Shown here: positions 1 to 64,000 of the stretch, one piece after another
Position numbering within the stretch: the stretch's first letter is position 1
Layout of the letters: each line of letters opens with the position of its first letter
Source of the DNA: the human T2T-CHM13v2.0 reference genome, Homo sapiens
Assembly: GCF_009914755.1 (NCBI RefSeq)
Contig: NC_060925.1
DNA length: 64,000 nucleotides
Reading direction: 5' to 3' (one strand)
Translations under genes and position numbers: made by a program
Notes under the pieces: generated by a model
Database searches by the model: none
Seen by the model: the letters and a program-made list of their open reading frames with translations, nothing else
What the model was told of the DNA's origin: nothing

Positions 1-472
1 GAGACAAAGAAAGGAGAAAGCATAAAGCTGGACTGTTTTGGAAACAAAAAGTTATCCTGATTGAGTTGAAAAAAGGCTGAAGAAGGTAATGAAGGTGTTT
101 TCCATTAGCAACCATTTGTAAATTAGTTTCAGGGCACAAAACGTGATATAAAACATCTGAGAGCATTTTTAGTTAACTTGCACAGTTCTGCTATAAGACA
201 TATTTCTAAAATGGTTTGGTCCTGAGCGTCGGTAGGAAGAATATGTTCTGTAAGTAAAGATGGGATGTATGGCAGGGACTTTATGGAGTACAGCTGGAGA
301 ACCCTGGAGCTCTCAGCAAGGGAGAAGGCTATGTATTAAGTAAACTCTTGCATGATCATCTTACGTGATCCCTGGAGGAAAATAGTGGGAGTAGGACATC
401 ACAACCTGTTCTCATTTCTTTGCTCAGTTAGGAGATTAAAAGTCAAATAATTATCCATTAAAACTTATCACC

Positions 473-836
473 TGCGATGGCTCAAGTCTGTACTTGAGGT
501 GGCTCAAGTACAAGTACAAGTCTGTACTGCGGTGGCTCAAGTCAAACCCAGCACTTGGGGAGGCTGAGGCAGGCAGATCATGAGGTCAGGAGATCAAGAC
601 CATCCTGGCCAACATGGTGAAGCCGTGTCTCTACTAAAAATGCAAAAATTAGCTGGGCATGGTGGTGCGTGCCTGTAGTCCCAGCTACTCAGGAGGCTGA
701 GGCAGGAGAATCACTTGAACCTTGGAGGCAGAGGCTGCAGTGAGCCAAAATCACACCACTACTGCACTTCAGCTTGGGCAACAGAACAAGACTCTGCCTC
801 AAAAAAAACAAAAAACAAAAAACAAAACAAAAAAAA
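473..836 (+). mobile_element. Alu (AluSc-like) with rearranged 5' end
   Basis: GATCATGAGGTCAGGAGATCAAGACCATCCTGGCC body, A-rich tail, degenerate TSD aaaacttatcacctg/aaaaccttattaactg. Confidence 0.9.
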
Positions 837-993
837 CCTTATTAACTGATGAAACACAATGGGCACCAAAAACAGAGAACACAAAACAAACAAAAAAGAT
901 GAAAATAAAATGTGTTGTAGTTAGTAACATTATATAGAATTTTAGAAATAATTTAATGTTTGTACTTAATATGTGCATAAATTAATTAATTAA

Positions 994-1300
<307 letters not shown>

Positions 1301-2295
1301 TAATTAAAAGTTTAATAGGATTTAGCTTCAGGTCTTTGAAGATTGGTTTTTCTCTTTACTTAAGTAAATATTTCAGATTTGGTCTTTTTATTAGGAAACT
1401 TGTTGAAAAAAATTTTCATCCTATCAAATGATATCTTAAAACTGTGATAAACATTAATTGTGGAGTAATGTACATAAACTATGTGTTGACATACAAATTA
1501 TTTATAGTTCTTTACCATATATTACATTTTTATTTATATATTAATATTTATTTATATGTTGCTTATATGATGTGTTATATCCACACAGATCTATTTTTCT
1601 AGAGACAATGCCAATTCTAAATTATTTTCATATTTTGCCATCACAATATATACAAATGTATACACATGTACATACCTATTTTCTATTCATCATAATCCAG
1701 TTGTAATTATATCTCGGATTTTTTATTTGGGGTGAGCTTTTGCTTCCTTGTTTTATGATTCTTTGTTCATTCTAAATTTTCTTCACTGAAAGTACATTAT
1801 GTTTACAGTCAGAAAAATGATAGTATAAAAAACTTACCCAGGCAGTATCTTAGCTGAACTAGCAGGGGCAGACACGGCTCAGCTTTCTGCTAAAAGATTT
1901 CATGACAGGCAAAGAAAAGAAAGGAGAACGGAATTGAATAGAGATTTAAAATCTGTACTCTTATCCCAACCTACGTAAATCTTAGGCATGAGAGGACTGC
2001 AGTATAAAGCTACTCAGATCCTCTACCTTGATTTTTGTGTTGTTCTGTATTGTTATCTTCTTGGAGACACTTCAAAAGAGTTTACACTTGATTTGACTCC
2101 AAAAATGTTATAGTGTCTTCTTTAACAATGATGTTATTAAATACTTTTGCATTCTGGGTTACATATAGTTCTCTGTTTCTTAATCACTAACGACAAGTGG
2201 TAATGAGTTAAATGAATAAAATGCATCAATGACATCATTGAAATATAAGCTGTATATTCTTTAATTCAGGATATTTATTTGTTTTTTTCTCCCAA

Positions 2296-2493
2296 GAGAA
2301 ATTTGTAGATATGCAGAAATAAAACAAGGACAATTATATGACCAAGATAAATATAAACCAACTTTACCAGTTCACAAGAAAAAAAAACTGTTCTATTACT
2401 CCTGTGAATATAGCTTTGTATCTCCTTCAAATCCCCTATAGACTCACGTAACATGCACAGAGAAAGAATGGGTATCAACAGTGAAGTGTCTTA
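2296..2493 (+). pseudogene. Orphan CFHR1/2/5-type SCR1 pseudo-exon (relic of a CFHR paralog)
   Basis: Translates EICRYAEIKQGQLYDQDKYNPTLPVHKKKKLFYYSCEYSFVSPSNPL*THVTCTEKEWVSTVKCL. About 71% nt identical to exon 2 by hand count. TGG>TAG at 2439-2441; acceptor CAG>CAA; donor A|gtaagt intact; intron homology to 14901-15070 continues to ~2660. Confidence 0.92.
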
Positions 2494-2696
2494 GTAAGTA
2501 AATGCCCTGATCATTATCTGCATAAATCATTCGGTGAGTAGAGAGGGATGCCTCAAAAGGGATCTGTGTCTTGACAGGGGCAAGGTCTAAAAGAGCCTGA
2601 AGAGATGACAGATGTAGCCCTTATATTATTTGGGAGCATTTTATGAAAATCAAGTGAGAAGGAAAGACGTAAAGCTTTGGGGACTATCTATTCCCC

Positions 2697-3688
2697 AAAT
2701 ATAATATTTCTATTCATAGAAATATTTGAATTATTTCTAAAATGGACAAAAGCCTTGATACTTGATACCTATTTTCTAATATGTATTTTTGTCAATATGA
2801 AAATAAGTATTTCCTAGGAAAATCAAGGAAGAATTAAGTAGAGAGCAATACCATGTTCTTGGGCTAGAATACTCAACAGGATAAATAAATAAATTTTTCT
2901 CAAATTGTACTATAGGCTTAACATAATTACTTATTAAAATTTCAAGAGAATTCTTTGTAAATATAGATCATTTCATACTAAATTTATATTAAAATGCACA
3001 GGAGTTAGAATGGCTGAAACATTTTTTTAAAATAATAAAGTTGAAAGGATCACACAAATCAAATTTGAGGCCTCAAAATATAGCTACCATATTAAAAACA
3101 GTATAGTATTGATGGAGGGATAGACATAAATCAATAGAACAGATACAGAATCCAGAAAAGGTCATATAATTGTCCTTGTTTTATTTCTGCATATCCACAA
3201 ATTTCTCTTGGGAGAAAAAACAAATAAATATAATATTTCTATTCATAGAAATATTTGTATTATTTCTAAAATGGACAAAAGCCTTGATAGTTGATACCTA
3301 TTTTCTAATATGTATTTTTGTCAATATGAAAAGAAGTATTCCCTAGGAAAATCAAGGAAGAATTAAATAGAGAGCAATACCATGTTCTTGGGCTAGAATA
3401 CTCAACAGGATAAATAAATAAATTTTTCTCAAATTGTACTATAGGCTTAACATAATTACTTATTAAAATTTCAACAGAATTCTTTGTAAATATAGATCAT
3501 TCCATACTAAATTTATATTAAAATGCACAGGAGTTAGAATGGCTGAAACATTTTTTTTAAAATAATAAAGTTGAAAGGATCACAAAAATCAAATTTGAGG
3601 CCTCAAAATATAGCTACCATATTAGAAACAATATAGTATTGATGGAGGGATAGACATAAATCAATAGAACAGATACAGAATCCAGAAA
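2697..3688 (+). repeat. Tandem duplication (2697-3158 and 3226-3688) with an inverted templated insert at 3160-3231
   Basis: The copies differ by ~10 substitutions + 1 indel. The insert is the reverse complement of 2271-2343. Confidence 0.95.
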
Positions 3689-3758
3689 TAGACCCACACA
3701 AATATGCTCAAGTAACTTTTAACAAAGATGCACAAATAATTCAATACAGAAAAGATCC

Positions 3759-4016
3759 TTTTTTTTTTTTTTTTAGTTCAGGGCTACCTGTGCAGGTTTG
3801 TTACATAGGTAAACTTGTTTCATGGGAGTTAGTTTTACAGAGTATTCTGTCACCCAGGTATTCAGCCTGGTAGCCATTAGTTATTTTTCCTATTCCTTTC
3901 CCTCTTCCCACCCTTCACCGTCCATTAGGCCCCAGTGTGTGTTGTTCCCCTCTATGTGTTCATGTTTTCTCATGATTGAGCTCATACTTAGAAGTGAGAA
4001 TGTGTGGCATGTGGTT
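3759..4016 (-). mobile_element. L1PA (old, PA13-16-like) 3' tip
   Basis: Poly-T then gtgcaggtttgttacataggtaaac; degenerate TSD agaaaagatcctt/agaaaagtttctt. Confidence 0.8.
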
Positions 4017-4762
4017 GAGAAAAGTTTCTTTTCAACAAATTGTGTTGGGGACTAGCACTTTCTTAGCCAAAAAATTAATTTTGATTTAATCTCACATATT
4101 TTACAAAACCTAACTCCAAATGGTTCCTATATCTAAATGCATAATGTAAAACAATCAAACTTGTAGAGGAAGAGAAAATCTTTGTGACCTGGGGTTTGAT
4201 GGAATTGTTCTTAAACAGGACACCTAAAGGATGACCCATAAAAGAGTGAAATAATAATAATACTTTATCAACATTAAACACTTTTTATCCATGAAAGACA
4301 TTCTATGAGAGTGAAAAGATAAGCTACTTATTAGCAAAAAATATTTGCAAATAACATATCTGACAGAGGACTTATACATGGAATATATAAAGAATGCTCT
4401 AAACACAGGTAAAACAATCCAATCAATAAAGGTGCCAAAGCCTTGAACAGATCTAACAAAAAAGATATTCAGATGGAAAATAAACATGTGAAAAGTTATT
4501 CAATGTCATTAACCATTAGGGAATACACATTAAAACCACAATGAGATTTACTATGTATCTAATAAAATGCTTTAAAAAAATTAAATGAAACACATTGGTA
4601 ATAGTAAGTGCAAGTGAAAATGCAATACAATGGATCTCTCATACATTGCTTGTGGAAATGTAAAATGTCATAGCCACTATGGAAAACAGACAATTTCTTA
4701 TAGAGTTCAATAGCACTTTTCATAAAACCCAGTAATCTCACCCCTGACTGTTTACCATAGGG

Positions 4763-4966
4763 CAGGAGATGGCAAACTATATCTTAGGAACTAGCTATCT
4801 ATTTTCTTAATAAAGATGTATTGGATGTGAGCCACACCTTTTTATTTATGTATTGTCTATCATTATTTTGGCTCTATAACTACAAAGTTAGGTAGTTGTG
4901 GCAGAGGCCATATGGTTCACAACCTTAAAATACTAAACATATGACCCTTCGAGAACAAGTTTGCTG
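4763..4966 (+). mobile_element. MER58A-like hAT-Charlie DNA transposon
   Basis: caggagatggcaaacta...tatttatgtattgtctat...aagtttgctg resembles the MER58 consensus. Confidence 0.75.
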
Positions 4967-5939
4967 TTCAAGTAAAACATTGCACAAAATTGTCCATCAT
5001 AGCTTTATGTGTAATAGCCAAAAAGTAGAAGCAACTCAAATGTCCTCAGATGAGCGAAAGAATAAACAAACATGTTACATCCATACAATGGAGTACTTCA
5101 CAGCAATTAAAAGAAATGAATTACTTATAATACAACAGCTTGGCTACATTTCAAGGACATTACCCTGTGTGAAAAATATCCAAATCAAAAAGTTGACTTA
5201 CTGTATAATCCAATTTATATAACACTCAAAATGACTAAATTACAGTTATGTAGAACATACTAGTGATGACTAGCAATGAGGGGTGGGGGAATGTGGGGAC
5301 CATAAAAGGACAGCATACGGGAGTTTTCTGGAGGTGATAGAATAGTTCTGTATACGACTGAGTAGTTCTACATATGACTGATTGTGGTGATGGTTACATG
5401 AGTGCATACATGTTGCAAAATTAATATACCACACAAACACAAACGCAAGTTCATGGGAGAGACCATGAAATTCAGTAAGGTTGGTAGCTGAGTTAGTAGT
5501 AGAGCACTAATGTCAATTTCCTGGTCTCAATTATTGTACTATAGATATAAGAGATGCAGGAAGTTATAGTTATTGGAGGAAACTGGGTAAAGGGTACATG
5601 GGCATTCTCTGTACTATTTTTATGACTTATGAATCTAAGATTATTTCAAAACAAAAATTATTTGGATTATATAGGCTGGGATGTTTTACTTTTATAGCAC
5701 TTTTGGGGATGAGAATTTTCAATATTCAAGAGTTATAACCAATTTCAGCAATTTTTCTTTGAGATACTTAAATCTATCTCAAATTTTATCAGTAATAACT
5801 TCTACAAGCCAGTTTCATATGTATTTGAATGCTATAATTTGCCTTTTAACCCTTTCATATTTTTTGTAACAACAAACAGTTTCAGACTTAATTTACTTTC
5901 CCTGCACTAAACCTGGAATCCACAAAAAAAAGAGGTCCC

Positions 5940-6493
5940 AGTTTCCTAGATTTATAATGCTGTGTAAGAAACTTATTGGCATAAAACAGCAATCATTTTA
6001 TTATACTTAAGGATACTGTTAGGAATTGACGCAGGGCACTGATGTGATGACTTATAACTGTTCCACAATATTTGAGCCTCAGGTGAAAAGATTTAAATGG
6101 GTTAGGACTCAAATAACTGAGATTTGGAATCTGCAAATGTCACTCACCTGTATGACACCTGGGCTATTGCCTGGGCCAACTGGGACTATCAACCAGAAGA
6201 TTTACATATGGCTTCTGCATACAGATTGAACTTCTTGCCAAATGGCAAAAGGCTTCCAAGATAGTGTCAGAGAGATAGTCTTCCAAAATATAAACCCATA
6301 ACTCTCTAATATCTAGCAGAGTCACTACCACTGTATTGTATCAACAAAAGCATGCCACTAAAAAGTACAGATTTTCAAAATGAGGGAAATGTGATTCCAA
6401 ATCTTGATAGGATCATGGCAAAATCACATGGCAGAAGAACAAGTGAGATGAGACACAGTGGAGTGAGCATCTTTCAAAATAAAATTGGCCACA
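5940..6493 (-). mobile_element. MLT1-type MaLR LTR (degenerate)
   Basis: tgctgtgtaagaaac...gggactatcaaccagaag...catctttcaaaataaaattggccaca pattern. Confidence 0.6.
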
Positions 6494-6829
6494 AAATTGA
6501 AGACAAAGTTATTTTCTAAACTGCCCTTTTATTTCTTATCAAGTATAGTTTCCTTCTCCTTTTATTTGTTGCTAATGTTTGCAGGAGGGCATAATCTCCT
6601 GAAATTACTCAGAACAAGAAACAAACAAAAAAGGGCAATCTAAGTTTCTGAATTAGGAGAAATATTCAGCAAATAAAAAGGAGAATAATTGTTGAGTACT
6701 GGGCTTCAAAAAAAATAGACAAGAGAAGATAGTGTTAATTCAACTAAAAATCGGCACTAGCTCTGTGAAAATTAACTCTGTGCTTACAAATAAATAACAT
6801 CCCCTGGATTCAGACAAACCAATGTTTAA

Positions 6830-7960
6830 AGGTCACAGAGATTAGAAGAAGCCAACAAAAGACTGAGATGGTGAAGCCTTTGAGACAGAAGAGAAACCAG
6901 GAGAATGTGGTGTTCCATAGACCATGTGAAGCAGGTATTTCCAAATGGAAGGGGAAAGTCATGAAATTTTTCTGAGTATTCAGTTTTGACCAATGGATTT
7001 GATTAGATTGAAGAAGGCATTGGTGACTGTTACAAGAGGGGTTTAAGCGTAGTGTTGGGAATGAAAAAATGAATTAAAGTAGAGATTGTAGATAACATTG
7101 GAGTCATCGTATTATAAAATGAGAAGTGAATTAGATTACTAGAAAGAGATTTGGGTTCTATGAACAATTTTTGAGCTTTTGTTGTTGCTCTTCATGATGA
7201 AAGATGTTTGGTATGTTTGCATATTGGTGGAAATAATTTGGAAAATGGAGAAATTAATGATACAGGTGAGAAGGAATAATTGAAAGAGCAAAATCCTTGC
7301 ACAGAAAAGATGGGATCAAATCTGGTAGAGACCATAACAAGATAGGAGTAAAGATCAACATCCAGTGAAGCAGGAGACAATGCAGAAAAGGATGCGTGTG
7401 AACAGCAGGTAGTTTTCTTCTGATTGATTCTATATCTAGATGAAAAAATAAATGAAGTCATTAGCAAAGCACAAAGTGAGGATTGGTGGTTAAGGAGGGA
7501 GATAATGAAAACAGGAGAGGGGAAAAGCAGTGTGGAAATTATTTAGGACCGTGTTCATTAATTTAAAGCAAGGCAAGTCAGCACAGTTGCCTTTGTTTTT
7601 CTTGTAGACACACTCTGCTGCTTCAATTCAGGCACAGGGCAGGTAGAGAATTTATTTGCAAAGGATTGAGGTTTTCTAAGACTTGGATTACAGATAGAAA
7701 GGAACGAATGGGCAGGAGAGTGTGTGCAAGGGACTGACTTACAGTGATGAGCCATGGAATCTAATTTAGATGTGGTGGGAAGAGAGAAAATGAAGGGAAG
7801 AGAATAGTGAAAAAGTGTCAGGGTCATTGAATGTTTGGAACAAATTTAGTAGAGTAAGTGAGCTAAAAAGATTGTTGAAATGGTCTAGAGTGTGATGCTT
7901 AATATTTAGATACTTTAGGTAGTGTAGTAATTGGAAATGACAAGGTTTAGATAGACTAGA
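6830..7960 (-). mobile_element. L2 fragment
   Basis: Purine-rich; aaaccaggagaatgtggtgtt and cattggtgact motifs typical of L2. Confidence 0.6.
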
Positions 7961-8527
7961 ATCAATAGTGGAGACTACTAATAGCTCACAGGGACTTCTC
8001 TGGTTTCTTGATTGGACATAGCTATGTGCATTCCCATTGACTTCTGAACCACCATAAGTAAGTTTCCTCTTAGTGAGATCATTAGGCTGTTTCTGTAAAT
8101 TTCCCCATTAAATGTTAAATTTCTCTCAGGCTGGGCACTTTGTTGCTTGCTTCAGCTAGTATCCTCTAGTCTTCTCTGATTGTTTCCCACTGTAATCTCT
8201 TTGTATTCAATAGGATCCTCGGGCATGGACCTTTCCAAGCTATAAAGTCACTCTTCTCCAGCAGGGGAGCAGAGCTTCCAGTCCACATAGCCTGCCTGCC
8301 CATCCAGGGTTCAACTTCTGAGCCACGGAATTGGGCTGCGAGACAGAGGTGGATGAAAGCATCCGCTCTCTTTTACTGAATTTTATGGAGACTTTCTGGA
8401 AAAAATATTTCCCAACATTATGCTGTTTGGCCAATTTCCAGAGACAACCAATGGTTACTTTTAAATTTTTATCCAGTTGTATTGCTGCCTTTTGGTTGGG
8501 AGTGAATATACCAAGACCCTCACATAG

Positions 8528-8925
<398 letters not shown>

Positions 8926-9236
8926 AGCAAAAATAATTCTTGATTAGACCTTTTATAGTTTATGAAATATTAAAACTGTTAAGAAGGTACCTAATTCTTA
9001 GTGCCAGTTTTAAAAGGGAATTTACAACTACAAAAGTGATATTGTTGTATTAAGATGAGGACTGATGACTTGCACTTGCTTGCCTTTTGAAACAGCTGAA
9101 CCCTTGGCAAGAAAAAAAAAAAAACCCAGGGGGCCAGCGGTGGGGAGCTTCCTCTCTCCTCTAAACAGTCCATTTCTGATTGTTCCAAACTCAGAGACTC
9201 GGTGACTACAACAAGGAAATTGAACAGCAGTTACTT

Positions 9237-9420
9237 TGCTTAAATAAATATTACATAACGAGCTGAGAATATTATTGTGAAGACACTGATTAGATACTAT
9301 TTGCTTATTTCACACAACCCTCCATGAACTTTGATGTTTTCCACAAAGGGCTTTACTAAACTAGCTTCCCCTTAGTACATTGAAATTCAAAGTCATGCTT
9401 GTAACTGTTAATGAAAGCAG
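9237..9420 (+). promoter_or_regulatory. Putative CFHR5 proximal promoter with hepatocyte-type motifs
   Basis: TAAATAAATA (9241, FOX-like); TTACATAA (9251-9258, C/EBP/PAR-bZIP); TATTTGC (9298, FOXA-like); TGAACTTTG (9325-9333, reverse CAAAGTTCA, HNF4-like); all just upstream of exon 1. The TSS cannot be determined from sequence. Confidence 0.55.
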
Positions 9421-9482
9421 ATTTAAAGCAACACCACCATCACTGGAGTATTTTTAGTTATACACGATTGAGACTACCAAGC

Positions 9483-9540
9483 ATGTTGCTCTTATTCAGT
9501 GTAATCCTAATCTCATGGGTATCCACTGTTGGGGGAGAAG
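9483..9540 (+). CDS. CFHR5: CFHR5 exon 1 coding part, signal peptide MLLLFSVILISWVSTVGGE(G)
   Basis: agcATG at 9483, hydrophobic leader, donor AAG|gtaagt at 9541. Confidence 0.97.
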
Positions 9541-11070
9541 GTAAGTTGAAAACAGATCCGAATATTTTAGTTCCTTTTCAAATGTATTTATTGATTGTGT
9601 GTGTGTATGCATACAAATATTTTTAAATGAATAAATAGCTGAGGATAATTTGAAGGGGTATCACAATATTCATCTATTTTCTGGAAATATTTTCCAACAT
9701 GCAATTAGCAGGAAAATCGAATGAAATTAATTCTCTCCGTTCTCTAGTTTGCTAAGGGTAAATGGTCACCAAATAGATAATGTAAAGAGAAATCAAAGGA
9801 GAGAAAATCTGCTATAATAAAGATGATAAGGTGAAATATTAGTGTAATTCTGCATAAACTCTGCAATGCCACTGACTAGAAAAATCAACCCCAAAAGATT
9901 TGGCCACCTTCATTATGTTTTGAGAATTTTATTTTCATAGATTTGATAATTTACATTTTAAATGTTATTAAAATGAAGGAATTCTCATTTCAGCCTAATT
10001 ACCATTCAACAGGGAAATATATTTTAATGAAACAATAGAAAATATTATTTTTATATATAAACCAGTGAACTGCCAAAAAATTGTTTCTTCTGAGCTCTTC
10101 CACAAATTTCAAAAGTGAAATAATATATCACTTCTTTATTAATACTATAAACTGATTCTTATAACATTATAAACTATCCCATTTTATTTCATGTGGAAAT
10201 TAAAGCCACTATATCAAAAGGATTGCAAACAAAATCTCTAACAAGGTCTAGGATACTGATTAAACTATGTGTGTACGTGAAGTTTCAATCATTGTGCTAT
10301 ATACTCTTTGATTTCCAGAAAGTTTTTATTTTACTGCTTTACTGCTTTCTAATGTTTACAGATCTTTAAATTTTTTGAACACTTTCTTCTCAGTCCTGAC
10401 ATAAGAGAAAAATATGAACCATAAAATGCTTTCTTTTTAAGATATGCCCTTACAAATGTTGCAAAACATTATTTCTATGGGCCTAAAATTCATTTTATTT
10501 TGTTTTCACTTTTAGTACTGAGCTATAATCACAAGAGTGCGATTGCATGAGTGTATTTGATTTTTCTTAAGTCTGTGTTTATGATATTTATTAAGTGGCT
10601 TAAACATCTGTTACAAATGGCATTACACAAGGATTTCTAAAGGGGGGTGGAAGCAGAGGAAGATAAGTGAAAATTATGAGGATAATATGTAGAATTTTGA
10701 CAATTCCTAACCCCACAAAACTTTCAAGCTTCAGTCCAGTCCCAGGATAAACTTTAGTGAAATTCTATTAAAAGTTGTCTAGGTGTTAAATGACCTGTAA
10801 GTGTGCATTACACTTTTGTTTTGGTGTCTATTTAGAAACTGGCCAAACAGCAGAAATAACAGACGAAAGCAACACTTTTGTACAAATAGAAAACTGCATG
10901 CTTCCAGTAGCAAAACATGAATCAAGCAATATATTGTGCTTCATGCTGTAGCAAAGAAGCTGGAAAGAATATGACAACGCCACCCACCCCTCACTACTAC
11001 TTAGAGTGTCCTAAAAGAAAAGCAAAATGTAAATAGGCAAATAAATTGCAAGGTTTTATATATAGGTAAT

Positions 11071-11074
<4 letters not shown>

Positions 11075-11112
<38 letters not shown>
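11075..11112. repeat. (TG)19 microsatellite
   Basis: Read directly. Confidence 0.95.
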
Positions 11113-11114
<2 letters not shown>

Positions 11115-11115
<1 letters not shown>

Positions 11116-12400
11116 ACTCATACATCACTTAATGATAGGAAAACGTTCTGAGAAGTGTGTCTATAGGCAATTTCGTCCTCCTGCAAACATCATAGAGTGT
11201 ACTTACACAAACCTAGATTGTATAGCCTACTACCTAACTAAGCTATACGGCCTGTCACTCCTAGACTGCAAACCTGTACAGCATGTTACTGTACTGAATA
11301 CTGTGGGCAACTGTAGCACAAATGTAAGAATGTGTTTACCTAAACATATAAAAGGTACAATAAAAATACAATATAAAATATTAAGAATGGCAGACTTGTA
11401 TAGGGCTCTTACCGTCAATAGGGTTTGCAGGACTGAAAGTTGTTCTGGGTAAGTCACTGAGTGAGTGGTGTGCAAATATGAAGGCTTAGCACATTACCAT
11501 ACACTACTGTAAACTTCATGAACACTGAATACTTGAGCTAGGTAAATTTATTTTATTTATATATTTATTTCAATATTTTGGGGGGAGCAGGTGGTTTTTG
11601 GTTACATGGATAAGTTCTTTAGTGCTAATTACTGAGCTTCTGGTGCACCCAGGATAGACTAAATTTATTTTTAAAACTTTTCTTCAATAATAAATTAATT
11701 TATGATAAGCTTTCTACTTTATCAACTGAAAATCTTTTAACTTGTAACTCTTTTGTTTTAGCTTAAAACACACCTTGTATAGATGTACAAAATATTTTTT
11801 CTTTCTATCCTTATTCTGTAAGATTTTTATCTTTTAAATTATTTATTTATTTACCTTCTACACCTTTTTGTTAAAAGCAGACACAAACACACACATTAAC
11901 CTCGGCCTACGGAGGGTCAGGATCATCAGTATCACTGTCTTCCTCCTCACTCTTGTTCCACTAGAAAGTCTTTAGGGCAGTAACATGCATGGAGCTGTCC
12001 TCTCCTATGATAACAAAGGCTTCTTCTGGAATAGTTCCTGAAGGACCCGCCTGAGGATGTTTTACAGTTATTTTTTTTTAATAAGTAGAAGAAGTGAACT
12101 ATAAAATAATGATAACAACTATAGTACATTAAATACATTAACCAGTACCATGGTCATTTATTATCATTATCAAGTATTGTGTACTATACATAATTGTGTG
12201 TGCTATTGTTTATATGACTGGCAATGCTGTAAGTTTGTTTATACCAGCACTGCCACAAACATGTGAGTAATACATTGGATTATGATGTTGTGGTGGTCAT
12301 CAGTTGATAGGAATTTTTCAGCTACATTATAATCTTATGGGACCACTGTGATATAAGTGATCAGTCATTGACCAAAACGTCATTATGTGGTAAATGACTG
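11115..12400 (+). mobile_element. Tigger3b-like (MER7/Golem) DNA transposon, with a nested ~90-bp L1PB 3' tip at ~11555-11650
   Basis: Degenerate TIRs cactcatacatcacttaatga / tcattatgtggtaaatgactg, TA on both sides, internal gtgtacttacacaaacctagat motif. Confidence 0.85.
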
Positions 12401-12415
12401 TATGTCTGTATATAT

Positions 12416-12418
<3 letters not shown>

Positions 12419-12448
<30 letters not shown>
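12419..12448. repeat. (TG)15 microsatellite
   Basis: Read directly. Confidence 0.95.
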
Positions 12449-12451
<3 letters not shown>

Positions 12452-13453
12452 CCCAGAAGAAATATATTCACAGTATTCTATCAGAATGTCGAGACAAGGA
12501 AAATTATTTTCTGCTTTTGGAGTGGGTTGTTGTGTAACGGCAGGCTTGCCAAAGGACGATAACACTCCTAGCACCATTGCGGATGTGCACAATGGTTATA
12601 CGATGAATGTTGTAGAGCAAGTTCTAAAGGATAGGTAGAATACAACTGGATGGTGAGAACTAAGTTATTCTGGATAGCGAAGAATATGTAAGTACATATG
12701 CATGAAAATCAAGTACTATAATTTTGCAATTTTCAAAAAGTAAATGATATTTAAAAGGAGTTATGATAGGTTAATACTATCAAGACACGAGGGAGTCTTT
12801 CCCTCAGTATCTTCTCCAAAACTATCTAATGTCAATTTTTAAACAGTTAGGTAATAAATTTAAGGTTTCACAAGGTTAAATACCACAAGAATTATTTCAA
12901 ATATTGTGCAACATTAAATATTACTTCTAGGTAGTTAAAAAAGAGAAATTTCCCTTGATTTGTCAGCTGAATTTCTGCATGCTTTTTCTAAATAAGGTGA
13001 AAAACAAAACAATTTCTTATGCAGCAATGCTATATTCAGAAAATATCTTGAGCTAAAAAATGAGCACACTATATTGAGGAAATATCTCGAGCTAAAACAG
13101 CATTCAAAGATAAAGTACATCAAATCCATAGAATGTACAATATCAAGAGTAAACCCTAATGTAAACTATGGACTTTAATGACAATAATACTGATAGTGAA
13201 GGGGGCTATTCATGTGGCAGGGAAGAGGAAGTGGTATATAGGAAATCTCTGTACCTTCCACTCAATTTTACAGTAAAAAAACTGTAAATAAAAAATTAAG
13301 TCTAATAAAAAATATGTGTATATATAAATATATATATACACAAGAAAAAATAGAGTCAAAACATGAATATTTCACCCATTTTCTACATTGTTTTACCATA
13401 TCTTGCACCATAGTGCATATGGATGTATGTGTGAGTGTCTATATAAATATATC

Positions 13454-13750
13454 CAGTAGTATCCTCAGTATCATTAGTATCCTTAAGGAATTGTTCCAGG
13501 ACTCTTTTCACCCCCAGCAGATACCAAAATCCACAGATGCTCAAGTCTCTAAGAGAGAATGGCGTAGTATTTGCATATAACATATGCACATCCTCTCATA
13601 TAATTTAAATCATCTCTAGATTATTTATAATATCTAACATAATGTAAATACTATATAAATAATTGTTATATTGTATTTTTAATTGCATTGTTTTTATTGT
13701 TTTATTATCTTTTTATTGTTTTTTCTTTTTCAGATATTTTGGACTTGCAG
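13454..13750 (+). mobile_element. MER2-like (TcMar-Tigger) element
   Basis: gataccaaaatccacagatgctcaagtc...gtagtatttgcatataac...tttaaatcatctctagatta. Confidence 0.75.
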
Positions 13751-14209
13751 TATAATAAACATTTATGTATACAGCATTTACCAGAATTTAGCTCTAATTT
13801 TATCTCGGTTGAGTTGTTCTTAGTGATTTTCTTATACTCTTTAAATTATTTCCACTGAAACCACATAAACTTTGTAACCAGAAAGTAATCAGAATATTAA
13901 TAAACAAAAAATCAAATTACCTACCCAACATTTTTACTGCACCAGAAAAAAAAATAGGACAGATTTTTCTGGTGGAAATACCTATGACAGTTGATGAGAA
14001 TAGAAAAAGAAATAAATCTGAGAGCTGAGAACAATCCTATCACTCCTCTACTGTACACTACATAGACCAGGGAGATTTGCTACTCTTACAGTCTGCCTTC
14101 ATTCTTAAATTGTTGTGTGAGGATATTGTTCTTGAAGACATTGCAGAAGAGTTCATATTTTATATCATTCCAAAATATAAATTTTATATTCATTAACAAT
14201 GACCTCGTC

Positions 14210-14508
14210 GGTCCGGCATGGTGGTTCATGCCTGTAATCCCGGCAGTTTGGGAGGCCGAGGCGCATGGATCACCTGAGGTCAGGAGTTTGACACCAGTCT
14301 GGCCAATATGGTGAAACCTTGTCTCTACCAAAAATACAAAAAATTAGTCAGGTGTGGTGGCAGGCACCTGTAATCTCAGGTACTCAGGAGGCTGAGGCAG
14401 GAGAATCACTTGAACCCAGTGGAGGCTGCAGTGAGCCAAGATTTGCGTGATTGTACTTCAGCCTGGGCAACAAGAGTAAAACCTGAAACTCCCTCTCAAA
14501 AAAAAAAA
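14210..14508 (+). mobile_element. AluS (Sq-like)
   Basis: Alu body with caacaagag and an A tail, ~200 bp upstream of exon 2. Confidence 0.92.
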
Positions 14509-14677
14509 AGATCTCCTCAAATACTCTTCTATTCTTATTTAGGGATCTTTCTTCATTCCAAATTAGTACACTGGAAAGCATTTAAGCTAAAGGCATTTAA
14601 GCTGAATGAAAAACAAAACTATAAATGAGATGACTAAAATATAATCTAGTGATTCATCGATGTAGCTCTTTATTTAA

Positions 14678-14905
<228 letters not shown>

Positions 14906-15781
14906 TAAATGCCCTGTTCATTAAATGGATGTCATTCAGTGAATAGAGAAGGATGTGCCGGACAAGATCATAAGGTCTTGATAATCACAAGGGCAATGAC
15001 CAGAGGAGCTGGAAAAATGGGAGATGTAGTCCTCCTATTTTGAGACCCCTCCTATGAGAATCAATGAAGAATAAATATATCAACTGTCTTGCATTACCTG
15101 GAAATGCCCTACATGTTGAAATACATTAATTTTTTTAAACTGATGATTAATATATTTGACTGCTAATAGTTCTTTACTAATATTCATTTGGTAGCAGCCT
15201 GATCATAGTTTTCCTTTAAAATAAGTCATTTTATATAGATATTCTGTTTTGAATTTACCGTTCTCTTGCATATTGCGAGGTAAGGTTTGGTATTTTAACT
15301 TTTATATTTTCAATAAATCATTTATTTGGTCCTTCAAAGTGTAGCTATATTAATCCTCCAATAAATGTAGAGACCAGACTCCAATGATAACAGGTGCATT
15401 AAAAAAGAAAAACAATGGGAGAGAGAATAGATGAGGCAACAAAGGAGATAGTAATGGTCTTTCTCCTTTTGTAAGAAACATTTATGAGAATTGCGAGAAA
15501 TATTTATATGAAGATATTGTTTTGGTGCTAGAAGAGTTTATAAACACAAGATTTTTATTATAAAAACCATACAGCAACAACATGAAATATTAACTTTCGT
15601 ATATATATATATAGGAACAAAAAATATATTTCATCATTTATACGGTAGCATGACCCAAATTCTTTTGAAAATATTTACACATGATGTCAGTTTTCAAAGT
15701 TTTCCTTTCTTAATGAAATATTTTTAAATGCACTTTTTTTGCTACTTCCATCTTGTACATTAATCAATTTTTGTTCCTTAG

Positions 15782-15958
15782 GAATGTGTTCCTTTCCTTT
15801 TGTGAAAAATGGTCATTCTGAATCTTCAGGACTAATACATCTGGAAGGTGATACTGTACAAATTATTTGCAACACAGGATACAGCCTTCAAAACAATGAG
15901 AAAAACATTTCGTGTGTAGAACGGGGCTGGTCCACTCCTCCCATATGCAGCTTCACTA
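15782..15958 (+). CDS. CFHR5: CFHR5 exon 3, SCR2
   Basis: ttccttag|GA; [10 protein letters not shown]...[11 protein letters not shown]; donor A|gtaagc. Confidence 0.98.
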
Positions 15959-17034
15959 GTAAGCAAAATACCACTCTCTCAGTTTTGCTAATTATTTAAA
16001 GAAATAAATCTATAGTTTATAGATTAAATATAGGTTAAATATAGGTTTCACCACTACTTCTATCATTATTTATTTGATTTTCGGTTCCAATTGTGTCTAA
16101 GTAGATGTGCAATAACATAGTTTGCCTACCTATATAAATCAAATGTACGTAATAAGAAGAAATATTAGAGAAGAATACACTTTGAAGATAATCCATTAAT
16201 GTAACAACTGTTTGTTGTTTATATTGTCAGGTTAGTTGACAATAAATGGTTACAAAACTGAGGTATTAAAGTGCAAATTAGTCCAATTACAGTTAAAATG
16301 TCTTATAAGGAAGTTTTTAATATTTATCTTTATTTAAATTAATATGCTTGAGTCAATAAATCATTTTCTAAGTTGTAAAAAGTCCATACTTCTGAGAGGT
16401 ATGTGTATTTGTGAGCGGCTTAGAATTTGGAAAACGATTCTTTTGGAAGCCTGTGGTATAAATGATGGCACCTCACAGTCCTGTGTGAACTCTTGTAATT
16501 CTTCATCTTTATAGCTCTTCAGTAATTGTTCTTTGCCCAGCCCAATGCGATTCCATCCTATGCTTACACACCTCAGTATTCAACCAAACACTCAAGGAAA
16601 CTTCCATAGTCTTTCTCTTCATACCACTTTCTCTCTGCTACTATGTCCAGTAACTTCTGGCCACCATAGTCACCAAGACTGACCTTACTAGTCTCAACTA
16701 AAGAAGACCACTGAGTTCTTCCTGGGTTCTCCCTCCTTGCACAGTCTAGAAAAGGCTTCCCAATAAACAGCTGGGCTTTCATTGACTTTGCTTTATTATT
16801 TTGAAGTATTGAGGGTTTTTTCCTTTTTTCAGTCATCACAGTTCTGTACTGGGTGATTTCCAGCATTCTGAAAATAAATTTTGTAAAATTTTCTAAATTT
16901 TTTTTCAGTGGGATGATATGTTGATAGCAGCTACTCCATCCTATCAAGAAATAGAATCTGTGGTAGGTTTTTCAAAAGATGTTATGTTATCAAATATTAT
17001 TCCACATCTTCAACTCTTAATTTAAACCTCTAGA

Positions 17035-17194
17035 GCCAGGCACAGTGATGTGCACCTGTAGTCCCCGCCACTGGCAAGGCTGAAATAGGAGTTCAAAGCT
17101 TCAGTGAGTTATGACTGCACCAGTGCACTCCAACCCAGGCAACAAAGTGAGACCCTTCCCCACTAGAAAAACAAAACAAAGTAAAGCAAAATGA
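17035..17194 (+). mobile_element. Free Alu right-arm monomer (FRAM-like)
   Basis: Single monomer; perfect 16-bp TSD AATTTAAACCTCTAGA at 17019-17034 and 17195-17210. Confidence 0.8.
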
Positions 17195-18189
17195 AATTTA
17201 AACCTCTAGAAATGGAGTCTTTTTAAAACAGCTGGAACTGCGATAGTTTTTCAGTAAACAGTTACGTCATGGTCTCTTTCAATTACAAGGGGTTAAAACA
17301 TTATTAACATTTGCAAAAAAAAAAAATAACAAATGTTACTAACACTAGAAAATTCCAGTGATTGAAAAGGGTTCAAAATGTATAGGCTTCAGTTATGGTA
17401 TAAATATTTCCATGCTTTCTCTTATCCATACCTGTTCATGTCATGAACAAGCTCTCTTCATTTTGAGAGATGATGGCTATTGTCAGACCAACAATTATAT
17501 TTTAGAAGCTTGACAAATTAAGTTTGGCCAGCGTAACCCATACAAGCTGGCTCTGTGTACAGTCTGTAAGATTTTGTTAGTCTTTGAACAATTCGGTTGC
17601 TTTGTGACACAAAAAATATCCCAGGCTTAACTCATGTTTCCACTGCCCCAGAACTAGAATCAGCCATACCTCCAATAAGTCCTGGTTCCATTTAGTGGGC
17701 AATGACATTTAGAAACTAAGTTGTCAAAATAAACTTGTTTCAAAATTTAGCACATTTTATTTAATCAGAAAAAGCACATATCTTATTGTTCAAGTTCTCA
17801 GAATATTGCTGCCTTTCCCTTTCTGCCCGTTGCTTATTCCAAAAGCACAAGACAACATATTGAGGTTATCAGAGTAGATGGACAGATGGACCAAGTCAGA
17901 GTCTCCAAAGTGAAAGAATTCAGCAGAACACTCTGTGCCTAAGGTTGAATGGTAGCTCACGAACACTGTGGAAAGTTAATAAAGTTTCAGGGCAACTAGA
18001 CTCCTAATGATAGCGGCACAGTCTGTTTATTCATGTAAGGTAACATCTTGCAAGTTATGGTAATCCATGTTGCAGGGATTAGTATGGCGTCATCTCTGGG
18101 GGCCGTTATTCCATTTACAACACCATGCAATAACCATATATGAATAAAGCAGCTGGAAAACCCTACATTGGCCAAGATCGATTATTTTC

Positions 18190-21100
18190 TTTTTATATAT
18201 ATATATATACTTTAAGTTCTAGGGTACATGCGCACAACATGCAGGTTTGTTACATAGGTATACATGTGTCATATTGGTTTGCTGCACCCATTAACTCGTG
18301 ATTTACATTATGTATTTTGCCTAATGCTACCCCTCCCCTACCTCCCACCCTACAACAGGCCCCAGTGTGTGATGTTCCCCACCCTGTGTCCAAGTGTTCC
18401 CATTGTTCAATTCCCACCTGTGAGTGAGAACATGCAGTGTTTGGTTTTCTGTCCTTGTGATAGTTTTCTCAGAATGATGGTTTCCAGGTTCATCCATGAC
18501 CCTGCAAAGGACAAGAACTCATCCTTTTTTATGGCTGCATAGTATTCCATGGTGTATGTGTGCCGCATTTTCTTAATCCAGTCTATCACTTACGGACATT
18601 TGGGCTAGTTCCAGGTCTTTGCTATTGTGAATACTGCCACAATAAACCTATGTGTGCATGTATCTTTATAGCAGCATGATTTATAATCTTATGGGTATAT
18701 ACCCAGTAATGAGATCACTGGGTCAAATGGTATTTCTAGTTCTAGATCCTTGAGGAATTGCCACACTGTCTACCACAATGGTTGAACTAGTTTACACTCC
18801 CAACAACAGTGTAAAAGAGTTCCTATTTCTCCACATCCTCTCTAGAATCTGTTGTTCCCTGACTTTTTAATGATCGCCATTCTAACTGGTGTGAGATGGT
18901 ATCTCATTGTGGTTTTGATTTGCATTTCTCTGATGACCAGTGATGATCAGCATTTTTTCATGTGTCTGTTGGCTGAATAAATGTCTTCTTTTAAGAAGTG
19001 TCTGTTCATATCCTTTGCCCACTTTTTGATGGGGTTTTTTCTTGTAGATTTGTTTAAGTTCTTTGTAGATTCTGGCTATCAGCCCTTTATCAGATGGGTA
19101 GATTGCAAAGATTTTCTCCCATTCTGTACGTTGCCTGTTCACTCTGATGGTAGTTTCTTTTGCTGTGCAGAAGCTCTTTAGTTTAATTAGATTCCATTTG
19201 TCTATTTTGGCTTTTGTTGCCATTGCTTTTTGTGTTTTAGTCATGAAGTACTTGCCCATGCCTTTGTCCTGAATGCTAAGGCCTAGGTTTTCTTCTAGGG
19301 TTTTTATGGTTTTTAGGTCTAACATTTAAGTCTTTAATCCATCTTGAATTAATTTTTGTATAAGGTGTAAGTAAGGGATCCAGTTTCAGCTTTCTACATA
19401 TGGCCAGGCAGTTTTCCCAGCACCATTTATTAAATAGGGAATCCTTTCCCCATTTCTTGTTTTTCTCAGGTTTGTCAAAGATCAAATGGTTGTAGATGTG
19501 TGGTGTTATTTCTGAGGCCTCTGTTCTGTTCCATTGGTCTATATCTCTGTTTTGGTACCAGTACCATGCTGTTTTGGTTACTTGTAGTATAGCCTTGTAG
19601 TATAGTTTGAAGTTAGGTAGCCTGATGCCTCCAGCTTTGTTCTTTTTGCTTAGGATTGTCTTGGCAATGCAGCCCCTTTTTTGATTCCATATGAACTTTA
19701 AAGTAGTTTTGTCCTATTCTGTGAAGAAAGTTAGTGGTAACTTGATGCGGATGGCATTGACTCTATAAATTACCTTGGGCAGTATGGCCATTTTCACGAT
19801 ATTGATTCTTCCTCTCCATGAGCATGGAAAGTTCTTCCATTTGTTTGTGTCCTCTTTTATTTCGCTGAGCAGTGGTTTGTAGTTCTCCTTGAAGAGATTC
19901 TTCACATCCCTTGTAAATAGGATTCCTAGGTATTTTATTCTCTTTGAAGTAATTGAGAAGGGGAGTTCACTCATGATTTGGCTCTCTGTCTGTCTGTTAT
20001 TGGTGTATAGGAATGCTTGTGATTTTTGCACATTGATTTTGTATCCTGAGACTTTGCTGAAGTTGCTTATCAGCTTAAGGAGATTTTGGGCTGAGACGAT
20101 GGGGTTTTCTAAATATACAATCATGTCATCTGCAAACAGCAACAATTTGACTTCCTCTTTTCCTAATTGAATACCCTTGATTTCTTTCTCCTGCCTGATT
20201 GCCCTGGCCAGAACTTCCAACACTATGTTGAATAGGAGTGGTAAGAGAGGGCATCCCTGTCTTGTGCTGATTTTCAAAGGGAATGCTTCCAGTTTTTGCC
20301 CATTCAGTATGATATTGGCTGTGGGTTTGTCATGAGTAGCTCTTATTATTTTGCCATATGTTCCATCAATACCTAGTTTACTGAGAGTTTTTAGCATGAA
20401 GCGCTGTTGAATTTTGTCAAAGGCCTTTTCTGCATCTATTGAGATAATCACGTGTTTTTGTCATTGGTTCTGTTTATGTGATGGATTACATTTATTAGTT
20501 TGTATATGTTGAACCAGCCTTGCATCCCAAGGATGAAGCCAACTTGATTGTGGTGGATAAGCTTTTTGATGTGCTGCTGGATTTGGTTTGCCAGTATTTT
20601 ATTGAGGATTTTCACATCGATGTTCATCAGGGATATGGGTCTAAAATTCTCTTTTTTTTGTTGTGTCTCTGCCAGTCTTTGGTACCAGGATGATGCTGGC
20701 CTCATAAAATGAGTTAGGGAGTATTCACTCTTTTTCTATTGATTGGAATAGTTTCAGAAGGAATGTGACCAGCTCCTCTTTGAACCTCTGGTAGAATTCT
20801 GCTGTGAATCTGTCTGGTCCTGAACTTTTTTGGGTGGTAGGCAATTAATTATTGCCTCAATTTCAGAGCCTGTTATTGGTCTATTCAGAGATTCAACTTC
20901 TTCTTGGTTTAGTCTTGGGAGGATGTATGTGTCGAGGAATTTATCCATTTCTTCTAGATTTTCTAGTTTATTTGCGTAGAGGTGTTTATAGTATTCTCTG
21001 ATGGTAGTTTGTATTTCTGTGGGATCGGTGGTGATATCCCCTTTATCATTTTTTATTGCATCTGCTTGATTCATCTCTCTTTTCTTCTTTATTAGTCTTG

Positions 21101-24100
21101 CTAGCAGTCTGTCTATTTTGTTAATCTTTTCAAAAAACCAGCTCCTGGATTCATTGATTTTCTGAAGGGCTTTTGTTGTCTCTATCTCCTTCAGTTCTGT
21201 TCTGATCTTAGTTATTTCTTGCCTTCTGCTAGCTTTTGAATGTGTTTGCTCTTGCTTCTCTAGTTCTTTCAATTGTGATCTTAGAGTGTTGACTTTAGAT
21301 CTTTCCTTCTTTCTCTTGTGGTCATTTAGTACTATAAATTTCCCTCTACACACTGCTTTAAATGTGTCCCAGAGATTCTGGTAAGTTGTGGCTTTGTTCT
21401 CCTTGGTTTCAAAGAACATCGTTATTTCTGCCTTCATTTTGTTATTTACCTGGTAGTCATTCAGGAGCAGGGTGTTCAGTTTCCATGTAGTGGTGCGGTT
21501 TTGAGTGAGTTTCTTAATCCTGGGTTCTAACTTGCTTGCACTGTGGTATGAGAGACAGTTTGTTGTGATTTCTGTTCTTTTACATTTGCTGAGGAGTGCT
21601 TTACTTCCAACTATGTGGTCAATTTTGGGATAAGTGCTATGTGATGCTGAGAAGAATGTATATTCTGTTGATTTGAAGTGGAGAGTTCTGTAGATGTCTA
21701 TTAGGTCCGCTTGGTGCAGAGCTGATTTCAAGTCCTGGATAACCTTGTTAACCTTTTGTCTCATTAATCTGTCTAATAATGACAGTGGGGTGTTAAAGTC
21801 TCCCATTATTATTGTGCAGGAGTCTAAGTCTCTTCGTAGGTCTCTAAGGACTGGCTTTATTAATCTGGGTTCTCCTGTTGGGTGCATATATATTTCGGAT
21901 AGTTAGCTCTTCTTGTTGAATTGATCCCTTTACCATTATGTAATGGCCTTCTTTGTCTCTTTTCATCCTTGTTGGTTTAAATTCTGTTTTATCAGAGGCT
22001 AGGATTACAACCCCTGCTTTTTTTTTTCCTTTCCATTTGCTTGGTAGATATTCCTCCATCCCTTTATTTTGAGCCTATGTGTGTCTCTGCACGTGAGATA
22101 GGTCTCCGGAATACAGCACACTGATGGGTCTTGACTCTTTATACAATTTGCCAGTCTGTGTCTTTTAATTGGAGCACTTAGCCCATTTACATTTAAGGTT
22201 AATATTGTTATGTGTGAATTTGATCCTGTTATTGTGATGTTAGCTAGTTATTTTGCCCGTTAGTTGATGCAGTTTCTACCTAGCATAGATGGTCTTTACA
22301 ATTTGGCATGTTTTTGCAGGGGCTGGTACCGGTTGTTCTTTTTCATGTTTAGTGCTTCCTTCAGGAGCTCTTGTAAGGCAGACCTGGTGGTGACAAAATC
22401 TCTCAGCATTTGCTTGTCTGTAAAGGATTTTAATTCTTCTTCACTTATGAAGCTTAGTTTGGCTGGATATGAGATTCTGGGTTGAAAATTCTTGTCTTTA
22501 GGAATGTCGAATATTGGCCCCCACTCTCTTCTGACTTGTAGAGTTTCTGCCGAGAGATCCACTATTAGTCTGATGGGCTTCCCTTTGTGGGTAACCCAAC
22601 CTTTCTCTCTGGCTGCCATTAACATATTTTCCTTCATTTCAACCTTGGTGAATCTGACAATTATGTGTCCTGCTCTTCTCGAGGAGTATTTTTTTGGTGT
22701 TCTCTGCATTTCTTGAAATTGAATGTTGACCTGCCTTGCTAGGTTAAGGAAGTTCCCCTGGATAATATCCTGAAGAGTGTTTTCCAACTTGATTCCATTA
22801 TCGCCCTCACTTTCAGGTACAGCAATCAAACGTAGATTTGGTTTTTCACATAGTCCCATATTTCTCGGAGGCTTTGTTCATTTCTTTTTACTCTTTTTTC
22901 TCTAAACTTTCTTCTCTCTTTATTTCATTAATTTGATCTTCAATCACTGATACCATTTCTTCCACATGATCAAATCGGCTATTGAAGCTTGTACATGCAT
23001 CACGTAGTTCTCGTGCCATGGTTTTCAGCTCCATCAGGTCATTTAAGGTCTTCTCTACACTGTTTATTCTAGTTAGCCATCCATCTAATCTTTTTTCAAG
23101 GTTTTTAGCTTCCTTGCGATGGGTTCAAACATCCTCCTTTAGCTTGGAGAAGTTTGTTATTACCAATCTTCTGAAGCCTACTTCCGTCAGCTTATCAAAG
23201 TCATTCTCTGTCCAGCTTTCTTCTATTGCTGGTGAGGAGCTATGATCCTTTGGAGGAGAAGAGACACTCTGGTTTTTAGAATTTTCAGTTTTTCTGCTCT
23301 GGTTTCTCCCCATCTTTGTGGTTTTATCTACCTTTGGTCTTTGATGTTGGTGACCTACAGATGGGGTTTTGTTGTGGATGTCCTTTTTGTGGATGTTGAT
23401 GCTATTTCTTTCGTTTTTTAGTTTTCCTTCTAACAATCAGGTCCCTCAGCTGCAGGTCTGTTGGATTTTGCTGGAGGTCCAGTCCAGACCCTGTTTGCCT
23501 GGGTATCACCAGCAGAGGCTGCAGAACAGCAAATATTGCAGAACAGCAAATATTGCTGCCTGCTCCTTCCTCTGGAAGCTTCATCCCAGCGGGGCACCCA
23601 CCTGTATGAGGTGTCAGTTTTCCCCCTACTGGGAGGTGTCTCCCAGTTAGGCTACACGTGGGACGGGGACCCACTTGAGGAGGCAATCTGTCCGTTCTCA
23701 GAGCTCAAACACCATGCTGGGAGAACCACTGCTCTCTTCAGAGCTGTCAGACAGGGACATTTAAGTCTACAGAAGTTTCTGCTGCCTTTTGTTCAGCTAT
23801 GCCCTGCCCCCAGAGGTGGAGTTTACAGAAGCAGCAGGCCTTGCTGAGCTGCAGTGGTCTCTGCCCAGTTCAAGCTTTTCCAGCTGCTTTGTTTACCTAC
23901 TCAAGCCTCAGCATTGGCGGACGCCCCTCCCCCTGCCAGGCTGCTGCCTCACAGGTCGATCTCAGACTGCCACACTAGCAGTGAGCAAGGCTCTGTGGGC
24001 GTGGTAACTGCCAAGCCAGGCACAGGATACAGTCTCCTGGTGTGTCCTGGAGACTGGACACACCACTAAGACCACTGGAAAAGTGCAGTATTTGTGTGTG

Positions 24101-24486
24101 AGTGTCCCGATTTTCCAGGTACAGTCTGTCACGGGTTTCCTTGGCTAGGAAAGGGAAATCCCCCAACCCCTTGCACTTCTATTTTTTCTAAGACCACTGG
24201 AAAAGTGCAGTATTTGTGTGTGAGTGTCCCGATTTTCCAGGTACAGTCTGTCAGGGCCTCCCTTGGCTAGGAAAGGAAAATCCCCCAACCCCTTGCACTT
24301 CCCAGGGAGGCAATGCCCTGCTTTGCTTTGGCTCCCCCTCCATGGACTGCACCCGCTGTCCAACCAGTCCCAGTGAGATGAACCAGATACCTCAGTTGGA
24401 AATGTAGAAATCACCCATCTTCTGCATCGATCACACTGGGAGCTGCAGACCAGAGCTGTTCCTATTCGGCCATCTTGGAACAGAAT
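18190..24486 (-). mobile_element. Full-length (~6.3 kb) inactive L1PA (about L1PA6), antisense in CFHR5 intron 3
   Basis: 5' end ...TTCCAAGATGGCCGAATAGGAACAGCTC. ORF1 (~23313-22296) and ORF2 (~22232-18407) are broken by stops and frameshifts; ORF2 ATG>ATA. EN/RT fragments appear in the ORF track (FADDMIVY). 17-bp TSD CAAGATC(G/A)ATTATTTTC at 18173-18189 and 24487-24503. Confidence 0.96.
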
Positions 24487-25083
24487 CAAGATCAATTATT
24501 TTCAATGGCATTTTGTTTTTAACAATTAGTTAAAAAAAGACTATAAACAACCAATAAAGAACTGTCATGCAAAATACTGGAATAACAAACAGAGATTTAG
24601 AGATACACATTTTATTTTAGTGAATTAAGACACATTCTCTTGGGATTTGCTCAAGTAAACTGTGATCAATACATTAAAGTGCCAATAACAGTATATAAAA
24701 CTAGCTAGTTTGAAAATATTTATGAGATTATTAGTTAGAACATATTTCAATTTTATTTTTGTGTATGCTTGATTTATTCAGATTATTTTTGTCTTGAATG
24801 TCAATTATTTATTTTACACAAGAATTAATATATAATTTTATAAACTAACCATTAATGAAAGATTATTAAATGAGAAAAACACACATATTCATATACATAT
24901 CTATTTCTAATTGAATCAGAATATATTCATAATGAGTTAGTTTTTACAAACATATTAGTGATAGAGTTGAGTATAAGGGAAAGATTCAAAAAACCTAGAT
25001 GGGTTTTTTAAAAGTCTTTGATATTTAGTTACCCTTTTGTAAAACTGGGAATAATCTGCTTTTAAATATTCCCTTCAACTTAA

Positions 25084-25466
<383 letters not shown>

Positions 25467-25900
25467 TAAATATGTTGCAATTTTATTTTGTTACTTGAAG
25501 GAATTTTTTGTGATTTAGTGAGAAAAAAATATTCCTATTCTGTATTATAAACAAATAATGTTATTAAACTTATTTATTAAACAATAAAATTAGAACTAAT
25601 ATTGCTAATTAAACAAATTAAATAATTTACTGTATGAGTAACTTCACAGGACATTCTTACTACAATCCTGAAGAGATTCTCATAGAAAATGTTACCTTGC
25701 TATATACAGTTTCCCAATTTGCCTGAGGGGTCTTAGATATATTTATTGGGTATAAATAATTAGTCTATATGTTTTCTCGAAGGCAAGAATATATTTTATA
25801 CTCTGTATATGAAGCCCCTTGCATCTTATTTTTATATAGCACACATTAAATTTGTTTCTGCAATGAAAATTCACATATGTTCATTTAATTTTATTTTTAG

Positions 25901-26077
25901 AAGGAGAATGTCATGTTCCAATTTTAGAAGCCAATGTAGATGCTCAGCCAAAAAAAGAAAGCTACAAAGTTGGAGACGTGTTGAAATTCTCCTGCAGAAA
26001 AAATCTTATAAGAGTTGGATCAGACTCAGTTCAATGTTACCAATTTGGGTGGTCACCTAACTTTCCAACATGCAAAG
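25901..26077 (+). CDS. CFHR5: CFHR5 exon 4, SCR3
   Basis: tttttag|AA; GECHVPILEANVDAQPKKESYKVGDVLKFSC...GWSPNFPTCK; donor G|gtcagt. Confidence 0.97.
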
Positions 26078-26531
26078 GTCAGTATTTATTTTAGAAGTGA
26101 TGAAACAAGAATTTGATTTTTATAATAATGCCCATATATTTTTATTGGAGCTTATATTACATCTATAATCTGACAAAGTGGTAAAATGGCAAAGGAGAAA
26201 GGATGCAGTTCTATAGTAATTGAGCTGCATAGATTATTTAGGTGTCCGTAATCAAGGAGTAATTCTACTTCTGTGTTTTACAATACATAATAGGATTTTA
26301 TAGGTCAAAATATAGTAGCTGGAATTGAGACGTCTTAGGATTTTTCCATCTAGCTCAATAAAAAATTTATACTTTTTAGAAATATTGTACGAACAATGTT
26401 ATATTTTATTAAGTAATTAAGAAAATAAGTCATTGCATATACGAATTATTCATTAGAAAACAGTGATGATTTATACCTGCTTCAGATGGCACTATTTTTA
26501 TCAAAAATGGCTTATCACATTATTTGAAGTA

Positions 26532-26889
26532 TGTATTAGTCCCTTTTCACAATGCTGATAAACACATACCCAAGACTGGGCAATTTACAAAAGAAAGAGT
26601 TTTAATGGACTCACAGTTTCACGTGGCTGGGGAGACCTCACAATCATGGCAGAAGGTGAAAGGCACATCTCGAATGATGGCAGACAAGAGAAGAGAGTTT
26701 GTGCAGGGAAACCTCCCTTTATAAAACCATCAGAGCTCGTGAGACTTATTCACTATCATGAGAATAGCACAGGAAAGATCCGCCCCATAATTCAATTACC
26801 TCCCACCAGGTTCTTCCCACAACACATAGGAATTGTGGGAGCTACAATTCAAGATGAGATTTGGGTGAGGACACAGCCAATCCATATCA
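26532..26889 (-). mobile_element. THE1B-like solo LTR
   Basis: TGTATTAGTC...CCATATCA termini; perfect 5-bp TSD AAGTA. Confidence 0.9.
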
Positions 26890-27537
26890 AAGTATTTATA
26901 GATATTAATAAAAGTTATAACTATACATTGCATATGTATATTATATCACATATTTGATAACTATTTACTTTTATATAACTTTCAGATTATTGACCTACTT
27001 AAAAATCTTCAAGGGTACAACTTAATATCCTGATTATAATAAACAGCCTACAAAATATTGGGAAAGATGGACAATCAGGATGTTTAAATATAGAGAGGAT
27101 ATAAGATTGTACTAAGAAAATATTATTAATTTGGTGAAATGTAAAAGATATTTTGTATATGTAGGCAAATGTCTTTATGAGATAGCATTCTGAAGAATTT
27201 AGGACTAAAATTTCACTGTCATTTACTTTCAATTACTTCACAAAAAATAAGTAAATAGGGCAAAGTGTAACATTTTTATATCTAGGTAATCAGTTTATAA
27301 GTGTTCATTATGCATTCTTTCTCCTTTCATTTGCTCAAAATTGTTCATCATGAAAAGTGTCAATATTTGAGGAAACGAATGCAGTCAATACACTATGTAC
27401 ACTGCAAAAAACACATGTCCCCAAAAATAGAAGTGCAATATAAAGGCAATTAATTTCTAAGTCAAAAATTTAGTAACTCCACATTTTTCTATACTTATAA
27501 GACCATTTAAGCATTATTTATGGTTTCTTTATAATAG

Positions 27538-27720
27538 GACAAGTACGATCATGTGGTCCACCTCCTCAACTCTCCAATGGTGAAGTTAAGGAGATAAGAA
27601 AAGAGGAATATGGACACAATGAAGTAGTGGAATATGATTGCAATCCTAATTTTATAATAAACGGGCCTAAGAAAATACAATGTGTGGATGGAGAATGGAC
27701 AACTTTACCCACTTGTGTTG
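27538..27720 (+). CDS. CFHR5: CFHR5 exon 5, SCR4
   Basis: ataatag|GA; [16 protein letters not shown]...[10 protein letters not shown]; donor G|gtaaat. Confidence 0.97.
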
Positions 27721-27842
27721 GTAAATAAATATTAACATTTAAACAGGACAGTTACTATTACTTTGCACTTATATATAAATACACATGTAAACAGATTTAA
27801 AATATTTTCAGAGTAAGCACTCATTTTATTACATTTTCTTAG

Positions 27843-28022
27843 AACAAGTGAAAACATGTGGATACATACCTGAACTCGAGTACGGTTATGTTCAGCCGTC
27901 TGTCCCTCCCTATCAACATGGAGTTTCAGTCGAGGTGAATTGCAGAAATGAATATGCAATGATTGGAAATAACATGATTACCTGTATTAATGGAATATGG
28001 ACAGAGCTTCCTATGTGTGTTG
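27843..28022 (+). CDS. CFHR5: CFHR5 exon 6, SCR5
   Basis: ttttcttag|AA after a 122-nt intron; [14 protein letters not shown]...[10 protein letters not shown]; donor G|gtgaga. Confidence 0.97.
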
Positions 28023-28669
28023 GTGAGAAAACATTCCTAAACTTTATATTTGATTATTTATCATTTTGATTGGGATTGTATAAAGTGTATAAATCTGGCT
28101 AGAATTACAATTTTATTGATACTGACTCTTCCTTCCACAAGTAAAATATGTCAATCCATTTATTCAGGTCTTACATTAAACTTTACCATATGGTTTTATG
28201 AATTTCTTGTTATTACTGCACAGATTTCTTCACCAATTTATTTGGGATTTTTCTGGCATGATGAATGGAAACTTTTATTAATGTATATGCTTGAATAGTT
28301 ATACTTTCTATATGCAAGAATGTGATTTAATTGCATACATTATTTTTGTTTCCAGTAACCTTGTTGAATTTCTGTATTAGTTCTAATATTTAATTGGGAT
28401 ATTGTATTTCTACAAATGATGGCGATTTAATTTCTTTTATTTCATTGCTTTAACTTAGTCTTTACCTCAGCATGTTCCAGATAGAACAACCTAAAAAATA
28501 GCAATGTAGCTTGAGTTCTATTAAATTCCAGAGTGTTTGGAATCCCTTCATAGAAGAAGAGTAGGGGACTAGGACCCAGGAACTAGGCATGATCCTTGCT
28601 CTTTCTGGTCCCATAATTCTCTTATTTCTATTCCTAATTATCTACTTAGTTTGTCGGTTTCCTCCACAG

Positions 28670-28721
28670 AAGTAGTAAGTAGTAAGTAGTAAGTAAGTAG
28701 TAAGTAGTAAGTAGTAGTAGT
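28670..28721. repeat. (AAGTAGT)n / (AGT)n simple repeat
   Basis: Read directly. Confidence 0.9.
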
Positions 28722-29948
28722 CTATCAGCCTGTGTGCTCTACTCTTACCTTGCAGCCTCAGGACTTCCAGCCTTGACACTTAAGTACTTGCAGGTATTTT
28801 TTTTCCCGACACCCTCAGATCCTGGCCTCTTTTGTCCTATCTCTAGCAACCTCAATACATTAAAGCCTCTAATTTTGAACTTTAAAGACAAGCAGACTTT
28901 CCGCCGCTGTTCTCCTCCTTACAGAAACTGAAACAGAACCGCCTCTCTCTCCATCTCCTGGACTTTTGGATAATCAACTGGCCCACTCATTGCTGGGAAA
29001 AATTACTGTAGGTGTTGCCAGCCGTTGTCCCAGCAAATACCTGGTCAGTGGCCATCCGTGATGACCTATTGTGAGGGAATGTTTTCCACTACCAGGAGCC
29101 AGAACGCTGTTATGGGAAGATGTAGATCATATATCTTCATGGTCATCAACTTTTATGCAAGGAGTACATAAATATCAACCTCTAGCCCCATATGGGGTGA
29201 ATTAAAAATAGAAACTATTGCAGAAAACACCTGTAAGCATAGAAGTAGCAGAGCACACTCCATGTCTCATTATCCCATCCTTTTACACACTAAGGAAAAG
29301 GCTCCATAACTATCTACATGTTTATGGGAAACGGGAAAAAAATGTAACAATGAGAACTACTTAGACAAGCAAGAGGCTTAGTAGGAATTTATGTTCTGAA
29401 GCTCAGTTGTGTTATTATCAGTGAGTTCTTCCCCTGAGAATACTCTGACTTACTGAGTCAGAGTTTTTGCTGAGCTTTTGAAATGTGAGTCATTGAACCT
29501 CAAGGGGGACCCAGATCTATCTCTTACTGATGCTTTGCTTCCTGCAGACTTACCCATGTATTGCCTCTTTTTATTATTTAAATGTTTTGAAGATATTTAA
29601 GATAGTTTAGTGCAAAACAATCATACATGTGTACATTTTCAGAGCCTCTAACAATTCATTTGTAGCTTCCTAAGAACTATCTTTCAGTCAAAACTCCCAC
29701 TAGGAAAACCTATCTTGCACTTTCATTTCCCAGAAAACTTTCTGACCTACTTTCCTGTCATTCAAAGATGGGATACAGTTTTTTGTTTTATTTTTTCTTT
29801 TTCCAACAGCATTGTCTATTTTGTGCAATGAGATTAAGAATAAGTTTTGTGATGTTGCTTAAAAGCATCAAACATAATTATGCTATTAATATTGCAGATA
29901 TTTTATTGACATAATTGTTTAGTTTCTATTTAATATTATTTTTTATAG

Positions 29949-30125
29949 CAACACACCAACTTAAGAGGTGCAAAATAGCAGGAGTTAATATAAAAACATT
30001 ACTCAAGCTATCTGGGAAAGAATTTAATCATAATTCTAGAATACGTTACAGATGTTCAGACATCTTCAGATACAGGCACTCAGTCTGTATAAACGGGAAA
30101 TGGAATCCTGAAGTAGACTGCACAG
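29949..30125 (+). CDS. CFHR5: CFHR5 exon 7, SCR6 (basic, CFH CCP13-like)
   Basis: ttttatag|CA; THQLKRCKIAGV...GKWNPEVDCT; donor G|gtaaga. Confidence 0.97.
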
Positions 30126-30299
30126 GTAAGATTTGTTTAAAACATTTTGTTGATCTTGTTGCTTCTTTACAAGAAAAATTATTTTGAAATTAGAATGTTT
30201 TTAAATTAAATATTTATTGTGGCATATAATTTCTATGCTAATAGTAAAGTAGAAACTAGTTATAATACTCTTTCCAGACAAATGTTATTCTTTAAAAGC

Positions 30300-31503
30300 C
30301 TTGGCTTTCTGGTAAAGATGAGAGAGTAAAGCTGTTTTTACTCTATTACAGTCTCACAAAACCTTGAAAGAAAAAAAGAAATAAAGAACTGTAAAAAAAG
30401 AACAAAACTTAATCTTCAATGACATTAAGAAACAATTAAAACCCCAATTATGCACTGTGAAACAAAACTAACAGATATTGCCAATTCTGGACCAGACAGT
30501 AGGCTGAGTAAAAAGTAGGCTGAGAAAGAAAATATATTTGAGTAATCAATTATTTCCCTAAGAAAAAGTCTCACATTCCTCGAAGGCTTATATTCAAATC
30601 ATTTACTTTGAGTAATAGGATTATAAATTACAAGTAATTATAAAATGGGGCACCATATTAGATTAAAATAAACCAGAACTAGAGAAAACAAAGTGCTTAT
30701 AAAGGAATGACAATAAAAGAGAGAAGATAGACTGCAGACTTCTCATCAGCAACGTCAAAAGCCGAAGAAAATAAGGTAATCTCTTCAAAGTGCTTAGTGA
30801 AAGTAACTGGCAACCAGTCATTCTATGTACCAATATAATTCACTAATGATTCCAAAATAAAGAAATTTGCAACCACAGGAAGGATAGGAGTTTACACACA
30901 AGGTCATAGTTTGAAAGAAATCATATAAAATACACATTAATGATATAAAATACTAATTTATAGCAAAAAGTGTGATGTCATTAGAAATTGTGAGGAAAAA
31001 TACTGGAATATATTCTTAAACTTAAATACATAAGGATTTCAAAAAGATAAGATAACTACAATTTGTTTAAAGCAACTGGAACATTTTTATGTTTATAAAA
31101 TATTTGATTTCATTATATATTTTTTCTATTTGAGGAAGAGAAATATTCTGATAGTTGAAAGAAGTTTGAAGCCTTTTATGTGTCCATGAAATGTTTACTT
31201 AAATTGGCCAGTCATTCTGCCCAAAATAATTCTCACAACTTCAAATATTAAAGCCCTATAGATGACTTTTTGTAACCACAAACAAATAACATTAAAAGTG
31301 TATAAAAAGTTATCCACTTCCTTACCTTTCATTTTGGGTAAGCAAATAATTTACTTCCAAATAACCTAGTGATGTAATGTTTAAAATATTAAGAACTATG
31401 TTATAATTACAAGGATACGTAGTAAAACCTATGAGATGCAACCTAAGCAAAATTTAGAATGATGTGGCATTCATAGTCTTAAACTTATCTATTTTGGGAA
31501 AAA

Positions 31504-31558
<55 letters not shown>

Positions 31559-31620
31559 TATATATACACACACATATGTATATACACACACACATATATG
31601 TATATATGTATATATGTGTG

Positions 31621-31660
<40 letters not shown>

Positions 31661-32000
31661 ATATATATGTATATCCTAAAAAGCTAGGGGGAAAATGAAT
31701 TCAGATATTAGGAGGAAAAGGAAATAATAAAAGTAAAAGCAGAAGAAAATGAAATAGAACCTTGTATTTCCAACTAATCCAAGATATGAAACTAATGTTT
31801 TGAAAAGATTAATAAGCAGAGCTGTCTAAATGAGTTGACTCTAATCAAGAATGGTGTGCATACACAAATAAACATTTCTACAACCAAAGAGTAGATGAAA
31901 ACTGAAATACAGGGAATAATAATATGAGTTCAATTTTTTAAATAAATAAATTACAAGCATAAAGAGAAGGAAAATACTATGAGTCATAGGTATCAAAATA
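30300..32000 (+). mobile_element. Ancient L1ME-like remnant
   Basis: agactgcagacttctcatcagcaac...atctcttcaaagtgct ORF1-like motif; A-rich strand; boundaries vague. Confidence 0.5.
31505..31674. repeat. Compound (TA)21/(CA)n/(TG)n microsatellite
   Basis: Read directly. Confidence 0.95.
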
Positions 32001-33372
32001 AGGAAGAAGCCTTATTTAAAGTTTTGAGAAGAGCTGGTAGCTAGTAGTCTGGAAATTAGGTAAGAACGTTATTAGGTGGCAAATATTTGTTACACACCTT
32101 GCTTGTTCTTGAGAAAAATAATAAAATTTCTCATTTTATGCATCAGAAATACATGGCTTCAAGAAGTTATTTGGTCAAAATCAAGACTGGAACTTGTTTC
32201 CAGATTTTTATATCAGTGCTGTTTCAACTAGACTCTGTCTTTACTAGACAGAAATTTCTAAACAGATGTCCAATTCTAAAAGGAAAGTAAGGTGGGCAAC
32301 TGAGATCATTATGTGTAATGTTCTTTTTACCTAAAATATAAAAACAATAGTATATGTGTGATATTTGAATATCTAACTCACTTAGTTGGGACTTTGTTGA
32401 TGAAATTCTCATTATTATTTGTACATTTGAGATTACAGACACCTTCAGCTTCCCTATTTCCTGGCACTGGGACATCTAGGAGGCTCATAGCAGGTAACTG
32501 CTGAGTCCCTAGATTGGCAGCACAGGCCTTGAGGCTCATTCAAAAGAGTCTTGATGATACTCAATAAGTATTCATCTTTGTGACTATGTATTTAAATAAA
32601 AATACTTAAACCACCAAACAGAAATTCATAAACAACAAAAATGTTTAGTTTCCAAAATGTTTACAAAATACCTAAACAAAGAGGTAATAAGACATTAAGT
32701 AGAAGAGCTTCTAAATAATAAATAATATTGAAAACTGACCCATCTATCTATCAAATGTGCCTGATATCCTCTTTTCATGTGCTTCTCATAGACTTTCTTC
32801 AAACTCATGACCAAACTTTGCTAATCAAAAATGTATACTAACAATAATAATATCAGGCTAATTTTATTTTCTTTTGCAGTTAATTACTGAAACAACACTG
32901 ATCACAAAAGACTGGTCTTGTTAATGGTTGACTAGAATAAGATGCATCTGGAACTAAGTACTTTAAGTTCACGCTTTTCTTAAACCAGTAAATAAGTAGG
33001 ACGAGTCATATAAAACATAAAATACGCATCAGTGGGCCCCAGTCCCAGATATCTATCTAGATTTCCACAGGAACAGTTTCTGTTTAGATTTGCACTATTT
33101 TGCCTTTCTGACCTTGAAAAAATAAGGAAAAATCCAGTATAAAATTCCTATTTTAGACAATATGTATGTTTTGGCTTATTTTATACTGACCTCAGGTTCT
33201 GTTCAAATAATTTATTAAAGATCTGTTGTATATAATTATTATATTTTTTAATCTAGCTAAACCAGGAAAGAGTAGATATGCACTCTTCTGTCTTGATTTT
33301 TAAATGAAAATAGTATAGCGAGGAAAAAAAATAGCACTTTCAATGCAATAATTTTTTTTTTCACTGAATATG

Positions 33373-33604
33373 TTTTTTTTAATTATTGTTATACTTTAAG
33401 TTTTAGGGTACATGTGCACAACGTGCAGGTTTGTTACAAATGTATACATGTGTCATGTTGGTGTGCTGCACCCATTAACTCGTCATTTAGCATTAGATAT
33501 ATCTCCTAATGCTATCCCTCCCCCCTCCCCCCACCCCACAACAGCCCCCGGTGTGTGATGTTCCCCTTCCTGTGTCCATGTGTTCTCATTGTTCAATTCC
33601 CACC
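33373..33604 (-). mobile_element. Young L1PA (PA3/PA4-like) 3' tip, ~230 bp
   Basis: tatactttaagttttagggtacatgtgcacaacgtgcagg...caattcccacc. Confidence 0.9.
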
Positions 33605-34304
33605 ATTTTGAAGGGAAGTGTTAGTAGACAGTAGCCACCACTCTGGAAAAACATGAGATGAAGGAGATCACTGTAAGGGCATGAGCCCAGGTCAGGAGGT
33701 TTAGAAAACGCTTTGGCATCCAAGTTGACCATTTAAAACTTTTCCCTAAGAATAAGCCAAGCAACCAAAAAAGAATTTAATTCCTAGTCCAACGGAGGCA
33801 TTCCAGTTATGTTCATTACCAGCCATTCTCATGTTTACAAGAAAATGCAAGTCATGGAAATCCTTTATTGAGATCTAGGGTTCAGTTATTAGGGGAAGTC
33901 ATAGTTATTTCTGATTGTTGTCATTTTTATTTTTAAATTGTTTAAATTCAATGTACATAACTTTTTGAATCATATGGGTTAGTTAGAAAAAAATTAAAGA
34001 AATTTATTTGTAAATTATACAAGAGAATTGACAGGAATAATGAATAGGAGATACAAGAGAGCATCTGAAAAATTTTAAACTAATGGTTATAACAAAAAGA
34101 ATCGCTTTTTAAACTGTAAACTATAGTGACACAAAAAATATTTGTTATTATAACATTTATATATAGGGAGAGAGAAAGAGAAAGTGATAGAGAGACATAG
34201 TGTGTGTGTGTCATTGAATCTTCCATTTTCCTGAAACACTACCCTATTGAGCTGTTTTTACTTAACTTTTATTAATCATATAATTTAATTCCAATATTTT
34301 GTAG

Positions 34305-34487
34305 AAAAAAGGGAACAATTCTGCCCACCGCCACCTCAGATACCTAATGCTCAGAATATGACAACCACAGTGAATTATCAGGATGGAGAAAAAGTAGCTG
34401 TTCTCTGTAAAGAAAACTATCTACTTCCAGAAGCAAAAGAAATTGTATGTAAAGATGGACGATGGCAATCATTACCACGCTGTGTTG
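34305..34487 (+). CDS. CFHR5: CFHR5 exon 8, SCR7
   Basis: ttttgtag|AA; [15 protein letters not shown]...[10 protein letters not shown]; donor G|gttagt. Confidence 0.97.
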
Positions 34488-34721
34488 GTTAGTAGTTTAT
34501 TTCTAAGTAATTTCACTTAAAAAGAGGTTATTAATCCCCTTTGCTTTATCTAAAGAAAGAAACAAGAACTTATGACTAATCTGTTGCACTGTACCCCAAA
34601 GCCTTAAATTGCTAAGTAACCAATTCTGTCATTTAAAAAAGTTTCTCTAAGAGTTATCTCCAACAGTGTTCATAGAAGAAACAAGTTTGAAATTTCTACA
34701 TCTTCTTAAAAATCTTTTCTA

Positions 34722-35337
34722 TCATATTTTTACTGTACCTTTTCTATGTTTAAATATGTTTAGATATGCAAATACTTACCATCATGTCACAATGGCCTAT
34801 AGTATTCAGTATGGTAGCATGCTGTACAGGTTTGTGGCCTAGGACAGCAATACCCAACCTTTTTAGCATCAGGGACATGTTTTGTGGAAGACAATTTTTC
34901 CATGGACTGAGGAGGTTGGGGGATGGTTTCAGGATGAAACTCCTGTGCCTCAGATCATCAGGCATTAGATTCTCATAAGGAGCATGCAACCTAGGTCCCT
35001 TGCATGTGCAGTTCACAATAGGGTTCAAGATCCTATGAGAATCTAGTGCCCTGGTTGATCTGACAGGAGGTAGTAATGCTGGCAGTAATGCTCATTCGCC
35101 TGCCTCTCACTTCCTGTCATGCAGCCCGGTTCCTAAGAGGCCACAGAGGGTACTGGTCTGCAGCCAGGGGTTTGGGGACAATAGGAGCAATAGGCTGCAC
35201 CATATAGCCTAGGTGTGTAGTAGGCAACATTATCTAGGTTTGTGTAGGCTCACTCCATGATGCTCACACAAGGAAAAAAGAGCCTAATGACACATTTCTC
35301 AGAATATCTTCTTGTCATTAAGTGCTACATGGCTGCA
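34722..35337 (-). mobile_element. Tigger3a/MER7-like element with nested MER1B-like element (~34845-35180)
   Basis: Reverse homology to the intron 1 Tigger3; inner ccaacctttttagcatcagggac...gtggaagacaatttttcc motif. Confidence 0.75.
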
Positions 35338-36483
35338 TTTCAAAAGCACATATTTCAAAATATTACTTGACAAAACATCAGATATGGCAAAGAGTGCTTA
35401 GAGCTGGACAAGATGCCTGATAATTGAACAATCTATTTATCTAAATAAAAACCATTGGTAATTTTGCCTAGAGATATTTCCATAGGGGGTAAGTAATTGC
35501 AGTGTGTTCAAGAAAGAATGTGGGGTGATAAAGTAAGATCATGGAGGATGAGAAACAAGTAAATGTGTTCAAAAGGGAATAGAGAAATGAGGCAGTTACC
35601 GGATAGAAGATATGGAGAAAGTGAAATTTTACCTTATTGAATTGTGACATTTTCAGCATGTTTGTAGGTTGGTGAATGATTAAGTGGAAAGGGAGACATT
35701 GATGTTACAGAAGAAAGGAGATAATTCATGAAGAAGGATCTTTTACAAGTTTAAAGGTGAAAGAATCTAGTGTCATCATGAAGAAGTCAATCTGAGAAAG
35801 CAAGGACAGTAACTCAATGAAACTAGAGGATGTACAAGCAATTTGGGATAGGATTACTTAGTGATTTCATATTTATGTTCTTGGTGATATATAAAGGGAG
35901 ATCAGTCAGTACAATTGAACGTATTCCAGCCAATCTTAGCATGAAGTTGTTACTTTTTTTAGTTTTCCCCAAAATCTCTTCATTAGCATGAAGTTGAAAC
36001 ATTTATTGATAGGGAAAGATGCCTACAATATTATTTGGTATCAAAAAAGTAAATGCAGAAGAGTGTGTCTGCAATTCATTTTCAGTAAAACTACAAGTTT
36101 ATGATCATATACTAGTTGGTATATGCTATTTGCATAAAGTAATAATTACCCTGAGACTAGAAACAGTAAGAAAGTTATTTACTTTTACCTTTCCTCTTTA
36201 AGTGACAATTGAATATTAAGGGGTGGAGGAGGAACCTAGACCAGAAGTTTACTCACCTGTCTCTCCTGCCTTCAATAAAAAGTATTCCCGGTATTTTATA
36301 TGAATTTCACTTTAACATGAAAGGAGCTACAATATGTTTTGAATCAGACTTTATGACAGAAATACTGTAATTAATTATTTGAATTTCCAGACACCTTATA
36401 TTAAAGATATGATACATGATGCTTCATTATATTATTTTGTTTAAACTAACATAATGTCTCAACAAATAAATGCTGTTTTCCAG

Positions 36484-36666
36484 AGTCTACTGCATATTGT
36501 GGGCCCCCTCCATCTATTAACAATGGAGATACCACCTCATTCCCATTATCAGTATATCCTCCAGGGTCAACAGTGACGTACCGTTGCCAGTCCTTCTATA
36601 AACTCCAGGGCTCTGTAACTGTAACATGCAGAAATAAACAGTGGTCAGAACCACCAAGATGCCTAG
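36484..36666 (+). CDS. CFHR5: CFHR5 exon 9, SCR8 (CFH CCP19-like)
   Basis: ttttccag|AG; [15 protein letters not shown]...QWSEPPRCL; donor G|gtgagt. Confidence 0.97.
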
Positions 36667-38224
36667 GTGAGTTCTTAATATTCTCTTGGAATCTGAGATT
36701 TAATATTTATAGTGTAATTTTTTTGGACTAATTTCATAGAATAACCCTTACTTAAGTTTCATTCAGTCAAAATCTTTCCTGTCAAATGTAAATACATACA
36801 AGGAAACATTTGAAAAATTTGCTTTATGCAAAGTGAGAAAAATTTATTTAAAAACTATAAATAAAATTTTAAAGACCTACATGTGATAAGGTGCATTATG
36901 AAATTCTGTAGAGTCCAGAGCTATTTATGGGGCCTATTCGCACTCCATTAAATTGTTTCATGTTATAAGCATCTACCTGAGAACTTCTCACAGAGACCCT
37001 TTGAAAAACACTGGTCTAGGAAAACTGTCATTTAATACTATATAAGGTTCTACTTGTAAACCTGAAAGCTTTCCCTAGTAGAACACCTAGTTGACTAATA
37101 CTGACATGGCTTTTTACTTGCATGTTGGCAGAATTTCTAGCAGGAGAGATAGAAAATCTGGAAGAGTTACTGAGCCACTTTCTAAATCTTCACTATCCCT
37201 TCTTTTCACCCTATTTTTTTCTACTACAAAATAATGCCAATATACATATTAAGTTTCCACAAATTCATGTGCACTTTGTGGCATTAAAAAAATTAACATC
37301 GTAGACTCCTTATGAAAATTTGGAGATTCACTTTTAGGGCTTAAAAGGAGATTCTTTTATCGGTCATGACAAACTAAAAGGGACAAAATACAAAGATATG
37401 GGGCGAATTAATAACACCAATTATGGGAAAAGCATGAACGTCAGTTTACTCTATAATAAGTGGAAGAAAACTGGAATTTCCATAAACCCCTCTGTTTTCT
37501 GGTGTCCAAAAGAGACACCATGGTAATAAGGATCTGTTCCTGCAACAGTTCTCACTGTTGCCCAATACCTCACAGGGCTAGACCAGAAGTTTGTTATAGT
37601 CTTGAAAATTCATCCTTCTGACGATGTCTCTTTCTTCCACCTTCTGTAGTAACAAATTACCCCAATGCCACTATGGCCTATACAGTGCTTCAAACCACTA
37701 CTCTGTGTGAGCCCCTCTCCCAGGATATCATTAAAATTGTGTGGGAACTGAACTCAGAAAGTGTTGAGTTAGTATAAGGCAGAAGTATCATCTGAACAAT
37801 TTTGCTAGAATGAAGAAAAACTAGGTTTCAAAGATAACTTCTAGGATTTAACTTGGAGTGATTGATGGATAGACAAAAATGCCATTATCTAATATTTTAA
37901 GTACAGCCAAGTTTTAGATGGTCCAATAATTTAAAATTCGCAGAAATTATCATGGCCAGTGATCATAAAATAAATTTCCAAAAGAAAAGTAAGAACAAAA
38001 TTTGTAACCTAAAAAGTGTGTACCATGTTGACAATCAGAGTTTGTGGGAAGGGCATTCTAGCAAAAAGAAACAGTATTTTGAACAATAACAAACACAAAC
38101 ACACAATCACGAAAACAAACAAGCAAAAAAACCCATCATAGATATCTGGAAAATTCAAGGAAACATGATCTAACTATGAAATGTAAAATAATTTTATTTC
38201 CCATGAGATAGGAGATTAAGATTA

Positions 38225-38590
<366 letters not shown>

Positions 38591-38636
38591 TCATGGGTAT
38601 TGAATGAAGTAGGGAGCCATTACATATTTTTAATAG

Positions 38637-38957
<321 letters not shown>

Positions 38958-39384
38958 CAATGTAGTATTTTTAAATTATCAGTTGACTAAGAACATGTGG
39001 TTATTTTACACCGAGAAAACATGCAATATGGGGAAATTGTTTAAGGCCCTGGCAGAGATAGATTAGAGTCTTGACTAGTAGGTAAAAAACAGGAACCAAA
39101 TGAAAGAGGGGTTAAAGATAACTTCAAAATTTCTCGATTTATGGAGAATATTCTCAGGTGCTTAACACATAAGAATTTTTACAAATCAATCAAAATTCAG
39201 TATAAAAATTATGTAAGGTACATAAACAGAAAATGAAAAACATATGGCAAACATGAAAGAATGCTTGTCTACACGAACATAAAATTTCAGTGAAGTGTCA
39301 ATGTTCAACTAGGAGATCGGCAAAAAGAAAAAAGTATATAACATAAAGACTTGGCAAGGATGTGGAGAGTTAAGCACTCTAATA

Positions 39385-39840
39385 TACATACAAGTGTATA
39401 ATTACATATACATGTGTGTATATGTAATATAAATATATTACATATTACATATATTTTTAACATATATGTATACACATATACATATGTAACATATCTAAAT
39501 ATACATAAGTATGTATGTATAATATATGTATACTTATATACACATGATACATATACATACAATATATGTATACATATAATATACATATAATATGTTATGT
39601 ATAATATATTATATTATACATTATATATAATCCATATATTATACATAATATACCGATATATATTTATACATTAGATATAAATTGATTACATTACATTAGA
39701 TATAAATTGTATGTAACATGTATACAATTAACGTACATATATTACAATTAACATACATATAAATGTATGTTATATATACACATTATATTATGTATTATGT
39801 ATTATATATTATATATAAGATATATATAAATATATATATA
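39385..39840. repeat. AT-rich (TA/TACA)n low-complexity tract
   Basis: Read directly. Confidence 0.85.
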
Positions 39841-40004
39841 AAGTGCTGATTTTAAGAAAGAGTGAGTGATATCTGGGGTCAGGGAAGAAGATAACATTGT
39901 TTTTTCTACAGAAATCAAGGTTTCACAAAGTTAAGATTCACAAATAATTACATTATAAAAAGGGATATCTAAACAAACAACATTCATGCTGGTAGAATTT
40001 TTAG

Positions 40005-40175
40005 TAAAGTATAGCAATTAAGAGCTCAGGTTCTGAACTCATACTGGCAGGATGCATATTCTGGCTCAAAACACTCACTAAACTGTGTAGCCTTGAGAAA
40101 ATCTCTTAGCATTTATTTCCTCATATGTAGCCCATACACAGTGCTAAGAACAGTACCAAGAATAACTCAATAAAT
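40005..40175 (+). mobile_element. MIR fragment
   Basis: ttaagagctcaggttctgaac...ctgtgtagccttgagaaaatc core. Confidence 0.55.
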
Positions 40176-40309
40176 ATTATTTTTTAAATAAATATTAATA
40201 TTTTTCATCATTTTAATTCCAAAATATTCTTAAATGCAATTTCACTATTCTATGAAAGGTAAAGATGTATTATTATTTATTTATTTTATTTTACCATTTC
40301 TTCTTTCAG

Positions 40310-40506
40310 ATCCATGTGTGGTATCTGAAGAAAACATGAACAAAAATAACATACAGTTAAAATGGAGAAACGATGGAAAACTCTATGCAAAAACAGGGGA
40401 TGCTGTTGAATTCCAGTGTAAATTCCCACATAAAGCGATGATATCATCACCACCATTTCGAGCAATCTGTCAGGAAGGGAAATTTGAATATCCTATATGT
40501 GAATGA
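40310..40506 (+). CDS. CFHR5: CFHR5 exon 10 coding part, SCR9 (CFH CCP20-like) + stop
   Basis: ttctttcag|AT; PCVVSEENMNKNNIQLKW...EYPICE; TGA at 40504-40506. Confidence 0.97.
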
Positions 40507-40699
40507 AGCAAGCATAATTTTCCTGAATATATTCTTCAAACATCCATCTATGCTAAAAGTAGCCATTATGTAGCCAATTCTGTAGTTACTTCTTTTATTC
40601 TTTCAGGTGTTGTTTAACTCAGTTTTATTTAGAACTCTGGATTTTTAGAGCTTTAGAAATTTGTAAGCTGAGAGAACAATGTTTCACTTAATAGGAGGG

Positions 40700-41147
40700 T
40701 GTCTTAGTCCATATTACATTGTTATAACAGAGTATCACAGACTGGATAACTTCTAACCAATAGTTTATTTGTTTCATAAATCTAAAAGCTGAGAAGTCCA
40801 AGATGGTGGGGCTGCCTCTGGTGAGGGTCTTCTCGAAGCATCATAATATGCTGGAAGGCATCACAACATGGTGGAAGGGATCACGTGGCAAAAGAGCATG
40901 TACATGGGAGTGAGAGAAAAAGAGAGAGAGAGACAGAGTGGCGGGGGCGGGGAGGAGCGCAAACTCATCCTTTATAAAGACACCACTCCTGAGATAACAA
41001 TCCAATCCCATGATAATGACATTAATCCATTCAAGAAGATAGAGCTCTCGTGACTTAATCACCTTCTAAAGATCTCACCTGACAACACTGTTGCATTGGC
41101 AGTTAAGTTTCCACGTAAACTTTCGGGGACACATTCAAACCACAGGA
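40700..41147 (-). mobile_element. MST (MSTC/D-like) MaLR LTR inside the CFHR5 3' UTR
   Basis: tgtcttagtcc...gctgagaagtccaagat...ggggacacattcaaaccacag. Confidence 0.8.
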
Positions 41148-41406
41148 GAAACTCAAATTGTTCCTGGGCAAATCACAACATGGGGAATTTTATTCATAAA
41201 TGTCCACAGAAACAGTAAATGTTCTCGCTTCAGTACTTAATTCATCTAATCCCTCCTGTTTGTCTCAAATTATAGGATAACTTTGAAACTTTCTGAATTA
41301 ACGTTATTTAAAAGGAAATGTAGATGTTATTTTAGTCTCTATCTTCATGTTATTATCACTTAAAAACCTGCGAAAGCTGTCAACTTTTGTGGTTGTAGCA
41401 AGTATT

Positions 41407-41479
41407 AATAAATATTTATAAATCCTCTAATGTAAGTCTAGCTACCTATCCAATACTAAATACCCCTTAAAGTATTAAA
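41407..41479 (+). terminator. Candidate CFHR5 polyadenylation signals AATAAA (41407-41412) and ATTAAA (41474-41479)
   Basis: Hexamers ~0.9-1.0 kb after the stop. The ATTAAA is followed by a GU/U-rich tract at 41515-41540. Confidence 0.7.
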
Positions 41480-41517
41480 TGCACTATCTGCTGTAAAAGA
41501 ATAGACTTTGAAATGGG

Positions 41518-41819
<302 letters not shown>

Positions 41820-42036
41820 AAAAGAATAGACTTTGAAGTTTTAACCAGTCTTTCTGTGGAGTTTCTAATCTAGTCAAGAGGTGATGTACATATACAAAAA
41901 GGTGAAAATTATTAGGTTACAAAATTGCATATATAGAATTATCTGGATGTGTATAAATGGTTATAGAAGAAAGAGTGAGAGAAAAAAAATGATGGCTTTA
42001 ATAATTCTATGTGGTTTAGGTTTAAAAAATTAAAAT

Positions 42037-42325
42037 AGTCTGGGCACAGTGGCTCAAACCTGTAATCCTAGAACTTTAGAAGGCCAAGGCAGGTGGATTG
42101 CTTGAGGCCAGGAGTTCAAGACCAGCCTGTCCAACATGGCAAAACCTTGTCTCTAATATAATACAAAAAAATAGCCAGACAGGGTAGTGCACACCCGCGA
42201 TTCCACCTACTTGGGAGGCTGAGGCATGAGAACCACTTGAACCTGGGAAGCAAAGGTTGCAGCGTGCCGAGATCATGCCACTGCACTCTATCCTGGGTGA
42301 CAGAGCAAGACTCTGTCCCAGAGAA
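42037..42325 (+). mobile_element. AluJ
   Basis: ggattgcttgaggccaggagttc diagnostic. Confidence 0.9.
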
Positions 42326-42452
42326 ACAAAGAAAGGAAGGGAAAGAGAGAGAGAGAAGAAGAAAAAGAAAGAGAGAGGAAGGAAGGAAGGAGGGAAGGAA
42401 GGAAGCAGGGAAAGAAGGATGGGAGGGAAGGAGGAAGGGAGGGAGGGAGGAA
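42320..42452. repeat. Polypurine (GA/GAAG) tract derived from the Alu tail
   Basis: Read directly. Confidence 0.9.
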
Positions 42453-42750
42453 TATTTTCAAATTCTTCACGTTGTCCCAAATTTCATATTTTTCATTTTG
42501 AACATATATTACTTTCATATTCAGAAGAGAGTGATCAAAACTGTCACTAACGAACAAGGCAATAGAAGATGGGTATAAAGACCATGTTGGTCATGATGCT
42601 GATTTCATGCAACAACTTTATTATTTTTTTATGTACCATAGTTTGGGAAAATACTACACAGGAAGTATTAGAAATATACTTTAGATATTCCTGTATTTCA
42701 CACAGCATTTCTTAGTTAAAATATTTTTGGTCAGAAGGTTTTTTTAAGTA

Positions 42751-42838
42751 GCCTGGGACGGAGGTTGCAGTGAGCCAAGATGGTGCCACTGCACTCCAGC
42801 CTGGGCAACACAGTGAGACTCTGTCTCAAAAAACAAAA
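42751..42838 (+). mobile_element. 5'-truncated Alu (3' ~90 bp)
   Basis: ggaggttgcagtgagcc...ctgtctcaaaa; TSD aaggttttttt(t/a)aagta. Confidence 0.8.
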
Positions 42839-42916
42839 AAGGTTTTTTTAAAGTATCTATTAAAAATATGACTACTAATACAGGTAAAAATTAAGACTTA
42901 AAATATTCATCACCAC

Positions 42917-44012
42917 AGATTTGACAATGGATTCTTAGATATCACACCAAAACCACAAATAAGAAAATACAAAGTACAGAAATTGGATTTTCTCAAAATT
43001 TAAAATGTCATGCTTCAAAGGATACTATTAAAAAAGGAAAATAGAACTCACACAATGGGAAAAAATATTTGCAAAATTGCATATGTCATAAAGGACTTGT
43101 ATCTAGAATATATGTAAGGAACTTTTACAACACAGAAAAAAAGAGAAATAAGACAATTTCAAAATAAGCAAAGGATTCAAATAGATATTTCTCTAAAGAA
43201 GATATATAAATTGCCATTAGGCACATGAAAAGATGTATAACATCATTAATTATTAAGTAAATATGAATCAAAACCACAGTGAGATAACACTTCACACCCT
43301 CAAAGATGGGTGTCATCAAGAAGTCAGATAATAACAAATGATGTCAAGGAAGTTGGAAGCAACATACACTTCTGGTGGGGATATTAAATGGTTTGGTCAA
43401 TTTGGAAAACAACCTGCAGTTTTTAAAAAAGTTAAACAATAGGATTGCCATTAACTCAGCAGTCTACTCCTAGATACATACCCAAGATAAATTTTTAAAA
43501 ATGTGTCCACGAAAACACTTGTACACATATGTTTATGGCAGCATTATTTGTGTTAGCCAAAAGGAGGAAACAATCTAAATGCTCATCAATTGATGAATGG
43601 GTAAACAAAATGTGGTATATCTAAACAATGGAATATTATTTGGGCATGAAAAGGGAATGAAGTAATAATAGATGCTATAACATGGATGAACCTTGAAAAT
43701 ATTCTGCTAAGTGTAGGAAGCCAGTCACAAATGACCACATATTATGATTCCATTTTTATGGCATGTCCAGACTAGGCAAACCTATAGAGATAGAAGGTAG
43801 ACCTGTGGTTGGTTAGGGTTGGAGCTGAGGAAGAGAGGTTAGAAGCTGATAGCCAAAGTGTACAGAGTTTCTTTTTTGAGGCGATATTCTAAAGTTGATT
43901 GTGGTAATTGTTGTAATACTCTGTGATTACACTAAAAAAAACATTAAATTATACCCATTAAGTGGGTGAATTGTATGTTATGTAAATTATATCTCAAAGA
44001 CATTACAAAAAA
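42917..44012 (+). mobile_element. L1MB-type 3' fragment
   Basis: ORF2 end and L1MB 3' UTR (aacatggatgaaccttgaaaatatt...gggtgaattgtatgttatgtaaattatatctcaa). Confidence 0.8.
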
Positions 44013-44297
44013 TAGTAGTCAATGTTTAAAATTCATGAGGATACATTGGAAATTTAAAAACTAAAAATGATTTTAAAATTTAGGCTTAGTAGCAGAATGT
44101 AGAAAAAATTATCTGGGGTTGAATAAAAAAATAAGAATTTGTTACTTACACTTTCTATCTATCTGAAACAGCTGGCTTCATGTCTAGGAAGAAGGCAGGT
44201 AACAGTTTTCAATTCTGAGGGGGAAATCTTGAATACAAATATTACCAAAAACTTAAAAAAAGCATAAAAGTGTTTTATTCCAAGTACAATCTTAACC

Positions 44298-44463
44298 TTA
44301 TTTTATTTTATTTTATTTTACTTTATTTTATTTTTTATTTTTGTAGTGATGAGGCCTTACTATGTTACCCAGGGTGGTCTCAAAGTCCTGGCCTCAAGCC
44401 ATCCTCCCACCTCAGTCTCCCAAAGTGTTGGGATTACAGGCAAGTGCACCACACTGTTCCTGT
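44298..44463 (-). mobile_element. FLAM-like Alu monomer with (TTTTA)n tail
   Basis: Left-arm monomer only. Confidence 0.75.
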
Positions 44464-44719
44464 AACAGTATTTTAAACTTGAACATTCCCTCTCAGTTCC
44501 TGAGAATTTTTCTAAGTTTTTCAAGCTATTCTGTGACACATTCCAAATCAAGGTGTTTGAACAACAATATAGGGCTTGTTGATAATGTTTGCTACCTTTA
44601 CCTTACTACTTCCCTGTATAAAGGATAAAGGAAGCCAAACAAGCAAAAGGACTAAAATTAGAAGTTACAGAAAATATTTTCTTGCAGATATTTGTCAGGC
44701 ATTGTGAGTACCACAACCA

Positions 44720-47390
<2,671 letters not shown>

Positions 47391-49349
47391 GAAAAAAAAA
47401 AGAGATTACATGGAAGCCTTGATATTTATTTCACCAGACCTGTCTGGCTTATGACTGAGAGAAATTAAAGAAAAACATAAAGAGAAACAGGCAGAGAAAA
47501 TAGTCAGAGACAAAGGAGAGATAAATTGTCTTGAAGCCAACTTAAAAGTACATTGTCCAAAAGGCAGCATATTCTAATTAGAAAAAGAAGAGTCAGCAAG
47601 GCATTGGAATGCAGTGAAAGCACCAGGTTCCAAAGGGCTGAGTTGTTTTAATAACTATCCACAAATGTATCACCCTAACTTTTCTTCTTCTACTATGGCC
47701 CCGAAGGAGTTGAAGGCCATAATAAGTTGGAGGGGACAGTGAGTGGGAAAAACTTCCAGGGATAAAAGAAGAGTCCACCATATCCCCTATTCCCACTACA
47801 TCTTCCATTTCAGGAGATCAGTGTTGGAGGGAAAGAGAAACTTTACCTTGAACCAAACTCAGATGTCTGATTATTATATTGAATTGGACTTACAAATATT
47901 TTTTGTCATAAAGGTCTAATAGACAATGTTGCAGATTTCCTATGGTATCACACCACAAATTTCTGATGCAAAGATTGAGCCTGAATAAGGTTGAGGAAGG
48001 ACTGAGTTGTACAGTCATGTTTTTTCTTCTGTCTATAAAAAAATAAACTGTGTGCTGTTGCAAGTGAACAGAGCAAATGTCCAGTTCCTGTGATATATTT
48101 ATGTATTAACCCACATTGAGTTCTAAAGAACAGCAACATGGTAAAGCCTACTTTTCTGTCTATTATACATTTTCCCACCAACATTCTGTTATGATAAGTA
48201 TTCATATAGAATATTTGAACAAACATCCCCACTTAACAATTGTTGAATCATCTAAATTCATCAATCATTAATGTTTTACCCTATTTGCTTTTTCAATGGC
48301 TTCAGTTATCTATCCAGTAATAGAAATCTGTCTATACTTTCATTGAACCAAATCAAACTAAGTTGCTGACATTCTGACAATTCATCGTATCATATTCCAC
48401 ATTTTCAAAAATGCATTATTTAAAATCATAAGAATAGGAGTTCCTCCATCAGTGGTGCACTGCATTATTTTGGCTTAACCCTCTTGTTGGCCGCACTACA
48501 AATATTTGAAAAATATTTGTAAAATTTGTTGGAAGTCAGCAGTGCACTACTGAGACATTTAAGCATTACAGGGCCAAGACATAATAGAGAAATTACCTCA
48601 GCATTTAGGGGGCACTTTTTCTCTCATAGCAATTGCTGATTTGAAAGTAGCAGTATAAAGACTAAGAAGATTAACATCTATTTTTCCAAAATAGAGATCT
48701 TCTGCATGAATCTTAAGCCATGGTATTTACAGAAGATGGAGTGGAATGCCAGTTTAGCAGGATTATGGCTCCCTCTGCCTTTGTGGCCTAAACCGATGCC
48801 ATTGGGATTGCCTTTCCTTTTCCAGGAAGAGCTTCCTTCCTTCCTTTGGTCAAAGACAGAAACTTTTAAAATGTAGCCTTTCAACATCCTCATAGTTTAG
48901 GTATTCTTTTGGAACTCAGATATTTTAGTTTAATTTAAAATTTCTAACATGGATTTATTTTCTCTCTTCTTTCCTCCTAGTGATTGTCTTCTCTCTACCA
49001 ACAAAGGTTTTTCCGAGGTATTCCTTCAAACTCCGCGCCATTACCTAGTCCACTGTTATCAACAAAATCACAGTAATTTACTAGGGGCTGTGTCATTTCT
49101 GCACAATAATTTTTTTTCACAGAATCACAGTATTTCCTCAAGATGTATTGTCAAAAATTAGTCAATAATGAATCTCATCCCTCAATTTCAATGTATAAGT
49201 AATGCAGTTTCTCTTATAGAATTTTATTTACATCCTAAATCCTTATTCTTTTGAGAGAGAAACTAAATCTCAATCAAGTTGGGATTAACTACTATTTCAG
49301 AAGCTGCTAAAAATAATTCCCCAATATTTGCTCTCTATTTCTTCCTTTT

Positions 49350-50069
49350 ATAAATAAAACCCTCCAAGTTTCTCTGCCTAGGTATATGACACAATAGTGG
49401 AACACTGCAGTTTCCTCCTTTTTTCTAGGTCCACACTGGTTTGAGTTCTGGCCAATGCCATATGAGTGGAAATAATTTGTTCCCTTGTTTGTCACAGCAT
49501 TAAAAGGAATCTCGTTGCTTGTCACTTCCTCTTTCCTTTTTCCGAAGGGGTAGAACACAGATGTACTGGCGGTGAGCCATCTCGGATCATGTTGATAAAG
49601 CAGCCCGCTGAAGAATAGTAAAGCAATAAGACAGAAGATACTTGAATCCCTAGCTGGTATGATCCAAGCTTGTATGATCCAAACTATGCCATGTCAGTTT
49701 CTGGACCCAAATCTTAAAGACTGTGGCCGCTTCCACTTCCTGTCTCTTGGAATACTTCCTATCAGAGAAAGTCCAAACAGCCCTGTTGAGAGGCTCATGT
49801 GCAGTGGAACTGCAGCTCCTACTGTACAGCCTCAGCTGATCTTCCAGCCAACAGCCAGCACCATCTTGCTAGCCATGTGAGTCAGCCATCTTAAAAATAG
49901 ATATTCCGGTCCTAGTCACGTCACCTCAACTGAAAGCTTGTGGATTAGAGAAGCACCATCCTGTCAATCCCTGCCCAAATTTCAGGTTTGTGAGTAAATT
50001 TGCTTTTTGTTTTAAGCCAATCTTATAAGTTTGCAGCGGTTTGTTATGCAGTAATAGATAGCTAGAATG
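49350..50069 (+). mobile_element. MLT1-type MaLR LTR(s)
   Basis: ccagccaacagccagcacca...gccatgtgagtcagccatctt...tttgttatgcagtaatagatagctagaa. Confidence 0.7.
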
Positions 50070-50864
50070 CCATTAAATACATTATTAAATGAAAAATGCA
50101 TTGAATAATTCCCTGTAAATGTTAAGAATAATGAATACATACTTGACAAAGAGCATCGGTAGCTACTTTTTAATCAAAGGACAGCTTACCCTTAGAATGA
50201 TGAGAATTAAGAAAAATAAGGTTTAGTAACGTCAGTTACTTACGAATAATTGCAAACTCCATTTATGACATACAAGGCCCTTCTTGTTTGACTTCAAATT
50301 ACTTATCCAACTCTACCTTCCATTAGTCTCCAAAAATATGCCATAAAATAATTAATATTGTTCTGCCAGTTCTCTATGCTTTTTCACTTTGATCATGTTA
50401 TTCTCTCTCAAGGCTCCTCCTAAATTCCCACATGCAGACTGAATAATTCCTGTTGACATATGTTACACTGACAGTATAACTAAATCCAAACCTGATTAAA
50501 TCCCAGGAATTGATGTTATCTCCCCTCGCAATCAGAAAAAAATATCTGTTTAGTTGCATACCAAGCAGAAGACGTGGTGATTATTTATTTGGTAATGATG
50601 ATCTGAGAAAAATCAAATGATTGCTTTAGCCTTGGTTTTTGTTTTATACCCATTTATTAATATTTTCTTTTGCTTTCGAGACTAATGTATAGTTTAAAAG
50701 TCTTAGAGCAAAAATTATGTATCAAAAAAATTTATCAAATAAAACTGTTGCAAGTATGCTTCTTTGCAGAGCAAATGGTAACCTGTAATTTCAGGATATT
50801 GTTCATATCCATCAGTTTGGATTTTTGTTGGTGTTTTATAAAAGGCACTTGATTTTTGTCATTC

Positions 50865-51174
<310 letters not shown>

Positions 51175-52895
51175 CAGTTGTTGTCATTCTTTATTCCCTA
51201 AGAAATATTTCTTTTTAAAAGACATAGAAATAAAATGAGATAAAATACAAAACTTAAGTTGGTATTAGACAGAGATAATAATCTACCTTAAATATCCCTT
51301 GATTTAATTTTTTTAGATTTTTACATATATAATACAAAAGAGGAGACAAGATATTTTAGACTAGAAAGAACAAGATGACATATGATAAGTTATAAAGTAT
51401 TTTATGTGGGGAAATATTATTGAATTTTATTAATTAGTAAAATACATATTTTTTCTCTCAATTATTTTATTGGCAGTGACTTAACCTCTTTTAACATTTG
51501 AACCTTTACTATAAACAAAGATGAAGGCAATACGTAAAATAAATTAAGATGTACTTGCTGAAGCTGGTGGGGAGGTGGTTGAAAGGAAAAAAGCAAGGAA
51601 GAGGGAAGACAGGGCCTACTGACTTTCTTCCTGCAGTGTCATCCAAGGGGAGGCATGATATGCAATTGTATGTCATTGCTTTGCAATCAGGTCTTTCTAA
51701 AACTACAGTGTAAAAGTTAGGAATTATGAGTTCAGGCCAAATAATTATTCTTTGTTCTCAAAAAAAAGAGTTTCTGCCATGCTGATTTCTTCAAAGCAGT
51801 GCCTCTACTAATTTCGAACTAGAACTGGAAAGCTTTGAAAATTATCATAAGAATATTATTTATTTGATTTACTATCTTCTCTATGTCCTAGCTAAGCTAG
51901 AATTGAACTGGACTTTAAAGCAATTTAAGAATAATAGAGTGTGTCATCATTCTAAATGTAAATTTTAGGTGTTATGTTATCTAGCAGACTTATTTCTTCA
52001 GAAAATAAGAAGAATATGACCACAGAGTACTTGAGTACCAAAAGGACTTTCAGGTTATAACTGTTAAATTAGCAGTTCTAGCACTAATGGCATAATTATA
52101 AAATTGGGCATTCAGCATTTACTAATGTACTTTTGTCATTAGAAAGTCAAAAATGGTTGGATTCTGGTCACATTTATTCCTAATTGGATCTTATGGGAAT
52201 TAACATTTATTGATTTATGTCTAGATTTATCATTTCAGCTGAATTGCAAATACATCAAAGAAAGCACACTAGGTTTATATTGTAGACATCCTACATGAGG
52301 CCTTGAAACAATATTCGTAGATCCATTATCTACTAGACATATAATACGAAAAAGTCATACATGATGACTGAATCAAGTCTGAAAAATGATTTAATTACTA
52401 ATTACCTAAGTGAAAATTCTTTTAACACAATGTATAACATTTTTCTTCTTTATGAACAAACTTTGCTATCTGATTCTCACGCCACCCTTGCCAAACTAGT
52501 GGAATCCAACACCCAATCTAGCCAATCGCCTCATCAAGTCAGCCCTCACCCTTCCCCCTTCAAGCCATGGGGTTTCTGATAAGTAGAGTTCTACTATACT
52601 CCTACGTAGTCTACTATTTCTTTGCCTTAAATCTGAAGCCTGGCAGAAGAGTTGTTTGGAGCTCCTGCTACAACTATTATCCAATAGATAGCAGAACATT
52701 GCATTCAGTCACCTATACTCCTGCCACCACCCCTGAGCCTAGAGGGCTACATTGCCAGACCCAAGATTCCACTCTAACACTTGACATTATTGGACCAACA
52801 TCATTTGTGTAACATTTCCCTGGTGATTTCAGTCACTAAAGGAAGTCCAAGATCTACTAGATCATACATTTCCAAGCTCTCATCCAATAATGCTT

Positions 52896-53209
52896 TATTT
52901 TATTTACTATTACTATTATTATTACTTTGTGGCAAGGTCTCAATCTGTTACCCAGACTGGAGAGCAGTGGTGTGATCATGGCTCACTTCAGCCTCAACCT
53001 CCCACGTTCAGGTGATCCTCTCACCTCCTCCTCCCAAGTAGCTAGGACTACAGCCACAAGCCACCATACCCAGCTAATTTTTGCACTTTTTGTAGAGATG
53101 GGGTCTCACTGTGTTGCCCAGGCTGGTCTCAAACTCCTGGGATCAAGTGACCTGCCCACCTCAGCCTCCCAAAGTGCTGGGATTACAGGCATGAGCTACT
53201 GCGCCCAGC
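52896..53209 (-). mobile_element. AluJ with (TTA)n tail
   Basis: Reverse Alu; TSD caataatgctt. Confidence 0.9.
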
Positions 53210-53566
53210 AATAATGCTTAATCTTATTTCTCTATGAGATTCTTCCTTCTGTCTCAAAATCTCTGGAACCCATGGTCATTGAGCAACAAACTTTCTTATG
53301 TCTTCATCCTCTTCTCAAGAAATTACAAGCTCCTTCACATAAGGCAAACTTTGCTCTCTCCTTTGTGGACACTGCTTTCTCTATATTCCTCTCAAACTGA
53401 GATTGTCTGTTAACATGCACCCACTCTTCTTGGGACATGGAATCAATGTCCTTACTGATCTTCGTATTTTCTCTCAAATTATTATTCTGTTTCTTTCCTT
53501 CCTTTAAAATCCCCTTCTTGAAAACTCATTCTTTTCAACGTTACCACTTGCCAGAATGTTTGCTGC

Positions 53567-55924
53567 TGTTATGGTTTGCCTCCGTGTCCCCATCCAAATC
53601 TCATCTTGAATTGTAAACCCCGCATGTCAAAGGAGGGACCTGGTGGGAGTTGATTGCATCATGGGGGCAGTTTAACCCATGCTGTTCTTGTGATACTGAG
53701 TGAGTTCTCTTGAGAGCTGATGGTTTTAAAGTGTTGCATTTCCTCTCTCTCTCTCCCTCTCTCTCTCTCTCCCTCCTGCCACCATGTGAAAAAAGTCCTT
53801 GCTTCCTCTTCACCTTCTGCGATGATTGTACATTTCCTGAGGCCTCCTTAGCCATGCAGAACTGTGAGTCAATTAAACTTCTCTCCTTTATAAATTACCC
53901 AGTCTCCAGTAGTTCTTTATAGCTGTGTAAAAACAAACTAATACAGAAAATTGGTGCTGGGAGTGGGGCACTGCGATAGAGATACCTAAAAATGTGGAAA
54001 AGACTGGAACTGGGTAAAGGGCAGAGGCTGGAATAGTTGGGAGGGCTCAGAAGAAGAAAGAAAGGTGTGGAAAATTTGGAACTTCCTGGGGACTGGTTGA
54101 ATGGTTTTGACCAAAATGCTGATAGTGATATGGACAATGAAGGTGGTCTCAGATGTAGATGAGGAACTTACTGGGAATTGGAAAAAAGGTCACTCTTGCT
54201 ATGCTTTAGCAAAGAAACTGGCAGCATTTTGCCCCTGCCCTAGAGATCTGTGGAACTTCAAACTTGAGAGAGATGACTTAGGGTATCTGGTGGAAGAAAT
54301 TTCTAAGCAGCAAAGTATTCAAGATATAACCTGGCTTTTTCTGAAAGCACACAGTCGTATGTGTTCACAAAGAGATTATTTGAAATTGGGACTTATGTTT
54401 AAAAGGGAAGCAGACCATAAAATTTGGAAAATTTGCAGCCTGACCATGCAATAGGAAAGAAAAATCCATTTTCTGGGGAGAAATTCAAGCCTGCTGCAGA
54501 AATTTGCATAACAAACAGCCAAATGTTAATAATCAAGACAAGGGAGAAAATGTCTCCTGAGCATTTCGGAGATCTTCACGGCAGCCCCTCCCATCACAAG
54601 CCTGGAAGCCCAGGAGGGAAAAATGGTTTTGTGGGCTGGGCCCAGGGCCCTGCTACTCTGTGCAGCCTTGGGACATGGCCCCTTGTGTCCCAGTCACTCC
54701 AGCTCCAGCAGTGGCTAAAACGGATCGAGGTACATCTTGGGCTGTTTCTTCAGAGGATGCAAGCCCCAAGCCTTGGTGGCTTCCAAGTGTTGGGGCTGCA
54801 GGTGTGCAGAAGATAAGAGTTGAGCTTTGAGAGCCTCTGCCTAAATTTCAGAGGATGTATGGAAATGCCTTGATGACCAGCCAGAAGTCTGCTGCAGGAG
54901 CAGAGCCCTCATGGAGAATCTCTACTAGGGCAATGCAGAAGGGAAACATGGGGTTGGAGCTTCCACACAGAGTCCCCACTGGGAGACTGCCTAGTGGAGC
55001 TGTGAGAATACGGTTACCACCCTCTAGATCCCAGAATGGTATATCCACCAACAGCTTGCATTGTGCACCAGAAAAGTCGCAGGCACTCAACACCAGCCTG
55101 TGAAATAAGCTGCGGGGGCTGTACCCTGCAAAGCCACAGGGGCAGAGCAGCCCAAGGCCTTGGGAGCCCACCTCTTGCATCATTGTGTTTTGGATGTGAG
55201 ACACGGAATCAAAGGAGTTTATTTTGGTGCTTTAAGATTTAATAAGTGCCCTGCCAGTTTTCAGATTTGCATGGGGCCTGCAGCCCCTTTGGTTTGGCCA
55301 AGTTCTTCCATTTGGAATGAGAACATTTACCCAGTGCCTGTACCCCCATTGTATCTTGGAAGTAACTAACTTGTTTGATTTTAACAGCTCATGGTCAGAA
55401 GGGACTTGCTTTGTCAGATGAGACTTTGGAATTGGACTTTTGAGTTAATGCTGGAATGTGTTAAGACTTTGGGCGACTGTTGGGAAGGCATGATTGGTTC
55501 TGAAATGTGAAAAGGACATGAGATTTGGAAGAGACCAGGGGTGGAATGATATCGTTTGATTCTGTGTCCCCACCCAAATCTCATCTGAAATTGTAATCCC
55601 TACATGTCAAGAGAGGGACCTGGTGAGAGGTGATTGGACCATGGGGGTGGTTTCCCACATGCTGTTCTCATGATAGTGAGTGAGTTCTCATGAGAGCTAA
55701 TGGTTTTATAGTGTGGTACTTCCTTGCTGTCTCTCTCTCTCTCTCTCTCTCTCTCCCCTGCTGCTATATGAAAAGGCCCTTGCTTCCCCTTTACCTTCTG
55801 CCATGATTGTAAGTTCTGAGGCCTCCCCACCCATGCAGAATTGTGAATCAATTAAATCTTTTTCCTTTATAAATTACTCAGTCTCCAGTAGCTCTTTATA
55901 GCAGTGTGAAAAAAGGCTAATACT
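53567..55924 (+). mobile_element. Complete MaLR provirus (THE1D/MSTA-like): LTR 53567-53945, internal, LTR 55547-55924
   Basis: Two homologous LTRs (tg(t/a)tat..tttg...ctaatac), MaLR internal sequence, purine tract before the 3' LTR; flanked by L2-like sequence. Confidence 0.9.
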
Positions 55925-56796
55925 GGTGTCATCGGTAAATGTTCTGAACTTTCCCCCTCAATCACTAATTACTAGTACCTCCTGGCTCAGTTTTCTTCCT
56001 CACTCCAAATCCTTTCATCTCTGTTAGCATTAATATCTGCTTTGTTGTACCACTCAACAAATTTGCTTCTCAATCCTTTATTGCCTCATCTCTGTTGCCA
56101 CTTTTCTCGACTTTATGTTCCTATTGCCAAAGTACAGTCTTTCCCATCATCTGAAACTCCTCAATTTCCAAAGTCACAAATTCATATATTCTGCTCATTA
56201 ATTACCATATTTATTTCTTCTGACTAGCTTACTCACACTTCCATGGAAATACTGTTTTAACACATTGATACTTTTAACTTAATGCCCCTACTACTTTCTC
56301 ACATCCTTTAGTAGTCTCCAGTATTTACTCTTTCTTCATGTCTCTCTTCAAATTAAATAGCTCACATTCCAAATAATTCTTTTGCAAGCAATCTTAAATC
56401 TCTTGCCCCACTTTCCTTTTGATTGCACAGTCTAGCAAATACTCATGGCTGAATAAACTTACACATCCATCTTCTCCATTTATGTACATAAGCAGCCAAG
56501 TGTTGTAAAGAAAGGCAAAAAAAAAAAAAAGATTAGTATCTCTAAAAATTCATGACTCAGCACTGCTAAACAATCCTACTCTATCTTGTTTTTGTCTGCT
56601 TAGTACCCCACCACTTTGTTGTGATTAAGGCTCTACCCCCTTGGCAAAAGTACTGAACATGTCACGTAACTGTCCTGGGGATATTAACTGAGCACGCCCA
56701 TTACTGTATCTTAATACCCCAGACTCTACTTTCATTTGGTGTGTTTGTGTACATTGAAAACTAAGAATCTGACAGAGTAGGGACTTTCATGATTTC

Positions 56797-58345
56797 TTTT
56801 TTTTTAATTTCAACTTTTATTTTAGGTTTAGGGGGTACATGTGCAGATTTGTTACATGGGCGTATTGTGTGATGCTGAAGTTTGCCATATGAATGATTCC
56901 GTCACCCAGGTAGTGAACATAGAACCCAATAGGTAGTTTTTCAGCCCTTTCCCTCTTCCCTTTCTCCCCTCCCTAGTAATCTGCAGTATTTATTGTTGCT
57001 CTCTGTGTGTCCGTAAGTACTCGATATTTAGCTCCCACTTATAAGTAAGAATATATAGTATTTGGTTTTCTGTTCCTGTGTTAATTCACTTAGGATAATG
57101 GCCTCTAGCTGCATCCATGTTGCTGCAAAGGACACAGTTTTTTTTCTTTTTGTGGCTGCATAATATTCCATGGTGTGTATGTACCACATTTTCTTTATCC
57201 AATCCACCATGGATGGGCACCTACATTGATTCCATATCTTTGCTATTGTGAATAATGCTTTGATGAACATATGCATGCATTTGTCTTTATGGTAGGATGA
57301 TTTATAGCTCTTCAAGTATATATCCAGTAATGAGATTGCTGGGTCGAATGGTAGTCCTATTTTAAGTTCTTTGAGAAATTGCCAAACTGCTTTCCACAGT
57401 GGCTAAAGTAATTTACACTCCCACCAACAGGATATAAGTGTTCCCTTTTCTCCACAGACTCACCAGCATCTGTTATTTTTTTACTTTTTAATAATAAGCA
57501 TTCTTACTCATGTGAGATGGCATCTCATTGTGATTTTGATTTGCATTTCTCTGATGATTAGTAATGTTGGGAGTTTTTTCATGTTTATGACTGATTGTGT
57601 ATATTCTTTTGAGAAGTATCTGTTCATGTCCTTTGCCCATTTTATAATGGGGTTACTTTGTTTGTTGAATTAAGTTTCTTACAGATTCTGATGTTAAAAC
57701 TTTGGCACATGCATAGCTTGTGAATAGTTTCTTCCATTCTGTAGGTTGTCTGTTTACCCTGTTGATGTGTTTGCTGTTGTTGCTGTTTTGCTGTGAAGGA
57801 AGCTTTTCAGTTTAACTAGGCCCCACTTGTCCATTTTTGGTATTGTTGCAATTGCTTTTGAGGACTTAGTCATAAATTATTTGCCAAGGTTGATGTCCAA
57901 AATAGTATTTCCTAGGTTTTCTTCTAAGGTTTTTATAGTTTGAGGTCTTACATTTAAATCTTTACTCCATCTTGAGTTAATTTTTGTATATAGGGTAAGA
58001 TTAGGGGTCTAGTTTCATTCTTCTGCATAGCTAGCCAGGTATCTCAGCACCATTTATTAAATAGGGCATCCTTTCCCCCATTGTTTATTTTTGTGAACTT
58101 TTTCAAAGATCAAATGGTTTGTAGGTGTACAGCTTCAGCTTCATTTCTGGGATCCTTCTGTTCCATTGGTGTATATGTCTGTCTTTGTACCAGTGACATG
58201 CAGTTTTGATTAATGTAGCCTTATAGTGTGGTTTGGAGTCAGGTAATGTGATGCCTTTTGTTTTGTTTTTTGTTTGTTTGTTTTCTGTTTTGTTTTTTTT
58301 TTTCTCAGCATTGCTTTGGCTATTTGGGCTTTTTTTTTTGTTTCT
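56797..58345 (-). mobile_element. L1PA15/16-like 3' fragment (~1.5 kb)
   Basis: agggggtacatgtgcagatttgttacatggg...cacccaggtagtgaacatag; ORF2 C-terminus in the ORF track (57028-57315). Confidence 0.85.
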
Positions 58346-59029
58346 ATAACTAAAATAATATAACCAGAAATATAAGCAAATGTATGTTTAAAAATGAATG
58401 TAGTTAAAAGTTTAAATTGTGATTTAGAAATCTGTTAATTTTTCTTACTAAAATAGAGCTCCGAATATGTAATAAAACAAGTACTACTCATAGTAACACT
58501 AAAATTATATTAATAAAACTTAAAGGCTCATCTTTCAAATGTACATTTTTATGCAGACAAAAGCTAATGATAGATTAATAATAAATATAGGTTAAACAGA
58601 AGTATAAAGTAGTGGAGGGAAAATTGTCTAAATAGATGTTTGACAAATTATTTTGAACTCCTTTTCTTTTTATAAAGTTTGCAGATGGTTGTATCTCAGC
58701 ATGTCATGGGTCACATGTGGATTTCAACAGCACTTTGAACAAAATTACTTCTAATAATATATGGAAAAGTGGGAAAATATTTAGATTTCATTCTTTGAAA
58801 TATCATGAATTTTTAGGAAAATTAAGAGTATATACATTCAATCACAAAAGGGAGAATTTATAAAGAAGTAAGTCTGGAGTACAGAAACACTTCTAATAAA
58901 AGGTTTTGATCAAATGTTAAATAAAGCTCTTATCTCAGCAATATTTGCTTATTTTTATTGAAGCAAAGAGTGATTTAGTATATACCCTCACATAAGGTGG
59001 CAGTGTTCATTTTCCAAAAAGGAAATACA

Positions 59030-59376
59030 TTTTTTTTTCTTTTTTCTTTTTTCTTTTTCTTTTTCTTTCTTTCTTTTCTTTTCTTTTTTTTTTTTTTTGA
59101 GAAGGAGTCTCCCTCTGTCACCCAGGCTAAAGTACAGTGACACCATCTCTGCTCACTGCAACTTCCACCTCCTGGGTTCAAGTGATTCTTGTGCCTCAGT
59201 CTCCTGAGTAGCTGGAATTATAGGCACACACCACCGCGCCTGGCTAATTTTTTGTATTTTTATTAGAGGTAGGGTTTTACCATGTTGGCCGGGCTGGTCT
59301 GAAACTCCTCAAGTGATCCGCCCATCTCGGCCTCCCAAAGTGTTGGGATTACAGGCATGAGTCACTGTGTCCAGAC
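59030..59376 (-). mobile_element. AluS with long (TTTTC)n tail
   Basis: Reverse Alu body. Confidence 0.9.
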
Positions 59377-59542
59377 AGAAATCAATTTTTTTTATCCTCT
59401 CGAGGTGCTGATGTTTACTCTGACAACTCTGGTGCTACAAGTTTACTGTGCACAATATATATTGAGGTAACCACAACTACTAGCACAAACAATATTAAAT
59501 TATTAACAGGCCTGATTGTTCAGTACATGCAATCAAGTACTA

Positions 59543-60480
59543 CTCTTTTCTTCAGCTTTATTGATACATAACTGACAAATAAAATTAAATATATTCAAGA
59601 TGTACAACGTGATGTTTTGATCTATGTGCACATGGTGAAATGACTACCACAATCAAGCTAACTAATATACCTGTTACCTCACATACTTACCTTTCGTTTG
59701 TGGTGAGAATATTTAGGATCTACTCTCTTGGTAAATATCAGGTATGCAATATATTATTATTAACTGTAGTCATCATGCTGTACAAAAGGTCTCTGAATCT
59801 AGTCATCTTATAACTGTAAGTTTATACAGTTTGACCAACAGCTTCCCTTTTCTCCCACTTCTGACTCCTGGTAACTACTCTTCAACTCTTGGTTTCTATG
59901 AGTTCATGTTTTCAAAATTCCACATATAAGTGACATCATACAGTATTTTTCTTTCTGTTTTTTTTTCACTTTTTTTCTGTTTATTTCACTTAACATAATA
60001 TTAATATCCTCTAGAATCTTCAAATCATCATGTTGCAACCAACGGGATTTCCTTCTTTTTTAAGGCTGAATAATATTTAATTGTATGTATATGTTACATT
60101 TTTCTTTCTCTTTTATTTTATTTATTTTTTTTTTTTTGGAGACTCGGTTTCACTCTGTTGCAGTGTAGTCGTATGATCTTAGCTCACTGCAGCCTTGAAC
60201 TCCCAGGCTCAATCAATCCTCCCTCCTCAGCCTCCTGAGTAGCTGGGACTACAGATGAGCACCACCATGCCCAGCTAATTTTTTTATTTTTTGTAGAGAT
60301 GAGGTCTCACGATGTTGCCCAAGCTAGCCTCGAACTCCTGGCTTCACGCAACCCTCCTCCCTCGGACTCCCAAAGTGCTGGGATTACAGGTGTGGGCCAC
60401 CAGACTGGCCACATTTTCTTTCTTCATTTATGGACAGACACTTAGGTTGTTTCTATATCTTGGCTATTGGGAGTAATGCT
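59543..60480 (-). mobile_element. L1MA-type 3' end interrupted by AluJ (60110-60410)
   Basis: tatattcaagatgtacaacgtgatgttttgat...accacaatcaagctaactaa; Alu TSD acattttctttc. Confidence 0.8.
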
Positions 60481-60562
60481 TAATATCAGTATTGTAAAGA
60501 ATTATTATGTATATATTCCTTGTTTTCTTTCCTTAAATATGGGTAAATAAAAAAGAAAAACT

Positions 60563-60850
60563 GGCCCACATGGTAGCTTATGCTTGTAATCCCAGCACTT
60601 TGGGAGGCTAAGGCAGACAGATTGCTTGAGCTCAGGAATTCAAGACCAGCTTGGGCAACAGGGCAAAACCCCATCTTTACAAAAAACACAAAAATTAACC
60701 AGGTGTGGTGGCACACACGTGTGGTTCCAGCTACTAGGGAGGCTGAAGTGGGAGTATTAGTTAAGCTCAGGAGATTGAGGCTGCTGTGAGTTGCGATGGC
60801 ACCACTGCACTCCAGTCTGAGTGACAGAGCAAGACTTTGTCAAAAAAAAA
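60563..60850 (+). mobile_element. AluJ
   Basis: gattgcttgagctcaggaattc diagnostic; A tail. Confidence 0.9.
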
Positions 60851-61164
60851 GAAATGCAAAAGGCAGAGTAAGGAGGCAACAGAGAAAGGAAAATGTTAGG
60901 TATCTAGTTAATAGAGAAAATGTTTAGTGACTATATAATTAGTGTTATAATTACATTAAAAGTTTTAAATAGAAATACTTTTAAATAGAAATTTTAAGCG
61001 ATTGTGATGATTTTCAGTTTTACTCAGGAAACAATGTAGCTAGCATATGCAACGGACTGCATCAGCATTAGAGGATGAAAATGTAAAACACGCTTTCCTC
61101 TTTCAAGGCACTAAGGTGCTTGTGGAGATAGTCATAAGCAGAACTTTTCAATACACTGTGAGAC

Positions 61165-61445
61165 ACAGAAAGACAAATACTGCATGATTACACTTACATG
61201 AGGTAACTAATATAGTCAAAATCACAGAATCAAAAAGTAGAATGGTGGTTACTGGGGGAGGAAGAGGGGAAAATGAGGAGTTACTAGTCAATAGGCATAA
61301 AGTTTGAGATAAACTGGATTAATAAGCTCTAGAGATCTGCTGTACAACATTGTACCTATAGTCAAAAATACTATATTGTGCACTTAAAATTTTTTATAGG
61401 GTGGATCTCATATAAGTTTTCTTACCACAATAACGTTTTTGAAAA
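61165..61445 (+). mobile_element. L1MA-type 3' end
   Basis: cagaaagacaaatactgcatgat...ctagagatctgctgtacaacat. Confidence 0.75.
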
Positions 61446-61689
61446 ACCCAAGTTAAAAACAAAAAAAAAGATTTTGTTCAAACAACTATATATATATGTG
61501 TGTGTTTTATATATACATAGTACAAATATATATTAATATATGCATTATTAATTAATATGCATTATTAAATACACAATTAAAAGGCATTATTAATTGAATA
61601 GTAATTAATATATGCATATATAATATATATGCATGCATGTTATACACAACTGCATATATAATATATATAATGAGAAATGACACAATGTA

Positions 61690-62770
61690 AATGTGTTCAA
61701 GGAGGGTTGATGAGCATATCATCCAATCTGGAGGAAGGAGAGTCAGGAATGGTTTCCTGAAAGAGATGACTGTGATCTGACTCTCAGTAGCTGAGTGAGA
61801 GTTGTTGGGGATGAGTATAACATTCTTGGCAGAAGAAATCAAACTACCAATATGCAGAGATGAAAAAGCACATTTTGTATGAAGAGAAATATTAAGTAAG
61901 CTTATATTGTTGAGGATAAAGAGCACACTGTAATAAGAGCAATGTGATAGAAAAGAGACAATTTACAGAGGACCTGCATGCTAGAATAAAAAGTAGGCTT
62001 GTCCTAAAGAGAATGCAGAGATTTTGTAGGGTTTTAGATAGAATAGAGATGAAGAAAGTTTGCATTTAGTAGATAATTCTGAAAGTCATGTGAAATATGA
62101 TTCAGAGAAGAAGCAAGACTAGAGGCAGATAGATAAATTTGGAGTAGGCTAATTTCATTAGTCCAAGAGTAAGACTATGAGAACCTGAACCACAGTCATG
62201 ATAGCAAAAATGAAAGAAACTGTAAATTCAAGAATTATTTCAGAGGTAAAATTAGCTGGATTTAGTGATTGAATAAAAGTGGTATAGGAACCAAGTGGAT
62301 AAAGGAATCAGGACAAAAGCCAGGTTTATAACCTTCATGATTAGATGAATGATTATATCCATAGCAAGAGGAGGAAGAGAGAGAGAGAGACAGAGAGAGA
62401 AAGAAACCAAGACAGAGAGGGAGAGAGGCGGGGGATGCGGGGGAGTGGTAACATAAATTCAATTTTTATTACTTCACTTTCATGAAGTTACATATGAGTC
62501 TGAACCTGTGAGAAGAGTTTTGGGAAAAGATGTGGATTGAGAAGGGCAAAAAGCAGATGATGAAACCCTAAGTAGTGCAAACTTTATTTAATGGGCAGAA
62601 GTAGGAGTAAAAAGACTACGTACAAGGTCAAGAATAGTAATCAGAAACGTAGAAGCATAACCAGGAGAAAGTGGAATGATAGAAGCCAAGAAAAAGCAGT
62701 TTTCCAAGAAGGAGGGAATAGTGAATATTCACTGCCACAGAGGCACCTAGTAAAATAAAGGCTGAAACAT
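61690..62770 (-). mobile_element. L2 fragment
   Basis: gagagtcaggaatggtttcctga...aaccaggagaaagtggaatgatagaagccaag motifs. Confidence 0.65.
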
Positions 62771-62879
62771 ACATGTGTTCCCAATACATGTTCCCAAACA
62801 TATATGCATTTCAGATTAAAAAAAATGAATAATAAGTATAGAAGACAATTTTCAGTTAGTTGAGAAGTTATTTACTCCG

Positions 62880-64000
62880 TATTATTTCTTGTTATTTATA
62901 TTTGTTTCATCTGTATCTTTCTATTGTATCGTTTTTAAAAATTCAGACTTTTATATACTACTTTTGTATTTCCTAGTTCATTAAGGTTTATATTTAGTTG
63001 TATTAATTTCTTCCTTTTTCTCTTTGGCTTTCTTTGTTGTTCTTTCTCTAGTTTACAGATTTATTTGTTTAGAATTATTTATTCTCATTTTTATATTGAT
63101 TGATATATTTGAAGCTAATATTTTACTCTGATTACTGCTTTAGTTAATATCCTATAAATTCTGATATGTGATGTTTTCTTTATTGTTTTCTAGAAATTCT
63201 GTCATTTTAGTTTATATTTATTTTTTGACCCCAGAGTTGCTTAATAGAAAGTTTGTACATTTCCAGGGAAAATAGCCTTTCTATTTTGCTTAAGTTTTAA
63301 ATGTGTTGCACTATGATCAGAGAATGTGACCTATATTAATTTATTTGGAATTTAATTAGATTTTCTTTATGACCTAACATATATGGCAAGTATTTATGAC
63401 TGTTTTATGTGTGCCTAAAAATAAGTGTATTCTTTATTATTAGGGAACAGTGTTGATATAGATCCATAAGGTATAAAGTATTGATTGTTAGAATCTTCTA
63501 TATCTTTGACTAATATTTTGTTCACTTGAAATCTTTTAGATAATAAATTTTATTAAATTTTCTTCCTATTTCCTGTCTTATAAAGTTTCTGCTTTATGAA
63601 ATTTACCATTACATTAATTTATTATGGATACTTATAACTGAATTGTGTCTCCTTTTGCAATTAAGGTTTTATAAAAGGTCCTTCTTTGATTAATTTATTG
63701 TTTATGGCAGGATTTTCACTTTGTCAAGCCCAGTATCCTTGATATTTTCTGTTGTTTAAATTGGTTGTACTTTTAAATAATGTACTTTTTTTAAAAAGTA
63801 CACTTATGGTACAGTACACTTAATTAAAATTTACCATCCTAACCATTTTTAAGTGTATAGTTTAGTGGCATTAACTACATTCGCGCTGTTGTACAACTGT
63901 AACCAGCATCCATCTCCAAAATTCTTTTCCTCTTGTAAGACTAAAGCTCCGAACCCATTAAACAACTTAGCATTTCCCTCTCCTTCCAATTCTTGGCAAC
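62880..64000 (-). mobile_element. Old L1M fragments (L1MB 3' tip from ~63800, runs off the window)
   Basis: T-rich ORF2-like antisense sequence; aaaatttaccatcctaaccatttttaagtgtatagt. Confidence 0.65.

What the first reader, a model, noticed from the sequence alone, without database searches (positions are those of the whole stretch)
2296..2493. Fossil SCR1 exon of a lost CFHR paralog that keeps the dimerisation motif
Seen: 7 kb upstream of CFHR5 lies a 198-nt copy of the SCR1 exon. All four Cys, the terminal Trp, the FYYSCEY motif and the donor (A|gtaagt) are intact. There is no frameshift (one 3-nt insertion), one nonsense change (TGG>TAG, 2439) and a dead acceptor (CAG>CAA, although a phase-compatible GAG| lies 3 nt downstream). 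Downstream intron homology (2494-~2660 vs 14901-~15070) shows a genomic duplication, not a retrocopy. Established: the Tyr/Ser/Tyr of FYYSCEY mediate FHR-1/2/5 dimerisation. Inference: ~29% divergence with only one stop suggests long purifying selection as a separate gene. The 5' half (Y.EIK.G.LY...PV) looks closer to factor H CCP6, so this may be an early-branching extra dimerising FHR that is still intact in other mammals.
Basis: partly seen in the sequence, partly recalled or inferred. Interest (0 to 1): 0.8.

Follow-up and report, generated by a model that had tools for sequence, protein, structure and literature searches.

The report
Orphan decayed CFHR SCR1 pseudo-exon
About 7 kb upstream of human CFHR5 lies a real but dead, stand-alone copy of the exon that encodes the dimerising first domain of FHR-1/2/5; it is very old and has decayed at the neutral rate, so it is a genomic fossil, not a hidden gene.

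Summary
Window 2296-2493 is a genomic (intron-flanked) copy of the CFHR1/2/5-type SCR1 exon: 70-71% nt identity to CFHR5/CFHR2 exon 2, one TAG, acceptor CAG>CAA, donor GTAAGT, four Cys, the Cys3-Cys4 Trp and FYYSCEY intact.

- It is an early branch. It lies inside the FHR-1/2/5-type clade (99.7/100) but outside CFHR2+CFHR5. The "CCP6-like" 5' residues are retained ancestral states.
- "Long purifying selection" is not supported. The relic exon carries 31 lineage-specific changes against 9 in CFHR2/5, while the flanking introns give 31 against 33. Codon positions are flat at 11:8:12. It has lost 11 of 23 clade-conserved residues. One stop is what chance gives (P=0.52).
- No other SCR or signal-peptide relic lies in the 18-kb CFHR2-CFHR5 spacer.

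The relic is about three times older than the CFHR2/CFHR5 5' segmental duplication, and a 5.5-kb deletion removed it from the CFHR2-upstream copy. No intact counterpart turned up.

Verdict: an ordinary orphan pseudo-exon of modest evolutionary interest.

The parts
2296..2493 (+). Relic SCR1-type exon (198 nt), homologous to CFHR5 exon 2 (14706-14900) and CFHR2 exon 2
   Evidence: 70-71% nt identity, phase-1 frame kept, one 3-nt insertion
2439..2441 (+). TAG stop at the codon that is TGG (Trp of SFW) in CFHR2/5
2293..2295 (+). Former acceptor, CAA instead of CAG. AG dinucleotides at 2295-2296 (out of phase) and 2297-2298 (in phase) follow.
2494..2499 (+). Intact consensus donor GTAAGT
1643..2295 (+). 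Decayed homolog of the last ~650 nt of CFHR2/5 intron 1
   Evidence: E 4.5e-83 for the whole block; 426/616 gap-free identity, JC distance 0.40
2494..2788 (+). Decayed homolog of the first ~300 nt of CFHR2/5 intron 2. 2812-2943 and its young copy 3342-3472 match the same intron stretch weakly.
   Evidence: 196/277 gap-free identity, JC distance 0.37; the weak matches have E 0.002-0.011
1037..6583 (.). 5.5-kb stretch holding the relic. It is present in the CFHR5-upstream copy of the segmental duplication and deleted from the CFHR2-upstream copy. It contains old interspersed repeat sequence at about 4630-5660.
   Evidence: the other copy jumps from about 30 nt into the Alu to the equivalent of 6584; genome-wide 70-80% matches
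1007..1300 (-). Antisense Alu-like repeat. Its first ~30 nt are also kept in the CFHR2-upstream copy, so it predates that duplication.
   Evidence: The Alu identity rests on about 290-nt matches to many window copies and on recall of the Alu sequence.
3160..3231 (-). Young inverted copy of 2271-2343 (relic acceptor plus the first 48 exon nt), 71/73 identical
2697..3688 (+). Young tandem duplication (2697-3158 and 3226-3688, 452/463 identical) with the inverted piece at its joint

Best explanation
Window 2296-2493 is a non-functional, orphan pseudo-exon.

Origin. It is the only detectable remnant of an ancient partial genomic duplication. That duplication copied the exon for the FHR-1/2/5-type N-terminal SCR (the dimerisation domain) with at least ~650 nt of upstream and ~300 nt of downstream intron.

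Timing. The copy arose after this SCR1 type had split from the factor H CCP6 type and had already acquired FYYSCEY. It arose well before the segmental duplication that gave CFHR2 and CFHR5 their shared 5' modules. It then sat in the spacer upstream of the ancestral promoter. The CFHR5-upstream copy inherited it, and a 5.5-kb deletion removed it from the CFHR2-upstream copy.

Decay. Since its origin it has changed at the neutral rate, with no regard to codon position or to conserved residues. Today it has a stop codon, a damaged acceptor and no partner exons, so it encodes nothing.

Shown: homology, tree position, relative rates, loss of conserved residues, absence of other exons, the deletion in the other copy.

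Inferred: that it never, or only briefly, served in a gene; and an age of the order of 100 Myr.
For: 1. Homology of exon plus both introns: (1643-2788 against CFHR2, E 4.5e-83).

2. Position. The DNA tree joins the relic to CFHR2+CFHR5, opposite a 100/100 CCP6-type clade. The protein tree of 49 domains puts it in the FHR-1/2/5-type clade (99.7/100), basal to the CEY subclade (23.6/83). Sites shared by relic and CFHR2/5 against the CCP6 type number 38 in the exon and 35+21 in the introns.

3. Neutral rate.
- Exon: relic-specific 31 against CFHR2/5-specific 9 (binomial p=0.0007).
- Introns: 31 against 33 (p=0.9). Four other MAFFT settings give 37-40 against 37-39.
- Exon against intron contrast: Fisher p=0.004.
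- Relic exon 31/167 against intron 31/245 is not lower (p=0.12). The CFHR2/5 exon, 9/167 against 33/245, is lower (p=0.008).
- JC distance from relic to CFHR2 is 0.35 in the exon and 0.37-0.40 in the introns.

4. No sign of coding constraint.
- Codon positions 11:8:12; 9 synonymous and 22 non-synonymous changes.
- The relic keeps 12/23 clade-conserved columns against 24/39 variable columns (Fisher p=0.6). Real members keep 81-100%.
- Family-wide invariants are lost at five places: P>A, H>Q, G>K, G>E, P>S.
- Pfam Sushi (PF00084) no longer matches at E<=1, whereas CFHR5 SCR1 scores 2e-06.

5. Orphan status. tblastn of the whole CFHR5 protein against window -30000..9373 finds only the relic between the CFHR2 end and CFHR5 exon 1. 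Sensitive blastn finds no other CFHR2/5 gene homology in -8500..7600.

6. Age and history. The segmental-duplication copies differ by JC 0.11-0.14, and the relic introns differ from CFHR2 by 0.37-0.40. The CFHR2-upstream copy breaks about 30 nt into the shared Alu and resumes at the equivalent of 6584. No second relic exists in the genome.
Against: 1. Under uniform random substitution (40-42 changes), keeping all four Cys plus the Trp has P about 0.04. Keeping FYYSCEY has P 0.012-0.016, and keeping both has P 0.0005-0.001. This list of features was chosen after seeing the sequence, but the Cys/Trp set is canonical.

2. The branch dN/dS of the relic is 0.50. It is not distinguishable from 1 (LRT 2.2) or from the family background of 0.58 (LRT 0.07). 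dN/dS therefore cannot exclude a functional phase.

3. The exon has no frameshift, and its only indel is in frame, while the flanking intron alignments carry several gaps.

4. In the first 60 intron columns after the donor, the relic has 1 specific change against 5 for CFHR2/5.

5. Other exons of a former gene could have been lost by deletions. This spacer has clearly suffered deletions and duplications.

6. No RNA data and no other mammalian genome could be examined.
Confidence: 0.75

Rival explanations
1. First reader's reading. The exon is the last piece of a once-functional extra dimerising FHR gene. It was kept by purifying selection for a long time, died recently, and may still be intact in other mammals.
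For: - Retention of four Cys, Trp and FYYSCEY is unlikely under uniform neutral change (joint P 0.0005-0.001).
- Relic branch omega is 0.50.
- There is no frameshift, and the donor is perfect.
- The FHR-1/2/5-type SCR1 clade is broad, with 13 library domains in two subclades, so old paralogs are plausible.
Against: - The relic exon changes as fast as or faster than its introns, and 3.4 times faster than the CFHR2/5 exon.
- It has lost 11/23 clade-conserved and 5/14 family-conserved residues, no fewer than at variable columns.
- The codon-position spread is flat.
- At most one stop is expected in 52% of neutral runs.
- No partner exon lies within 18 kb.
- No library protein groups with the relic. 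Best identities are about 52%, the same as human CFHR2.
Confidence: 0.15
2. The similarity of the 3' half and the first ~57 intron nt (75-93% in 40-nt windows, against 50-70% elsewhere) reflects a later gene-conversion patch from a CFHR1/2/5 gene into an older relic. That patch would have refreshed FYYSCEY and three of the four Cys.
For: - Identity steps up at about 2390-2550 and spans the exon-intron boundary.
- The relic-CFHR2/5 distance is 37-43% in the 5' half and 19-22% in the 3' half.
Against: - Relic-specific changes are similar in the two halves: 17 of 87 aligned nt against 14 of 99 aligned nt. The difference lies in the stem shared with CFHR2/5 (13 against 25 sites).
- In the first 60 intron columns, CFHR2/5-specific changes are not depleted (5). 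A late conversion should have erased them.
Confidence: 0.05
3. The relic is used today, as a cryptic or poison exon of CFHR2-CFHR5 read-through or upstream-initiated transcripts, or as a regulatory element of CFHR5.
For: - Consensus donor GTAAGT, a pyrimidine tract, and AG at 2295-2296 and 2297-2298.
- It lies 4.5 kb upstream of the alternative first exon 6842-6934 (hub annotation).
Against: - The supplied RefSeq table has no transcript, exon, enhancer or silencer over 2296-2493.
- The sequence evolves at the neutral rate.
- The annotated alternative first exon lies downstream of the relic.
Confidence: 0.05

Closest known systems
Exon 2 (SCR1) of human CFHR2 and CFHR5, and FHR-1 SCR1 as in PDB 3zd2
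   Same: - Same exon phase, with length 198 nt against 195 nt.
- Homologous introns on both sides.
- FYYSCEY with the Tyr/Ser/Tyr dimer-interface residues, four Cys and the Trp.
- Member of the same clade (99.7/100).
(residue roles from the Figure 2 legend of PMC10099856)
   Different: - 29-30% nt and about 50% aa divergence.
- TAG stop and CAA at the acceptor.
- 11 of 23 clade-conserved residues lost.
- No exon 1, SCR2 or C-terminal exons nearby.
- Not annotated in the supplied RefSeq table.

Factor H CCP6 exon and its copies in CFHR4 and the pseudogene LOC100996886
   Same: - Homologous SCR type, with weak intron homology still visible.
- The relic keeps some states that CCP6-type domains have and CFHR2/5 lost (Y, EIK, .PV).

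   Different: - Only 52-56% nt identity.
- 38 exon sites join the relic to CFHR2/5 and 9 join it to the CCP6 type.
- The shared states are ancestral ones, found in nearly all of the 48 other domains.

Incomplete segmental duplications that built the CFHR cluster, as summarised in the review PMC10099856 (section 2 read in full), citing Cantsilieris 2018, which was not held
   Same: A partial copy holding few exons, lying in the CFH-CFHR tandem array.
   Different: - Much smaller (about 1.2 kb detectable).
- About three times older than the CFHR2/CFHR5 5' duplication.
- It left no working gene.

Membership tests
Sushi / SCR / CCP domain (Pfam PF00084) | Four Cys in the conserved spacing and a Trp between Cys3 and Cys4 | tested here: met
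   the relic aligns Cys for Cys and Trp for Trp with 48 family domains
Sushi / SCR / CCP domain (Pfam PF00084) | Significant match to the family profile | tested here: not met
   no PF00084 hit at E<=1 for the relic. CFHR5 SCR1 scores E 2e-06, 28.5 bits against a cut-off of 20.7.
Sushi / SCR / CCP domain (Pfam PF00084) | Other near-invariant scaffold residues (Pro after Cys1, His-Gly, Gly before Trp, Pro after Trp) | tested here: not met
   5 of 14 family-wide conserved columns are lost (P>A, H>Q, G>K, G>E, P>S)
FHR-1/2/5-type dimerising SCR1 | Falls in the FHR-1/2/5 SCR1 clade rather than the CCP6-type clade | tested here: met
   (99.7/100); (FHR-1 3zd2 E 6.5e-18 against CFH CCP6-8 E 7e-12)
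FHR-1/2/5-type dimerising SCR1 | Tyr34, Ser36 and Tyr39 of the dimer interface | tested here: met
   FYYSCEY is identical. Residue roles come from the Figure 2 legend of PMC10099856.
FHR-1/2/5-type dimerising SCR1 | A partner SCR2 exon. The dimer is head to tail, SCR1 against SCR2, according to the same figure legend. | tested here: not met
   no SCR2-like sequence between the CFHR2 end and CFHR5 exon 1
FHR-1/2/5-type dimerising SCR1 | Open frame and usable splice sites, so that a protein is made | tested here: not met
   TAG at 2439-2441 and acceptor CAA. Expression itself cannot be tested with these tools.
Processed pseudogene (retrocopy) | No intron sequence at the exon borders | tested here: not met
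   intron homology on both sides, so it is a genomic duplicate
Duplicated multi-exon pseudogene | Several exons of the parent gene in order | tested here: not met
   a single exon only

The most novel reading that the evidence does not exclude
The relic may be the human tombstone of a separate, very old FHR-1/2/5-type gene lineage. That lineage would have split off before the CEY-type SCR1 domains of mammals diversified. If so, an intact extra dimerising FHR descended from it survives in some other mammals, and the FYYSCEY dimer interface would be of the order of 100 Myr old rather than a primate novelty.
Probability: 0.1. Interest if true: 0.55.

Novelty: new member of a known kind. Interest (0 to 1): 0.22.

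Why it matters
Its practical weight is small. It encodes nothing and shows no constraint.

It has three uses.
- It is a neutral outgroup inside the locus. It shows that FYYSCEY and the FHR-1/2/5-type SCR1 already existed about three duplication-ages before CFHR2 and CFHR5 acquired their shared 5' ends. It also lets substitutions on the functional lineage be polarised: 9 changes, 8 of them non-synonymous.
- It documents the history of the CFHR2-CFHR5 spacer: a 5.5-kb deletion in the paralogous copy and a young duplication-inversion. This interval is lost or rearranged in disease-associated CFHR2-CFHR5 hybrid alleles, a point I give from recall.
- Its 70% similarity to exon 2 and its near-perfect 72-nt inverted partial copy are worth knowing when designing probes or reading alignments here.

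Tried and rejected
- The search for homologous proteins with the relic, longer proteins: 2 candidates, none scored. That database did not return even human CFHR proteins, so it says nothing about mammals.
- Cantsilieris et al. 2018 (PNAS), the main evolutionary study of the locus: not held under its DOI, PubMed id or PMC id. I could not check whether it or its supplements already mark this exon.
- Literature searches for a described pseudogene or exon remnant between CFHR2 and CFHR5 gave nothing relevant. The only CFHR pseudogene met was "the CFHR4 pseudogene" in a passage of PMC7211993. These searches cover open-access text only.
- dN/dS as a test. The branch model gave relic omega 0.50, background 0.58 and the known pseudogene branch 0.56, with LRTs of 2.2 and 0.07. 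It has no discriminating power in this fast-evolving family.
- Signal-peptide exon or promoter relic upstream: tblastn and word-7 blastn found none in -8500..2000. A 58-nt coding piece at about 65% identity could escape.
- An older local duplication, 2640-2790 against 2812-2943. Both match the same CFHR2/5 intron stretch weakly (E 0.002-0.011), but their direct alignment is poor (score 15). Left open.
- Chance similarity and retrocopy: rejected.
- Structure and complex prediction were not run. A fold of a dead 65-residue exon would not bear on the question.

Full report
**Observation.**
Window 2296-2493 reads, in the phase of CFHR5 exon 2, EICRYAEIKQGQLYDQDKYKPTLPVHKKKKLFYYSCEYSFVSPSNPL*THVTCTEKEWVSTVKCL. 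CFHR5 exon 2 reads [64 protein letters not shown].

- four Cys, the Trp between Cys3 and Cys4, and FYYSCEY;
- a single stop (TAG 2439-2441 where CFHR2/5 have TGG);
- one in-frame 3-nt insertion in an A-run;
- CAA where CFHR2/5 have the acceptor CAG, with AG at 2295-2296 (out of phase) and 2297-2298 (in phase);
- a consensus donor A|GTAAGT.

Identity from Cys1 to the last Leu is 130/186 to CFHR5 and 132/186 to CFHR2. The match is far beyond chance. In the whole genome the translated relic finds CFHR2 exon 2 (E 5e-14) and CFHR5 exon 2 (E 3e-13). Among solved structures it finds FHR-1 SCR1-2, 3zd2 (E 6.5e-18), ahead of factor H CCP6-8 (E 7e-12).

**It is a genomic duplicate of one exon with its intron flanks.**
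Relaxed blastn aligns 1643-2788 with CFHR2 intron 1/exon 2/intron 2 (window -19391..-18240; 62% over 1209 columns, E 4.5e-83). It aligns 1679-2131 and 2206-2660 with the CFHR5 counterparts, which are interrupted there by an Alu-like insert.

Nothing else of a CFHR gene lies nearby. tblastn of the full CFHR5 protein against window -30000..9373 finds all CFHR2 exons. Between the CFHR2 end (-8553) and CFHR5 exon 1 it finds only the relic. Word-7 blastn finds no further collinear homology in -8500..7600.

I also found no orphan SCR exon in two other stretches, using the CFHR5 protein at E<=0.01. These were window -49999..-24300, most of the CFHR4-CFHR2 spacer, and the 22 kb downstream of CFHR5. 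Such relics are therefore not littered through the locus.

**Where it sits in the family.**
The genome held here contains these homologous exons: CFHR2, CFHR5, factor H CCP6, two in CFHR4, and one in the pseudogene LOC100996886. No CFHR1- or CFHR3-type exon was found.

- The relic is 70-71% identical to CFHR2/5 and 52-56% to the CCP6-type exons.
- The ML nucleotide tree puts the relic (branch 0.42) next to CFHR2+CFHR5 (stem 0.02), opposite a 100/100 CCP6-type clade (stem 0.57).
- Site patterns say the same: 38 exon sites unite the relic with CFHR2/5, 9 unite it with the CCP6 type, and 31 are relic-specific.

The one exhaustive protein search returned 39 unnamed proteins that are evidently vertebrate FH/FHR proteins. 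I cut 43 CCP6/SCR1-type domains from them (42 distinct) and added the 7 human sequences. In the tree of these 49 domains, the FHR-1/2/5-type domains form a clade with 99.7/100 support. That clade has two subclades, one with ..YYSCEY.. and one with ..YY[ST]CDH... The relic sits at the base of the CEY subclade with weak to moderate support (23.6/83) and on a long branch.

No library protein groups specifically with the relic. The best domain identities, about 52%, equal that of human CFHR2.

**The "CCP6-like" 5' half.**
In the 5' half, 13 sites join the relic to CFHR2/5 and 6 join it to the CCP6 type. In the 3' half the counts are 25 and 3. Relic-specific changes are alike in the two halves, 17 and 14.

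They are retained ancestral states that human CFHR1/2/5 lost, not evidence for a CCP6 origin.

A late gene-conversion patch could also explain the higher identity of 2390-2550. It is not favoured, because CFHR2/5-specific changes are not depleted in the first 60 intron columns (5 there).

**Was it ever under selection?**
Four tests speak against a long functional life.

1. Relative rates with an internal control. In the exon, relic-specific against CFHR2/5-specific changes are 31:9 (binomial p=0.0007). In the flanking introns, polarised with the CCP6-type introns, they are 13:17 downstream and 18:16 upstream, 31:33 in all (p=0.9). Four other alignment settings give 37-40 against 37-39. The exon-intron contrast has Fisher p=0.004. 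The relic exon's rate (31/167) is not below the intron rate (31/245; p=0.12, in the direction of faster). The CFHR2/5 exon's rate (9/167) is below its intron rate (33/245; p=0.008). The JC distance from relic to CFHR2 is 0.35 in the exon and 0.37-0.40 in the introns.
2. The 31 polarised relic changes fall 11:8:12 on codon positions and are 9 synonymous and 22 non-synonymous. The exon has 38 synonymous and 148 non-synonymous sites.
3. The relic keeps 12 of 23 columns that are at least 90% conserved in the FHR-1/2/5-type clade. That is no better than its agreement with the majority at 39 variable columns (24; Fisher p=0.6). Fifteen real members keep 81-100% in a leave-one-out count. Of 14 columns conserved across the whole family it has lost five (P>A, H>Q, G>K, G>E, P>S). 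Pfam's Sushi profile no longer recognises it.
4. "Only one stop" carries no weight. With 40-42 random substitutions the mean is 1.6 stops, and at most one stop occurs in 52% of runs.

Some results point the other way and should be stated as fully.
- In the same simulation, keeping four Cys and the Trp has P about 0.04, keeping FYYSCEY P 0.012-0.016, and keeping both P 0.0005-0.001.
- The exon has no frameshift.
- The first 60 intron columns hold 1 relic-specific change against 5 for CFHR2/5.
- My codon branch model gave omega 0.50 for the relic. It is not separable from 1 (LRT 2.2) or from the background of 0.58 (LRT 0.07).

The list of retained features was drawn up after seeing the sequence, and test 3 shows that as many conserved residues were lost as kept. 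I read these points as leaving room for a short functional phase, not as evidence for a long one.

**History of the locus.**
The CFHR5-upstream sequence (window -8816..1036 and 6584..9540) is a copy of the CFHR2-upstream sequence (-40808..-33355, -33307..-32263, -26083..-24242). Gap-free identity is 87-90% (JC 0.11-0.14).

The 5.5 kb at 1037-6583 that holds the relic has no counterpart in the CFHR2-upstream copy. That copy keeps the poly-T and the first ~20 nt of the antisense Alu-like element that is whole at 1007-1300. It then jumps, through about 48 nt, to the equivalent of 6584. The 5.5 kb also contains old interspersed-repeat sequence with 70-80% matches genome-wide.

The simplest reading is that the relic was already in the ancestral unit and a deletion removed it from the CFHR2-upstream copy. 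No second relic exists in the genome.

The relic-to-CFHR2 intron distance is about three times the distance between the two duplication copies. The duplication postdates an Alu insertion. With usual primate and mammalian neutral rates (my own knowledge, not a tool result), the relic is of the order of 100 Myr old, with wide error. The breadth of the FHR-1/2/5-type clade in the unnamed library fits an old origin, but species are unknown.

A 2025 study of mouse FHR-B states that its N-terminal region differs significantly from that of human FHR-1/2/5 and suggests convergent evolution (PMC11813886; abstract and passages). That paper gives no support for a mouse counterpart.

**What it is and does.**
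It is a neutrally decaying orphan pseudo-exon, debris of an old partial duplication in a cluster built by incomplete duplications (review PMC10099856, section 2 read in full). It has a stop, a damaged acceptor and no SCR2 partner. The FHR-1 dimer is head to tail, SCR1 against SCR2, stabilised by Tyr34, Ser36 and Tyr39 (Figure 2 legend of the same review). The relic therefore cannot yield a dimerising protein. Whether transcripts ever splice into it could not be tested.

**Novelty.**
The supplied RefSeq table has no feature at 2296-2493. My open-access literature searches found no description. The key paper on the evolution of this locus, and its supplements, could not be read, and GENCODE could not be consulted.

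I rate it a new member of a known kind, of low to modest interest.

Noticed in passing
window 2697-3688 with 3160-3231 (- strand) and 2271-2343: A young complex rearrangement lies just downstream of the relic. 2697-3158 is repeated at 3226-3688 (452/463 identical). The joint holds an inverted copy of 2271-2343, which is the relic's acceptor region plus its first 48 exon nt (71/73 identical). Short microhomologies at the joints look like a replication template-switch event. The two 61-72-nt arms, about 820 nt apart, could pair in DNA or RNA.
   Followed up: partly
G000:C1, whole-genome searches with the relic and with CFHR5 SCR1: The assembly shows no CFHR1-type or CFHR3-type SCR1 exon. Only CFHR2 and CFHR5 (FHR-1/2/5 type) and CFH, CFHR4 (two) and LOC100996886 (CCP6 type) were found. 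This fits the common CFHR3-CFHR1 deletion being present in this haplotype.
   Followed up: partly
L010, G000:C1:196119345-196119530 (pseudogene LOC100996886): The CCP6-type exon of this annotated pseudogene carries TGG>TAG at the same Trp codon (SYW) that is TAG in the relic. This is probably a coincidence at a codon that is one transition away from a stop.
   Followed up: no
window -40808..-24242 against -8816..9540 (loci L019-L023 and the window): The CFHR2-upstream and CFHR5-upstream regions are copies of one segmental duplication that starts inside the last ~260 nt of the CFHR2 transcript. The copies differ by a 5.5-kb deletion in the CFHR2-upstream copy (it starts about 30 nt into a shared Alu-like element) and by 6.2 kb present only there (-32263..-26083).
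   Followed up: partly
CFHR2/CFHR5 exon 2 (window 14706-14900 and -18724..-18530): On the functional CFHR2/5 lineage, the 9 polarised exon changes since the split from the relic are 8 non-synonymous and 1 synonymous. The relic shows 9 synonymous changes over the same time. The functional exon is slow overall, yet almost all its changes alter the protein.
   Followed up: no
proteins P0004, P0006, P0009, P0010, P0012, P0018 (search of protein representatives): A second, well-separated subclade of FHR-1/2/5-type N-terminal SCRs in unnamed mammalian proteins reads ..FYY[ST]CDH[SKN][FY][VA]S.. instead of ..[11 protein letters not shown]... Whether these proteins dimerise like FHR-1 is unknown to me.
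   Followed up: no
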